From positions 1 through 60,564 of the forward strand of contig JALGSS010000005.1 of NCBI GenBank assembly GCA_029821745.1: 60,564 nt of DNA, written 5' to 3'. Origin of the DNA: Candidatus Zipacnadia bacterium. Its GTDB lineage: Bacteria > Armatimonadota > Zipacnadia > Zipacnadales > JABUFB01. Shown here piece by piece: positions 1-60,564 of this stretch (positions are counted from its first letter, which is position 1; each line of letters starts with the position of its first letter). The position numbers were made by a program, and so were the translations under genes. The notes beneath the pieces were generated by a model. That model was not told the origin of the DNA and did not search any database. It saw nothing but the letters and a program-made list of their open reading frames with translations.

Positions 1-2946
1 GCGCTTGGTCTCGGCGGCCTCAAACAGCGCTCGCCACGGGTCACCATTTCGCGACTGCAGGCCGGGAAGGCCCAGATCGCGCGCGACGCTGCGCCGGATC
101 GCGTGGCACTTGTATCGGTTGATCCGACCCTCACGCTGCTCGAGGTCGACGGGATTCGATGGCAGATTCCAGTGACAGATGCTGTGGCAGTAGAGGTGGA
201 AGTCCAGGCCCTCCTGGCCGATCGAAGTCGTCGCGAGGATGAAGGGCCGGAAGGGTGAGTTAAAGGCGCGGCGCACATCGCCTCGGCGGGCGACCGCGCC
301 GTCCTCCGAGCGCAAATCGCCGAAGCGCAGCGCGTATCGGCAGCGCAACCGGATATCGCCATTCTTGCGCAGTCCGCGCTTCGGCCCCCAGTCGAAATGG
401 TCCAGCGATAGGGGCGCTCCCATCAGCGAGAGGACCTGTGCCACCTCTTCGGCCACCTCCCACGCGATCCGGGCCGGGCCTGCGTCGATCAGCCCCAGGC
501 TCTCGCGGAGCACGTGAACGTACTCGTCCATCACCGCCTGCAGGTTCCCGCCCACGCAGTGCTCCAGCACCATGCGCCAGTAAGGCGATTTCTGCCGACG
601 GCCGGGCGGCCTGAGCAGGGACCTGACGTCGTGGAGGCTGAAGAGCGTACGGAAGCCCAACGCCATCCGAGCCGCCCCGGCCATGAGATGCTCGGGGGCT
701 TTGCTCAGGCCATCGGGCGTCTGGCGAAGAAGCCCTCGCAGCGCAACGACTCCCGGACCGGCCAGCGCCATCAGCGCGATGACTTCGTAGAGATCGTCGG
801 GCGGCGGCCCCAGCTCGGACTCGCCCGCAAAGCAGTTCCCGAACTCAGCGACGTGGTCCGGGAAGCCCTCCGGCACTTTGGTCGCCTTGCCCTCATCGCC
901 GCGTATCTCGAGCATCTTCGACCATCGCAGATCGTCATCGCCCGTGTCCAGCCACTCCTGCACCTTCTCGGGGTGACGCTTGGCGTCCAGCCGCGCGAGA
1001 GCAGCCCAGTACCACGACTCATCGGCGCGTTGAGTGCGTCCTTCGCGCGTGTGGGCTTCCCTCTGGACAATCGGCTCCAGCAGTTCCCGCACTTTGGCCT
1101 CGACACGCGTCTGCAGCTCATCGAGATGGATGCCCTCGGGGTGAGACATCGCATCCCACAGGGGATCGATTTCCGTGGCGAGGGTTACGCACGGGTAGAG
1201 CATCCCGAGCACTGGCATGCCCGTCAGCCTGCCCTGCTCACGAGCAAACTCAAGCAGCCGCGCCACTTCCGAGGTCGCTTTTGAGTACTGCACTTCCTGC
1301 GCTTCAGCCATCATTCGTCGCTCGGCCTCGTAGCTGCACAGCGTTGCGATGGCTCGCGGGACCATACCCCACGATGAGAACACGAGGCGCTTGGTGAAGT
1401 CGCGCAACTCCGGTCGGTCATAGTGGGACCCGTTGCGGTAGTAAGGCAGCGACGGCGGTATCCACAGCAACCGCCACGCCTCGTTGTCGAGCATGTCCGC
1501 CATCAGCGCGCGCATGCGGCCATTGCGTGGGTCCAGCTCCGCATAGTCCTCGATGGCATCCGGGCGCAACAGCGCGCCATCTGGTATTGACTCGGGCTTG
1601 ACACGCGTGTGGGCGTCAAGCTGATCGATGAGCTGGCGCTTCAGCTTGTAGGATGGTCCGTCCATCACGTTGAGTAAGTAGGGCGCGGACTTCCAGTAGT
1701 CGACAGGCGCAGGCCCATCGACCGCCTCGCCCAGTTGGTCAAAGAGGGCGTAGTCGCGCAGGTCGCTCGGCTCCAGCGGAACGAACTCATCCGCCGCGCT
1801 CTGGATCATTTCCTCATCGGCGCTACGGCCGCGCTCATTGCGCACCATGACTTTGCACAGCTGCGCCTCCACACGATTGCGCGCCTCTTCGAGCGGCGCC
1901 ATTCCGGCGTGGTGCGCCCCGTGAAGGCCCTCTCGGAAGTCTCCGAGCGCCTCCTTGAGCTGATCGACAGAAGCATCATCATCGAGCAGGTACCGGGAGA
2001 CAGCGATGAAGTCATCGTAGTGGTCCTCGTCCTCTCCCGAGCCGGTGTACATCCTATAGGGCGTGGCCGAGAGCAGGAGAAGCCTAACGTCCTGCCAGTT
2101 GAGCAGTTCGTGTGCCAGGAAGCTCTCTTCATCGCCGCCGTCGATGATCTCGCGGTAACGCTGGAACTCATCGAGGATAATCAGGTCGGGCTCCAGCGCA
2201 CGGACGCAGACAGTGGCCAGACGCATGCGCAGTTTGGCTATCAAATCTCCGCGCCGGCTGCCGGCTCCCGATGGCAATGGACGGCAGGAGAAGTCGCCAC
2301 AGACGCTCTTGTACTGCTTCCGCAAATCCGGGTCGTCGCGTACGCTGTTGACGAAGGCCTTCTCAAGCGAGGCGTCGATCTCACGGCCGGAGATATCCCT
2401 GAGCTCCCTCTTCCAGCCTTTCTTGCCGCAGGTGCACCTGAACGCCTTAGTGGCGCCGCGCGTCTTGCTGAGGTGCCAGTGCGGATCGAGCATGCGCCAG
2501 ATCAACGCGCGCTCAATCGCGCGACCAGTGCTCGACTTCAAATCGAACGACGTCCCCGGCGTCAGACCCAATATGTTGACGCGCCGACTATTGAGTTCCG
2601 AGGCCTGAATTGGCATCAGCGTGATCCGCGTGCAGAGCGCGTCTGCATCGACGTCCGCGAGGAAGTTGAGGCGATTAAGGTTCTGCCGGACGATGTCCTG
2701 ATTGCTGCACACGTAGACGATGTCGATGCGCTTGACGTCGCCCTGCAGGTGCTCGATGGTTCGGGCAGTCACACCGCGCGCAACCAGCGTCTTTCCCAGT
2801 CCCACCTCATCGGCCACAAGGAAGCGCCCCGATCCATCGCTACTGCAAAAGAGGCGCTCGAAGACGTAGTCAACTGTGCGCCGCTGGAAGTCTTTCAGGG
2901 GCGCAATGACTTCCTCAACGCGCTGGTGCGTTATGGGATCACGCAT
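1..2946 (-). CDS. SF2 (SNF2/DEAD-like) helicase, C-terminus cut by window edge; last gene of the DUF6361-like/PLD/helicase module
   Basis: Absent from the ORF track because the frame reaches position 1 without a stop. My own reverse-strand translation from the ATG at 2946 gives 982 uninterrupted codons: MRDPITHQRVEEVIAPLKDFQRRTVDYVFERL... Motif I is FLVADEVGLGKT, motif II LIILDEFQRY, motif III LLLSATPY, and motifs V/VI ILATTSIGQEGLDFH...NPVDLEQREGRINRY. The start overlaps the PLD stop by 8 nt (ATGCGTGA). Plus-strand ORFs 514..1284 and 1735..2991 are antisense artefacts of this gene. Confidence 0.85.
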   Translation of the reverse strand, partial: MRDPITHQRVEEVIAPLKDFQRRTVDYVFERLFCSSDGSGRFLVADEVGLGKTLVARGVTARTIEHLQGDVKRIDIVYVCSNQDIVRQNLNRLNFLADVDADALCTRITLMPIQASELNSRRVNILGLTPGTSFDLKSSTGRAIERALIWRMLDPHWHLSKTRGATKAFRCTCGKKGWKRELRDISGREIDASLEKAFVNSVRDDPDLRKQYKSVCGDFSCRPLPSGAGSRRGDLIAKLRMRLATVCVRALEPDLIILDEFQRYREIIDGGDEESFLAHELLNWQDVRLLLLSATPYRMYTGSGEDEDHYDDFIAVSRYLLDDDASVDQLKEALGDFREGLHGAHHAGMAPLEEARNRVEAQLCKVMVRNERGRSADEEMIQSAADEFVPLEPSDLRDYALFDQLGEAVDGPAPVDYWKSAPYLLNVMDGPSYKLKRQLIDQLDAHTRVKPESIPDGALLRPDAIEDYAELDPRNGRMRALMADMLDNEAWRLLWIPPSLPYYRNGSHYDRPELRDFTKRLVFSSWGMVPRAIATLCSYEAERRMMAEAQEVQYSKATSEVARLLEFAREQGRLTGMPVLGMLYPCVTLATEIDPLWDAMSHPEGIHLDELQTRVEAKVRELLEPIVQREAHTREGRTQRADESWYWAALARLDAKRHPEKVQEWLDTGDDDLRWSKMLEIRGDEGKATKVPEGFPDHVAEFGNCFAGESELGPPPDDLYEVIALMALAGPGVVALRGLLRQTPDGLSKAPEHLMAGAARMALGFRTLFSLHDVRSLLRPPGRRQKSPYWRMVLEHCVGGNLQAVMDEYVHVLRESLGLIDAGPARIAWEVAEEVAQVLSLMGAPLSLDHFDWGPKRGLRKNGDIRLRCRYALRFGDLRSEDGAVARRGDVRRAFNSPFRPFILATTSIGQEGLDFHLYCHSICHWNLPSNPVDLEQREGRINRYKCHAIRRSVARDLGLPGLQSRNGDPWRALFEAAETKR

Positions 2947-4807
2947 CAGTCTCACCCCGCGCGATCTCGAAGGCGCGCCAAAGCTGCATGAACTCGTGCG
3001 GCACGATCTTCTTCCCCGTCTCGGTCTTCCGCAGGCGGGTTACGAGATCGCCGATGTCGTCGAGGCGCTCCGGTTGTCGGCTGAAGGCGCGCACGAGTTC
3101 TTCGAGCAGCGGCACCATTGCGTCATTCCCGCCGGTGTGCCCATTCGCAAACAGCCAGGATGTCTTCCCGAGCACCTCGAGCTCCACCGCCTCGTCGTCC
3201 CATAGCAGCATGAGCAAGTAGCGCAGGAAGCCATCGCTGTCCTCGATCATCCGCGCGATGAGATCGTCCTCACGCTCTTCAGGCATGGAGCCTTCGCGTA
3301 TCGGCAAGTTCATCACGAGTTGCTTCGACTCGCCCTCCACGTGTATCTCAAAGAGAACGAATGTCGTCAGGGTCTCGAGTGACACTCGCTCGAACACGAC
3401 GGGCTCTCCGCGCCACAACGCCGAAGCATCGCGAAGGCTCGCCTCCTGCTGGCGAGAGATGGGGCGGCAGCGGACCGTGGCGTCGGGTGGCAACTCGTGC
3501 GGCGCGCCGGCGGGATCAATCACCAGGTCCCAGAGACCGTCCCCTGCGCGAGCGATACCCAGCCCCGGATCAAGTGCGATCAAGTCACCACGGAGTTGTC
3601 GCAGCCTCTGCTCAACGGGCTGGTCCGGCGGTGGCTCGAAGTTGGGCCCTCGTGTGTAGGGCATGAGCAGGTTGCGTAGCGTTGCGTCCCTTTGCTGCTC
3701 GTCATCGTCATTCGGAAGGATGCGGTCGATGCCGAGGGTCCCGACCTTGCCCTGGAGCTGAACGCCAAACTCCACGTTGCGGTCGCCGAAGGCGGCGTCA
3801 GTAGCGTTAGCGGAGCCGATCAGCACCCACGTATCGTCGCCGTGCTCGGTCACGATGATCTTTGCGTGAAGTCCACGTAGCGTCTCGCCAGCCTCAGGCT
3901 CATGACCCGGGACGGCCTCGTCGATCTCGTCGTCTGATGGCTCATCGGCCACATCGTCAAGCCAGTAGTAGACGCTGCAGGCACTGAGCCGATCAATAGT
4001 CTCCTGCCGAAGGCCATCCAGTGCATCCACCCGCGAAATCAGGATGCCCTCAGTGGCGTTATCGAACAGGGAACTGACGGTGTTGTCTGACAGAAACGGA
4101 GAGATGACGAGTCGCCGGTCCGCCCTGCCGGTGGAAAGACTGTCATAGCCGTCAATGCCGATTGGGCGGTAGCGCTGGTGCGACACGCTCTCGGGCCGAT
4201 CGAACCACACATGCCTGAGGTCCTGTGCGAGTCCCTTGATTGCCTCGCGCCGATCCCTATCAAGCGGTTGTGCGCAAAGGTCGGGCAGGGCGGAGACGAA
4301 ATCCACAAGCGGGTCGTGGAAGTTGCGCCCCTCCTCAGTGGGCCAGCCGTCGGCCACGAACATGGTGTCCCACGAGCGATCGAGGGTCAGATTGCGCGAG
4401 AGCACCACGAGCCGGTAGCAGTAATCACCCTCTTCGGCCTCGTAGCGCGCGAGCCATATCTTCGGATGGAAGACGCCGCCGCGGGGAGCCTGCACCTCGG
4501 CCACGACCGGCTCCAGCAAGCTGAACAACCGCGAGTACTGCCGCGGCTGTGCGATCTGCGCCTGCTCGCAGAAAACCGTGGTCCGTCGAGCTACCCGCTG
4601 CAGTGAAGCCAGCGCCTGGATTGGGTCGGGAAGGCCGTCCTCTGCCACGTCAAGCGACCCGAAGGCCATCGGGACAGCAGCCATCAGCAGCGCCTGCAGA
4701 TCGAGCGAGTAGGTCGTAGCGACCGCCATATCCAGCGTGTATCCTGGTGGCGGTACGAGGGGCTCCCAGTAGACCTGTCTGTCCGAGGGGTCAAGCATGG
4801 TTCTCAA
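2939..4807 (-). CDS. Phospholipase D (HKD) superfamily protein, probable nuclease
   Basis: 622-aa ORF with two HKD motifs: GVFHPKIWLARY, and GLHAKIIVTEHGDDTWVLIGSANATDAAF (HxK..D..GSxN). The likely true start is the ATG at 4798 (MLDPSD), which overlaps the upstream stop by 8 nt (ATGCTTGA). The next junction has the same 8-nt overlap. Confidence 0.9.
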   Translation of the reverse strand: MRTMLDPSDRQVYWEPLVPPPGYTLDMAVATTYSLDLQALLMAAVPMAFGSLDVAEDGLPDPIQALASLQRVARRTTVFCEQAQIAQPRQYSRLFSLLEPVVAEVQAPRGGVFHPKIWLARYEAEEGDYCYRLVVLSRNLTLDRSWDTMFVADGWPTEEGRNFHDPLVDFVSALPDLCAQPLDRDRREAIKGLAQDLRHVWFDRPESVSHQRYRPIGIDGYDSLSTGRADRRLVISPFLSDNTVSSLFDNATEGILISRVDALDGLRQETIDRLSACSVYYWLDDVADEPSDDEIDEAVPGHEPEAGETLRGLHAKIIVTEHGDDTWVLIGSANATDAAFGDRNVEFGVQLQGKVGTLGIDRILPNDDDEQQRDATLRNLLMPYTRGPNFEPPPDQPVEQRLRQLRGDLIALDPGLGIARAGDGLWDLVIDPAGAPHELPPDATVRCRPISRQQEASLRDASALWRGEPVVFERVSLETLTTFVLFEIHVEGESKQLVMNLPIREGSMPEEREDDLIARMIEDSDGFLRYLLMLLWDDEAVELEVLGKTSWLFANGHTGGNDAMVPLLEELVRAFSRQPERLDDIGDLVTRLRKTETGKKIVPHEFMQLWRAFEIARGETDA

Positions 4808-6089
4808 GCTCCAGGCCCTGGACGATATCCGCGATCATTGTGCGCACTGTGACCCAGCGGAAATCGAGTGTGCTGACTTGCCCGAGCCCAGTCCACCGCT
4901 CAAGCCGCCGCCCACCGTGAACGCGAGCCCGTCGGCCCTTTACGCGCACCTCACGTTCAGCAATCATCTGTTTGGCTTCATGGTCGCCGGCGAGGTCATG
5001 AAGATCGGCCAGCCCGAGCAAGTGGGCCCGCCAGCGGCCCTCAAAGCTCAGAGCGCTCCTCGATGGCCGTCGCTGCTGAACTGCCAGCCACTGCCCGGGG
5101 TCCGCGTGCTGCGCATGTGCGGAGAGTCTCGGTACATTCAGGTCGGCCCAGTCGAGAAGCTGTTCGCGATAACCCTCCGGGGCTTCGGCGCACTCATCCA
5201 TTTCGGCAAGCACCAGCGCATACACCAGATTCGCCCCTTGCATGAGTTCCGCGAACGACTGCGCGCGGTCCATCTCCTCGCGGAGTTCGGAGGACAACCT
5301 CTGGGTTTCGGGCACGGCCCAGAGTCGCGGGGTGTCACCGTCAGCCACACGCAGATCAATAAGCCGCGCCAGGAGCGCATCCGGATGCTCCTCCATGGTG
5401 CGGTCTCGAAGGAAGATCGCCTCTGCATGCTGCAGCGCCAGCGTCTTTGCCGCCGGCCATTCCTCAGGCGAGACGGGAAGCTTGGGATGCCAGTTGTGCT
5501 GTGCCGCCGTCTCCTGCTGGACCTCGCTGTCAAGCCCGCGACGATGCTTCAGACGCTCATAGAAGCCATCGAGCTTCTGGTGGTAGGCTCTGCGAAGACC
5601 CTCGAAGCGCCGGATGCCCCAGCTCTCGAGACCCGTCCAGTAGATGCTGCTGGGCATCTGGAGCACTGAGCGCCCGGCTTGCGCGCCAATGATGCCGGGC
5701 TCGTCGGGGCAGTTGCGCTGGAGAGATACGACGACGTGCTCCTCATACTCCCTGACGCGGTCCTGAATTTGCCCGGAGGATATCCGCTGCACTTCCAGAT
5801 CTCGGTACATCCAGGGAACGAAGAGCATGTAGCGGGCGCGTGTCTGGATGGTGCTGGTTCCGGGGAAGAAGAAGTCCGAGAACGCATCGCGGATCGTGCC
5901 AATGCCAAGCTGATCGAGCGTCTCGCGCTCCGCCCAGGCGCCGAGAAGTTCCATCATCCGGCGCTGCTGGTCAGCGGAGAAGTCGACCCAGGTCAGGCTT
6001 GCTGGCAAAGCGATTTCCCCCACTGATTGCGCGGCTCGGGCCCGGCGGCGGAAGGGCACGTGTAGACGAGCAGACATGATGAAGTTCAT
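4791..6089 (-). CDS. Hypothetical protein, DUF6361-like (tentative)
   Basis: 432-aa ORF, first gene of the three-gene module. The N-terminal signature LTWVDFSADQQRRMMELL...LGIGTIRDAFSDFFFPGTSTIQTRARYMLFVPWMY resembles what I recall of the DUF6361 family, which accompanies PLD plus helicase genes. This is assigned from memory, not from a search. Confidence 0.6.
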   Translation of the reverse strand: MNFIMSARLHVPFRRRARAAQSVGEIALPASLTWVDFSADQQRRMMELLGAWAERETLDQLGIGTIRDAFSDFFFPGTSTIQTRARYMLFVPWMYRDLEVQRISSGQIQDRVREYEEHVVVSLQRNCPDEPGIIGAQAGRSVLQMPSSIYWTGLESWGIRRFEGLRRAYHQKLDGFYERLKHRRGLDSEVQQETAAQHNWHPKLPVSPEEWPAAKTLALQHAEAIFLRDRTMEEHPDALLARLIDLRVADGDTPRLWAVPETQRLSSELREEMDRAQSFAELMQGANLVYALVLAEMDECAEAPEGYREQLLDWADLNVPRLSAHAQHADPGQWLAVQQRRPSRSALSFEGRWRAHLLGLADLHDLAGDHEAKQMIAEREVRVKGRRARVHGGRRLERWTGLGQVSTLDFRWVTVRTMIADIVQGLELENHA

Positions 6090-6277
6090 CGGACCGGGGG
6101 TCAGACCTTCATCTTAGGTTGCTCAGGCCGCCGAACTGCCCGACGAACACTGGCCATGTTGGGCGGCGATGCCGAGGAACTGCCATTCGGGACCCCGGGC
6201 ACTTGACCGGACCTTCCATGAGGCCCGGAGCGCGGGTCCATTGGGACGCCAACGACGAGGTCTGGCAGTCGCGCCTA

Positions 6278-7048
6278 CTACGCTATCCCCAGTATCCATC
6301 CTTCAAGCTCTACCTGTCGCCGCTCTCCATCAGTCAGTGGTGGCATCATGTATCTCGGCAGAAAGCCGTTGTCGCAGGTCTCTTTGAGCCATCGGGCGGT
6401 GGCGTACGCGTCCTGTTGGTCGGCGGTGCGGTCTTCCCGCGAGTACCGGCCCTTGAAGATGGCCGGGTAGACCTCGACGATCGCCGACTTCCCAGAAGGA
6501 ATCTCCCAGCCATCGAAGGGCCAGAAGTGCACCCGATCCCCGACCTCGTTGCGGATATGCCAGAGCCAGGGAATCCCGGTGTGCGTGGACTTGGAGACTT
6601 GGCCCTGGACGTCGAACAGGAAGACCGACTTGGCCGAACTGGTCCACTTATCACAGAGGCGGAACTCATCAGGACTGCCAACGCGCTGGGGATCGCCAAA
6701 GCGAATGGCGTCCACCTTCACGTCCGGCTTGTGGGTGGGCCAATGCTCGACGAAGTCTTCAAGGAACTCATCCCACCCGGTAGGCCCATACCGCTCGAAG
6801 TAACTGTGCGGGAAGCTGAAGGCGTGGTCGATACCGGCTACGAACCGTTGATCGCATCTGGCCTGCTCAACCAGCCACTCGGCGATCTCCATCCGGGACC
6901 AGTTCCAGTGCTTGCCCTCCGGTGCGGCAGGGGTCCGGACCAACTCGGGCATCCCATCCTTGGCAGCGTATACTTGGAGGGTTCTCGAACGAGACCGCGT
7001 CGTCGCAGCCCCGCTGTAGTCGATGCCGATGTATTGGTCGAAGTCCAT
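6278..7048 (-). CDS. Hypothetical protein, possible RNase-H-like/DUF429-like fold (weak)
   Basis: 256-aa ORF, last gene of the nine-gene cluster, 45 nt downstream of the previous gene. The N-terminus MDFDQYIGIDYSGA resembles the first acidic strand of RNase-H-fold/DUF429-type proteins. No other motif recognised. Confidence 0.55.
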   Translation of the reverse strand: MDFDQYIGIDYSGAATTRSRSRTLQVYAAKDGMPELVRTPAAPEGKHWNWSRMEIAEWLVEQARCDQRFVAGIDHAFSFPHSYFERYGPTGWDEFLEDFVEHWPTHKPDVKVDAIRFGDPQRVGSPDEFRLCDKWTSSAKSVFLFDVQGQVSKSTHTGIPWLWHIRNEVGDRVHFWPFDGWEIPSGKSAIVEVYPAIFKGRYSREDRTADQQDAYATARWLKETCDNGFLPRYMMPPLTDGERRQVELEGWILGIA

Positions 7049-7092
7049 ATGTCACGCCCTTCTGCTGCAATTCAACTGAAAGCGACCGGTAC

Positions 7093-8376
7093 TCATTGCG
7101 CAGACGGCAACAGCAGCCGAAGATCGGCCTGTGCCTCCGCCTCCTCGCTCTCAAAGAGGCCCCTCAACTCCCCGTTGGTGATGGCCTCGTCACCCTTCTT
7201 CAGCCAGTCTCGATATTGTCCGACGAGCCACATGTAGCGGTCCAGGTCACGCAGCGATGCCTCGATAGTCGACAGTTCTCGGACCCGCTCCAGGTTCGCC
7301 ATGAAAGCCCTATAGGGATTGCCGGCATCCGGCACGCGCCCGCCCGGGCCGAGATGGTAAGAGACCATGATTCGGCAGAATGAATCGTAGATTGGATAGC
7401 GGTCACCGTCGACGAAGAAGTGTAGAATCTTGGAGGTGAAGCTCCAGTGACGCTGCGCCACTGCATCTCCCTCTGCGTTGGGCAGCGACGCGATCGCCTC
7501 AGCCAAGTCGTCCTCGTCCGCCGGAGGGTCGGCCATCACGTGCATGAGATGCTCGGCCATCCGCCAGATGGCGAACACGTTGGTCGAGTAGAGATCGTTG
7601 ATAGCGGCCGATTTCAGGATGCACGACTCTCGACCCCAGCCCGGGAACCGTTCGCCGAGTTGCTCGAAGGCTCTGTCGGTAGAAGACCACTGTGGGCATC
7701 GGGCGTGCAACCGGTTGGCGGCATCAATCTGTGCCTGCGTGATGGGAATGGCCGCCCTCGCCTGCTTTGGAGCAGGCTCAACGGGTGTCGCAGTTGGTTC
7801 CCGTCGCTCCGGGTAGACCAGCTCCCCGTCATCGCAGCAAATCGCGAAGCCGCCATCCTCATCTTCCTCGATGCTCCATACCCCATGCTTCTCCGGCCTG
7901 CACCACTCGAGTTCGCCGATAGCCGGACGGTAGAGAAAGTCGTAGCGGAGATCGTCGCAGACCCTTGCCCGACGGTTCTCCGAGTAGTGGACACGCGATG
8001 GATGGTTGACTGTGCAGACAATACGTTGGGCGTCGATCGTCCCAAGATTGGTGTCGGGATACCGCCCAATGATCCAATCCCTCACGGCCACGTTGGTGGT
8101 CGGGCTCCCGAGCTCCTCGACCGCCTCGCGAACCATCTGACGAACAGGTGGATAGTGCACCGCAACTCCTCCTGAGTGGCTGACCCAGGCCTCAGCAGCC
8201 TGGCACGTGATTGGGCTCGTCCAGATCCGGTCCAAGCAGAACACAAGCAGGGCGATGGCTGTAGCGACGAGTAGGGCCAGGACGGCGCCCAGCTGCGTGT
8301 TGCACCAGGTTAAGGCGCCTTGGGCAGACGAGAGACGTCGGTCGGTGAAACCGGCGTATGGTAGCTGTGTATCCAC
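7093..8376 (-). CDS. Hypothetical protein with N-terminal TM helix and C-terminal OGG-fold-like region (tentative)
   Basis: 427-aa ORF. There is a hydrophobic stretch LGAVLALLVATAIALLVFCL near the N-terminus. The C-terminal half (ILKSAAINDLYSTNVFAIWRMAEHL...HWSFTSKILHFFVDGDRYPIYDSF) resembles uncharacterised proteins labelled 8-oxoguanine-glycosylase OGG-fold. The start is uncertain: the annotated start overlaps the HerA-like gene by 66 nt, and the next in-frame ATG is about 80 codons downstream. Confidence 0.6.
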   Translation of the reverse strand: MDTQLPYAGFTDRRLSSAQGALTWCNTQLGAVLALLVATAIALLVFCLDRIWTSPITCQAAEAWVSHSGGVAVHYPPVRQMVREAVEELGSPTTNVAVRDWIIGRYPDTNLGTIDAQRIVCTVNHPSRVHYSENRRARVCDDLRYDFLYRPAIGELEWCRPEKHGVWSIEEDEDGGFAICCDDGELVYPERREPTATPVEPAPKQARAAIPITQAQIDAANRLHARCPQWSSTDRAFEQLGERFPGWGRESCILKSAAINDLYSTNVFAIWRMAEHLMHVMADPPADEDDLAEAIASLPNAEGDAVAQRHWSFTSKILHFFVDGDRYPIYDSFCRIMVSYHLGPGGRVPDAGNPYRAFMANLERVRELSTIEASLRDLDRYMWLVGQYRDWLKKGDEAITNGELRGLFESEEAEAQADLRLLLPSAQ

Positions 8377-10040
8377 CGGCCCTTGATGTAACGCACCTGG
8401 TTGCCACCAGGGAGGACGGCGAAGTCACCGGGTTCGGCTTCCGTGATGAAGCGATCAACCGTTGTCCTGGCCCTTCCCGGGAGACTCGCCGATTCGAGTG
8501 CCTTGCTTCGGTCCCTCTTCGTGCCCAAGCGCCCTATGACCTGGAAGCCACAGTTGGACAGAGCTCTGTAATCAACATCGCCCGGGTTCTGGGTTGCCAT
8601 CACCACACACACGCCGAATGATCTTCCTTGGCGAACCAGGTAGTTGAGGCCCCACTTAGCTGCACACTCATAGGGGTGGCTGGCGAACAGGGCCTGCTTA
8701 CCACCACCTCCCCCAATCTCGTCAATGAAGAGCAGTAGACGCGGTGATGAAGAGCCGGTGAGCGATCTCATCCAATTGTTGATGGCGCTTGTCACCTGAG
8801 CCACGACGAAGCTTCGGTCCTCGAACTCCATCACGTCGCCCAGGTTGATTATGCTGAGGGGGACGCGATCGTGTTCGCTCTGTGGGAGGAAGAGCTTGAT
8901 GTCCAGGGGTGTCCCCTCAAACCACTTGGCATCAGGCCCAGTGATAAGCCCGTTGACCTTGTTCAACAGGCGATTGCGCCGGTTCTCAGCATCAATATAT
9001 TGGCCGATCTCAAGTTCACCTATCTTGCTGAACGGAGGGTCTTGGATCAGGCGCATCAGGTTCGCAACGCCTTCCTTACCGTGGAGGCTGACTCCAGTGA
9101 GCCAAGCCGACTTCACAAGCTCAAACAGGAAGCTGCGCTCGTTCTCGATCTTCTGCCTCTTCGTGCCAGGATAGAGGCGATCGAGGAAGGCGTCCGTTTG
9201 GTTCCGGACCAATTCGTCCAAGTTACCGGACTCCTGGAGCTTCGCCACTCCTTCTGGCGCTGCGATCGCGGCGGGGAACCCCAACTGCACGCCACGAGGC
9301 ACTCGCGGCGTGTACACAACAGTGCGAGTTCGGGCACTGAGAAGTCCGGCGGTGCCCAGCGCGCTCTCCTTGCTGCAGCACCCGCTATGGCGTCTCCAGT
9401 GTTCGGACAGCTCGCGCTGTGCTGCCTTCATACGCTGTTGCTCAGAGTCGCCGTGGACCCAACCGGCCAACAGCTCGGGATCATCTCTGTCCAGCCAAAG
9501 CGCCATCGAGCTGATGTCGCCCTTGAGGTCCACTGCCACGCAAGGGATGCCTTGCTGAAGAGCTTCCTCCAACAGTGCTTTGGCGAGAACTGTCTTGCCA
9601 GACCCAGTGGCCCCGCAGATGAAGGCGTGCGTCAGCATCTTCTCCGCCTCAACATGGTAGCGGGCCCCGAGGTCGTCCTTCACTGCCCCAATCATCGTCC
9701 ATTCCCTGCCGAGGAACAGACCGGCAGGCGATGAGACCGCCGCATCGCCTGTCAGAAGACGAATGCGCCCATCGCCAAAGTCCGTCACGTCGATGACGAT
9801 GTCTGTCTCGCCATCAGCGACGTATCTGCCGCACCAGCGTCGGAGGTCGCTTCCCGTGAGCCGACGTGTTTGTGCATCGATGCGAAGAGCATAGCTCTCC
9901 CCTTCGGCATCCAGCGCCAACACTGACACTTGGTCTGTGATGCCCATATCTTCGAGCATCTCTGGCGGCACCTCAAGGCCGTCTCGACGAAGCCTGGATG
10001 CGGGGATGGAGTAGCACATGTCCGAAGCTGGTCCGGTCAT
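8310..10040 (-). CDS. HerA/FtsK-type (DUF87-like) P-loop ATPase with N-terminal B3-like barrel (tentative)
   Basis: 576-aa ORF. Walker A is FICGATGSGKT and Walker B RLLLFIDEIGG, followed by VCVVMATQNPGDVDY, typical of HerA/VirB4-like ATPases. The ATG overlaps the stop of the 95-aa gene (ATGA). The N-terminal ~110 aa end in RRLTGSDLRRWCGRYVADGETDIVIDV, which resembles the GW..F....L..GD.v.F tail of B3/EcoRII-N pseudobarrels. Confidence 0.85.
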   Translation of the reverse strand: MTGPASDMCYSIPASRLRRDGLEVPPEMLEDMGITDQVSVLALDAEGESYALRIDAQTRRLTGSDLRRWCGRYVADGETDIVIDVTDFGDGRIRLLTGDAAVSSPAGLFLGREWTMIGAVKDDLGARYHVEAEKMLTHAFICGATGSGKTVLAKALLEEALQQGIPCVAVDLKGDISSMALWLDRDDPELLAGWVHGDSEQQRMKAAQRELSEHWRRHSGCCSKESALGTAGLLSARTRTVVYTPRVPRGVQLGFPAAIAAPEGVAKLQESGNLDELVRNQTDAFLDRLYPGTKRQKIENERSFLFELVKSAWLTGVSLHGKEGVANLMRLIQDPPFSKIGELEIGQYIDAENRRNRLLNKVNGLITGPDAKWFEGTPLDIKLFLPQSEHDRVPLSIINLGDVMEFEDRSFVVAQVTSAINNWMRSLTGSSSPRLLLFIDEIGGGGGKQALFASHPYECAAKWGLNYLVRQGRSFGVCVVMATQNPGDVDYRALSNCGFQVIGRLGTKRDRSKALESASLPGRARTTVDRFITEAEPGDFAVLPGGNQVRYIKGRWIHSYHTPVSPTDVSRLPKAP

Positions 10041-10324
10041 CGCTCGGTCTCCTCCGTTTGCGCGGGGTCAGCGTTGACCGTCCCGCCAGCTGCTTTCGCT
10101 ACTCGCCCAGCCAGCCACCTGAGGACGCGAGGGGAGTACATGGCACCCGTAAGCCAAGAGCCCTGACCGTCGGCGACCAACTGCTGGTGGAAATCCGCGA
10201 CAGCGCTGGTCACATCGCCTTCTTGCAGGGTACTGCCATTCACTTGTGAACTGACGACCGTTGCCAGTGCGGTAACGGCCACAATCTCGCGAGCGTCCTC
10301 GATAGCCCGAGCCAGCAAAGTCAT
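10037..10324 (-). CDS. Small hypothetical protein (95 aa)
   Basis: Its ATG lies 1 nt after the stop of the 938-aa gene and is preceded by GGAGGAGAGA. Its stop overlaps the HerA-like ATG. This positional coupling is the main evidence; no motif recognised. Confidence 0.55.
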   Translation of the reverse strand: MTLLARAIEDAREIVAVTALATVVSSQVNGSTLQEGDVTSAVADFHQQLVADGQGSWLTGAMYSPRVLRWLAGRVAKAAGGTVNADPAQTEETER

Positions 10325-10325
10325 G

Positions 10326-13142
10326 TCATCTCTCCTCCACTTCAGCGTCTAAGCCAAGTTCACGCACAGTGGTGCCGAGGGGTCTCCCCCAACGCGCCAC
10401 AAACCAGCGGGTCACACGCGCCATCGCGGCTGGGTGAGCGACCAGATATCGCCAAGAGGTCCTTAGGAGGTCCATCTGCGGCAATAACCATCTCATGAGC
10501 ATCACATAGTTGGAGCCTTCTGGCCAGTAGATGCGGCGGTCACTCCGTCGCACGAAGGAGACCTTGTGGACCGCCTCGACGCGCACCGCAAAGCGAGCGG
10601 CTATCTCCGCCGCCAGCTCAGATAACGTCACCGCTCGCCCTTCGCTTTCCAGGATGGAGACCACCAAGTCCTCCTCTTCGATGCGCCATGCCAGCAGGTG
10701 CAGGGGCACTCTGTTTGTCCAGTTCCCTTGCCATTCACGCATGCCCCAAAGGCCTGAGCCCCACTGAGCGAAAAGATGAGTGTTACTCGACAGTGTGCTT
10801 GCCACGCTGGCCTTTCCTGCAGTTACGCCCTCGCCTGCCTGAATCTGTAGGACCATGTCCTCCACTGAGAGCACACATTCAGTCGCCTGTAGAGCACTGA
10901 CGAGTCGCTCCCTGAGATGAAGACGCACGTGCCCCCCTGTCGCCTTGGCCTCACTCTTCTGAGGCGCAGCTTCATGCGACACGTGGGGAGTGGACACCCC
11001 CGGCGCAGGTGCGTAGATAACGACCCTGTCTCCCGGTGCCGCCCCCTGCAAGTTCAGCCACTCAAACAATCCATCGCTCCGCAGCCGTTCGCCCTGAGAA
11101 TCCAACTCCACGTCAACTCGGTAGATCCCCTCAACCAGGATCTGTGCCATCCTCTTGTCGCTCCTCCCTTGCCCCAGACACGATCGGAAGATGCGCCTGG
11201 CGCCACGAGTGAATCGCAGTGACCGCGAGCGCAGCATTCTCATGTCGAGCGTCACTGCACTGCGCTTGGGTGGCACTTGCCCGAGGTTTTCTGGAGGCGC
11301 AGGTCTTTCAGGTTCTGGTAGAGCGGGGACTGGCGAGGGTGGCAGCACCGGCACACTGGCGCGCTGCTTAGGAGTGAAGGCGCGCACCACATCCTGAAGC
11401 TCAGTTTCCGTCAGTTCCTCAAGTGCCAGACCCAGTTGCTCAATCAACGATGCCAAAAGGTCACCGTCAGACTGAACGGCTTCAGACAATCGCAGTCGAC
11501 CCAGCCGCGAGTGTGTTGCCAGGTCCTCGGGCCGGCACCACCATTTGCCGCACTCGAGTTGCCAGGTCCGCGCTGAACGCGCTAAGTAGTCCGTCAGGAT
11601 CTCGTGAGCGATCCGCCGGACCGGGCCAGGACAGTCAGGGGACACCGCAGCGACACTTGCCATCAGCTTCCCCAGGTCCTGTGGCCCGTTCGCTTCCGCA
11701 AGGGCATCCCGGATGCTCTTAGCGGCAGGGCGCAGCAATCTGCGGAGAACCGGCCGAGCAGCGTGCCAGTAACCGTCTGAGACCCCCAAACCAAGTTCAG
11801 TGAGGTAGTCCACGATCCTCGCTGCTTCGACGGGGGGACGCGCTTGGGTCGGCCAAAGCCGCTGGATCAGGTCCTCGCCCGATACTCCGGTCACGGCCGT
11901 CGCGAGGCCATCGGCCAGCTTCTTGCCGGCCTCACCGGGGACAAGGATCAACTCACCATTCGCAAGCACGAGGACCCCTTCACCAATGAGCGATACCCTC
12001 AGGTCGTCTTCTGCCTGGCGAACAAGCCGGGAGATAAGCGCTTTGCCATCTTCGCCCTCAGCCCATTCAGGATCAGCCAGGCCAACCTGGGCCTCGATGT
12101 CATCGGGGGCAAGCGCATGCTCAAACACTTCTGCCTGCGGGGCCGCCGCCGGCGCAACTGAGTGCAGGTACCGTAGCGCTCGTTCCGTGCTCTTGAGTTT
12201 GGCCTTCGACAGCCACTGGGAGAACGGATCGCTGTCACTCAAGTGCTCATGGTATGTCTCGAGAAGTTGCCGACGGAGTTGGTTTCGGTGGGCAACCGAC
12301 AGGTCGCCAAACCACTCGAGGGCCTCGTTCAGCCACGGCGAGGCGGCCAGTTGGCCATTGCGAAGCCACGTTACCGCCTGTGTATTGAACAGCGCCGTTT
12401 CGAGTCGGAGCCTGTCCGACGCGGACAGCGCTGTACGGCTAAGCCTCCCCAGTTCCCACCAAAGCCGCTCAAAAGGCAGCACGCAGGCGACGTCGCCCAA
12501 GACGACGATGGCTGATTGCGATAGGTCACCTTCGGAGATGCCTTGGTCGCGTGATTGCCGCATCGTCAGGAGAGCAAAGCTGGGTTCGAATTGCAGCCGC
12601 GGCTCGAACCACTCCCGCAACATCCACTTGCCGCCACGCTCAACGAAGTGGGGAGACCGCTCGAGCGGAGCTGTCAGTGCTCGTTCACTCAGGGAGCCGC
12701 CGTGCCATCGGACGATCTCTTCGGTGAGCACGGAGATCCTCTGCGGAAGCCCGCGCCAGTAGAGACTTCGGTATGCCAAAGCCAGGACGGGAGACTTCCT
12801 GGCTTCGTCCATCCGGTCCCAGAGCAGGAGCGAGGTATCGCCACCACTCCCAGTCCGGAAGCGATAGTCGCAGCGTAGCACGTCCCCGAGGGCATCAGGA
12901 GCCGCGCACAGCCGCGTCGCCAACCGCTCAATTGGCAGCGGCTTGCCCTCGGCACTGAGCACCCCGCAGGCCCGGTCAGCCAGACGAAGGCAAGCTGCTA
13001 AGTACCGCGCCAGATATCCGCACTTCTTCTTGACGCCGAGCACGCACGTCACCCCGAGTCTGCCGGCTTTGGTGCGGCAAGTTGCCGACCTCAATAACCG
13101 TTGGTCTGCGGGCATGAGTGGACTGCTGCAATGGGCCACCAA
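10326..13142 (-). CDS. Large hypothetical protein with several HARE-HTH/winged-helix-like modules and a B3-like segment
   Basis: 938-aa ORF. The start is uncertain: TTG at 13142, ATG at 13115 or GTG at 12962. It has repeated winged-helix-like modules ending in aromatic-Gly patterns typical of HARE-HTH: PLPIERLATRL...YRFRTGSGGDTSLLLWDR; ISVLTEEIVRW...PHFVERGGKWMLREW; VLSVEDMVLQI...HLFAQWGSGLWGMREW; AVTLSELAAEIAARF. The middle segment RSLRFTRGARR...GERLRSDGLFEWLNLQGAAPGDRVVIY resembles the HerA N-terminal domain. No catalytic motif seen. Confidence 0.7.
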   Translation of the reverse strand: MVAHCSSPLMPADQRLLRSATCRTKAGRLGVTCVLGVKKKCGYLARYLAACLRLADRACGVLSAEGKPLPIERLATRLCAAPDALGDVLRCDYRFRTGSGGDTSLLLWDRMDEARKSPVLALAYRSLYWRGLPQRISVLTEEIVRWHGGSLSERALTAPLERSPHFVERGGKWMLREWFEPRLQFEPSFALLTMRQSRDQGISEGDLSQSAIVVLGDVACVLPFERLWWELGRLSRTALSASDRLRLETALFNTQAVTWLRNGQLAASPWLNEALEWFGDLSVAHRNQLRRQLLETYHEHLSDSDPFSQWLSKAKLKSTERALRYLHSVAPAAAPQAEVFEHALAPDDIEAQVGLADPEWAEGEDGKALISRLVRQAEDDLRVSLIGEGVLVLANGELILVPGEAGKKLADGLATAVTGVSGEDLIQRLWPTQARPPVEAARIVDYLTELGLGVSDGYWHAARPVLRRLLRPAAKSIRDALAEANGPQDLGKLMASVAAVSPDCPGPVRRIAHEILTDYLARSARTWQLECGKWWCRPEDLATHSRLGRLRLSEAVQSDGDLLASLIEQLGLALEELTETELQDVVRAFTPKQRASVPVLPPSPVPALPEPERPAPPENLGQVPPKRSAVTLDMRMLRSRSLRFTRGARRIFRSCLGQGRSDKRMAQILVEGIYRVDVELDSQGERLRSDGLFEWLNLQGAAPGDRVVIYAPAPGVSTPHVSHEAAPQKSEAKATGGHVRLHLRERLVSALQATECVLSVEDMVLQIQAGEGVTAGKASVASTLSSNTHLFAQWGSGLWGMREWQGNWTNRVPLHLLAWRIEEEDLVVSILESEGRAVTLSELAAEIAARFAVRVEAVHKVSFVRRSDRRIYWPEGSNYVMLMRWLLPQMDLLRTSWRYLVAHPAAMARVTRWFVARWGRPLGTTVRELGLDAEVEER

Positions 13143-13202
13143 GGGTACTAATGCTCATTCCAAGCGATCTGTTACCGCACGATCCTCCGGCAACGGAGAT
13201 GG

Positions 13203-14228
13203 TCAATCTTCCTCCGCCACATCCAGTTCGATGATGTCGTGGGTCAGGCGGGTTACGTGGATGCCGTTCTCGATCAGCAGCGCCGCGAACTGCTCGCCGT
13301 CCATCAGCGCCACCGGCACCGCGTCCGGGCGCTCAGCCTCAGCCTGTGCGCGCTTGCTGAAGTCGCTCGTGGTGATGATGAGGCCTTGTTCGTGGGTGCC
13401 CAGACTCCCCCGCACCTGCTGCACGATCTGCGCCTGCACGTTGGCCTTCCAGCGCTTCACCTGCACCGCCATCCGGGTGCGCACCACCTCGCCGGTTACC
13501 AGAGTCCCGCGGACGTCGATGCCCCCGTCTTTGGCGCGCGCGGTCACCTCGATGTCCTCGAAACCCACCTCCGCGAGTAGCTGGCCCACCAGTTCCTCGA
13601 ACTCCGTGGGGTCCATCTTGTGCAGTCGCTTGCGCAGGTCCTTGTGCACCTGGCGGTTGTGCTGCTCGATCTGGAAGGCCAAGCCCTCCCCCATCCACTT
13701 CGTCAGCCCGAACAGGCCGCGTCCATGCTTGACGAAGCGTGGCTGCTCACCCCGGCCTTTGTAGCGCTTGATCTCTGAGATGATCTGGCTGTACATGGTC
13801 ATCTCGGGGGTCTTGCCTTCGGTCACCAACCAGCCCATTTCGATGGCCTTCTCGGTGATGTCGCGGTAATACATCGGGCGCTTGTCGCCACACGCGTCGA
13901 GCACTTTGATGGCCGACTCGGTGAATGAGTAGGTGTCGGCGGCGACGGTGGGAGCAGGCACGGGAGCGGGCGCCGGTGCGCCCTCCCGCAGAGCAAAGAC
14001 CCCGCGCTTCACGCGCACGAAGGTAGATTGATCGCCGTGCCGACGAATGTCCTCGCCCAGCACACCGCGAAGCGTGGCCTCGGGTGTGGCACCCCCGGTT
14101 GGCCACAGCTTCTGGTCGAGGATGCGGCGGGTGATCTCTTTGACGGGGAGCGGTCCTCCCGCGTCCTGCAGGACCTTGATTGCGGCTTCTCGTGCGCTCA
14201 TGGCTGTTCTTCCTTCCATACAGCTCAC
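13203..14228 (-). CDS. Mrr-family restriction endonuclease with two N-terminal HARE-HTH domains
   Basis: 341-aa ORF. There are two wHTH modules: EAAIKVLQDAGGPLPVKEITRRIL...FVRVKRGVFALRE, and ESAIKVLDACGDKRPMYYRDITEKAI...FVKHGRGLFGLTKW. The C-terminal Mrr_cat-like core is FEELVGQLLAEVGFEDIEVTARAKDGGIDVRG...MAVQVKRW...GLIITTSDFS. The likely start is the ATG at 14201, preceded by GGAAGGAAG. The ORF-track start at 14228 overlaps the upstream stop (ATGA). Confidence 0.85.
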   Translation of the reverse strand: MSCMEGRTAMSAREAAIKVLQDAGGPLPVKEITRRILDQKLWPTGGATPEATLRGVLGEDIRRHGDQSTFVRVKRGVFALREGAPAPAPVPAPTVAADTYSFTESAIKVLDACGDKRPMYYRDITEKAIEMGWLVTEGKTPEMTMYSQIISEIKRYKGRGEQPRFVKHGRGLFGLTKWMGEGLAFQIEQHNRQVHKDLRKRLHKMDPTEFEELVGQLLAEVGFEDIEVTARAKDGGIDVRGTLVTGEVVRTRMAVQVKRWKANVQAQIVQQVRGSLGTHEQGLIITTSDFSKRAQAEAERPDAVPVALMDGEQFAALLIENGIHVTRLTHDIIELDVAEED

Positions 14229-15424
14229 CGACGCAGGACCGCAGCGGTAGTCGAAGCCTGTCCCCGCGATAAGCTCTCGGCAAACTGCTTGATGCCCCTG
14301 TATTCGACGATGGCCTCTTCGGCAGGAGCCTTCTTTGTGTCCGCCAGCTTGTTGACGATGCGTTCACGCACGCATCCGGACCGATCAACGAGTACGAGTT
14401 CCTCGAGTCGCTCGCTCGAGTTGACGTTGGCGTCTACCTCGACAAGGTAGTTGGTCAGTTGATCGGCCGGTGGGAGCGAGTACCCGATGATTACCAGGCG
14501 CTTGCACTTGCGGAGTGCCATACGTGCTATCGCCCACAGGTTCTCAAGCAGCTGACACCGCGCTATTGGCTTGGTCCAGAGCGGCGGAACGATGAACCGG
14601 CGAGCCATATCCCCGAGGTCATACTCCGGCCCGTCGCCAGGCTGGAGCAGTTCCACAGAAGTGATTCGTTCGTAGTTGAGGTCACCGTCATTGCCCAATT
14701 GACGGCGTTCGTCCAAGTGACAGGGGTGTGCGTCTGGCGGCTCAGACCATAAGCTTTCAGGAGGGACGCCCATGTTGCCCACACGCCAACTCAGGCAACC
14801 GTGCAGATGGAGCAGGAACGCCTTGCCTCCCCGACGTGCTTCGCACAGCGCATTGCGGACACTGCGTAGCCGGATATCCCTGAGCCCGAGATCGACCTCG
14901 CAGCCCTTGCCAGCGTTGGACGAGGCGTCCTCCATCGCCGTGTCCATGACTGTGTCGTAGTTAAAGGTGATGACGGTGTCCCCCGGCTCAAGCGTGTCGG
15001 CGATCGCTCGGTGGTACGCGCAGTTCCTGCTCGCTGTCGTCTCGGCGATGAGCGCCGCAATGGCCTTGCGGTATGCCACCACTGGCTCAGCGAAGTTCCC
15101 CCTGCGCCCCGGCTTGTCGTCTGCGCCGGAGGTCGCCATGTGCACACGGAGAGCCTTGGTGAACTCCGCCCGAATGAAGTACTCCTCCATCTTAGCGTCA
15201 CCGTAGCTGGGGAGTCCCGCGCCGGCCACAGCATCATCGAGCTGTTCCTTCGCCTGCGCGACGAGGCTGCCGGGGGTTGCAGCGTTGCCGAGCTGCTTGA
15301 AGAAGTCTGCGTCCAGAGGGGGTTGAGGCGCCGGGTCAGGCCGCACGAAGCTGGCCCCCCGCGTTGCCCCAGCCCCCAGTATCACCAGTGTCGGAAGACT
15401 ACGACCTTGGCAGATCATATGCAC
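14225..15424 (-). CDS. SIR2-like (SIR2_2-type) protein, paralogue B
   Basis: About 397 aa. It has the N-terminal Rossmann loop LVILGAGATRGAS, then VITFNYDTVMD, then FLLHLHGC (the GAG / xNYD / HG triad of defence-type SIR2 domains). The best start is the ATG at 15418, 6 nt after GGAGGTG. Confidence 0.8.
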   Translation of the reverse strand: MHMICQGRSLPTLVILGAGATRGASFVRPDPAPQPPLDADFFKQLGNAATPGSLVAQAKEQLDDAVAGAGLPSYGDAKMEEYFIRAEFTKALRVHMATSGADDKPGRRGNFAEPVVAYRKAIAALIAETTASRNCAYHRAIADTLEPGDTVITFNYDTVMDTAMEDASSNAGKGCEVDLGLRDIRLRSVRNALCEARRGGKAFLLHLHGCLSWRVGNMGVPPESLWSEPPDAHPCHLDERRQLGNDGDLNYERITSVELLQPGDGPEYDLGDMARRFIVPPLWTKPIARCQLLENLWAIARMALRKCKRLVIIGYSLPPADQLTNYLVEVDANVNSSERLEELVLVDRSGCVRERIVNKLADTKKAPAEEAIVEYRGIKQFAESLSRGQASTTAAVLRR

Positions 15425-15472
15425 CTCCGCTGAAGTTGACGTCCATCCGCTCTACGCCCTGCTCAGGCCGTC

Positions 15473-16597
15473 TCAGTAGATGGCCTCTTCCGGTTTGTAC
15501 GTGCTTTCCTGCTCGATCAATGGCGCGACTTCGGCCGCCAACTGGTCCCAGTCAGCGTTCGGCGTGAATGGATGGAATGGCTGCGGGTTCTGCATCATGG
15601 TAGCTGACCAGAGGCCCTCGCATGACCGCCGTGGATGATCCATCAAGCGCGTTTCATCCAAGCAGCGTGAGACGCTGTAGTGGGTCCGACAGATGAAGTC
15701 ATCCCAGGTGTCGAGCAGTTCATCTTCCGATCTGATGTCGATGATCTCCACCGACTCGATGCCTCGAGAATCACTGTCTCCCCAAGCCTCTTTCATGAGC
15801 CTGACGGCTTCGGTATCCGTAGCGGGAGCGCCGTAGCCGAAGACCGTGAGGATGTAGGCCCGGCTCAGGGCCTCCCTGACAGCCTGCCATGAGAGACTGA
15901 TCGACGGGTCCTTGGTATAGTCCTTGTTGGTCACCGGGAAGAGCAGGCGGCTCGGCTGAAGCTGCCTGCCGCATTTCTGGCACTGGGTCCCGATTGAGCC
16001 TTGTGTCGCCGGGCTGCACGCCATGCAGTACCCGATGCCCGCGTTGCCGTGCAGGAACAACACCTGAGGCACGACGTCAGCGCCGAACCTCGATGCTACT
16101 CGGCAGGCTGCCTGCCACAGCAGCGGGTCCCAGTTAAAGCTGGTGATGACGTCCTTGTCTCGGAGACACAGGATCAAGTAGTCATAGAGGGTGGGCTCAT
16201 CCGGAAGCGCCAATGACCCGAAGTAACCCGATACCTTACCCTCCAGAAGCTCCAGAAGCTGAGAGTCTTCCCCAGTCTCTGCCAAGTGTGAGTAGAGGGC
16301 CTCGAAGTCCCCGGCTTGGTCTGCGTATCCGCGACTATCCAAGAGGGAGCGCAGGTCCAGGGCGTCCACAACGTCCGCCATCAGCGGCAGGTTGCGCCCG
16401 TTCCTGTCAGCATCGGTCAGCGTCGCCCGGCTGGCGCCGGCCCCCACGATGACAAGGTGAGGGCCGCCGAAATCCGGCTCCATGAGTTCAGGTTCAGGTG
16501 CGGACGCGCCAGACAACCCGCTCACTCCTCCGCGCCGCCCATGCGGTACTTGATGTCGTAGTTGATGATGAAGTCCAGCTCCTGAAGCGTCAGGCAA
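15473..16597 (-). CDS. SIR2-like protein, paralogue A, with CxxC...CxxC zinc-ribbon insert
   Basis: The motifs are LVIVGAGASRATL, VITSFNWDPLL, VLFLHGN, then GYCMACSPATQGSIGTQCQKCG. The real start is probably the ATG at 16483 (MEPDFGG) or a TTG about 30 nt upstream. The first ~38 codons of the tracked ORF look non-coding. Confidence 0.8.
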   Translation of the reverse strand: MPDASGAGLHHQLRHQVPHGRRGGVSGLSGASAPEPELMEPDFGGPHLVIVGAGASRATLTDADRNGRNLPLMADVVDALDLRSLLDSRGYADQAGDFEALYSHLAETGEDSQLLELLEGKVSGYFGSLALPDEPTLYDYLILCLRDKDVITSFNWDPLLWQAACRVASRFGADVVPQVLFLHGNAGIGYCMACSPATQGSIGTQCQKCGRQLQPSRLLFPVTNKDYTKDPSISLSWQAVREALSRAYILTVFGYGAPATDTEAVRLMKEAWGDSDSRGIESVEIIDIRSEDELLDTWDDFICRTHYSVSRCLDETRLMDHPRRSCEGLWSATMMQNPQPFHPFTPNADWDQLAAEVAPLIEQESTYKPEEAIY

Positions 16598-16649
16598 GCC
16601 CGCGCCAATGATTGCGCGCTACCGGGCCCTTGCGAGGACGCACCACGGT

Positions 16650-17591
16650 TCATGTCGGTGTTAGGCGTGCGGCAGCTTCGGGACCCAGGCTGCGAAGCAC
16701 CGCCAGCCAAGTGTCCGCTGTGATTCTTGCTGCGTTCACCACACACGCCGCCAGCAGCACCACGCGTGCCGAGGCGTCTGACTGCTCCGAGTACGCCTCC
16801 GGGAGCTTCACAAAGGACTCGCCATAGGTTCGTCTGGCGACGTCCTCGAAGTGGACATGCGTGAGTTCCGCTGGCCGTGACCTGTAAGGGAGGACAGTAT
16901 CGACGGTCTTGGCGGCCCGATCAAGGTCCGCCTCGACGCGGGAATGGAAACCTTTCATGCTGCTGAACCGGGTCCCGGAGAGGTCCAGGTGCCGGCCGAC
17001 GTGGACCGGTGTGCAGAGGTCGGCGATATGGTGGGCAACCATCCCGAGGTACGCGCCAGCATTGAGCAGGAACTCCTCTTCGTCGTAGACACCCTCCAGT
17101 TCGCCGCTCGCGTATAGCTCCACGAAGTTCGATGTCCCAGTGGCATAGCGAACGATCTGCAACGGACAGCCTCGGTCCCGCGGGTTCTCGCTGTCCACGT
17201 AACAGCGATGCATCAGCACTCGGTTGACAACACCCTCCTGCTCATCAGGCTCCCAAAGGATGTGTAGCTCGTCTGGCAGCGTGGCCCCGGTGTCGATTCC
17301 TTCCCAAAGCCGTCCCATGGTGGTCCCGTGTTCGGCGGGCATGGCATCGGCGGCGAGAGCCGCAACCCGGAGATGCGCAAGTCTGTTCACTATCGTCTCC
17401 TCCTCGGCTCTCGGACCAGGGCTCTCTCGCCAGCATTCGTCTCCCAGAGAAGCGCTGGCACCCCAAAGGGAACTGGTCAGGCCGTCTGGGATCGGTTGGC
17501 TGTCCTGCGACACCGGACGCCAAGGCGCTGAAACAGGCGGCACAAGTACGTCATACAGCCCCAAACTTGCGACGGCCTCCGATGACTGCAT
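16650..17591 (-). CDS. Hypothetical protein, zinc-dependent phospholipase C / S1-P1-nuclease-like (tentative)
   Basis: 313-aa ORF, first gene of the cluster. The segment AYLGMVAHHIADLCTPVHVGRH...GFHSRVEADLD resembles the His/Asp metal-ligand pattern of the Zn-dependent PLC fold. The N-terminal ~85 aa are low complexity, so the start is uncertain. Confidence 0.5.
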   Translation of the reverse strand: MQSSEAVASLGLYDVLVPPVSAPWRPVSQDSQPIPDGLTSSLWGASASLGDECWRESPGPRAEEETIVNRLAHLRVAALAADAMPAEHGTTMGRLWEGIDTGATLPDELHILWEPDEQEGVVNRVLMHRCYVDSENPRDRGCPLQIVRYATGTSNFVELYASGELEGVYDEEEFLLNAGAYLGMVAHHIADLCTPVHVGRHLDLSGTRFSSMKGFHSRVEADLDRAAKTVDTVLPYRSRPAELTHVHFEDVARRTYGESFVKLPEAYSEQSDASARVVLLAACVVNAARITADTWLAVLRSLGPEAAARLTPT

Positions 17592-17931
17592 GCCACTGAG
17601 ATCCGATTATCCGTGCTCATTGGAGATGTCTCTCAGGTCCGTCGCAAGTGATTCAGCCGCCATAGCATATCGTCATTGAAGCATTACGCGATAGTAAGAA
17701 GTGCACGGTTAGGTGACATAGTGACTTCTCCGTACATCGGAATACTCCTCCCGCTCCCCAGCCAGCAGGCTAAGCAACGGCCAAATCGGACGGCGAGAGC
17801 TGCACTGGGCGCTGGGTGTCTGGTAGCCGGAGGGTCATCCGCCCCTGCTCTCAACAGAGGTAACGGCCCGACGCGGGTGGAATGAGATGTGCGCAGTCGT
17901 GGTATCGTGAATGCCGCCCAACAGGAGCGCC
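17592..17931. promoter_or_regulatory. Divergent intergenic region between the nine-gene cluster and the BREX operon
   Basis: This is a 340-bp gap between oppositely oriented operons, with a locally AT-richer stretch around 17640-17720. AGGAG lies 5 nt upstream of the brxA ATG at 17932. No specific -35/-10 pair called with confidence. Confidence 0.3.
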
Positions 17932-18735
17932 ATGTCAGCCAACCCACCAGACGCACAACTTGGACCATCGCTCCCGGAGCGCTTCGGATTCCGGTGCGGC
18001 GACCGCGGCACCCAAACAAGTCGCACTATCATGCTTTCGGAACTCAGCAGTCTCTTGGCGGTGACCCCCAGTTCGGCGAGCAACGCCGATTACAGAACGG
18101 CGATCGTTCTGGAGAATGTGCTTGGCAAGCGCACGGAAGCCACGCGGAAGCTGACAGCCCAGCGCATGACTGAGCTGTACGCGCTCGACCCACGGGTTCC
18201 GCTCTTTCGCGTCCTGCGCCAGCTGTGGGATGCGGACGAACAGGGCCGTCCCCTGCTCGCGTGCCTGTGCGCAAACGCGCGAGATCCCATTCTGCGCATG
18301 ACAGCGACGCCGGTCCTTGATGCTTCGGAGGGTGAGCCCGTCAGCAAACACGCACTCGCGGATGTTGTGGCCGAGACGGTTGGTGACCGATTCAACCCAA
18401 GCACGCTCGACAAGATCGCCCGCAATGCCGCTTCTTCATGGACACAGTCGGGTCACCTCAAAGGCAGGTCGAATAAGGCCAGAGTCCGCGCCATCGCCAC
18501 GCCTGCCGCAACAGCATACGCGTTGGCCCTGGGCCGCCTGGACAGCGCTCAGGGCGAGGCCCTGTTCCACACGTACTGGGTCCGCCTGCTTGATGCGCCA
18601 GCTACACTGGTTGACACGCTTGCATTTGAGGCGTCACGTCGAGGCTGGGTAAGCTACCGGCGCGTCGGCGGCGTGGTTGACATCGGTTTCGCAGGTCTTC
18701 TCACAGAGGATGAGATGGAGGACGCTCGTGGCTAA
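17932..18735 (+). CDS. brxA: BREX protein BrxA (DUF1819-like)
   Basis: This is the first gene of the canonical order brxA-B-C-pglX-pglZ-brxL and has the expected size class. The internal pattern AIVLENVLGKRTEATRKLTAQRMTELY fits the DUF1819 core as I recall it. The ATG at 17932 has an AGGAG SD; the ORF track starts at 17911. Confidence 0.75.
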   Translation: MSANPPDAQLGPSLPERFGFRCGDRGTQTSRTIMLSELSSLLAVTPSSASNADYRTAIVLENVLGKRTEATRKLTAQRMTELYALDPRVPLFRVLRQLWDADEQGRPLLACLCANARDPILRMTATPVLDASEGEPVSKHALADVVAETVGDRFNPSTLDKIARNAASSWTQSGHLKGRSNKARVRAIATPAATAYALALGRLDSAQGEALFHTYWVRLLDAPATLVDTLAFEASRRGWVSYRRVGGVVDIGFAGLLTEDEMEDARG

Positions 18736-19261
18736 GATTGACGATCTGATTCGCAACTACGAGGGGTTCGCGAAGCTCCCCTGGTCAGCGGGGCTGTCGG
18801 GGCCCCAGAAGGTCTGGTTCGCCATCTACGACCCAACGGACGAGCGCAGGGCCCGGCACCGCATCGGCGAGTTCGCCAACGCGACCGCACGGGCTGGCCG
18901 CAGTTGGCATCTGGTCGACCTGACGGACGCTTTTGCCGAGTGGATGGCTGCGCAGGAGTATCGCGCTGAGTATTTCGTTGCCCCTGGGAGCATACAGCTC
19001 GCCTTAGCCGACTTCCGCGCTGTCCTCTCCGAGCAAGTCCGGGAGGCATTGGTTGCGGCGGATGAGAACACTATTGTTGCGGTTCAAGGCGCTGCCACCC
19101 TTTTCGGTTGCCTGCGCGTTTCCGAACTCATAGACGACATCGCGGGAGACATATCTGGCCGTCTACTCGTCCTCTTCCCGGGCACCCACGAGGATGGTGT
19201 CTACAGGCTTCTGGACGCCCGCGACGGTTGGAGCTACCACGCCGTGCCGATTACTGCCTGA
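18728..19261 (+). CDS. brxB: BREX protein BrxB (DUF1788-like)
   Basis: The sequences KVWFAIYDPTDERRARHRIGEF and LLVLFPGTHEDGVYRLLDARDGWSYHAVPI match the DUF1788 pattern. A GTG at 18728 overlaps the brxA stop; the ORF-track start is 18677. Confidence 0.8.
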   Translation: MAKIDDLIRNYEGFAKLPWSAGLSGPQKVWFAIYDPTDERRARHRIGEFANATARAGRSWHLVDLTDAFAEWMAAQEYRAEYFVAPGSIQLALADFRAVLSEQVREALVAADENTIVAVQGAATLFGCLRVSELIDDIAGDISGRLLVLFPGTHEDGVYRLLDARDGWSYHAVPITA

Positions 19262-19274
19262 CGGGGGCCATCCG

Positions 19275-22200
19275 ATGGACCAGAAGCTAACTGTTGGCGA
19301 TGTATTCGTCCGCCATCCTGCTGATAACCCCATCCGCAATGACGGTGTAGCCGATCTTGACCAAGATGCCACACTGCGGTGGGAACTGCAGAACTTCGTC
19401 TGCGAGGGGCAGTACGCGGCTGGTCTGGAGCGCATACTGCAGTCATACCTCAGCAACCAGGACGGAGCGCAGCAGCCTGGTGTCTGGGTCAGCGGCTTCT
19501 ACGGCAGCGGGAAATCCCATCTGATCAAGGTGTTGTGGCACCTCTGGACAGACACGCCGTTCGCCGATGGCGCCACCCCTCGAGGGCTGGCCAAGCTCCC
19601 TGCTAACATTCTGGATCAACTGGCGGAACTCTCTACCATTGGCAAGAGGGGCAACGGCCTGATTGCGGCCGCAGGTGAGCTGCAGCATGCGCTGCCCATT
19701 CGCCGAGGCCTGCTGGCGGTGCTGTTCAGGAGCTTCGGCCTGCCCGAAGCGTACCCCGCCGCAAGCTTAGTGACGTGGCTCAGGAAGGAAGGAGTTCTCG
19801 AGACATTCCAGAGCAGCATAGAGGCGGCAGGCAAGGCATTCAATGACGAGTTGCGCCACATGTGGGTGTCGCCCGTCATCGCCCAGGCTCTGCTGGAGGC
19901 GACACCCCACTTGGCAGATGACAATGCGGGGGCTCTCGCCCAGATCCGCACCCAGTTCCCCCAACTCGACGGGGATCAGGACATAACGGAGCAGGAGATG
20001 CTTGATGCGATGGCTGACCTGCTCGGAGCTGCCGATCGCATGCCTTGCTCACTGGTGGTCCTTGATGAGGTCCAACAGTACATCGGCGATGAGACTGACC
20101 GCGCAGGGAATGTCCAGCAGGTTACGCAGGCGTGCACGAAGCACTTCGGCGATCGTCTTCTCTTCGTTGCTACCGGTCAGGCAGCGCTTTCGGGCACGCA
20201 ACTTCTCCAGAAGCTCCAAGACCGTTTCACTGTTCGCGTCGAACTCTCTGACACAGACGTCGAGAAGGTCACCAGGAACATTGTGCTCGCGAAGACGCCA
20301 GACAAGATGAAGGCAGTCCAGGCAGTGGTCGACGGATGCAGCGGAGAGATTGATCGCCAGTTGCAGGGCACCAGGATAGGCCCCAGAACAGAGGACAAGG
20401 CCAACCTCGTCGCCGACTACCCCATCCTCCCCGTAAGAAGGAGGTTTTGGGAGCGCGTGCTCCGTGAAGTGGACCGAGCCGGCACTGCCGCTCAACTAAG
20501 GACTCAGTTGCGCATCGTCCACGACGCGGCGCTCGCGATCGCCGATGGCCCGCTTGGGGCCGTGGTTCCTGCAGACTTCATCTACAGGCAGCAATCGGTT
20601 GCCCTGCTGGAGTCGGGGGTGTTGCTTAGGGACATCTACGAGACGATCCTCAGACAGCAGGCCGACGCGAACGAGGGCGAACTGAAATACAGTTTGTGCG
20701 CGCTCTCCTGGCTTATCGGCGAGATCACGCGCACAGAGGGCGCTGATGTTGGGGTTCGTGCCACCCCCGAGACTATGGCCGACCTTCTCGTGGCCGACCT
20801 TCGAGAGGGCAGCGCCGGCCTGCGCGAGCGCATACCTGCGGTGCTCGATGACCTTGAGGGTCAGGGCGTCCTGATGAAGGTTGGCGACGAGTACCTTATC
20901 CAGACACAGGAGGGTCAGGTCTGGCAGGGCGACTTCAACACTCAGTTCGCTGCTATCAGCAATGATGCCGGCCGGATCGCCGACGAGAGGTCGCAGCTTC
21001 TGCGCACAGGGTGCGGCGATGAACTGCAGGCCATCAAGCTCATACATGGTGCGAGCAAAGTGTCGCGGCAGTTGGGCATGCACTTCAGCCAGGATGCACC
21101 TGACCCAAGCGACGGGGACGTGCCGGTGTGGATCAGGGACGAATGGTCTGATAGCGAGAAGAACGTGCTCCATGATGCCCGCGACGCCGGCCCGGACAGT
21201 CCGATCGTCTTCGTCTTCCTGCCGAGACACGACAGCGACCGGCTGAGGGAAGCCATAGCCGAGTGGAAGGCTGCGGAGACGACTCTCGGCCTCAGAGGCG
21301 TGCCAAGCACACCCGAAGGGCTTGTGGCGCGCCAGGCTATGGAGACGCGGGAGCAGCAAGCCAAGGTCAAGGTGGACGGGCTTGTCGCGGAGATACTGGG
21401 CCTTGCCCGTGTCTTCCAAGCGGGCGGAAATGAAGTCACCGGAGTAGGCCTCCAGGGCGCGGTTCAACAGGCCGCCGACCGCGCTCTGACACGCCTCTAT
21501 CCAGATTTCAACATGGCCGACAGTCCCAAGTGGCCCAGAGTGGTCCAGCAGGCCAAAGGGGGCGACGGGAACTGCCTCGCGGCCCTTGGCTATGAGGGCG
21601 AGGTCGCGGATCACCCGGTGTGCAAGGAGATCATTGCAGACCTGGGCCCGGGCAAGAAGGGCAGGGAGGTCCGTCAGCACTTCCGTTCATCCCCCTATGG
21701 CTGGTCGCAGGACGCCATTGATGGCGCCCTGCTGGCCTTGACTGTCGGTGGCTTGGCCACAGCCACGGAACATGGGAAGCCCATCGAACTCAAGGTTCTT
21801 GACCAGACCAAGATCGGCGTCGCCGACTTCCGACCTGTAACCGTCCAGTTCACGACGCAGCAACGCATAGCAGTGCGGAAGCTCTTGCAGGACGCCAACG
21901 TGAACTGCAAGACCAACGAGGAGATCGCTGCCATCCCCGAACTCATCACCTGGATGGTCGAATTGGCGGACTCGGCGAGTGGCGATCCGCCTGCGCCGAA
22001 GAAGCCAACGGTCACACATATTGAGGACCTGCGGTCGAGCGTCGGCAACGAGTTGGGCGTCGCGCTCTATGAGATGCAGGATCGGGTCACTGAGGAACTG
22101 ACCGAATGGGGGAGCCGGGCGGAGGCAATCACCAAGCGGCTGCCGGAGTGGGAAGCTCTGCTGGCGCTCCTCGGGCATGCCTCGGGCCTGCCGATTGCCG

Positions 22201-22715
22201 CTGAAGTGGCGCCCCAGGTTGAGGCCATCCGCCAGAACAGATCGCTGCTCGACGAGCCTGATCCTGTGGCTCCCTTATCAGACCGACTTGCTGACGCTTT
22301 GCGCCAAGCGGTGAATGAAGCGTCCGCCACCTACGAGAAAGTTCACACTGCCGGGATGAAGACACTCACCGAGGCCGCTGACTGGCAGCAGCTCGACGAC
22401 AGTCAGCGCACCCAGATCTCCGCCCAGTGTGCGCTTGATACGCCTGACCAGCCGAAGACCGCCACTGAGGCCGAACTGCTCGACTCGCTCAACGGTGTCT
22501 CGCTGGCTGACTGGCGCAACCGAGCCGACGCGCTTCCTCAGCGGTTCGGGAATGCCACGTTGGCGGCGGCGCAGCTTCTGGCGCCGGAGGCCATCGGCGT
22601 GGAGTTGCCGGCCCGGACACTCGCCAGCGCCGAGGATGTCGAGACCTATCTGGAGGAAGTCAAGACACTGCTGATGGGTCACATCAACAATGGCCAACCC
22701 GTAGTGCTCAAATAG
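19275..22715 (+). CDS. brxC: BREX P-loop ATPase BrxC/PglY
   Basis: About 1146 aa counted from MDQKLTVGDVF. Walker A is VSGFYGSGKSHLIKVL and Walker B is at SLVVLDEVQQY. Size and position are typical of BrxC. Confidence 0.9.
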   Translation: MDQKLTVGDVFVRHPADNPIRNDGVADLDQDATLRWELQNFVCEGQYAAGLERILQSYLSNQDGAQQPGVWVSGFYGSGKSHLIKVLWHLWTDTPFADGATPRGLAKLPANILDQLAELSTIGKRGNGLIAAAGELQHALPIRRGLLAVLFRSFGLPEAYPAASLVTWLRKEGVLETFQSSIEAAGKAFNDELRHMWVSPVIAQALLEATPHLADDNAGALAQIRTQFPQLDGDQDITEQEMLDAMADLLGAADRMPCSLVVLDEVQQYIGDETDRAGNVQQVTQACTKHFGDRLLFVATGQAALSGTQLLQKLQDRFTVRVELSDTDVEKVTRNIVLAKTPDKMKAVQAVVDGCSGEIDRQLQGTRIGPRTEDKANLVADYPILPVRRRFWERVLREVDRAGTAAQLRTQLRIVHDAALAIADGPLGAVVPADFIYRQQSVALLESGVLLRDIYETILRQQADANEGELKYSLCALSWLIGEITRTEGADVGVRATPETMADLLVADLREGSAGLRERIPAVLDDLEGQGVLMKVGDEYLIQTQEGQVWQGDFNTQFAAISNDAGRIADERSQLLRTGCGDELQAIKLIHGASKVSRQLGMHFSQDAPDPSDGDVPVWIRDEWSDSEKNVLHDARDAGPDSPIVFVFLPRHDSDRLREAIAEWKAAETTLGLRGVPSTPEGLVARQAMETREQQAKVKVDGLVAEILGLARVFQAGGNEVTGVGLQGAVQQAADRALTRLYPDFNMADSPKWPRVVQQAKGGDGNCLAALGYEGEVADHPVCKEIIADLGPGKKGREVRQHFRSSPYGWSQDAIDGALLALTVGGLATATEHGKPIELKVLDQTKIGVADFRPVTVQFTTQQRIAVRKLLQDANVNCKTNEEIAAIPELITWMVELADSASGDPPAPKKPTVTHIEDLRSSVGNELGVALYEMQDRVTEELTEWGSRAEAITKRLPEWEALLALLGHASGLPIAAEVAPQVEAIRQNRSLLDEPDPVAPLSDRLADALRQAVNEASATYEKVHTAGMKTLTEAADWQQLDDSQRTQISAQCALDTPDQPKTATEAELLDSLNGVSLADWRNRADALPQRFGNATLAAAQLLAPEAIGVELPARTLASAEDVETYLEEVKTLLMGHINNGQPVVLK

Positions 22716-22733
22716 CCGGGGGGACACACCCAG

Positions 22734-25700
22734 ATGGCACCACTGGACACCTCACTTCGTAACCAACTGGAGAAGGCCATCGTCGCGGCGCGGGACATGG
22801 CCGAGGCGGGGGCCAAAGCCGCTCTTGAACGGCTGGCGGTTGACGCCGACCAGCCCTTCGCGAGCATGTCGCCAGACGAGCGCGAGTTGCGCCGGCAGTT
22901 GCGCGCCAAAGCTCGGCAGCTCGGCGGCTCTGATGCGCTTCTCGCTGAGTGCGCCTACGAGCACTGGCACCGGATGCTCTTCGCGCGCTTCCTCGCCGAG
23001 AACAGCCTGCTCATGCATCCCACCGGTGTCCCGGTGACGCTGGAGGAGTGCGACGAACTCGCGCCGGATGAGGGCGCGGCGGATGGCTGGGAGCTCGCCG
23101 CCCGCTACGCCTCCCGGATGCTGCCGCAGATCTTCCGCACGGATGACCCCGTCCTGCAAGTGCGACTGGCACCCGAGCATGTGCAGGGGTTGGAGGCGCT
23201 GCTTGACCAGCTTCCCGTGACCGTCTTCGCCGATGACGACAGCATCGGCTGGGTCTACCAGTACTGGCAGAGCAAGAAGAAGGACGAGGTCAACGCCAGC
23301 GAAGAGAAGATCAGCGGGAAGAATATCGGCCCGGTTACGCAGCTCTTCACCGAGCCCTACATGGTTCAGTTTCTGCTGCACAACACTCTCGGCGCCTGGT
23401 GGCTGAGCCGGCACCAGGACGAGGCGCTGCCGATCGAGATGCCCTACCTGCGGACACTGGAGGACGGCACGCCGGCTGCGGGCGTCTTCGAGGGATGGCC
23501 TGACACCGCCTCCGAGATCACCGTGATGGACCCCTGCTGCGGTTCCGGGCACTTCCTCGTCGCGGCCTTCGAAATCATGCAGCGCTTCCGTATGGCCGAA
23601 GAGGGCCTGTCAGAGCGCGAGGCCGGGGATGCCGTGCTGCGAGACAACCTGTTCGGCTTGGAGATAGACCCGCGCTGCACGCAGATTGCGGCCTTCGCGC
23701 TGGCCTTCGCCGCGTGGAAGAGCGGCGGCTACCGCGAGCTGCCGGCGCTCAATGTAGCCTGTTCGGGTCAGAGCCTGCGGGGCAAGAGAGATGACTGGGT
23801 TGCCCTCGCCAACGGTGATGAGAAGCTCGTGGAGGGCATGGGGCAACTCTACGACCTGTTCGAGCAGGCGCCGGATCTGGGCAGCCTGATTGATCCCCAG
23901 AAGGCCGGAGCGGGGTCACTTCTGTCTGCCAATTTCGGCGAACTGCAGCCGCTGCTGGAGCAGGCCCTGCGGCGCGAGGCCGCGCAGAATGATGAGAACA
24001 TACACTTCGCGGGTATTGCGGCTCAGGGGCTCGCCAAAGCGGCCGAGCTTCTGGCGAATATGTACCACTTCGTCGCAACCAATGTTCCGTACCTTAATCG
24101 CAAGCGGCAACATGTGCGCATGTCGAGCTACATAGGGGAGCACTACTCGGCGGCCAAAAACGACCTGTCGACCACGCTTATTGTTCGCGCATCAACGCTG
24201 TGCGAGGCAGGCGGCGTTGTGGCGGCTGTCACGACGCAGAACTGGCTCTTCCTCAGTAGCTATACCAAATTCCGTCGGGAGATGTTGGCGGTGCATTCAT
24301 GGCTTGCCGTCGCCCGACTTGGGCCTGGTGCTTTCGAGACGATCAGCGGCCATGTGGTAGACGTTGTTCTCGTCCTCATGCGGCGGTCAACGCCGACTGA
24401 GGAACACCAAGTGGGCGCAGTGGATGCGTCAATGGCCGACACCCCTGTAGAGAAGGCAAGCCTCTTGCGGAGTGCCAGCGTGGAGATGTTCTCTCAGAGA
24501 GACCAGTTGGCCAACCCCGATGCCCGGCTCCTGCTCGATGCCCTCAGCAACCATCCGCCGTTGACGGACTTCGCCCGCGTACACGGGGGCATCTGCACAG
24601 GCGACAACCCACGCTTCCACAAGGAGTTCTGGGAGTTGCCGGCCATTGGCGGTGGCTGGATACGGCACAAGTCCGCCACGAGCGACACGTCGCCATCTGG
24701 GGGATGCAGCCTGCTTCTCCTATGGGAGGATGGCAACGGCACGTTCCACCGCACGCTGCGCGAACGTCTTGGCGAATTCGGAGTAGGCGCCTGGATTCGC
24801 GGCGAGGACGCGTGGGACAGGCGAGGCGTTGCTGTCTCGCGCATGGGCGATCTCCCGAGCACGCTGTACCATGGCGAAGCCTTTGATCAGTCTCTTGGCG
24901 TCATCGTGCCACTGTCCGAGCAACTGCTCCCCGCTGTGTGGGCCTTCTGCTCAAGTGCGGCGTATGCGAAGGCGGTTAGGCAGCTCGATCGCAAGGTGAA
25001 CGTAACGCATGGTACGTTTGTGAAGGTTCCCTTCGACCTCGAACACTGGCGGAAGATCGCCGATGAAGCCGGACCTCTGCCAGAGCCTTACTCCGAGGAC
25101 CCGACGCAGTGGTTGTTCGACGGCAATCCAGCACGCACCACCGAGCCGCTGCAGGTGGCTGTGGCCCGCCTGCTCAGTTACCACTGGCCGGACCAGGAGA
25201 CCAACGGGCTGGAGGACCTTGCTGACAAAGACGGTGTGGTTTGCCTGCAATCAGTCCACGGCGAGCCGCCGGCGGCAGACCGACTGGCAGCCCTGCTCAC
25301 GGCTGCCTATGGCGATGAGTGGACAGCGGCCACGCAGGCAGGACTGCTCGCCGCAGTGGGCTTCGAAGGCAAGTCACTCACCGACTGGCTTCGTGAGGGT
25401 TTCTTCAAGCAGCACTGCAAGCTCTTCCACCAGCGCCCCTTCATCTGGCACATCTGGGACGGGCGCAAGGACGGCTTCTCGGCGCTCGTCAACTACCACA
25501 AGCTCGACCGGGCTCTCCTGACACGGATCACCTACAGCTACCTCGGCGACTGGATCACGAGGCAACGGCACGCTGATGACCAGGGGGTCTCGGGAGCGAA
25601 TGCGCGCCTCGTCGCTGCGGAGGAACTGAGCGACAAGCTCAAACTCATCATCAAGGGCGAAGATCCCTTCGACATCTTTGTGCGCTGGAAGCCTTTGCAC

Positions 25701-25925
25701 GAGCAGCCTATCGGCTGGGAGCCCGACCTCAACGACGGCGTGCGACTGAATATCCGACCATTTATGGAGGCCGGGATACTGCGCGCCAAGCCCAGCATCA
25801 AGTGGAACAAGGACCGCGGGAAGAACCCACCCGGGTCGCCGTGGGGCGACGAACGCATCAACGACAAGCGTCTGAGCCTCGCCGAGAAGCGCGAAGCACG
25901 CAAGGAAGCGGGCGAGCCGTCATGA
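22734..25925 (+). CDS. pglX: BREX adenine-specific DNA methyltransferase PglX
   Basis: 1063 aa. The SAM-binding motif I is VMDPCCGSGHFLVAAF and the catalytic motif IV variant is VATNVPYL (NPPY-type). Confidence 0.9.
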   Translation: MAPLDTSLRNQLEKAIVAARDMAEAGAKAALERLAVDADQPFASMSPDERELRRQLRAKARQLGGSDALLAECAYEHWHRMLFARFLAENSLLMHPTGVPVTLEECDELAPDEGAADGWELAARYASRMLPQIFRTDDPVLQVRLAPEHVQGLEALLDQLPVTVFADDDSIGWVYQYWQSKKKDEVNASEEKISGKNIGPVTQLFTEPYMVQFLLHNTLGAWWLSRHQDEALPIEMPYLRTLEDGTPAAGVFEGWPDTASEITVMDPCCGSGHFLVAAFEIMQRFRMAEEGLSEREAGDAVLRDNLFGLEIDPRCTQIAAFALAFAAWKSGGYRELPALNVACSGQSLRGKRDDWVALANGDEKLVEGMGQLYDLFEQAPDLGSLIDPQKAGAGSLLSANFGELQPLLEQALRREAAQNDENIHFAGIAAQGLAKAAELLANMYHFVATNVPYLNRKRQHVRMSSYIGEHYSAAKNDLSTTLIVRASTLCEAGGVVAAVTTQNWLFLSSYTKFRREMLAVHSWLAVARLGPGAFETISGHVVDVVLVLMRRSTPTEEHQVGAVDASMADTPVEKASLLRSASVEMFSQRDQLANPDARLLLDALSNHPPLTDFARVHGGICTGDNPRFHKEFWELPAIGGGWIRHKSATSDTSPSGGCSLLLLWEDGNGTFHRTLRERLGEFGVGAWIRGEDAWDRRGVAVSRMGDLPSTLYHGEAFDQSLGVIVPLSEQLLPAVWAFCSSAAYAKAVRQLDRKVNVTHGTFVKVPFDLEHWRKIADEAGPLPEPYSEDPTQWLFDGNPARTTEPLQVAVARLLSYHWPDQETNGLEDLADKDGVVCLQSVHGEPPAADRLAALLTAAYGDEWTAATQAGLLAAVGFEGKSLTDWLREGFFKQHCKLFHQRPFIWHIWDGRKDGFSALVNYHKLDRALLTRITYSYLGDWITRQRHADDQGVSGANARLVAAEELSDKLKLIIKGEDPFDIFVRWKPLHEQPIGWEPDLNDGVRLNIRPFMEAGILRAKPSIKWNKDRGKNPPGSPWGDERINDKRLSLAEKREARKEAGEPS

Positions 25926-28267
25926 GCGATAACCAGACGGTCTTCGACGCCCTGCTGGCGGCGCTCGATAGCGTCCGCCAGTACAACTCCAACGATCAGG
26001 CAGCGCCCGCCGCTATCCTGTGGCCCGACAAGGGGCAGGAGTGGACTGAGTTGCTGCCACGCCTGCGGGAAGCACTGCCACAACTGCTGACCTTCGGCGA
26101 CTATGACCCTGGCACGAAGACCGGACCGGCCATCTGGCTGCGCTGCATGATCGCGCGCACCTTGCCGGAGGCGGACTGGTCTGAGGATGCCACGCCCATC
26201 ATCTACCTGCCCGGCTTCAGCCGGCAGGAACTCCGCGCGGTAGAGGAGTGCCCCAAGCCGCTTCTGCCCCTCGCAGAGCTGCAGTTCCGTGGTGTGCTCT
26301 TCAGTCAGGTCAGCGCCCGTGACTGGACAGCGATGGCTTTCCTGGTCTCCGAGGAGGGGGGAGGCCTCGGTCTCGATGTGGCGAGGGATCGAGCGACCGA
26401 AGAAGCCATGATGCGCGCGTTGCCGGCGCTTGCCGGTGAACACGTTGCAGCGCTTCGTGGCCGCAAGCTGCAAGCCGCCTACTTCGACGACCTCGTCAAT
26501 CCCGACGAGACCCGCAGTGTCCTGATGTGGCTGAGTGATCCCAGCGCAGTGCGCACAGCCTGGCCGGCAAACCAGTGGGACGCGTTCCGGGCTCGCTGCA
26601 CAAGCAAGTTCGGCTTCGATCCCGATACCGACGGGACGCTGATCGCGGCCGAGCTACTCGGCGCACGGAGCGGCGACTGGGCTACCGTGTGGGATCGCTA
26701 CGCGGAGGCCCCGGCGACGTATCCCGGCATCCCTGACCTGCTGCGCCAGGCTCGCCCGTCGGCAACAGACGACTTGTTCTTCGACCTATCCACCTGGCCA
26801 CAGGACAACCAGGAGATGGAGGACACGGTAAGAAAGCGGCTGGCCGAGTTGGGCGAGGCGTCACCAGCCGACGCTCGAACTGAGATCCGTCAGCTTGAGG
26901 CGAAGCACGGAGACCGGCGCGAGTGGGTCTGGGCCACGCTTGGGCAGGCACCACTGGCACAGGCTCTCGAAGCGCTGGCCGTCCTCGCGGACGTCACTGA
27001 GACGGCGCTTGGTGGCACGACCCCGCGCGAAGTGGCAGAGAACTACGTATCCGACCTCTGGCGCGCTGACGCTGCCGCGCTGGACGCTCTGGCGTGTGTC
27101 GAACACCCCGATGATGTGGCGGCAGTGAGCGAGGCGCTCAGAGCGACATACGCGCCCTGGCTCACGGCTGCCGCCGAACACTTCCAGCAGACGGTCGACA
27201 CGCACGGATACCCCGATGACAACGAGACAGGCGAGCGAGAGGATAGCACCTGCGTGCTCTTCGCAGACGGCCTCAGGTTCGACGTCGCCCAGAAGCTCGG
27301 GGCCGCACTGGAATCAGAGGGCATCGAGGCAACGGTCGACTGGTCATTCGCCGCTATGCCTACCGTAACGCCAACTGCCAAGCCCGCTGTGTCTCCCGTC
27401 GCCGGACTCCTCGCCGGCGGCGACACCGGAGAGGATTTCCTGCCGTCTACGAAGGCCGACAGCAGGAAGCTGACAGCTGACGTGCTTCGCCAATGCCTGG
27501 CACAAGAGGGCATCGACGTACTGGCGAACAGTGACACCGGCTCCACCATCGGCATCGCCTGGACGGAGTATGGTTCGCTCGACAAGCGAGGCCACGATGA
27601 GGGCACGAAGCTGGCCCGGATGATCGATGAGGAAGTGCGCGGGCTTGTGATCCGGGTGCGGCAACTGCTGGATGCCGGCTGGCGGAAGGTGCAGATCGTG
27701 ACGGATCACGGGTGGCTGCTGCTGCCCGGTGGGCTGCCCAAGGTCGAGTTGCCCCACTACCTCGCGCAGACGCGTTGGGGGCGTTGCGCAGTGCTCAAGC
27801 CGACCGCAAACACGGACATGCTTACGGTGCCCTGGCGATGGAACCAGGATGCCCGCATTGCCCCGGCCCCCGGCATCGGCTGCTTCATTGCAGGGCGCGA
27901 GTTCGCGCATGGCGGCCTCAGCGTCCAAGAGTGTGTGGTCCCGGTGGCGACCGTCTCAGGCGCGGAGCGTGGCCCAGAAGTCTCCATAGAGGAAGTGAAG
28001 TGGGTTGGTCTGCGCTGCCGGCTACAGATCGACGGCGGAGCTGGCTTCCTCGCTGACTTGCGCACAAAGGTAAGCGACCCGGAGTCGTCGGTGGTCCAGA
28101 AGGGCGAGCCAATTGCCGTCGCGGACGACGGATTGGCCTCACTGCTCGTGACGGACTACGATCTGGAGGGCACTGCTGTCAACGTTGTGATACTCGGCGC
28201 CGCGGGCGACGCGATTGCTCGGCGCGCAACGACGGTCGGAGGGGAGAGCGACGAAGATGGAACTTGA
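25922..28267 (+). CDS. pglZ: BREX alkaline-phosphatase-fold protein PglZ
   Basis: The ATG at 25922 overlaps the pglX stop (ATGA), giving MSDNQTVFDALL. The PglZ-type core is CVLFADGLRFDVAQKL...TDHGWLLLPGG. Confidence 0.9.
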   Translation: MSDNQTVFDALLAALDSVRQYNSNDQAAPAAILWPDKGQEWTELLPRLREALPQLLTFGDYDPGTKTGPAIWLRCMIARTLPEADWSEDATPIIYLPGFSRQELRAVEECPKPLLPLAELQFRGVLFSQVSARDWTAMAFLVSEEGGGLGLDVARDRATEEAMMRALPALAGEHVAALRGRKLQAAYFDDLVNPDETRSVLMWLSDPSAVRTAWPANQWDAFRARCTSKFGFDPDTDGTLIAAELLGARSGDWATVWDRYAEAPATYPGIPDLLRQARPSATDDLFFDLSTWPQDNQEMEDTVRKRLAELGEASPADARTEIRQLEAKHGDRREWVWATLGQAPLAQALEALAVLADVTETALGGTTPREVAENYVSDLWRADAAALDALACVEHPDDVAAVSEALRATYAPWLTAAAEHFQQTVDTHGYPDDNETGEREDSTCVLFADGLRFDVAQKLGAALESEGIEATVDWSFAAMPTVTPTAKPAVSPVAGLLAGGDTGEDFLPSTKADSRKLTADVLRQCLAQEGIDVLANSDTGSTIGIAWTEYGSLDKRGHDEGTKLARMIDEEVRGLVIRVRQLLDAGWRKVQIVTDHGWLLLPGGLPKVELPHYLAQTRWGRCAVLKPTANTDMLTVPWRWNQDARIAPAPGIGCFIAGREFAHGGLSVQECVVPVATVSGAERGPEVSIEEVKWVGLRCRLQIDGGAGFLADLRTKVSDPESSVVQKGEPIAVADDGLASLLVTDYDLEGTAVNVVILGAAGDAIARRATTVGGESDEDGT

Positions 28268-30302
28268 CACGCTCGACGATCTCGCTGCAAGAGCATTCGA
28301 GGGGTACATCGTGCGTAAGGACCTCGTGCGCGCCTTCCAGGGCCGCTACCCGGTCCCCACTTATGTTGGCGAGTTCCTCCTGGGTCGCTACTGCGCCACG
28401 ACCGATCAGGACGAGATCGAGGAAGGCATCAGCGTAGTCGAGCGCCAGCTCAGCGAAAGGGCTGTCCGCGCGGGCGAGGAGGAGCTCTTCAAGGCTCGCG
28501 CTCGGGAGGAAGGGGCGGTCAGGATCATCGACCTCCTCACCGCGCGCCTGGACGCACGCAACAACGTCTATGTTGCCACCCTTCCCAGTCTGCAGCTGAA
28601 GGACGTGCGCATCGAGCCGGGCCTGGTCCGTGAGAATGACCGGATGCTTACCGGCGGCTTTTACGCTGAGGTGGAACTCGAATACGACCCCGAGATTGCC
28701 AAGGAGGCGTCCGGCAGACCGTTCGGAGTGCGCAGCCTTCGGCCAATCCAGTTGTCCAAGCGCGACGTTATCGGTGACTACATTCGCGGGCGCCAGCTCT
28801 TCACGGCGGAGGAGTGGCGGAAGCTCCTCATCCGGAGCATCGGCCTCGAGCCCGACGCTCTCGAGCCAAGGGCGCAGGATGTGGCACTACTGCGCCTGGT
28901 GCCCTTCGTAGAGCGCAACTACAACGTTGTCGAACTGGGACCCAGGGGAACGGGGAAATCGCACGTCTACCAGCAGATTTCGCCATACTCCCACCTCGTA
29001 TCCGGTGGGAAAGCCACTGTGGCCCGAATGTTCGTCAACAACGCGAGTGGCCAGCGTGGCTTGGTCTGCCAGTATGACGTCGTCTGCTTTGACGAAATCG
29101 CCGGTGTGTCCTTCGACCAGAAGGACGGCGTCAACATCATGAAGGGCTACATGGAGTCTGGCGAGTTCAGCCGCGGGCGCGAGAGCATCCGGGCAGACGG
29201 TTGCATCGTCATGCTTGGCAACTTCGACGTGGACGTCGAGCACCAGCAGCGCATAGGCCATCTCTTTGGGCCACTGCCGCCCGAGATGCGTCACGACACC
29301 GCCTTCATGGACCGCATCCACGCCTACCTGCCGGGCTGGGACATGCCGAAGACCGCAAAGGAGTTGTATACCGACCACTTTGGTCTGGTGAGCGATTTCA
29401 TCTCAGAATGCTGGGAGCGCCTACGGGCGCAGAGCAGGGCCTCCGTGCTCCAGGGGCGTGTGCACTTCGGAGGCGCACTAAGCGGACGAGATGCTGGTGC
29501 GGTGACCAAGACCATCAGCGGACTGCTGAAGCTCATTTATCCTGACCCGGAGATGGCGGTACCTGACGAAGACCTCGAATGGGCAACCCGTCTCGCACTT
29601 GAGTGTCGGCGACGCGTCAAGGAACAGCAGAAGCGAATCGGCTCAGTGGAGTTCCGCAACACTCAGTTCAGCTACCAGCTCGGGGATGAAGACGTAGAGA
29701 AGTTCGTTGTTACGCCCGAGCTGCAGAGCGAAGACCACATCGGCGCCGACCCGCTGCCGCCGGGGCAGGTTTGGGGCATTAGCCCCGGAGGACTTGACGA
29801 GAACCCAGGGCTCTACCGTATAGACGTGAACGAAGGACCAGGCTCAGGCGTGAAGCTTCTCAACAGGCCCGCGCCGCCGGCATTCGTTGAGAGCTTGAAA
29901 TACGCTGAGCAGAACCTGTACGCAAGGTCCGACGAACTCGTCGGGGATCGGGAGCCAAGGGCGCACGAGTTCTCGGTCCAGCTGAGGGCATTCGATGCGT
30001 CGCAAAGCGGCGACGGGCTCGGGATGCCCTCCCTGATGGCGCTATGCACTGCCCTCCTGCAGCGAAGCCTGAAGGGCGGGCTGGTAGTCGTTGGCGGCCT
30101 CAACCTGGGAGGCACTGTTGATACGGTCCACAACCCGGTATCTCTCGCGGAGTTGGCAGTGGAGAGGGGAGCCGCGGCGCTCCTGATGCCCGTGTCTGCC
30201 CGCAAGCAGCTCTTCGACCTGTCCGACGACATGGCCACGAAGATTGACATCCAGTTCTACGCCGATTCCAGAGAGGCGCTGCTGAAGGCGCTGCTGGACT
30301 GA
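28257..30302 (+). CDS. brxL: BREX Lon-like protease/ATPase BrxL
   Basis: The protein begins MELDTLDDLAARAFEGYIVRKDLV. The AAA+ Walker A is ELGPRGTGKSHVY. The C-terminal Lon-protease-like domain reads GMPSLMALCTALLQRSLKGGLVVVGGLNLGGTV. Confidence 0.9.
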   Translation: MELDTLDDLAARAFEGYIVRKDLVRAFQGRYPVPTYVGEFLLGRYCATTDQDEIEEGISVVERQLSERAVRAGEEELFKARAREEGAVRIIDLLTARLDARNNVYVATLPSLQLKDVRIEPGLVRENDRMLTGGFYAEVELEYDPEIAKEASGRPFGVRSLRPIQLSKRDVIGDYIRGRQLFTAEEWRKLLIRSIGLEPDALEPRAQDVALLRLVPFVERNYNVVELGPRGTGKSHVYQQISPYSHLVSGGKATVARMFVNNASGQRGLVCQYDVVCFDEIAGVSFDQKDGVNIMKGYMESGEFSRGRESIRADGCIVMLGNFDVDVEHQQRIGHLFGPLPPEMRHDTAFMDRIHAYLPGWDMPKTAKELYTDHFGLVSDFISECWERLRAQSRASVLQGRVHFGGALSGRDAGAVTKTISGLLKLIYPDPEMAVPDEDLEWATRLALECRRRVKEQQKRIGSVEFRNTQFSYQLGDEDVEKFVVTPELQSEDHIGADPLPPGQVWGISPGGLDENPGLYRIDVNEGPGSGVKLLNRPAPPAFVESLKYAEQNLYARSDELVGDREPRAHEFSVQLRAFDASQSGDGLGMPSLMALCTALLQRSLKGGLVVVGGLNLGGTVDTVHNPVSLAELAVERGAAALLMPVSARKQLFDLSDDMATKIDIQFYADSREALLKALLD

Positions 30303-30706
30303 TCGATCCGAGCGCCGTTCGGGCCTCAGGCGACAAGCCCCGACCTGACGAGATACGCCTTTCGGGTGCGATCAGGGAAGTGCTCGTCCTCGCGGGCAAA
30401 CTCCGGCAGGTCTTCGGGGGATCAGCGGTCATACACAAGAACGAAGTCGATGGGAGCAACCGGGCGGCAACTAAGATGCTGACAACGTTCGCGTCTATCT
30501 GAACACGGGAGTGGACGCGACCACGCGCCGCGACGCTCAGGGGGGCACTTCTGGGTCCGTGGACCGTGCTCCCGGCGGGCTGCTGGCGACGGCGGAAGGC
30601 ACGCCACGACAGGGCGCCCGGGCAGCCGTCCAGAGATGGCATAGAGACCTGTCACTCACTAAGCGACGGTCTCGGACGCGATGGCGGGCGAACGCACGCA
30701 CACAGT

Positions 30707-30818
30707 GCCCATTGCTGATGCACTTTTCTCGATTATCCTGTGAGTTTCATGTATAGACCGGCTTGGGAGGGTCCATGCCCCACCGGCCTATTCGGAAGGG
30801 CTACTGCACAGGATAATC
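30707..30818 (+). other. Conserved promoter-like / long inverted-repeat element, copy 1
   Basis: TTGCTG (30712-30717), a 16-nt spacer, then TATCCT (30734-30739). The 12-nt arms GATTATCCTGTG (30731-30742) and CACAGGATAATC (30807-30818) are separated by 64 nt. That spacer contains an internal GACC...GGTC hairpin. Confidence 0.5.
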
Positions 30819-31130
30819 TCCCGTTTCCTCGATTCTGCGCGTTGGCCCGGCCTTTGCCCGGCAAAGACTGCGGGCAGGCCTGTCCACGGGGAGATCCCAG
30901 AGCACGAGTCATCGGCCTCAACCCACTCGGGTGAAGGCGTTCATATCCGCCGACGCCTCGAACAGCGCACGGGCAGGAGTGCGCGCGGAGATGGGCTGAC
31001 GAGATGAGTTCCGTCGCCCAGGGGAGCAGAATGATGTTGGGGCGAGTAAACCGGGAACGAGCCGGAGTGGTTGAGCTGGCGACGCTGACGGCTTCCCGTT
31101 GCCACCCCACGGCCAGCTGAGCCTGAAGGC

Positions 31131-31262
31131 AATTCCATGACCGAAGCACATGCAAGGACACCCCATGATGGTCTCGGTTTGAGGGACACCCCATGACGGT
31201 TCGGGGCGAAGGATACCCCATGACGGTTATCGTTTGAGGATTACCCCATGACAGTTAACCGT
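31131..31262 (+). repeat. ~28-nt periodic array, 4-5 units, core CCCCATGA(C/T)GG
   Basis: Cores start at 31161, 31189, 31216 and 31244 (spacing 28, 27, 28), plus a degenerate TTCCATGACCG at about 31133. The linkers contain GAGGGA, AAGGA and GAGGA. Confidence 0.8.
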
Positions 31263-31420
31263 GATTCCCGCCCCCGTTCGCCTGGTCACGCCCGTCAATC
31301 TGCCGCGATCAGTGCCTCTATCGACGCCCTCACCACCGGCGGCACTGCCGCCAAGACCTACTCGGCAACGGGCCATGCGTCAGCGGCTGCGCCTTCGGCC
31401 GGTTCGTCCGGGCTCACCGC

Positions 31421-31879
31421 CTATGATCCCTCGACCACGTCGCTGTCCGTGACGTGCGTTGCGCATGTATGCCGTAGTGTGTGGAGTGTCACGTGCGCCG
31501 TGATGTTCGCGCGTTCGGTCAGACGGGTAAGCAGTTGGCGGACATATTCAGCACTGGTCTGCCTGCCCGGTTGCGGGTCCACAAGCTCAGTGCCCTTGCC
31601 GAAGCCGGCCTGCGCCCGCACGGGGGCGTGGCCCCTGGTCTGAACCCCGGACCTTGGTCCGCTCATGGTGGGAGTGGATTGAGGCGCAAAGTGGTTGAGG
31701 GCGGACCGATATCGACGCGGCGGCAGCGCGGAACCGGACACCTGGTCAGGTAGCGGCCTCGAGCTCCCGGCACTCCTCCGTGCCCATCCAGTTGCGTACT
31801 TGGCCCAACTGCGAGAGCCAAGCTTTGGCGACTTCGTTGCGGGGGATGGAGCCGATCGTGCGTGTTGACGTGTGGGCAC
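31421..31879 (-). pseudogene. Decayed tyrosine recombinase fragment (unit 1)
   Basis: The translation retains GRQTSAEYVRQLLTRLTERANITAHVTLHTLRHTCATH (the HxxR box), but the region that should hold the C-terminal His/Tyr is deleted and the N-terminal part is degenerate. It is homologous at nucleotide level to 32773-33470. Confidence 0.6.
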
Positions 31880-31890
31880 ACGCAGACAAT

Positions 31891-32002
31891 GCCCATTGCT
31901 GATGCACTTTTCTCAATTATCCTGTGAGTTTCATGGATGGACCGGTTCAGGAGGGTCCATGCCCCGCCGCTACCTTGAGGCGGGCTCTCACACAGGATAA
32001 TC
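31891..32002 (+). other. Conserved promoter-like / long inverted-repeat element, copy 2
   Basis: TTGCTG (31896-31901), a 16-nt spacer, then TATCCT (31918-31923). The arms ATTATCCTGTG (31916-31926) and CACAGGATAAT (31991-32001) are again separated by 64 nt. The internal hairpins are GGACC..GGTCC and CCCGCC..GGCGGG. Confidence 0.5.
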
Positions 32003-32303
32003 TCCAGTTCCCTGAACCTGGCGTGTGGGTCCGCATCGCTCGGCAAGTCCAGAGCACGAGCCCAGCGGCCCCAACCGAGCACTCCTCGGACCCGGGTGGA
32101 GGCTCTCCTGTTCGTTGCCCCATGTGACAGGGCGCACGGGAGGGCCAGCGGGGATGGGCTGACGAGATGAGCTGCGTCAGCGAGGGGAGCAGAGCGATGT
32201 CAGGGCGAGTGAGTAGACGGGAGACGAGGCGCTCGGTGGGATGTTTGAGCTGGCGACGCTGGGCACTGTTTGTTGCCTCGCCACTGCCAGCTGAGCCCGA
32301 AGG

Positions 32304-32745
32304 TCATCCCATGACAGAGACGCAGAGAAGGATATCCCGTGACGGTCATCTTCAGAAGGACACCCCATGAAGGCTATCGATAGAAGGATACCCCGTGACG
32401 GTCATCTTCAGAAGGACGCCCCATGACGGCTATCGTTTGAGGATTACCCCATGACGGTCGTCTTCAGAACGAGACCCCATGACGGTTACCGTTTTCCGAG
32501 ACCCCATGACGGTTAACCGTGATTTCTGCCCCCCCAATCATGGAGGAATTGCTGAACGTAACCCCATGACGGTTAACCGTGATTTCCGCCCCCAATCATG
32601 GAGGAATTGCTGAACGTAACCCCATGACGGTTGCCGTTTTCCGTAACCCCATGACGGTTAACCGTGATTTCTGCCCCCAATCATGGTGGAATTGCTGAAG
32701 GTAACCCCATGACAGAAGCATCTGAAGGTAACCCCATGACAGAAG
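32304..32745 (+). repeat. ~28-nt periodic array, 13 units, core CCC(C)(A/G)TGAC(G/A)G, with a 58-60-nt higher-order repeat at its right end
   Basis: Cores start at 32308, 32335, 32363, 32391, 32419, 32447, 32475, 32502, 32562, 32620, 32647, 32705 and 32732. There are three copies of ACCCCATGACGGTTAACCGTGATTTC(T/C)GCCCCC(CC)AATCATGG(A/T)GGAATTGCTGAA(C/G)GTA. Confidence 0.85.
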
Positions 32746-32772
32746 CCGATACAACGACACCCTCCCGGGCGG

Positions 32773-33470
32773 TCACGGTCGCCGATCTCCTGCGCCGGCG
32801 GTCAGCGCCGCCAGTGCCTCGCGCACGGTTGGCGGCAGTGCTGCCAGAACCTCCTCGGCAACGGCCCGCGCGTCGGCCGCTGCGCCCTCTAACGGTTCGT
32901 CCGGGCGCAGTGCCCGGACTGCCTCGGCCACGTCGTTACCCGTGAGGTGCGAATACACCCTCGCGGTCGTGGTGACGTCGGAGTGCCGCAGGGCCTGTTG
33001 CACGAGCTTCAGGTTCCCGGTGGCACGCAGCAGATGTGTCGCGAAGGTGTGGCGCAAAGTGTGAGGTGTCACGTGCGCCGTGATGTTCGCACGCTCAGTC
33101 AGACGGGTAAGCCCCGCTGCCCTGTGGAGATCGTGCAGAATATGGGGCCGGCAGCGATTCCGAGCTTCCCGCGCGCGGCAAGCCATCGCGCCAATCGCGA
33201 AGCAGTTCGCCGGCCAACCGCGAGGTCCGCAGCCTTGCCGCCCTTGCCGTTGCGCACCTTGACGGCCATGATTTGCCCGGCCTCCGTCACCAGATCGCGC
33301 GTCTCAAGCGCCAGGGCCTCGCCGACACGCAGGCCCGCGTCGGCCATGAGTGTCAGCAGCGCCAAGTTGCGCTTTCCGGTCGGGCTTCGGGTTTCTATCG
33401 CGTCAAGCAGCGCATCAAGCTCCTCCACCGTGAGTGCTTCCTGCGCACGTGTGCCCCCGTTCTTGGCCAT
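32773..33470 (-). pseudogene. Short tyrosine recombinase (catalytic domain only), disrupted by a deletion/frameshift near 33125-33140
   Basis: ORF 33099..33470 (MAKNGG...LRVGEALAL...NGKGGK...PIFCTISTGQRGLPV*) continues in another frame as ORF 32773..33186 (...LTRLTERANITAHVTPHTLRHTFATHLL...LRHSDVTTTARVYSHL). All R-K-HxxR-H-Y elements are present, but about 22 nt are missing relative to the unit 1 copy (TSAEYVRQL region). Confidence 0.7.
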
Positions 33471-34202
33471 TCCTCCATCTCCCTGCGTTTACTTCCGCTA
33501 ATCTTGTATTTGCAGAAGTATATCACACACAAGAGCGCTGTGGAAGGATTTTCAGAAGTAATAACGCAAGCCAGTGGATTGTGGTGAGACACCGATCCAT
33601 GGTGCCGAGAGGGGCGTCCCGCCACTGTCAGGCGTGGCTTCTGGCGTTGCACGTGGAAACGGGCGCTGTCGCCAGAACCCGCGCGCTGATGCCGTTGCGT
33701 ATGCGTCTCACCAGATGCTTGCTTCTGTGCCAGCAAGCCACAAACGTTGGGTTCGCGCATACGCTACGCGCAGAGCGGGGCAGCGATATGTGCACATTGA
33801 TCACGGGTATTCGGCGGGGCAACGGGGGTGGCGGCAAGGCGGTAGCTCGCCGCCGCCGTTCGCCACGCTGTCGCACGGTGCGTGCAGCCGATCCGGCACG
33901 TGCCCGACGACTGCCTCCGTCCAGTTCGCCCCTCGACCGACGCCAGCCCTGCCTCTGCTGGCCCAAAGTGTATGCTGTCTCCGTCGCAGCCGTCCCATCC
34001 GTTGATACGCCCGGCAAGGGCAGAGCCCGTCGGCGCTCGCCTTGGGCAGTGCCCCCAATGGCCACAACGACCGGCTCCCACGCCGTTGCCAAGTCACATC
34101 ATCTCCGAGACGGCCTCGTTCACAGCCCGACGTCAGCCAATCCAGCCTGTCGTCGTGCGCGACAGGTCAAGGCACAATTCCGTCCGCAGGAGAGGGATTC
34201 TG

Positions 34203-36414
34203 ATGCCCTACCTGGCTCACTCCCCCAGCTCCGCGCAACACGAAGACCCAGTCGCAGCGCATTTGTCTGACGTCGCACGCACTGCGGCCGAACACGCCGC
34301 AGCGTTCGGCGGTTCTGAGGAAGCCCGCCTCGCTGGTCTGCTACATGATCTCGGCAAGTATGGTGACCTCTTCCAGAGGCGCCTGCAGGGCCTGGAGCAC
34401 GGCGTCGACCACTGGTCGGCGGGTGCGTGGGCAACGGTCAGTCTCTACCAGCAGTCAGGAATCGCCGCTGCGCTCGCGATCCAGGGGCATCACGTCGGCC
34501 TGCAGCAGGCGACGGAGAGCGACCTCAAGGACCTGTGCCCGGCGCGCCTTGAGGGCAACCACCCTCAGAACCTCCGCCTCTCGGAGCCGGACACTGAGCG
34601 GCTTCTCGGTCTACTGGCCGGCGATGGCCTGGTCCTGCCAGACCAGCCGGTTGAGAGCCTCTATAGTGGCCTGTATGGCCCTTCGGCCTCCGCAATGCTG
34701 GACGTCCGAATGTTGTTCTCCACGCTGGTGGACGCTGACTTCACGGAGACGGAGGCGCATTTCCAGGCGACGGGTCCTGATGAGAAGTCTTACCGACCGT
34801 GTGGGCCAGCACTTGAGCCCGAGCGCATGCTGGCAGCCCTGCGAGGGCATATCGATGACCTGGCGGCGAGTTCGCGGGCAACGCTGCACGTGAACAGATT
34901 GCGTGATGACCTGCTGAACGCCTGTCTGGACGCCGGCGCCCGACCGCAGGGGCTATTCACGCTCACCGCGCCAACCGGGGCCGGTAAGACCTTCAGCATG
35001 CTGGCCTTCGCGCTCAAGCACGCCCTGGCCCACAACCTGCGCCGGATTGTCATGGTCATCCCATACCTGAGCATCATCGAGCAGACGGCGGCGGCGTATC
35101 AGGAGGCGCTCGCCTCCGTGGTTCCGGAGGGCAGAATGAGCGAGACGATACTCGAGGACCACAGCATGGCCGGCGGTGGCGGCGATGCTGTCGACAGTGA
35201 CGATCAGCAGAAGGACCACAGCCGCTTGCTCGCCGAGAACTGGGATGCGCCCATCATCGTGACCACGAGTGTCCAGTTCCTCGAGTCGCTCTTTGCCAAC
35301 CGCCCGGGCAGATGCCGGAAGCTGCATCGCCTGGCCAACAGCGTGATCCTGTTCGACGAGGTGCAGACACTGTCCACGTCTACCTGTCTGAACGCTACGG
35401 GGCCAGCGTCGTCTTCTCCACCGCGACCCAGCCGGCGTTTGCGCATCTGGACAAAGCGGTCAAGCAGTTCTGCGTGGGGGGCTGGGCGCCCGAGGAGATC
35501 GTGCCTGCCAGTCTCGACCTGTTCGATCGAGGCAAGCGCACTCGGGTTGACTGGTCGGCGATCGATGAGCCTGTGTCGTGGCCGGACCTGTCCGAGCAGC
35601 TTGGGGGCGAGCGGCAGGGCCTGTGCATAGTCAATCTCAAACGCGCTGGCACTGTTCCATGAACTGGCAGCACGCGATGTTGAGGGTCTCCTGCATCTGT
35701 CAACGAGCATGTGCCCGGCGCATCGACGCAGTGTCCTCGATGAGGTGCGCGAGCGTCTGGACGTGGGCGATCCCTGTCTGCTGGTGGCGACGCAGTGCGT
35801 TGAGGCCGGCGTGGACCTGGACTTCCCGGTGGTGTATCGCGCTTTGGGTCCGCTGGACTCGATTGCCCAGGCGGCCGGGAGGTGCAACCGCAACGGGCAT
35901 GCGAAGATCGGTGAGGTGCACGTGTTCAGACCCGAAGATGATCGACGTCCCTACCCCGGAGCGGGGAAGTGAGCATATGGACATCAATGATCCCGGGCTA
36001 TTCGACGACTACTTCCGAGAGTTGTATGACGTCAAGGGCGTGGCGAACGCGGAGGACGAACTGATCAAGGCCATGGACCTGCAGCACTTCGCGGAAGTCG
36101 CTCGGTTGTACCGCGTGATCGAGCGGGGAGCGGTGAACGTGCTGGTGCCCTACTGCCCCGACACGTTCAACGCGCTGGCAGACAAGGTGAGGGAGAGCGG
36201 TCTGACGCGCAAGTGGATACAGAAGGCGCGTGCGCACACTGTCGGACTGTTCGTACCACGCGCGGACGATCCCGTGGCCGACCTCATGGAGGCAGTGCCC
36301 GTCCGGGGCGGCCGTGGGCAATCAGACGACTGGTTCATCTACTTGGGGGAGGGAGACTACAAGACTGGTGTGGGGCTGGTCACTCCAGACAAACTGTCAC
36401 TGTTGATCGGTTGA
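34203..36414 (+). pseudogene. cas3: Type I-C cas3 (HD nuclease + SF2 helicase) with at least three reading-frame changes
   Basis: The HD region is LAGLLHDLGKYGDLFQ. The helicase has motif I LTAPTGAGKT and motif II VILFDEVQTL in the frame of 34203. The sequence then continues in other frames: YLSERYGASVVFSTATQP (35312 frame), [30 protein letters not shown]...[30 protein letters not shown] (35631-35972), and DINDPGLFDDYFRELYD to the stop at 36414. Frame switches occur near 35365-35380, 35628-35645 and 35950-35990. Confidence 0.8.
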
Positions 36415-36437
36415 GGAGCTCACAGAATGGAGGAGAC

Positions 36438-37163
36438 ATGAAGGAGAAGGACCAGGTGCTGGATGTATGGGGCGAGTTGGCGTGCTTCACTCGCCCCGAG
36501 ATGAAGGTTGAGCGGTTCAGCTATCCTGTCATCACTCCCTCCGCAGCGCGGGGGATCTATGACGCGATCTACTGCAAGCCTAACCGCGACGCCACGCAGG
36601 CGCAGTTCCGCTGGCAGATCACCAGGATTGAGGTGCTCAAAGAACCCAGCTACATTGCTCTGCGCCGCAACGAGGTGAAGGCGAAGACCAGCGTCGCCAA
36701 CGTGAAACAATGGATGAGCGGCAAGAAGGAGATCGAGCCCCTGCGGGCTGACGAGGAGCGGACTCAGCGCCAGACAATGGCGCTGAAGAACGTTCGCTAC
36801 CGGCTGCACGCGCGGGTGCACGCATGGCCGGGCATGGAGGACCGCCTGCAGAGCTTCGAGGCGCAGTTCCGCCGGCGCGCGGCCCATGGCAAGTGCATCT
36901 ACCAGCCTTACTTTGGGTGCCGCGAGTTCCCCGCATACTTCGAACTGGTGGAGCCGGACGCAGCGCCCGTCCAGCCGGTGGGATGGGATCAGGACATAGG
37001 GCTGATGCTCTACGATGTATTCGACCTTTCGCAGCCGGGCACATCCGCCAGTGAGCCGCACATCAGTCTGTTCGAGGCGCGGGTGCAGGCAGGCGTGCTG
37101 GACGTGCCTGACTACGCGAGCGAGAGCGTCCTCAAAGTGAGTGGAGGTGAGAGTGGGTGCTGA
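36438..37163 (+). CDS. cas5: Cas5c (Cas5d) endoribonuclease subunit
   Basis: MKEKDQVLDVWGELACFTRPEMKVERFSYPVITPSAARGIYDAIYCKP is the classic Cas5d N-terminus. Confidence 0.9.
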   Translation: MKEKDQVLDVWGELACFTRPEMKVERFSYPVITPSAARGIYDAIYCKPNRDATQAQFRWQITRIEVLKEPSYIALRRNEVKAKTSVANVKQWMSGKKEIEPLRADEERTQRQTMALKNVRYRLHARVHAWPGMEDRLQSFEAQFRRRAAHGKCIYQPYFGCREFPAYFELVEPDAAPVQPVGWDQDIGLMLYDVFDLSQPGTSASEPHISLFEARVQAGVLDVPDYASESVLKVSGGESGC

Positions 37164-38947
37164 AACATCTGCATGGCTACGCCATGAAGACCGGCATCTT
37201 GACCGAGCCGGGCTTCGCGCCCAAAACCGTCCGTTGGGCAATTCGCTTCGCCGAGGGCGGGCGGTTCATCGGCGTGACCGAACTCGGTGACGCTGAGGCG
37301 AAGAGGAACCGGGGGATGGAGTTCCTGAAGTGCCCGGAGTTCTCATTCCCACAGATGAAGGCTGGCGGCATTACCAAGAGCCACTTCCTCGTCGAGGTCG
37401 CTGAGGTCGTCGCTCTCTTCGGCCCGAAGGCCGACGACCCCAAGAAGATCGCGAAGCATGCCTACTTCGTCGGGCTACTGCGCGGTGCCGCTTCGGCCAT
37501 GCCGGAACTTGCCGTGCTGGCGGACGCGCTCGACGACCCGACCACTCTCGAAGCCATTTGCGGCCAGTTGACCGAACTCAAGGCCAAACCCACCGAGAAG
37601 GTGACGGTCGGCTTCAAGCGGCCCTTCCCGGTGGAGGGTGACCAGTGGCATGACTGGTGGCGGGGCTTACGCGAGCGACTCGCAGCGGAAATGGCCGAGG
37701 GCAAGCGGCCGACCGAGGCAATTCTGATGCGTGACTTCCTGTCGGGTGATCTGGCCGAGCCCGCTGTGACGCATCCGAAGATCACGGGGCTGGCGGATGT
37801 CGGTGGTATGGCAGTGGGTTCGCCGCTCATCGGCTTCGATAAGGAGGCCTTCGAGTCCTACGGTCTGGCGCAGTCGGCCAACTGCACGGTATCCGAGGAG
37901 GCCGCCTACGCCTACAAGGGCGCACTGAATGACCTCATCGCGAAGCACTCGTACCGTTTCGCAAAGACCAAGGTGGTCCACTGGTTCAAGCAGACGGTGC
38001 CGGACGAAGATGACCCCCTGCCATGGCTCAATGATCCCTCGGGGGGCGCAGAAGATGATGAGCATGCGGCGCTTCAGGCTCAGCAGAAAGCCCGCGAGTT
38101 GCTGGCCGCCATTGAGCAGGGGACTCGTCCTGATCTCAAAGGCAACTACTACTACGCCCTGAGCTTGTCAGGAGCAGCCGGGCGGGTGATGGTCCGTGAC
38201 TGGATGGAGGGGGCGTTCGAGGATCTGGTCGAGAACGTAGGGTACTGGTTTGAGGACCTGTCCATCGTCCATCGCGAAGGCGGACCTCGCCTCGCCCCCC
38301 TGCCCAAGTTCTACGCCGTGCTCGGGGCGACGGTTCGTGACCTTGACGATTTGGCTCCGCCCTTCGTCGCGAAAATGTGGCGCGTGGCCGTGCGCGGCGA
38401 GCCCATTCCGCGTGAAGCGCTGGCCCAGGCACTACACCGAGTGAGAGTTGACATCATCGACGACGCTCCGCCCAACCACGCCCGCATGGGCCTGATGAAG
38501 GCATATCACGTTCGCAACAGCAGAGGGGAAGGTGTTCAGACGATGCCCACACTCAATGAGGAGCATCCCAGTGCCGCCTACCAGTGCGGTCGATTGATGG
38601 CGGTGCTGGCCGGATTGCAGCGGGCCGCACTCGGTGACGTGGGCGCGGGAGTCGTCCAACGCTTCTACGCCGCCGCCAGCAGCACACCGTCGCTGGTGCT
38701 CGGGCGTCTCACACGCTCCAGCCAGTTCCACCTCAACAAGATCGAAAGCGGCGGGCTGACATACTGGTACGAGAGCAAGCTCGCCGAGATATGGGGCCGA
38801 ATGGGCGACGCCGTCCCGCGCACACTGGACCTTGAGGAGCAGAGCCTCTTCGCCCTTGGGTACTACCAGCAGCTCGCAGACCTGCGCACGAAGAAGTCCG
38901 ATCAGAATGAGCAAGCCACCAGCGAGGGAGACGATACCGATGAGTAA
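37157..38947 (+). CDS. cas8c: Cas8c (Csd1) large subunit
   Basis: 596 aa. The GTG start overlaps the cas5 stop. Size, position between cas5 and cas7, and the N-terminus [29 protein letters not shown] fit Csd1. Confidence 0.85.
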
Positions 38948-39956
38948 GGCCATAGCCAACAAGTATGAGTTCCTGTATCTGTTCGACTGCGAGAACGGCA
39001 ACCCCAATGGTGACCCGGACGCGGGCAACGCGCCGCGCATCGATCCCGAGGACCTGCATGGCCTCGTCTCGGACGTGGCGATGAAGCGCCGGCTGCGCAA
39101 CTACGTGCAGTATGCGCGCGGCAACGAGATGCCCAACGCGATCTTCGTCGAGCAGGCCACCAACCTGAACCGACGCATCGTGATGGCGCATGAGCAGACC
39201 GAGGGCGGCCTCGACACCGGGAGCAAGGGTGCAGGCAAGGACAAGGTCGGGTTGGCAAAGGACTGGATGTGCGAGAAGTTTTACGACGTGCGCACCTTCG
39301 GGGCTGTCATGAGCACCGGCCCCAACGCCGGCCAGGTGCGTGGTCCGGTGCAGTTCGCCTTTGCACGCTCGCTCGACCCGGTGCTGCCCATGGACATCTC
39401 GATTACGCGCATGGCGGTCGCCGACGACATCGGGAAGGGCAAGTCCTCAGAGGACTACGTGAAGTGGGAGGCGGACCAGCCCGAGGACACGCTGCGTACC
39501 ATGGGCCGCAAGTCACTGATCCCCTACGGGCTCTACATGGCCAAGGGGTTCATCAGCGCTCACCTCGCCGAGGGGACGGGCTTCGGCGACGAGGACCTCG
39601 GTCTGTTCTGGGAGGCGCTGCTGAAGATGTACGAGCACGACCGTTCGGCCAGCAAGGGTCTGATGTCCGTCCGCGAACCGATCTTCGTTTTCAAGCACGT
39701 GGGCACGGACACCAACGACGAGCAGCGCGCCAGTCAGGCCAAGCTCGGCTGCGCGCCCGCCCACAAGCTCTTCGATCTGGTTGATGTGCGCAAGCGCGAG
39801 GATGTCGCGGCGCCTCGGTCCTTTGCCGACTACGCGGTAACCTTCCACCAAAGCGGCCTGCCGAACGGTGTGCAGGTGGGCTTCGTGGTTACCGGTGATG
39901 GTGGTGGCGCCGAGGTAATCTGGGATGCGGCGCCTGAGGGCGTAACTGTGGACTAA
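38940..39956 (+). CDS. cas7: Cas7c (Csd2) backbone subunit
   Basis: [55 protein letters not shown] is the Csd2 signature. The ATG at 38940 overlaps the cas8c stop. Confidence 0.9.
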
Positions 39957-39974
39957 CACCGCGGAGGTGCCACC

Positions 39975-40682
39975 ATGTACGACGAGGACGATCTGCTGCC
40001 CATCTCGGCGCTGCAGCACCTGGTTTTCTGCGAGCGCCAGTGCGCCCTGATTCACATCGAGGGACTGTGGGCAGAGAACATGCTCACAGCCCAGGGGCGC
40101 GAGGCCCATGACCGCGCCCACGAGGCCGAGACCGTGACGCGCGACGGTGTGCGTATCTGCCGCGGCCTCAGACTGCGATCGGTGCGCCTGGGCCTGAGCG
40201 GGCAGGCGGATGTCGTGGAGTTCTACCGCTCCGGTGAGGACGAACGCGCCAGCGACGAGAAGGTGGCCCCAGGAGTCCCTCTGGAGGGACTCCCGGGGCT
40301 GTGGTGCCCCTTCCCGGTGGAATACAAGCGCGGGCGCCCCAAGCCGGACATCTGCGACGAAGTGCAACTCTGCGCCCAGGCGGTCTGCCTGGAGGAGATG
40401 CTGGGCGTGACTGTGCCGATGGGAGCGATCTTCTACGGCCAGCCGCGCCGGCGCATGGAGGTACCCTGCGGGGCGGAACTGCGCAGCCAGACCGAGGCAC
40501 TGGCCTTGCGCTTGCACGAGTTCATCGCGGCGGGCGTCACGCCACCGGCGCATTACGAGAAGAAGTGCCGGGGATGCTCGCTGGTCTCGCTGTGCATGCC
40601 AGAGACAGCGGGGGCTGGCCGCAGCGCCCGACGCTACCTGGACGACGCCATCGCTGAAGCCACCCAGGATCGGGGGCAATAG
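39975..40682 (+). CDS. cas4: Cas4 (RecB-like exonuclease with Fe-S cysteines)
   Basis: The N-terminus is LPISALQHLVFCERQCALIHIEGLWAEN, and C-terminal cysteines occur in KKCRGCSLVSLC. Confidence 0.9.
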   Translation: MYDEDDLLPISALQHLVFCERQCALIHIEGLWAENMLTAQGREAHDRAHEAETVTRDGVRICRGLRLRSVRLGLSGQADVVEFYRSGEDERASDEKVAPGVPLEGLPGLWCPFPVEYKRGRPKPDICDEVQLCAQAVCLEEMLGVTVPMGAIFYGQPRRRMEVPCGAELRSQTEALALRLHEFIAAGVTPPAHYEKKCRGCSLVSLCMPETAGAGRSARRYLDDAIAEATQDRGQ

Positions 40683-40683
40683 C

Positions 40684-41715
40684 ATGAAACGATTGCTCAA
40701 CACTCTATACGTCACCACACAAAGCTCGTATCTCATGCGCGAGGGTGACACCGTGGTCGTCCGCGTGGACAAGGAGGATCGACTGCGCGTGCCGCTGCAC
40801 GGCCTGGCCGGCATCGTGTGCTTCGGTAGGGTCAGTGCCAGCCCGCAACTCATGGGCGCTTGCGCCGAGCGCGATGTAGCCATCTCGTTCTTTGATGAGC
40901 GCGGCCGGTTCTGGGCGAGAGTTCAGGGCCCGGTCTCCGGCAATGTGCTGTTGCGCCGCGAGCAGTACCGCCGGGCTGAGGACCCCGAGCAGACCGCCGC
41001 CATCGCCCGCGCGATCGTGGCCGCGAAGATCGCCAACAGCCGCACTGTGCTCATGCGCGCCGTCCGCGATCACCCCGAAATGGCCGGCGCCGAGCATACC
41101 CGTGACGCCGCCGATCATCTCGCGCGTCTACTCAAAGCGCTCGACCGCGACCTGCCGCTCGACACTGCGCGCGGCTACGAGGGTGAGGCGGCGAAGACAT
41201 ACTTCGGGGTCTTCGATCACCTGATCGTGGCCCAGAAAGAGGACTTCCGTTTTGGCGGACGCAACCGGCGTCCCCCCTTGGACAACATGAACGCACTGCT
41301 CTCCTTCCTGTATGCGATGCTGGCGCACGACACCGCTGCGGCGCTTGAGGGAGTGGGACTTGATCCGGCGGTAGGCTACCTGCACCGGGACCGTCCCGGC
41401 CGACCCGGACTGGCGCTCGATCTGATGGAGGAGTTGCGCCCCGTGATCGCGGACAGAGTCGTGCTCTCCCTGGTCAACCGCCAGCAGATACGCGGTTCGG
41501 GTTTCGTGTGCACAGAAACCGGCGCGGTGATGATGGACGATGACACACGCAAACAGGTGCTCCTCGCATACCAGGAGCGCAAACAGGAGGAGATGCAGCA
41601 TCCGTTCCTCGACGAGAAGGTGGCGGTCGGCCTGCTGCCGCACGTGTCAGCGCTTCTGATGGCCCGCCATCTGCGCGGCGATCTCGACGGCTACCCGCCC
41701 TTCCTATGGAGGTGA
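40684..41715 (+). CDS. cas1: Cas1 integrase (I-C type)
   Basis: The sequence MKRLLNTLYVTTQSSYLMREGDTVVV...GYEGEAAKTYFGVFDHL...ALLSFLYAML...GYLHRDRPGRPGLALDLMEELRP contains conserved Cas1 motifs. Confidence 0.92.
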   Translation: MKRLLNTLYVTTQSSYLMREGDTVVVRVDKEDRLRVPLHGLAGIVCFGRVSASPQLMGACAERDVAISFFDERGRFWARVQGPVSGNVLLRREQYRRAEDPEQTAAIARAIVAAKIANSRTVLMRAVRDHPEMAGAEHTRDAADHLARLLKALDRDLPLDTARGYEGEAAKTYFGVFDHLIVAQKEDFRFGGRNRRPPLDNMNALLSFLYAMLAHDTAAALEGVGLDPAVGYLHRDRPGRPGLALDLMEELRPVIADRVVLSLVNRQQIRGSGFVCTETGAVMMDDDTRKQVLLAYQERKQEEMQHPFLDEKVAVGLLPHVSALLMARHLRGDLDGYPPFLWR

Positions 41716-42012
41716 TTGCCGGTGATGATCCTGGTGGCGTATGACGTCAGCACTGAAACCGCGGCAGGTCGCACACGGCTGCGACACGTTGCCAAGATGT
41801 GCGAGAGCCGAGGCCAGCGGGTCCAAAACTCCCTATTCGAATGTCTGCTGGACCCGGCCCAATGGATCGAATTGCGCGCGCGTCTGGTGGAGGAAATCGA
41901 CGCGGACAAAGACAGCCTGCGCTTCTACTTCCTCGGGAAGAACTGGCAGCGGCGCGTCGAACACGTCGGAGCCAAGCCAACCTATGATCCTGAGGGACCA
42001 CTGATCGTCTGA
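41716..42012 (+). CDS. cas2: Cas2
   Basis: MILVAYDVSTETAAGRTRLRHVAKMCESRGQRVQNSLFECLLD...DSLRFYFLG. The likely start is the ATG at 41725; the ORF track uses the TTG at 41716. Confidence 0.9.
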   Translation: MPVMILVAYDVSTETAAGRTRLRHVAKMCESRGQRVQNSLFECLLDPAQWIELRARLVEEIDADKDSLRFYFLGKNWQRRVEHVGAKPTYDPEGPLIV

Positions 42013-42197
42013 CAGGTCCGCGCGAACCCCAAGCAGTGACGGTCTTGCTTAAGGAGGGTTCGCGATAGCTGGAGAGCCGTCTCACAACCACGGAGAGGAG
42101 AATATGGTGTTGGGAGCGTCTAACTCCGAAACTGTTACTCGGAGCTTCGCGCAGATCGACCTCTGAGGCCTGTCGCATCGGGGTTGACAGAGGAGCA
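42013..42197 (+). promoter_or_regulatory. CRISPR leader
   Basis: This is a 185-bp non-coding stretch between the cas2 stop and repeat 1. It is less GC-rich than its flanks (for example GGAGAGGAGAATATGGTGTTGGGAG). It begins with a 9-bp-stem hairpin, CGCGAACCC (42021-42029) / GGGTTCGCG (42056-42064). Confidence 0.7.
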
Positions 42198-50768
<8,571 letters not shown>

Positions 50769-50834
50769 ACCGAGGACCTTCGGAACCACGGCACCAACGG
50801 CAAGGCAACAGCGACACAGCGACGACGGCAGGAA

Positions 50835-50893
50835 GTCTGCCTCACAGGCTGAACACTCTCACTGCAGGTGGTATCAAGACGGGGGCAAGAGCA
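50835..50893 (-). repeat. ~60-nt dispersed repeat, copy 1 (inverted relative to 57146-57205)
   Basis: GTCTGCCTCACAGGCTGAACACTCTCACTGCAGGTGGTATCAAGACGGGGGCAAGAGCA matches the reverse complement of 57146-57205 at about 54 of 59 positions, with one indel. Confidence 0.8.
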
Positions 50894-50922
50894 TCGGTGT
50901 CCCGGTGGTTTGCCGTCGCCGT

Positions 50923-53798
50923 TCACGGTCCCGGCAACGAGAGCTCGACCTCCGCCGAGCGGTCGGCCGCGAAGAACTCGCCCTCGGCGTAGAGCCAGCC
51001 ACTCACACTGCACAGCACCCGGTCGGCGAAGTCGGTGGTCACCCACAGGCCGTCCGCTCGCTGCACCGCCAGCGCCATGCCGCGCACCTTGTAGCAGTCG
51101 CCGCCCGCGTTGGTGAAAGCCAGCGTGTTCGCCAGACTGAGCCCGCCCAGTTGCTCGGCCGGGACGTCCAGTATCTGCTCCTGCCAGGCGGCCCGGTTGC
51201 CTCTGTTCGCTGGGACCTCGCCCAGCGACTGCCCGTTGAGCAGCACCTGCTTGCCCTGGTACTTCGCCTCCGGGTTGACGTCGAAGACCTCGAATCGCAG
51301 CTTCGCAGCCGTGATGCCTGCGAGGTCGGCGACGGCTATGGTAGGGCGGTCTGGGCGAGGCAGTTCCGTCTCTGGCAAAAGCTGCACTGACCAAGCCGAG
51401 CAGCCCTGCCCAATGGCCCACGGCAGATGCTCCTCCGCGTAAGGGTCCGCGTCCGAGCGCTCGCCCGATTCGCCCACCAGCCACGCCGGCGCGGGTCGAC
51501 GAAAGGCTGGTCGCCGGGCGCGGCGAAGACTGCCTCGTACTCGACCGGCCGGCCGAGGTGAGGGAGGAGGTCGTGCGAGTGGATGACCCACTCCTCGCCC
51601 TGAGCCACGCGCACGGGCGCTGCGTCGCCATTGATCCTGGTCGCCGCGATGGGCTCCTTGAGGCTCGCACCTCGCACGATCACGTAGAGGTCCAGCCGCG
51701 TCAGGGGGCCCGCGATCGCAGGCAACGACACGTTCAGCGTCTGCCGCCCCTCGTAGTCTCCGCCGACGCGCCCTGGTGCCTGCAGGTCCGCCAGTCCATC
51801 GGGCATGGCCGCCGACGCAGGCGCAGCCGTCGGCCAGTCAGCCTCGGGACGCAGTTCGAGCAGCGTCACTGAGCAGGGGGGGAGGGTCAGCGGGTTCTCG
51901 GCCCCGGCTGCGAGGTCACCGGGCAGCGGACGGTGCGCCGGGTAGACCTCGCGGGCAGCGAAGGACGTGTCCGCCGGTCCGCGGAAGCCCACGGTCTGAT
52001 CCACCGGAACGCGGATGGTCATCGCCTGGTAGCTCGGGTTGCGCAGGGCAATGATGGCGCGATCCCCGTCCCAGTGCGCGTAACCGTAGGGCTCACCCGA
52101 GCGGGGCGAGCCGCCGAACACCCGCGTGTGCTCCAGCGTGCGCCAGTTGTCGGTGGCCCAGCGGGTGGTGCTCCCCAGCGCCCGCCACTGCTCCTCACTG
52201 AGCAGCCCGGGCGAGACATAGAGTTCCTTCAGCAGCACGCCTCGCCCGTAGTACATGGCCACGTAGTCGGCCCATTCGCGCAAAGTCTCGTCCGGCCCGC
52301 CCAGGCGGTTGCGGTTGCCCTTGATGATCCCGTGAGTCATCAGCGCCGAGAGCGGCGTCGGATTGTGTTGCTCCTGGTAGACGCGATGGAAGTGCGCGTC
52401 GCGGTAGCTCATCGCCCACTCGCGCCGCGAAAGCTGCGGGAAGGTCCGGTCGAAGCCGAAGTCCGAGGCGCACATCCAGATGGTGTCCGCGTGCTGGAGC
52501 CACCACGGAGAGAGCCACACGTTCGAGGTCACGTTGAGGAGGATGTCGGGCTGCAACTCGCGCTCGAAGGCCAGCAGGTCAAGCTCCGCGTCCAGGTTCG
52601 CCTCGTAACCGTGGCGGTCGGTGGGCAGGTGACCGTGGCCCTCGGCCGAGCAGTGCAGGGAGTTGAAGTCGTGCTTGTAGTAAAGCAGGTTCCCGTCCTC
52701 GATGAGTTGCCGAGTCGCCTCGCGCGTCGCCGCGAAGCTCTTCGGTCCGGCCAGGCAGTAGGAGCCGCCGCCACTGGATACCTCGTAGCCGTTGTCGCGC
52801 GCCCAGCCGATGTCGAGCTTCACGCCGAAGAGCGACAGCCACAGGCCCATGCGCGAGCCGTGCCCCTCGATCACCGCCGCCAGCGGCGCGAAGCCGTCCG
52901 GGTAGATGTCCTCGCGCACCCCCCACACCGACTGCTTGTTCTGCCAGCCATCGTCAGGCTGATAGGAGTCCATGTGCAGGCCATACGGCTCGAGCATGTT
53001 CTCCTCGTATGCAGTCGCGGTCTTGTCGAAATGCTCGAGCGTCATCTCCGTATCGCGCACATCATACCAGGAGTTATACTGCAGGAAGCTGCGCGAGGGG
53101 CGCTTGATGGAGGTGACGTAGTCGTCGAAGGCCAGGTCCAACGAGAGGCCCGCTGGTGACACGCCGCAGACCATCGTCCTGCTCGACCACTCCCCGTCCG
53201 GCGCCCGGCCGGGGTAGTGCTTGAGTGCGAACCCACCGTCCGATAGCACCGCGAAGAACGCGGGGTACTCGACGCCGAACCACCACGCGTCCCCGACGGA
53301 GACCGGTAATCCCTTGCCGCCGCCAGCGAGCGGCAGGTCCGTGCGCGCGGTCAGGACCCGCAGCTCGTCAATGACCACGTCCTGCTTCCCGGGGAAGCTG
53401 ATCGCCTTGCGCAGGTAGGGGGCGTCGCCCGTCAGCCAGTAGCGCAGCTCCGCAGTGACAGGCGGGTCCGCGCAGGCGAGCGTCACGACGAGCGAACCGG
53501 GCTCAGCCCCGGGCTCCGGCGCTCCCTGCCGCGCGAAGTCAGCCGCCGTCAGTTCCGCTCCCTCGTAGATGACGATGCCGATGGGGTCGGCGTCCAACGC
53601 CAACGCCGCCGACCCGTCGGCCCTTGACAGCCGGGCCATGCGCCAGCGACCGTCCGCCGACGAGAACTCGCAGCGCATCGCGGCGTTGCTCAGCGTAGCC
53701 CCCTCCGCGTGACATTCGACGACCGGGTCGGCTGCCGCAGACGCGGCAGCCAGCAACAGGCAGACCATGATGACCGGACCGGCGACAGCGGGTCTCAT
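50923..53798 (-). pseudogene. Secreted GH36/GH27-like alpha-galactosidase-fold glycoside hydrolase, one frameshift near 51487-51497
   Basis: Start at 53798 (MRPAVAGPVIMVCLLLAAASAAA signal peptide, GAGGTGA SD). Diagnostic motifs are FLQYNSWYD, YQPDDGWQ and LLYYKHDFNS (the KWDMN-like box). The frame of ORF 51336..54119 is lost after AVFAAPGDQPFVDP. It resumes in ORF 50923..51591 as APAWLVGESGERSDADPYAEEHLPW... and runs to the stop at 50923. Confidence 0.65.
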
Positions 53799-53901
53799 GA
53801 AGATCACCTCTGCCTGAGATGTTTGCCGCGATGGGGGTGGAGTCCTTCTGACCGAGATTACCCATATCAACAGGGACACCCTAGTACAGAATCGCGCACG
53901 G

Positions 53902-53930
53902 GGACGCCCCATGACGGCTATCGTTTGAGG
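53902..53930 (+). repeat. Isolated copy of the CCCCATGACGG unit, 29 nt identical to 32414-32442
   Basis: GGACGCCCCATGACGGCTATCGTTTGAGG is identical at both places. At 53931-53960 it is followed by a degenerate second unit (GATATCCGATGGCGG...). Confidence 0.8.
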
Positions 53931-54377
53931 GATATCCGATGGCGGCTGGTGATCGGTCACGGTTGGCTTGACGAACGGTGCGCTGGCGAGCGCTCTGTGG
54001 GCGCAGCGAGCCGCCGTGAAGGCGAGAAGGGCTGGGTGAAACCTGGGGCAATAGCATGCCTGGCGCGCGACGCGTGGGCAGGAGGCGGTGGAGAGGCATC
54101 GACTCAGTGGGATGGACAATGGCCCGCGACCTGCCCCAACAAGTGATACCAGTTCCTATGTGGTACTTTGGCCTCTCACGCTGCGCAGGGGGAAGGGTGA
54201 GCAGAGCGAGAAGCACACGAGCAGTTGTGACCAAGGAGGAAAGTACGACCCAAGCGGACAATGGGTCGTGTTGAGTGATGGGTATTGCGTGGGACGCAAG
54301 CCTTGCTCTGCAGGGCCGCGGACACTCGCGGCCCCAGTCGATACAGGTTCTCGTTAGGGACAGCAAGGAGGACACAC

Positions 54378-55712
54378 GTGACACGAACGCTGACAGAGGA
54401 TTCCCGGCAGATCCCCGTGTGCGCTGATGTGGACGTGGCCGTGTGCGGCGGCGGCCCGGCCGGGGTCGGAGCGGCGTTGGCCGCCGCACGGATGGGCGCC
54501 AGCGTCATGCTCCTCGAGAGCCAGCTCTGCCTCGGCGGTCAGGCCACAAGCGGCATGATGAACCGCTTGGGGCCGTACCACGACCAACAGGAAATCATCC
54601 TCCGCGGCATTCCGTGGGAGGTGGTCGAGACCCTCGTCCAGAGGGACGCAGCGCACCTGCCCGCCCCGTGTCCACACGATGTTCCCGACCGCTACTGGGT
54701 GCCCTTCGATCCTGAGGCGCTGAAGGTGCTCCTCGACGAGATGATCGAGCAAGCCGGCGTCGAGGTACTTCTCCAGACACTCGTGACCGACGTCGTCATG
54801 CAGGGCAATGAGTTGCGCGGTATCGTCATCGAGAACAAGAGCGGGAGGCAGGCCGTGCTTGCCCGCTGTGTCGTGGACGGCACGGGCGACGCCGACGTCG
54901 CAGCACGCGCGGGCGCTCCGTGCGGGAAGGGGCGGGAAACCGATGGGCTGATGCAGCCTATGGGTTTGCTGAGCGCGGTCCACAATCTCGATTTCGCCCA
55001 GTCCAGAGCATATACTGCCGCCCACTTTGCCGAGCTGACGGATGAAGCCCGGCGTCTCAGGTCGGCGAATGGGATCGCCCCCGACCGCGTCCACCGTGGT
55101 ACGGACAACCTGTTGCGGGAGGACGAAACCTACTTCAATTCGTCCCACGCCCACGGTGTGGACGGCACGAACGCTCGCGACATCACCCGGGTAGCGATCG
55201 AGGCGAGGCGCGAGATTTGGCGCAACCTGCATTTCATGAAGGAGCGCGTCCCCGGCTGGGAAAGCGCCAGCCTCGCCGCCACGGCTTCCCTGCTGGGCGT
55301 GCGCGAGACGCGCTACATCCGAGGCGAGTACACCTTGACGCTGGACGACGTAATGGCAGGGCGCAACTTCGACGACGGCATCTGCCGCTACGCCTGCTGG
55401 ATCGACACTCACGGTGTTGTGCCCGGCGAGAGGCCCGAGCACGAGGGGCGTCCGCTGCAGCCGGGCGTGTCCTACGCCATCCCGTACCGCAGTCTGGTGC
55501 CGATGCAGGTTGAGAACCTGCTCGTGGCCGGGCGTTGCTTCTCCGGAACGCATGAGGCCCGCGCCTCGGCGCGCATGATCCCGGCGTGCATGGCCATGGG
55601 CCAGGCCGCCGGCACCGCCGCGGCCCTCAGCGTCCGGGAGGCACTGCCTCCGCGGGAGTTGCCGATCGGCCTGCTGCGAGACCACCTGCTGAGCCAGGGC
55701 GTGGTGCTCTGA
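54378..55712 (+). CDS. FAD-dependent oxidoreductase
   Basis: The dinucleotide-binding N-terminus is DVDVAVCGGGPAGVGAALAAARMGASVMLLESQLCLGGQATSG. A GTG at 54378 is preceded by AAGGAGGA; the ORF track starts at 54285. Confidence 0.8.
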   Translation: MTRTLTEDSRQIPVCADVDVAVCGGGPAGVGAALAAARMGASVMLLESQLCLGGQATSGMMNRLGPYHDQQEIILRGIPWEVVETLVQRDAAHLPAPCPHDVPDRYWVPFDPEALKVLLDEMIEQAGVEVLLQTLVTDVVMQGNELRGIVIENKSGRQAVLARCVVDGTGDADVAARAGAPCGKGRETDGLMQPMGLLSAVHNLDFAQSRAYTAAHFAELTDEARRLRSANGIAPDRVHRGTDNLLREDETYFNSSHAHGVDGTNARDITRVAIEARREIWRNLHFMKERVPGWESASLAATASLLGVRETRYIRGEYTLTLDDVMAGRNFDDGICRYACWIDTHGVVPGERPEHEGRPLQPGVSYAIPYRSLVPMQVENLLVAGRCFSGTHEARASARMIPACMAMGQAAGTAAALSVREALPPRELPIGLLRDHLLSQGVVL

Positions 55713-55859
55713 AAGGCCTGCTGGCCATACCGAAAACCACATCCGCAGCGCTGCGGAGACGGAGCCCGGCATGAGCACGAGCCCATCGACGGTGGTCACA
55801 GCGTGGGAGTATGGTGACGTAGTCCGCCAGGAAGCTTCTCGTACAAAGGAGATTTGGGC

Positions 55860-56927
55860 ATGTCAGCGATAAAGCTGGGAGCCTGGGGGCTCGGGCGCAT
55901 CGGGTTTGTTCATGTGAAGCACTTTGCCGCTCAGACCGATATGTACGAGGTCGTGGCGGGCTGCGACGTCGAACAGCCCAAGGTCGATAGACTCGTGGCG
56001 GAATATGGTTGCGCCGGATACACCAATGCCGAGGACCTGTTGGCAGACCCCAACGTCCAGTTGGTGATCATCGCCACGCGTTCACTGACGCATGTGGCCA
56101 ACGCATTGCAGGCTCTCGCCGCCGGCAAGGCCGTGCTGCTCGAGAAGCCCATTGCCATGTTCTGTTGCGAGATCGAGCAGTTGCGCCAGGCCGACCGGAA
56201 CTACCCCGGGAAGCTCTTCTTCCTGCACAATCACCGGTTCGAACCGGCCATGCAGCAGATCTTGGGGATCGCCAGGAGCGGCATCCTCGGCGACATCATA
56301 CAGGTCAAGCTATGTCGTCACCATGCCTTCTCTCGCCGGGCCGACTGGCAGGCCTACCTCCGGTACGGTGGCGGGCAGTTGAACAACTGGGGCTCCCATA
56401 TAATCGACCATGCCATGCAGTTCATCGGCGGTCCGGTCAAGGACATCTGGGGCAACCTGAAGGCCGTCAACACGATCGCCGATGCGGAGACCCACGTCAA
56501 GATCGTCCTGACCGGCGAGAATGGGATCGTCGTCGATGTGGAGATAAGCAACAACGTGGCCTTACCCGGGGCGTTTTGCACCGTCTACGGGAGCCGCGGG
56601 AGCCTGATCTGCCCGGACCAGAAGCAGATACGCCTGCGCTACCTCGGCCCTGATTTTGAGTTTTGCGGAGCGACCGCCAGCACGGACTCCCCGCCCCTGA
56701 ACGGTGGGCACTGGAGCGATATGGATCTTCCGTGGCGCGACGAGACGCAGATGGTCGAGCCCGACACGAACATGTGGGTCTACGTGGAGATTGAGACCGC
56801 CCAGCATCTCTACCGGACTCTGCGCGAAGGCGTGCCGTTCCCCATCGCGAATGCCGACGCTTTTGAGGTCATTCGGATTATCCAGGTGGTGAAATACCAG
56901 AACCCCGAGTTCAAGTGGGATTTCTAG
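55860..56927 (+). CDS. Gfo/Idh/MocA family oxidoreductase
   Basis: The Rossmann N-terminus is MSAIKLGAWGLGRIGFVHVKHF, and the family EKP motif is in AAGKAVLLEKPIAM. AAGGAG lies upstream of the ATG at 55860. Confidence 0.85.
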   Translation: MSAIKLGAWGLGRIGFVHVKHFAAQTDMYEVVAGCDVEQPKVDRLVAEYGCAGYTNAEDLLADPNVQLVIIATRSLTHVANALQALAAGKAVLLEKPIAMFCCEIEQLRQADRNYPGKLFFLHNHRFEPAMQQILGIARSGILGDIIQVKLCRHHAFSRRADWQAYLRYGGGQLNNWGSHIIDHAMQFIGGPVKDIWGNLKAVNTIADAETHVKIVLTGENGIVVDVEISNNVALPGAFCTVYGSRGSLICPDQKQIRLRYLGPDFEFCGATASTDSPPLNGGHWSDMDLPWRDETQMVEPDTNMWVYVEIETAQHLYRTLREGVPFPIANADAFEVIRIIQVVKYQNPEFKWDF

Positions 56928-57145
56928 TACCAAGACTCAGGAAGTGTATCTGTAGCTCGGGCAGTTCGGGGGACAGCACACTTGTTTCCGGCCCCGGTCA
57001 GGCGTGTCTGGAGGTCCTGCAACGTGCGCGGCGACCATCTCGGCGGCCCCGGGAGATGAGTACGATGCCATTCATGCGCCTGAGTGACCGTCGCCTCGCG
57101 CTCGTCCGCCATCAGGTAGAGGATGGCATCGCGTATCACCGGATG

Positions 57146-57205
57146 TGCTCTTGCCCCCGTCTCGATGCCACCTGCAGTGAGAGTGTTCAGCTTGTAAGGC
57201 AAGAC
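57146..57205 (+). repeat. ~60-nt dispersed repeat, copy 2
   Basis: TGCTCTTGCCCCCGTCTCGATGCCACCTGCAGTGAGAGTGTTCAGCTTGTAAGGCAAGAC. The ends CTCTTGCC and GGCAAGAC can pair (7 bp). Confidence 0.8.
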
Positions 57206-57310
57206 GCCCTACTATCGTCGTCGGGCGGGCGCGCGGAGATGTGAGCTTGGGGGGCCGACTGCCATTCGCTCGGATCGCGGCCCACGGCTGCGTGGCCTCG
57301 CTGGAGTAGC

Positions 57311-57343
57311 GCATCGGCCCCGCGACGGTCGCGGGGCCGATGC
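57311..57343. terminator. Perfect 13-bp-stem hairpin between convergent genes (probable bidirectional terminator)
   Basis: The hairpin is GCATCGGCCCCGC gacggtc GCGGGGCCGATGC, followed on the plus strand by ATTT. It lies 23 nt downstream of the stop of the minus-strand gene at 57366. It has no long U-tract. Confidence 0.55.
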
Positions 57344-57365
57344 ATTTCGCCAAATACGCGTCTCG

Positions 57366-60300
57366 TCAGCGCGTCAGTTGCACCGTTCCCACCGCCTGGC
57401 AGCGGACGCCGGACGCGTTGCTCGCCGTGATCCGCACCAGATACGTTCCCGCCGGGGCCCGCAGGCCCACCGCGTTTCGGCCGTCCCACGCCAGCGAATT
57501 GATGCCTTCGTCCATCTGACGGTCCGCCACGATGGTCCGCACCGCGCGGCCCGCGATGTTCAGCACCTCGCACGTAACCGACGCGTCCGCCGACAGCGTG
57601 AAGGTCAACTCCGCGCCCGCAGCCGTCGGCGTCGCGGCCACCGAACTGACCGCCAACGCCGCGCCCTTCGCGCCGACGGTGACACTTGCTTCGCCGGTCG
57701 GGCCGTCGGCGAAACCGTCGTTCGGCGTGACGACGCAGCGCCAGGTTTGGCCGTCACGCGTGCGAGTCGCACCAATGGTTCGCCAGGTCAGGCCAACCTG
57801 CAGCACCCCGTTCGACCGGGTCGCCGTCGGCGTCGATGCAACTCAAAACGCTGGCGCGGAAGCTGTCGTCGCTCGTCGGGGCGGCGGGCGTGATGACCAC
57901 CGCCGGCTGGGTGGGCGGCGTGTTGGGTTGGACCGTCACAGTCGCCTCACCGGCCGGACCATCGCTTACGCCGTCGCTGGGCGTCACCACGCAGCGCCAG
58001 ACGTCGCCGGCGCGCGTGCGCCATGCGGCAATCGTTCGCCAGGTCACGCCGACCTGCAGCACACCGTTCTTGTACCACTGGTACGCGTAGATCGGCTCGC
58101 GGCCGTTCGCGCAAACGCTGCCCGTGGCCGTCGCGGCGAAGCTGGTGTGATCGCTCGGGTTCGCCGGGCTGATCACCACCGTCGGTTGCGTGACCGCGAG
58201 GCCGATGTCGACGCTTGCAGTTGCGGTCGGCCCGTCTTCGACACCGTCGCTCGAGGTCACCACGCAGGTCCATCGCTGGCCCGCCGTCGTCCGCCGGCAG
58301 GCCACGCGCGGCCAGCAGACACCGTCCTGCATCTCGAGTCGGAGTGCCGGGATTGATCGTCAGGCTTGGCGTCGCCGGCGGGGTGTTGATCGTGACCGTG
58401 TCTTCGCCGGGCGTGCCGCTGGCCGCGCCGTCGGACGGCGTCACCACGCAGCGCCAGACCTGACCGGGCGCGGTCCACTTCGCTGCGACCGTCGCGTAGC
58501 CTCGGCCTGGCTGAAGCGTCTCGTCCTTGTACCACTCGTAGGTGTAGCGAATCGCGTCGCCGTTGGCGTCGGTGCAGTCGGCGACGTTGGCCCGCAAGCT
58601 GTCGCCGTCAATCGGTCGCGCGGGACTGATGGTAACGGTCGGCTGAGTCGGCGCGACGTTGCCCTCGATGGTGACCGTGTCCTCGCCGGACGTGCCGTCT
58701 TCGCTGCCATCGTTGGGCGTGACAGCGCACAGCCATTCCTCGCCGGGGCTGGTCCACTTCGCCGCAAGTTTCGGATAGACGCGGCCAGGCTGGGGCGCCC
58801 CGTCTTTGAGCCACTGGTAGGTGAAGGTCACCGTGTCGCCGTCGATGTCCTCGCCGCCGCTGACGTTTGCCTGAAGGGAGTCATTGGTCGTCGGATTTGC
58901 GGGTGTGATCGTCACGGTCGGCTGAGGTGGCTGCGAGTTCTGGATTGTGGCTTCGGCGGTGACCGGAGTGCCTTGCGCACCGCCATCGACCGGCCAACAT
59001 GTCACACGGAGCAAGTCGCCCCGGACGAAGTTCGACGAGGCCAAGGTATCGCCGGTGGCGCCGAAGAGGTCGTCCCACGAACTCGTGCCTGAGTTCCACT
59101 TGGCCCACTGGTAGTCGTAGTCCGCAGGATCACCGTCCGGATCGCTCCAGCCCGATGGAACCGCGGTCAGGTCGTCGTTGCTTCCCGCCGGGTCAGGCGT
59201 GATCGCCACCGAGACGACAGACGGGGTGGTGTTAGAGATGGTGATCTGCGCTTTCACGAGCGTCCCCAGATCAGTCCCGTCGTCGGGGTGACAGGAGACC
59301 TCCACCACATCGCCTTTGGCGAAATGGTCGCTGGTGAGTATGGGCCCTGTGACTCCGGCCACCTGCCCGCTGTTGACCATCCATCCGTAGCTGTAGCCCT
59401 CCGGGTCGCCGTCGGTGTCGAACCAGCCCGAGGGCGTGGCGGTCAGAACGTCAAACGTGTATGCTGGGTCGGGAGTGATACCGACGCTGGTCACACTCGG
59501 CAGGCGGTTGACCCATTTCGAGGCCTCGTCGGTGTTGCCCCAGCGACCCATATTGACCCGTCCGCCGTTGGGCGCAGGCTCGTTACTGAAAGCCGTGGCT
59601 GGCTTACCGGTGTCGACGCAGAGGCTGTGAACGGCGTCCAGCACCCACGCCGCGCCATCCCAACGACCGCCCTTCGACTTCAGATGGAAGTCCCCGCCCG
59701 CAGCGTCCGCGAACAGCGGGTCCTCGCTGATGTTGCCGTTCAAGCCGGTCTGGTCGGGCATCGCCATATAGTTGAGCACCACGGGACCGAACATGTTGCC
59801 GTAGACGTTGGTATACTCCACCGTGACGGCGCTGTCAGACTGGCAGATGCCGCCGCCCGCGGTGGCGAAGGCGATGATAGTGTTCTTGATCGTAGGCGCG
59901 GCGTTGTGGCAGTAGATGCCGCCGCCGCCGCCGTCGCTTGCGCTGTTCCCGCTGATCGTGCAGTTGTCGATGGTCGGCCGGGCGAGGATGGCGCAGAGAA
60001 TGCCGCCTCCATACGCTGCTGTGTTGCCGTTGAGAGTGTTGCCCGTGATGATTGGCTCGGCGTATTCGCAGTAGATGCCGCCGCCATACGTTGCGGTGTT
60101 GTCGCTGATGGTGTTACCGGTGATGCTTGGCGAGGAGGCGCGGGAGCAGATGCCGCCACCGTGGGCCGCGTTCCCATTGGTGAAGGTGAAGCCCTCTACG
60201 CGCGCGCTGACGGGGACGTTGTCCATGCGCAGACACGATCCCAGAGCGTTGCCATCAACCGTACACACACTCGCGCCAGCGCCGATGAGTTGGATATCCT

Positions 60301-60511
60301 TGGTGTCCCACGTCAGGTTCTCGTAGTAGGTGCCCGCCTCGACCTGGATGGTATCGCCGGACGCGGCAGCAGCGTCAATGGCCTGCTGGATCGTGGCATA
60401 GTCTGCGGGGACGTTGATCGTCGCCGCCTGGGCATTGACTGCCGCGAGCGCTAACGTGAAGATCATCACTGCCACTGCTTTCATCTTCCGCGCCTGGCCA
60501 TGCCGCTGCAT
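57366..60511 (-). pseudogene. Large secreted right-handed beta-helix protein with ~70-aa tandem modules and a FlgD-Ig/sorting-type C-terminal domain; two frame breaks
   Basis: The signal peptide is MKAVAVMIFTLALAAVNAQA. PbH1-like repeats follow (GNTISDNTATYGGGIYC, GNTLNGNTAAYGGGILC, ISGNSASDGGGGGIYC). After that come repeated modules of the form ...DGD...Y.Y.W.K.G....G.....WRCVVTP.DG. The sense frame of ORF 57947..60511 is lost near 58335-58345. It continues in ORF 57754..58332, then, after a second shift near 57790, in ORF 57366..57806. The last ORF ends with ELTFTLSADASVTCEVLNIAGRAVRTI...GTYLVRITA. Confidence 0.65.
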
Positions 60512-60564
60512 CGTCTCTCACCCTTTGTTCCTGGCCTCGGAGCCGATGTGCCAGAACACGAGAA

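What the first reader, a model, noticed from the sequence alone, without database searches (positions are those of the whole stretch)
8310..14228. HARE-HTH reader theme plus a shared B3-like barrel linking the 938-aa protein to the HerA ATPase
The Mrr nuclease has two HARE-HTH modules, and the next gene has at least four wHTH modules with the same aromatic-Gly tails (FRTGSGGDTSLLLW, FVERGGKWMLREW, FAQWGSGLWGMREW). The literature has proposed HARE-HTH domains as readers of DNA or DNA modification. In addition, the middle of the 938-aa protein (GERLRSDGLFEWLNLQGAAPGDRVVIY) and the HerA N-terminus (TRRLTGSDLRRWCGRYVADGETDIVIDV) share a pattern resembling the end of B3/EcoRII-N DNA-binding pseudobarrels. 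The three genes 938-aa, 95-aa and HerA are translationally coupled. A sensor-scaffold plus motor sub-complex seems plausible.
Basis: inference. Interest (0 to 1): 0.7.

Follow-up and report, generated by a model that had tools for sequence, protein, structure and literature searches.

The report
B3-barrel HerA motor with wHTH partner
Three tightly coupled genes in a bacterial defence island encode a ring ATPase and a large DNA-reader protein that share an old copy of the same plant-type (B3-like) DNA-binding barrel. This gene pair recurs across many uncultured bacterial and archaeal lineages, and I found no description of it.

Summary

- **Mrr (13203-14228):** it has two Pfam HARE-HTH modules plus Mrr_cat.
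- **938-aa protein:** modelled with a 52-sequence alignment (mean pLDDT 83.7), it is an array of about eight winged-helix units around one beta-alpha barrel (res 627-724). The three quoted "aromatic-Gly tails" are winged-helix wing hairpins. Four units are related by profile, and the last two align to Mrr's tandem HARE-HTH.
- **Barrel fold:** its best structural matches are plant B3 domains and the B3-like N-domain of LlaJI.R1.
- **Shared barrel:** it is homologous to HerA residues 5-103 (hhalign 96.9%, E 1.3e-10; shuffled controls E >= 0.011). Pairwise BLAST shows nothing.
- **Coupling:** the junctions read TGAcATG and ATGA.
- **Conservation:** in about 20 distinct loci from many phyla, every ATPase with this N-domain follows a [B3-like]-[2x HARE-HTH] gene. 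About 58 relatives without the N-domain have no such gene. Mrr, SIR2 and BREX are not conserved neighbours.
- **Databases:** the two non-ATPase proteins have no significant PADLOC, Pfam or NCBIfam match (one marginal PADLOC hit, E 0.0064), and I found no paper on the cassette.

Most likely this is an undescribed HerA/FtsK-type conflict module with a DNA sensor-adaptor and a motor. Its function is inferred, not shown.

The parts
10326..13142 (-). Partner gene (938-aa ORF). The probable true start is the GTG at 13043, giving about 905 aa. It encodes a multi-winged-helix protein with a B3-like barrel.
   Evidence: ORF. Homologues start at V34. Residues 1-31 are disordered in the model. DNA read. 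It is 35% identical over 871 aa to the L001 partner, E 2e-149.
12828..12947 (-). Winged-helix unit 1 (res 66-105). The wing carries FRTGSGGDTSLLLW.
   Evidence: AF2 secondary structure: H71-78, H82-91, E95-97, E102-105. N1 vs C2 hhalign 96.1%, E 3.5e-9.
12618..12788 (-). Winged-helix unit 2 (res 119-175). The wing carries FVERGGKWMLREW.
   Evidence: AF2: H119-130, H136-147, H153-162, E166-169, E172-175. N2 vs C2 93.8%, E 1.8e-7.
11535..12524 (-). Four further winged-helix-like units (res ~207-267, 336-400, 403-461, 463-536).
   Evidence: Seen only as a secondary-structure pattern in the AF2 model, pLDDT mostly 70-94. Foldseek matches tandem winged-helix proteins: UFL1/DDRGK1, SelB WH2-4 and Dcc1.
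10962..11270 (-). B3-like DNA-binding pseudobarrel of the partner (res 625-727). It contains GERLRSDGLFEWLNLQGAAPGDRVVIY.
   Evidence: AF2 topology is b-a-b-a-b-b-b-a-b-b, pLDDT about 77-96. Foldseek gives B3 domains 7et6, 5os9, 1yel and 4i1k at TM (per target) 0.57-0.71, and LlaJI.R1-N 6c5d at 0.52-0.54, all with prob 0.99-1.00. This is the most conserved part of the family.
10728..10925 (-). HARE-HTH module C1 (res 740-805). The wing carries FAQWGSGLWGMREW.
   Evidence: Pfam HARE-HTH matches 39 of 52 relatives, best 1.2e-12; the window protein gives E 0.14. The family profile hits RNA polymerase delta subunits at E 2-7e-3. It aligns with Mrr's first HARE-HTH.
10479..10709 (-). HARE-HTH-like module C2 (res 812-888).
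   Evidence: C1 vs C2 hhalign 97.6%, E 3.7e-12. It aligns with Mrr's second HARE-HTH.
10037..10324 (-). Small 95-aa gene, translationally coupled on both sides.
   Evidence: Junctions TGAcATG and ATGA. It is 39% identical to the L001 96-aa protein, E 5e-17. An HMM finds it in 10 loci, only in the closest subfamily. No Pfam, PADLOC or NCBIfam hit.
8310..10040 (-). HerA/FtsK-superfamily ATPase gene (576 aa).
   Evidence: Pfam HerA_C 41.9 bits and DUF87 28.5 bits, both above cut-off. Best PADLOC hit is mad8 at 6.9e-15, a match to the generic ATPase core. 817 relatives found.
9732..10028 (-). B3-like N-terminal domain of the ATPase (res 5-103). It contains TRRLTGSDLRRWCGRYVADGETDIVIDV.
   Evidence: hhalign against the partner barrel: 96.9%, E 1.3e-10, and 92.3%, E 5.6e-7, with controls. 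Its HMM hits partner barrels directly: L055 8e-15, L023 2e-6. Pfam B3 is the only recurring family, in 3 of 35 members, best E 0.034.
8313..9698 (-). ATPase core. Walker A is GATGSGKT (res 143-150) and Walker B is FIDE (D440, E441).
   Evidence: Columns G143, G146-T150, D440 and E441 are invariant in 40 relatives.
13203..14228 (-). Neighbouring Mrr-type nuclease with 2x HARE-HTH (about 13980-14201 and 13695-13928) and Mrr_cat (13275-13625). It shares the HARE-HTH theme but is not a conserved partner.
   Evidence: Pfam. PADLOC PDC-S02 at 1.7e-39. Not among the called genes beside the cassette in the loci where these were listed.

Best explanation
Window 8310-13142 (minus strand) holds a self-contained cassette of three translationally coupled genes.

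1. The first gene encodes a large DNA-reader or adaptor protein. It has about six N-terminal winged-helix units, a flexible linker, a B3-like DNA-binding pseudobarrel, a tandem HARE-HTH pair and a short helical tail.
2. The second gene encodes a 95-aa protein found only in the closest subfamily.
3. The third gene encodes a HerA/FtsK-superfamily P-loop ATPase. Its N-terminal domain, where HerA proteins normally carry the HAS barrel, is an ancient paralogue of the partner's B3-like barrel.

The invariant core across lineages is the pair [B3-like + 2x HARE-HTH protein] followed by [B3-like-HerA ATPase].

Shown here: the folds, the homology of the two barrels, the coupling, the strict co-occurrence, intact ATPase motifs, and a location in defence or mobile islands.

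Inferred mechanism:
- The many winged-helix, HARE-HTH and B3 modules recognise a feature of invading DNA, either sequence, modification or structure.
- The partner then recruits or gates the ring ATPase. The small protein and perhaps the paralogous barrels mediate the contact.
- The ATPase loads on the DNA and translocates it.
- This blocks replication or packaging, or feeds the DNA to whatever effector is encoded nearby. Here that is the adjacent HARE-HTH-Mrr nuclease. In other relatives it may be a C-terminal domain fused to the ATPase.

This corresponds to the 'HerA/FtsK capture' logic proposed from comparative genomics.
For: - **Fold.** The AF2 model has mean pLDDT 83.7 with the alignment, against 36.4 without it. 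Foldseek returns B3 and LlaJI.R1-N hits and tandem winged-helix proteins.
- **Barrel homology.**. Direct HMM cross-hits appear.
- **HARE-HTH.**
- **Coupling.**
- **Conserved cassette.** L001 has 869+96+572 aa, L003, L004/5 have 914+102+573, and L009 has 897+103+581. L007, L010, L011 and L012 are two-gene forms.
- **Survey of 92 loci.** The partner gene lies immediately upstream in every testable locus whose ATPase has the N-domain. It is absent from about 58 relatives that lack the N-domain.
- **ATPase motifs.** They are invariant.
- **Neighbours in other loci.** These include type I-C cas genes, type I RM, toxin-antitoxin pairs, a KAP NTPase with QatB, and integrases.
- **Window neighbours.** The window itself carries Azaca, Mrr/PDC-S02 and type I BREX.
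- **Variable C-terminal domains on ATPase relatives.** DUF4145, SLFN_AlbA_2, a weak HEPN hit and DnaJ. This pattern is typical of conflict systems.
- **Concept.** HerA/FtsK paired with fast-evolving multi-winged-helix proteins is described in PMC10853773.
Against: - No experiment or published phenotype supports a defence role.
- No nuclease or other toxic effector is conserved with the core pair, so the killing or blocking step is unknown.
Its B3 fold is inferred through homology to the partner's modelled barrel.
- Foldseek E-values for B3 hits are 0.02-0.3, with the whole 938-aa chain as query. Sequence matches to Pfam B3 are below threshold.
- The two barrels within a locus are no more alike than those between loci (0.119 vs 0.128, p 0.955). 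There is therefore no sequence sign of shared specificity or direct co-adaptation.
- Integrases nearby fit a mobile-element function equally well.
Confidence: 0.55

Rival explanations
1. The cassette is not an immune module. It is a DNA-handling device of a mobile element, serving partition, transfer or packaging. The multi-winged-helix protein would mark the element's own DNA, and the FtsK/HerA-type motor would move it, as in FtsK-like conjugative translocators.
For: - Integrases or recombinases lie within a few kb in L003, L004/5 and L009.
- The ATPase also gives weak matches to TrwB, VirB4, TraD and the Ced DNA-import ATPases.
- No effector is conserved.
Against: - No relaxase, replication, capsid or other transfer genes are consistently adjacent.
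- The neighbours are mostly defence genes: cas, RM, TA, BREX, Azaca, QatB/KAP.
- Relatives carry C-terminal DUF4145, SLFN_AlbA_2 or HEPN-like domains that are typical of conflict systems.
Confidence: 0.2
2. The whole minus-strand string is one larger system, and the HARE-HTH theme reflects joint action on one DNA mark. The string is SIR2-like x2, then Mrr, the 938-aa gene, the 95-aa gene and HerA. In this view it is a SIR2-HerA or Mrr-HerA composite, or an accessory arm of the neighbouring BREX.
For: - All these genes are on the same strand.
- The SIR2-like 399-aa gene and Mrr overlap by 4 nt.
- Mrr and the partner share a tandem HARE-HTH pair.
- SIR2-HerA systems exist (PMC11514289, listed).
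- HARE-HTH-REase fusions are reported as BREX backup effectors (PMC12839542).
Against: - No Mrr or SIR2 gene lies beside the cassette, and no BREX genes, in any locus where called genes were listed.
- About 160 nt separate the Mrr stop from the probable partner start.
- NCBIfam HerA_antiphage scores 23.7 bits against a cut-off of 800.
- SIR2_2 on the 399-aa protein is below threshold (23.7 vs 24.5 bits).
Confidence: 0.15
3. The shared barrel is not B3-like. It could be an AbrB/MazE-type swapped-hairpin barrel or a divergent HAS barrel. Alternatively, the resemblance of the two segments is a generic beta-hairpin-GD motif with no common descent.
For: - Pfam MazE_antitoxin gives weak hits in 3 of 52 partner relatives (E 0.026).
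- Pairwise BLAST is insignificant.
- A sequence-profile search of the PDB returned only spurious HisF hits.
Against: - The profile-profile signal is far above the shuffled controls, and there are direct HMM cross-hits down to 8e-15.
- The Foldseek list is dominated by B3 domains with TM per target of 0.57-0.71.
- Pfam B3 is the only recurring family for the ATPase N-domain, and no HAS-barrel hit appears at E <= 1 in 35 members.
Confidence: 0.07

Closest known systems
HerA/FtsK 'capture' conflict systems (Rakesh, Aravind & Krishnan, NAR 2024, PMC10853773; BRC systems in PMC12839542)
   Same: A HerA/FtsK-superfamily motor in mobile defence neighbourhoods, paired with a fast-evolving protein built of several winged-helix domains. 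The proposed logic is that DNA readers localise the motor to invading DNA.
   Different: The described versions are built around an Orc/Cdc6 AAA+ ATPase plus inactive and active restriction-endonuclease domains, or around BREX-like parts. None of these is in this cassette. The B3-like N-domain on the ATPase, the paralogous barrel in the partner and the tandem HARE-HTH are not mentioned in the sections I read.
LlaJI.R1 / McrB-type restriction motors
   Same: A B3-like DNA-binding domain sits at the N-terminus of a ring-forming NTPase. The LlaJI.R1 N-domain (6c5d) is among the structural matches.
   Different: The motor there is an AAA+ GTPase, not HerA/FtsK. It works with a McrC-type nuclease, which is absent here. 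No second protein carries a paralogous barrel.
B3 / EcoRII-N / BfiI-C DNA-binding pseudobarrels
   Same: The fold matches: about seven strands and two or three helices, and the C-terminal 'W..x..L..GD.v.i' segment. TM per target is 0.57-0.71.
   Different: There is no significant sequence match to Pfam B3 (best E 0.034). The context is an ATPase and a winged-helix array, not a nuclease or a transcription factor.
SIR2-HerA and DUF4297-HerA anti-phage systems
   Same: A HerA-family ATPase in a defence island that works with a partner protein.
   Different: The partner here has no recognisable enzymatic domain. NCBIfam HerA_antiphage scores 23.7 bits against a cut-off of 800. No HAS barrel was detected.
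HARE-HTH-Mrr type IV-like nucleases (PADLOC PDC-S02) and the HARE-HTH of RNA polymerase delta, ASXL and HB1
   Same: The neighbouring Mrr is a plain member. The partner's C1-C2 pair aligns to Mrr's tandem pair and to delta subunits.
   Different: The partner has no nuclease domain. The window copy is below Pfam's own threshold.
MADS mad8 (best PADLOC hit) and YjgR/DUF853 (best PDB hit)
   Same: Similarity of the P-loop ATPase core: mad8 6.9e-15, and YjgR 8.8e-7 over the Walker A region.
   Different: MADS is an eight-gene operon (mad1-mad8). No other mad protein matched in the cassette, and only BREX PglX gave a weak mad2 hit (3e-9). The YjgR match covers only res 137-180.

Membership tests
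HARE-HTH (Pfam PF05066) | Mrr protein: a sequence match to the family model above the gathering score | tested here: met
   124 bits against a cut-off of 25.9, in 2 stretches.
HARE-HTH (Pfam PF05066) | 938-aa protein: a sequence match above the gathering score | tested here: inconclusive
   The window protein gives 13 bits, E 0.14 (res 777-804), below the cut-off. 39 of 52 relatives match at E <= 1, best 1.2e-12. The family profile aligns to Mrr's tandem HARE at 91.4%, E 9e-7, and hits RpoE delta at E 2-7e-3.
Winged helix-turn-helix fold | A three-helix bundle followed by a beta-hairpin wing | tested here: met
   About eight H-H-H-E-E units in the AF2 model, pLDDT mostly above 80. Foldseek hits tandem winged-helix proteins.
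B3 / DNA-binding pseudobarrel | Partner residues 625-727: a seven-stranded open barrel with two helices, structurally superposable on B3, EcoRII-N or BfiI-C | tested here: met
   Foldseek gives 7et6, 5os9, 1yel, 4i1k and the ARF structures at prob 0.99-1.00 and TM per target 0.57-0.71, and LlaJI.R1-N at 0.52-0.54. E-values are 0.02-0.4 because the whole 938-aa chain was the query.
B3 / DNA-binding pseudobarrel | A sequence match to Pfam B3 (PF02362) above threshold | tested here: not met
   The best is E 0.034, in 3 of 35 ATPase N-domains. B3 is not among the 25 most frequent families for partner members.
B3 / DNA-binding pseudobarrel | ATPase residues 5-103 adopt the same fold | tested here: inconclusive
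   This is inferred only from homology to the modelled partner barrel.
B3 / DNA-binding pseudobarrel | Binds DNA through the N-arm and C-arm loops | not testable with these tools
   Needs EMSA or a co-structure.
HerA/FtsK superfamily ATPase | P-loop core with Walker A, Walker B and the family signatures | tested here: met
   HerA_C 41.9 bits (cut-off 22) and DUF87 28.5 bits (cut-off 23.2). G143-T150, D440 and E441 are invariant.
Canonical HerA (HerA-NurA) | An N-terminal HAS barrel and a NurA nuclease partner | tested here: not met
   No HAS-barrel family appears at E <= 1 in 35 N-domains. No NurA is seen in the window or the loci. NCBIfam HerA_Thermprot scores 16 bits against a cut-off of 800.
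SIR2-HerA / DUF4297-HerA defence systems | An adjacent SIR2 or DUF4297 effector and membership of the anti-phage HerA family | tested here: not met
   HerA_antiphage scores 23.7 bits against a cut-off of 800. The SIR2-like genes lie three genes away and are absent from the homologous loci.
MADS | The eight-gene mad1-mad8 operon | tested here: not met
   In the cassette only a mad8-like ATPase core matches, at 6.9e-15. The only other mad hit in the window is a weak mad2 match on BREX PglX (3e-9). The operon is described.
HerA/FtsK capture systems (PMC10853773) | HerA/FtsK together with Orc/Cdc6 AAA+, an inactive REase, an active REase and winged-helix domains | tested here: not met
   HerA/FtsK and multi-winged-helix proteins are present. 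No Orc/Cdc6 or REase domain is found in the cassette or in conserved neighbours. It works like this class but is not a member as defined.

The most novel reading that the evidence does not exclude
The pair is a new, nuclease-free anti-invader system. The partner's B3-like barrel docks into, or substitutes within, the ring of paralogous B3-like barrels that crowns the HerA hexamer in place of the HAS barrel. Binding of marked or foreign DNA by the HARE-HTH and winged-helix array would thus directly gate loading of a DNA pump. That pump alone would strip or stall phage replication or packaging.
Probability: 0.2. Interest if true: 0.8.

Novelty: new variant of a known kind. Interest (0 to 1): 0.6.

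Why it matters
HerA/FtsK motors are turning up in many bacterial immune systems, but how they are aimed at foreign DNA is mostly unknown. This cassette offers a clean, minimal case. A motor has swapped its usual N-terminal barrel for a B3-type DNA-binding barrel, and it is always encoded after a partner carrying a paralogue of that barrel plus HARE-HTH modules that have been proposed to read modified DNA.

If the inferred mechanism is right, it gives a testable two- or three-protein model for how DNA readers load a ring translocase. It would also add a defence-type module found mainly in uncultured phyla, including an Asgard archaeon, that current catalogues miss. Finally, it would extend the prokaryotic range of the B3 fold beyond restriction endonucleases.

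Tried and rejected
- **Word-index homology search.** The search with the 938-aa protein, and again with its family alignment, returned only the query. The exhaustive HMMER search was needed.
- **Single-sequence AlphaFold.** The model was useless, with pLDDT 36.
- **Pairwise BLAST of the two barrels.** Not significant.
- **Sequence-profile search of the PDB.** With the ATPase N-domain it gave only chance HisF hits. With the whole family profile it was swamped by coiled-coil hits from distant members' tails, apart from RpoE delta.
- **Foldseek against viral structures.** Nothing useful.
- **Co-variation of the two barrels.** I tested whether barrels in one locus are more alike than those across loci. 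They are not (0.119 vs 0.128, p 0.955), so I dropped the idea of recent duplication or shared specificity.
- **Possible fusion of the small protein.** It shows no similarity to any part of the partner proteins in the two-gene loci.
- **MADS.** Considered because mad8 was the best PADLOC hit, and rejected because only the generic ATPase core matches.
- **SIR2-HerA.** Considered because of the upstream SIR2-like genes, and rejected (and the loci).
- **Literature.** The HARE-HTH founding paper (PMC3272235) is not held. Four literature searches found no description of this cassette.

Full report
**Setting**

The window is a GC-rich (about 62-65%) defence island. Its minus strand carries, in order:
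- A complete Azaca system. ZacC occupies 1-2946 and is cut by the window end (2.7e-297). ZacB occupies 2939-4807 and ZacA 4791-6089.
- A 256-aa orphan and a DUF7669 protein.
- The three genes of the finding: HerA 8310-10040, the 95-aa gene 10037-10324, and the 938-aa ORF 10326-13142.
- A HARE-HTH-Mrr nuclease (13203-14228; PADLOC PDC-S02, 1.7e-39).
- Two weakly related SIR2-like genes and a protein with a weak phospholipase C-like match.

A type I BREX system (BrxA, BrxB, BrxC, PglX, PglZ, BrxL) runs the other way from 17911 to 30302.

**Checking the observation**

Mrr has two Pfam HARE-HTH stretches (124 bits) and an Mrr_cat domain.

The gene junctions read gagaTGAcATGact (938-aa gene to 95-aa gene) and gagcgATGAccgg (95-aa gene to HerA). 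The three genes are therefore translationally coupled.

The 938-aa protein has no Pfam, NCBIfam or convincing PADLOC hit of its own. It is also rare:
- The word-index search found only itself.
- An exhaustive HMMER search of 1.84 billion representative proteins found 55 relatives at E <= 1e-3. About eight of these are full length, and the conserved core is res ~620-880.
- Homologues start at the position of V34, and res 1-31 are disordered. The true start is probably the GTG at 13043.

**Structure of the large protein**

AlphaFold failed without an alignment (pLDDT 36.4). With the 52-sequence alignment A1 it gave mean pLDDT 83.7. The model shows:
- About eight helix-helix-helix-strand-strand units, at res ~66-105, 119-175, 207-267, 336-400, 403-461, 463-536, 743-801 and 826-882.
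- A disordered linker at res 596-621.
- One beta-alpha barrel at res 627-724, with the order b-a-b-a-b-b-b-a-b-b.

Profile comparison links four of the units. C1 vs C2 gives 97.6%, E 3.7e-12. N1 vs C2 gives 96.1%, N2 vs C2 93.8%, and N1 vs C1 88%.

The evidence that these units are HARE-HTH is as follows:
- The window protein is below Pfam's HARE-HTH threshold (E 0.14).
- 39 of 52 relatives match the model at E <= 1, the best at 1.2e-12.
- The family profile hits RNA polymerase delta subunits, the archetypal HARE-HTH proteins, at E 2-7e-3.
- Mrr's tandem HARE pair aligns over 150 columns to res 737-888 (91.4%, E 9e-7).

The HARE-HTH theme shared by the two neighbouring genes is therefore real. 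The count of "at least four" winged-helix modules is an underestimate.

**The barrel**

Foldseek was run against the PDB with the whole 938-aa chain as query. No hit reached E <= 1e-3, but the list is unambiguous in kind:
- Plant B3 domains: the ARF DNA-binding domains, TEM1 7et6, NGA1 5os9, At1g16640 1yel and VRN1 4i1k. TM per target is 0.57-0.71 for the stand-alone domains, and prob is 0.99-1.00.
- The B3-like N-terminal domain of the restriction motor subunit LlaJI.R1 (6c5d; TM 0.52-0.54).
- Tandem winged-helix proteins: UFL1/DDRGK1, SelB WH2-4 and Dcc1.

**The barrel is shared with the ATPase**

BLASTP between HerA residues 1-123 and the 938-aa protein is not significant (E 2.3). Profiles give a different answer:
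- I compared a 48-sequence alignment of the partner barrel with a 98-sequence alignment of the ATPase N-terminus. The result is 96.9% probability, E 1.3e-10 over 96 columns.
- A reversed template and 30 column-shuffled templates never exceeded score 18, E 0.011.
- The session's own hhalign on independent alignments gives 92.3%, E 5.6e-7, matching HerA 8-103 to partner 628-730.
- In other loci the ATPase-N HMM hits the partner barrel directly: 8e-15 in L055 and 2e-6 in L023.
- Pfam B3 is the only family that recurs among ATPase N-domains (3 of 35, best E 0.034). No HAS-barrel match appears.
I treat this as a lead only.

Its fold is inferred from this homology.

**A conserved cassette**

Contigs encoding close ATPase relatives carry the same three genes:
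- L001: 869+96+572 aa. The partner is 35% identical (E 2e-149) and the small protein 39% identical (E 5e-17).
- L003, L004/5 (914+102+573 aa) and L009 (897+103+581 aa).

More distant relatives carry a two-gene form: L007 (768+591 aa), L010, L011 and L012.

I scanned one genome per species with the ATPase alignment. The scan found 333 relatives and kept 80 loci. I then surveyed all 92 loci and the window with HMMs for each module:
- Every locus whose ATPase has the B3-like N-domain, and for which upstream DNA is available, has a [B3-like]-[2x HARE-HTH] gene immediately upstream. This covers 28 loci, about 20 of them distinct.
- None of the roughly 58 ATPase relatives that lack the N-domain has such a gene.
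- The small gene occurs in 10 loci, all in the subfamily closest to the window.

The hosts are mostly uncultured lineages: Zipacnadia, WS1, Delta- and Gammaproteobacteria, Nitrospirae, Acidobacteria, Chloroflexi, Patescibacteria, Armatimonadota, Planctomycetota and a Promethearchaeota (Asgard) MAG.

The two barrels within a locus are no more alike than barrels from different loci (0.119 vs 0.128, p 0.955). They are ancient paralogues.

In the loci whose called genes were listed, Mrr, SIR2 and BREX genes are not beside the cassette. The neighbours there are type I-C cas genes, type I RM, toxin-antitoxin pairs, KAP/QatB and integrases.

**The ATPase**

The Walker A, Walker B and other family columns are invariant. 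The nearest characterised relatives match only the P-loop core:
- YjgR/DUF853 in the PDB (8.8e-7)
- mad8 in PADLOC (6.9e-15)
- NCBIfam HerA_antiphage (23.7 bits against a cut-off of 800)

Some relatives carry extra C-terminal domains: DUF4145, SLFN_AlbA_2, a weak SAV2148-type HEPN hit, or DnaJ. This is the variable-tail pattern common in conflict systems. From memory, not tested here, DUF4145 has been classed with HEPN domains.

**Mechanism**

Shown here: the folds, the homology, the coupling, the co-occurrence, intact motor motifs and the island context.

Inferred:
- The partner is a multivalent DNA reader.
- It recruits or gates the ring ATPase on foreign DNA. The contact may run through the small protein or the paralogous barrels.
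- The motor then translocates the DNA.
- The outcome is delivered by the motor itself or by variable effectors. In this window the adjacent Mrr is the obvious candidate.

This is the logic proposed for "HerA/FtsK capture" systems (PMC10853773; PMC12839542). The defining Orc/Cdc6 and REase parts of those systems are absent here.

The closest functional analogue for "B3-like reader fused to a ring NTPase" is LlaJI.R1/McrB, which uses a different motor class and a McrC nuclease.

The main weakness is that no effector is conserved and nothing has been tested experimentally. A role in the DNA handling of a mobile element cannot be excluded.

**Novelty**

Four literature searches found no description of this cassette. 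The two non-ATPase proteins have no significant match in PADLOC 2.0, Pfam or NCBIfam; the only trace is a marginal PADLOC MTase_II hit on the 938-aa protein (E 0.0064). I rate the cassette a new variant of a known kind, the HerA/FtsK-based conflict modules, with moderate to high interest.

Noticed in passing
window 1-6089 (-): A complete Azaca system. ZacC occupies 1-2946, runs off the window end and scores 2.7e-297. ZacB occupies 2939-4807 (4.6e-161, PLD-like). ZacA occupies 4791-6089 (4e-111, DUF6361).
   Followed up: partly
window 17911-30302 (+): A full type I BREX operon (BrxA, BrxB, BrxC/PglY, PglX, PglZ, BrxL). It is divergently oriented from the minus-strand gene string that contains the cassette.
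   Followed up: partly
window 14225-16597 (-): Two distantly related SIR2-like genes of 399 aa and 374 aa. Both have N-terminal (I/V)xGAGA(S/T)R motifs, and BLASTP between them gives E 0.003. The 399-aa gene overlaps the Mrr start by 4 nt. Its Pfam SIR2_2 score is just below threshold (23.7 vs 24.5 bits). Neither has a convincing PADLOC match; the 399-aa protein gives only Aga_SIR2 at E 0.0009.
   Followed up: partly
window 16650-17591 (-): A 313-aa protein with only a weak zinc-dependent phospholipase C match (E 0.0019). It sits at the head of the minus-strand string, next to BREX.
   Followed up: no
window 7093-8376 (-): A 427-aa ORF with DUF7669 (4.9e-14, res 77-150). As listed it overlaps the 3' end of the HerA gene by 67 nt. 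The real start is probably further downstream, near res ~80. It is not found beside the cassette in other loci.
   Followed up: no
window 6278-7048 (-): A 256-aa orphan between the DUF7669 gene and ZacA. It has only a sub-threshold NCBIfam hit to the C-terminal part of a MobB/unknown-domain fusion family.
   Followed up: no
L055:3630-5885 (Planctomycetota MAG): The partner protein here seems to carry two tandem B3-like modules. The ATPase-N HMM hits res 297-396 and res 425-506. The ATPase in this locus is about 990 aa, with a long C-terminal extension.
   Followed up: no
P0026, P0032, P0039, P0042, P0055, P0081, P0092 (ATPase relatives): Relatives of the ATPase carry variable C-terminal domains: DUF4145, SLFN_AlbA_2, a weak SAV2148-like HEPN hit, or a DnaJ domain. 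These are possible built-in effectors or adaptors.
   Followed up: partly
L068 (Promethearchaeota MAG), L025 (Patescibacteria MAG): The ATPase and partner pair also occurs in an Asgard archaeon and in a candidate-phyla-radiation bacterium. This implies wide horizontal spread.
   Followed up: no
The word-index protein search missed every relative of the 938-aa protein, including ones 35-38% identical over about 760-900 residues. The exhaustive HMMER search found them. An 'orphan' verdict from the fast search alone would have been wrong.
   Followed up: yes

Follow-up and report, generated by a model that had tools for sequence, protein, structure and literature searches.

A variable tandem-repeat array in an Armatimonadota defence island as a candidate relic attachment region of a catalytic-domain-only recombinase

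The window (the whole stretch of DNA analysed, 60,564 nucleotides of a Candidatus Zipacnadia contig) contains an array of 13 direct repeats, array 2, and this feature is most likely what remains of the attachment region of an integrative unit that is specific to the lineage and lies in a defence island. More specifically, the array would be the variable-copy part of an att-like or binding region of a tyrosine recombinase, which expanded by unequal exchange and is now a relic; we put the probability of this reading at about 0.4. It was favoured by the position of the array, its specificity, the selection on its core, a solo copy elsewhere in the window and the mosaicism of the copies, from which we infer the mechanism.

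The full unit, 1.6-1.9 kb in length, comprises a promoter, a recombinase gene, the array and a conserved non-coding module of ~0.45 kb, and is present twice in tandem in the window, with a BREX system on one side and a type I-C CRISPR-Cas system on the other. On the plus strand, each unit runs from the non-coding module through the array to the 3' end of a convergent, minus-strand recombinase gene, which lies within 30-40 nt of the last repeat unit. The evidence base was four full copies from two genomes. The coordinates of the features are given in Table 1.

Table 1. Coordinates and character of the features of the two tandem units and of the solo copy.
Feature	Position	Strand	Description
Non-coding module 1	30690..31124	+	74% identical to module 2; left side truncated at ~30690
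Array 1	31125..31275	+	5 units, the last of the 'long' type; abuts remnant of recombinase copy 1
Remnant of recombinase copy 1	31319..31714	-	residues ~95-244; internal stops, 29-codon gap; N-terminus and promoter lost
Putative 56-codon ORF	31746..31916	-	begins right past module inverted repeat; conserved in MAG copy Z1
Non-coding module 2	31890..32298	+	near-invariant block TGCCCATTGCTGATGCACTTT, inverted repeat, two hairpins, conserved blocks
Array 2	32299..32760	+	13 same-strand units: GAAGG-N2-ACCCCATGAC(G/A)G plus variable linker
Tyrosine recombinase copy 2	32773..33470	-	pseudogene, catalytic domain only
Sigma-70-like promoter match	33517..33544	-	TCCACA-16-TGnTATACT, upstream of recombinase 2
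Solo two-unit copy	53902..53945	+	88.6% identical to 32414-32457 (units 5-6 of array 2)

Structure of the array and conservation of its core

The 13-unit direct-repeat array claimed by the first-pass annotation was confirmed, with the better bounds of Table 1, by a motif count against shuffled sequence and by Tandem Repeats Finder. With at most one mismatch, the 11-mer core CCCCATGACGG matched 16 times in the 60.6-kb window, every time on the plus strand (11 matches in 32363-32742, four in 31161-31254 and one at 53907). Dinucleotide-preserving shuffles gave 2.4 +/- 1.5 matches (maximum 7), and none of the 100 reached 16. Two more cores, at 32307 and 32335 with two mismatches each, raised the total of array 2 to 13 units. 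Anchored on the ATG or GTG of the core ACCCCATGAC(G/A)G, these were positioned at 32311, 32339, 32367, 32395, 32423, 32451, 32479, 32506, 32566, 32624, 32651, 32709 and 32736, with spacings in order of 28 (six times), 27, 60, 58, 27, 58 and 27 nt.

Tandem Repeats Finder reported periods of 28 (5.8 copies), 56, 58 (2.2 copies, 95%), 85 (1.8-2.2 copies, 95%) and 27 nt (1.9 copies, 100%). Units 1-7 keep a 27-28-nt period; further along, three 'long' units (58-60 nt), which contain the near-palindrome ATGACGGTTAACCGTGAT, alternate with short ones to form an 85-nt higher-order repeat, and the array closes with two 27-nt terminal units at a distance of 30 nt from the recombinase stop codon. As the 58- and 85-nt repeats were 95% and the 27-nt repeats 100% identical, the higher-order pattern appeared to be a young expansion on the 3' side of an older 28-nt array. 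GAAGG has been lost in units 7-11. GGA, described earlier as present in most linkers, precedes 8 of the 13 units. The stems described with it (CTTCA..TGAAG and GTCAT..ATGAC) were present in just two or three units. Many linkers also hold a short dyad that reuses the core ACGG with variable loop length, and where the core reads ACAG the partner is altered to match.

A second assembly (L046) aligned to 6.8 kb of the window at 96.8% identity with only three gaps, indicating that the window is not full of indel errors. Among the sequencing runs, RNA-seq and DNA, none contained the region at 30.6-33.6 kb; three sediment metagenomes held low-depth fragments nearby, none of which ran across the array. 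Close strains are represented in the metagenomes JGI 3300033143, 3300033145, 3300033149 and 3300033150.

Twenty-five units were aligned from five arrays, and 21 were compared after recent duplicates were dropped. Mean pairwise identity among the 21 was 80% in the core (-5 to +6 of the ATG) and 68% in GAAGG (-12 to -8), while the 2-nt spacer and the linker each reached 36%, as expected from the earlier claim of a conserved core with variable linkers. Because duplication copies whole units, linkers that are near random beside a core that was kept indicated that the array is old and that its core was preserved by selection. The comparison points to selection on a 12-bp motif.

Recombinase genes, non-coding modules and their relatives

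The window was a defence island in which Pfam scans identified PLD-like, DUF6361, DUF7669, HerA-like, SIR2-like and Mrr genes. The BREX genes (pglX-like, pglZ and brxL) end at 30302, the type I-C cas genes are accompanied by a CRISPR array of ~8.3 kb at 42463-50768, and the recombinase units lie between the BREX and cas genes. Pfam matches in the genes around the units were confined to BREX, Cas, other defence genes and the recombinase, and the window contained no rep or par gene. Beyond ~51 kb, genes of carbohydrate-metabolism and oxidoreductase type follow, outside the defence island. Damage was also found in neighbouring genes, with cas3 broken across at least three frames and a 10-nt deletion in the gene for an 820-aa protein.

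Judged from their sequences, both recombinase copies in the window are pseudogenes. When compared with the intact homologue P0001, copy 2 is short of ~33 codons, missing between 33111 and 33114, which shifts the frame, and copy 1 is reduced to a remnant. The Pfam Phage_integrase domain was placed at residues 12-177, and the match to Xer profiles started at their position ~102-112, limits which indicated that the recombinase has no N-terminal domain; Pfam and NCBIfam profiles found neither an arm-binding nor a core-binding domain. The best sequence similarity was to Xer-type catalytic domains, and the nearest solved structures were the catalytic domains of XerA, XerH, IntI4 and XerD. Beyond the catalytic tyrosine there is a conserved C-terminal tail, VLAALPxEVRxA. 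The sigma-70-like element upstream of copy 2 was the sole conserved promoter match in the unit; the same element precedes the MAG copy, at 5926-5954 of L001. The interval from the recombinase stop codon to the array had no terminator-like site, and neither did the recombinase strand in the scanned region.

Homologues of the recombinase number in the hundreds, are ~255 aa long and come mainly from Armatimonadota metagenomes. Of the 10 distinct loci examined, 6 had defence genes next to a member of the family: BREX and CRISPR-Cas in the window and, at the other loci, a DUF499 ATPase (presumably BrxC-like), DUF7669, an SNF2 helicase, GmrSD and Cas3. This association suggested that the family may move or shuffle defence cassettes in a poorly studied phylum.

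The non-coding module starts with TGCCCATTGCTGATGCACTTT, followed by a 12-14-bp inverted repeat, TTATCCTGTGAG ... CACAGGATAA, around 62 nt that hold two hairpins, and then by semi-conserved blocks that run to GCCAGCTGAGCCCGAAGG. The arms of the inverted repeat are at 30733-30744 and 30807-30816 in module 1, and at 31917-31928 and 31989-32000 in module 2, where they enclose the two hairpins and where the conserved blocks GATGGGCTGACGAGATGAG, TGGCGACGCTG...GTTGCC and GCCAGCTGAGCCCGAAGG lead into unit 1. Module copies were 70-87% identical to each other, and array unit 1 with its junction belonged to their most strongly conserved portions. Between the inverted repeats, the 62-bp stretch had one orientation and was collinear in all four copies. 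Both window modules have an insert of ~100 nt that is missing from both MAG copies.

The C-terminal motif of the minus-strand 56-codon ORF was seen again in locus L002; the ORF was considered as an excisionase, for which there was no Pfam or PHROG support. A plus-strand promoter-like element (TTGACG near 31866) had been considered by the first-pass annotation as a possible start of transcription of the array. It was missing in two of the four module copies (w1 and Z2) and falls within this ORF.

Array 1 has its ATGs at 31137, 31165, 31193, 31220 and 31248. The two-unit solo copy, which the first reading of the sequence had overlooked, sits in a 579-nt gap between the gene for the secreted 820-aa protein (minus strand) and an FAD oxidoreductase gene (plus strand), with no module attached. 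Its first 29 nt were identical to array 2 from unit 5 (BLAST E 1e-9 to 1e-11), and its whole sequence was identical in the second strain, L046. A 10-mer, CGGTCACGGT, that spans the recombinase stop codon at 32770 recurs 21 nt past the solo copy. A recombinase remnant beside the solo copy was not supported, as blastx matches were collinear with E values of 1-18 and the family HMM scored nothing on six-frame tiles. An island of 21 kb reaching from array 2 to the solo copy was likewise unsupported. L046 shows the identical order of CRISPR end, 820-aa gene, solo copy and oxidoreductase, and therefore provides no empty site for comparison.

Elsewhere, module and array were found solely on a 'Ca. 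Zipacnadia' MAG contig, JALGSU010000022 (loci L001, L020 and L021), which carries two units, Z1 and Z2. Positions 1-213 of the window are 98.6% identical to this MAG, indicating that its genome is very close to that of the window. Unit Z2 has the intact recombinase P0001 and three repeat units, while the recombinase of Z1 is only 41% identical to P0001 and is accompanied by one or two repeat units. A primase-polymerase gene lies ~2 kb from Z1. In all four full copies, two from the window and two from the MAG, the array was placed between the conserved non-coding module and the convergent 3' end of the recombinase gene, a position that holds across two recombinase subtypes, including the Z1 type; the suggested link of the array to the adjacent recombinase was thus upheld. 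The array does expand and contract, as had been claimed, with unit counts of 1-2 (Z1), 3 (Z2), 5 (array 1) and 13 (array 2), the two largest adjoining dead recombinase genes.

The copies were also mosaic. Module 2 was nearest to Z1 (87.5%) and recombinase 2 nearest to Z2 (90%), with the breakpoint between Z1-like and Z2-like sequence near 32905, within the recombinase gene. Array 2 unites the terminal unit types of array 1 (GTTAACCGTGATT.CCGCCCCC) and of Z2 (GCCGATACAA.GACAC). Unit 1, the GGTCATCTTCA type and the GGCTATCGTTT-GAGGATT pair were common to copies with modules 70-87% identical.

The surroundings of recombinase homologues of both subtypes were inspected at 16 loci (12 look-ups representing 10 distinct places), and neither module nor array was found outside the MAG; close homologues of 62-82% identity (L002, L003, L026-L031 and L040-L045) were accompanied by neither. 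A scan of a genome collection for the 18-mer TGCCCATTGCTGATGCAC returned 21 matches, of which only two, on the MAG contig, were real, ~17 chance matches having been calculated. The inverted-repeat pattern gave a single chance match in metagenomes, in eukaryote-like DNA, and none in viral contigs, where two cores 10-25 nt apart gave eight matches, all chance or unrelated coding repeats. BLAST of module and array against GenBank phages and PLSDB plasmids gave no match. The motif itself was scanned in the viral contigs, and the genome and metagenome scans used module patterns. The lack of an array at other loci and in other collections indicated that the motif is not a repeat scattered through genomes and does not characterise the recombinase family in general. 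The refutation that the first-pass annotation had named, a common dispersed repeat, did not materialise: core matches in the window were confined to three places, and outside the lineage there were no genuine ones in the collections scanned. From these comparisons, the motif is a block that is specific to the lineage and accompanies these recombinase genes at their 3' end.

Attachment region and alternative readings

If the array was part of an attachment region, the 12-bp core would be a DNA motif bound by the recombinase or by a partner protein. Directly repeated single cores would serve as accessory sites, and the long units, with a second, inverted half-site 8 bp off (ATGAC-GGTTAACC-GTGAT), are candidate crossover sites. 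The solo copy may be an attB-like site or an excision scar; its 29 shared nt, unchanged in a second strain, behave as the common core of attB and attP would. Copy number would shift by unequal exchange between units, either site-specific or homologous, and array 2 would be a relic that drifted upward in copy number, as both window recombinases are dead.

Several observations count against an attachment region. There was no clear pair of 11-13-bp inverted recombinase-binding elements, the half-sites in the long units being only 5 bp, and a recombinase lacking N-terminal DNA-binding domains has no obvious means of reading a 12-bp motif. The first-pass suggestion of classical arm-type binding sites is unlikely for the same reason, as the recombinase has no arm-binding or core-binding domain. 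The mosaic breakpoint is in the recombinase gene near 32905 and does not exactly coincide with the array, a period of 27-28 bp does not amount to complete helical turns, and the GAAGG-N7-ATG layout and the ATGA overlap are unexplained by a DNA-binding model. The homologues of 62-82% identity that have no array showed that it is not required family-wide. No pair of empty and occupied sites was found, and an attL/attR pair around an element was not demonstrated.

An extension of the attachment region, which we regard as improbable, is that module and array form an integron-like landing pad, a row of crossover sites that can be expanded, where catalytic-domain-only recombinases of Armatimonadota would stack self-contained cassettes, many of them for defence. 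Recombination events would add or remove units, and solo copies would be distal junctions. If true, this would represent a new att-site architecture and a new route of defence-island assembly.

The most credible of the rivals, though still doubtful, is a neutral minisatellite, in which a short duplicated segment in a decaying mobile-element remnant grew by slippage or unequal crossing-over and neither has nor had a function. The large arrays, of 5 and 13 units, are found only beside dead recombinase genes, against 1-3 units at the intact MAG genes; the 95-100% identity of the higher-order repeats makes these recent, other members of the recombinase family have no array at all, and cas3 and the 820-aa gene nearby are also broken. 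Such an origin does not sit well with the retention of the core (80%) and GAAGG (68%) while the linkers decayed to 36%, with multi-unit arrays that share unit types across copies whose modules are just 70-87% identical, with the conservation of unit 1 and its junction, or with a solo copy that is unchanged in two strains. Somewhat less probable again, and unlikely, is a plus-strand RNA element, with the ~430-nt module as its structured leader and a ribosome-binding site and start codon in each unit. The units would then form a series of mini-ORFs that overlap and are coupled through ATGA, or would act as a decoy that captures ribosomes or an RNA-binding protein, for example with convergent transcription that controls or opposes recombinase expression. 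The sequence logo places GAAGG at -12 to -8 and ATG or GTG at 0, a 7-nt spacing that is ideal for Shine-Dalgarno pairing, with CC and TGA invariant in 26 of 26 matches selected by a regular expression, which itself demands C at -1 and TGA, so that unit 2 of Z2, CCAGGGAC, having no TGA, was left unselected. At a 28-nt period, every ATG opens a 19-codon ORF that ends at the ATGA two units on (w1, w2 and Z2; Z1 keeps an 18-codon ORF). The peptide sequences of these mini-ORFs are not conserved, however, GAAGG is lost in units 7-11, no plus-strand gene follows the array, and the solo copy is not ahead of any gene; long ORFs that run from the last unit antisense to the recombinase were also considered, and were not conserved between copies. 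The ACGG dyads, with their variable loop length, fit hairpins better than a dimeric DNA site, but several have loops of 0-1 nt, which are impossible in RNA. Folding z-scores were -1.2, -1.4 and -2.6 on the plus strand versus -0.3, 0.0 and -1.4 on the minus strand, and a predicted closing helix joins the 5' block to GAAGG of unit 1 in four of four copies. Covariation among the four sequences was nevertheless equal on both strands, with six compensated pairs each and a covariation energy of about 0; as the consensus folds of the four modules were equal in energy and compensated pairs, the strand cannot be named. A conserved plus-strand promoter and a terminator were absent, and Rfam gave nothing relevant, either for the whole window at gathering thresholds or for 30.3-33.9 kb at permissive E-values. 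If the RNA reading were right, the array would offer a rare example of translation-start mimics arranged in series.

Two further proposals fared worse. The first-pass annotation had suggested iterons or a centromere-like site of a lost replicon, or a protein-sponge RNA of the CsrA/RsmA type, all of which we consider very improbable. Many regularly spaced direct repeats, GGA in 8 of 13 units and the primase-polymerase gene near Z1 would suit one or other of them. A replicon site is opposed by the absence of replication and partition genes from the window and by the 27-28-bp spacing, which is out of helical phase, and module and array travel with a recombinase, not with replication genes. As for a sponge, GGA lies between most predicted loops and not in them, the proposed plus-strand promoter was not conserved, Rfam found no counterpart and the z-scores were only -1.2 to -2.6. 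The location of these short non-coding direct repeats within a defence island, flanked by BREX and type I-C CRISPR-Cas, also brought to mind a tandem-repeat RNA of a defence system, either a ToxI-like type III antitoxin or a CRISPR-like array, which is scarcely credible. There is no toxin gene (ToxN/AbiQ-like or other) on the plus strand, the array being followed after 30 nt by the convergent recombinase gene, no terminator follows the array, and the unit of 28 nt compares with 34-45 nt in known type III antitoxins. The earlier verdict that this is not a CRISPR array was correct, since variable parts of 9-11 nt are too short as spacers and the repeat is unrelated to the CRISPR repeat of the window, GTCGCCCCCCGCACGGGGGCGTGGATTGAAAC.

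Comparison with known systems

Among RNA-encoding arrays, those of the ToxI type are alike as short tandem non-coding repeats in a defence island, but here the toxin gene and terminator are absent, the unit is shorter and the copy number is variable. Sponge RNAs such as CsrB and RsmZ are alike in their repeated units containing A(R)GGA; they differ from the array in that no conserved promoter or terminator was present here, GGA was mostly outside hairpin loops in the minimum-free-energy fold, and Rfam found no match. CRISPR arrays have repeats of 23-50 nt and unique spacers of similar length, whereas the 27-28-nt period here consists of ~19 conserved and 9-11 variable positions.

Other comparisons were made with tyrosine recombinase systems. 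Invertases of the FimB/FimE type share the catalytic-domain-only architecture, and NCBIfam PRK09871 aligns over residues 12-205 of the recombinase; the score, however, was 36.6 against a cut-off of 222 bits, and no invertible segment was found, the module stretch being collinear in four of four copies. Integron integrase (IntI) models scored 76.5 and 57.2 against cut-offs of 265 and 435, respectively, in the C-terminal region only, and the recombinase is convergent with the repeats instead of divergent. Tandem islands of the tycheposon type target tRNA genes and leave repeats of tRNA fragments. They resemble the present arrangement in the stacking of several recombinase units and decayed remnants within one variable region, with cargo between, which here consists of defence genes in the window and glycoside-hydrolase-like genes in the MAG. 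The repeated junction in our case is a 28-nt unit with no tRNA-like sequence by Rfam.

In lambda-type elements, the att site is next to the 3' end of int. As in lambda-type attP or attL, the repeats of the array lie directly past the 3' end of a tyrosine integrase gene in direct orientation, and a chromosomal copy shares a short core as attB does. The differences are the lack of an arm-binding N-terminal domain, the presence of up to 13 copies at a strict 27-28-nt period and the lack of a canonical inverted core pair; a weak inverted pair, ATGAC / GTGAT around GGTTAACC, is found in the long units only. In the internal resolution sites of Tn4430 and Tn5401 (TnpI) and in the FRT site of Flp, a recombinase without a separate arm-binding domain reads one motif, arranged near its own gene as an inverted pair for crossover and as extra direct repeats for accessory binding. 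In these systems the number of motifs is fixed, at 3-4 within about 50-120 bp, whereas the array has from 1 to 13 and no context of a Tn3-family transposon or a plasmid. The likeness that we propose is the use of one motif, both as an inverted pair and as direct repeats beside the recombinase gene, with binding that is predicted. The unit in this window is a decaying relic of little local significance. Should the repeat units be recombinase sites, however, they would represent an unusual variable-length tandem attachment region, served by a tyrosine recombinase without the usual DNA-binding N-terminal domains.

Defence genes and degraded neighbours

Positions 1-30302 of the window formed a dense defence island, the genes of which are listed in the table below together with the other features discussed here. 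The type I-C cas3 (33882-36414) was broken across at least three reading frames and is probably a pseudogene. Damage was also seen in an 820-aa gene (51336-53798), which carried a 10-nt deletion at position 51488 relative to L046, a second strain matching part of the window.

The CRISPR array was very large, extending from 42463 to 50768 with ca. 126 repeats of GTCGCCCCCCGCACGGGGGCGTGGATTGAAAC. At its cas-proximal end (42463-42624), a 65-nt period was repeated 2.5 times at 100% identity, indicating that spacers were duplicated, and the last spacers of the array were common to L046.

Features of the window and related loci
Feature	Sequence	Positions	Strand
PLD-like + DUF6361	window	2939-6089	
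DUF7669	window	7093-8376	
HerA-like ATPase	window	8310-10040	
Mrr/HARE-HTH	window	13203-14228	
SIR2-like	window	14225-15424	
BREX pglX/pglZ/brxL	window	22734-30302	
56-codon ORF	window	31746-31916	(-)
56-codon ORF, counterpart	Zipacnadia MAG (L001)	1038-1208	
cas3 HD + DEAD motifs	window	33882-35630	
Cas3 C-terminal domain	window	35709-35972	
Solo two-unit array copy	window	53902-53945	
72-75-nt element, two copies	L046	6727-6801; 391-464	

Module insert, small ORF and dispersed copies

Both window modules, the conserved non-coding stretches preceding the repeat arrays, contained a ~100-nt insert, GGGCTGACGAGATGAG...GGGCGAGT (32140-32250 and 30976-31075), within which a hairpin was compensated between the two copies; both modules of the related Zipacnadia MAG were without this insert. 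The 56-codon ORF starts directly after the module inverted repeat and had no match in Pfam or PHROG. Its C-terminal motif, PLLDxLRNWxSSxECREL, occurred twice (3818-3892 and 4465-4539) in L002, an Armatimonadota locus that has a recombinase homologue but no module. When L002 was compared with Z1, one of the MAG's two recombinase units, the ORF's frame had 5 synonymous and 5 non-synonymous changes, and the other two frames had fewer synonymous ones (2/8 and 0/9 synonymous/non-synonymous).

A 72-75-nt element, which is possibly a small dispersed repeat, lay directly beyond the CRISPR trailer (50822-50893). It was seen again, with 83-87% identity, in inverted orientation at 57146-57220 and in L002 (4277-4346). 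The solo array copy, 21 kb from the arrays, was located in the gap between two divergent genes of metabolic, non-defence type, and its sequence was identical in L046.

Defence context in related genomes

Window positions 1-213 were 98.6% identical to MAG fragment L001 11563-11775, which adjoins glycoside-hydrolase-like genes; this comparison suggests that the ~30-kb defence island of the window-start hotspot was either deleted from the MAG or never present in it. In other Armatimonadota contigs (L002, L003, L040, L044, and L045), homologues of both recombinase subtypes adjoined defence genes, including a DUF499 ATPase, which we take to be BrxC-like, an SNF2/NOV_C helicase, GmrSD, Cas3, and a DUF7669 gene with 70% nucleotide identity to window positions 7151-8151.
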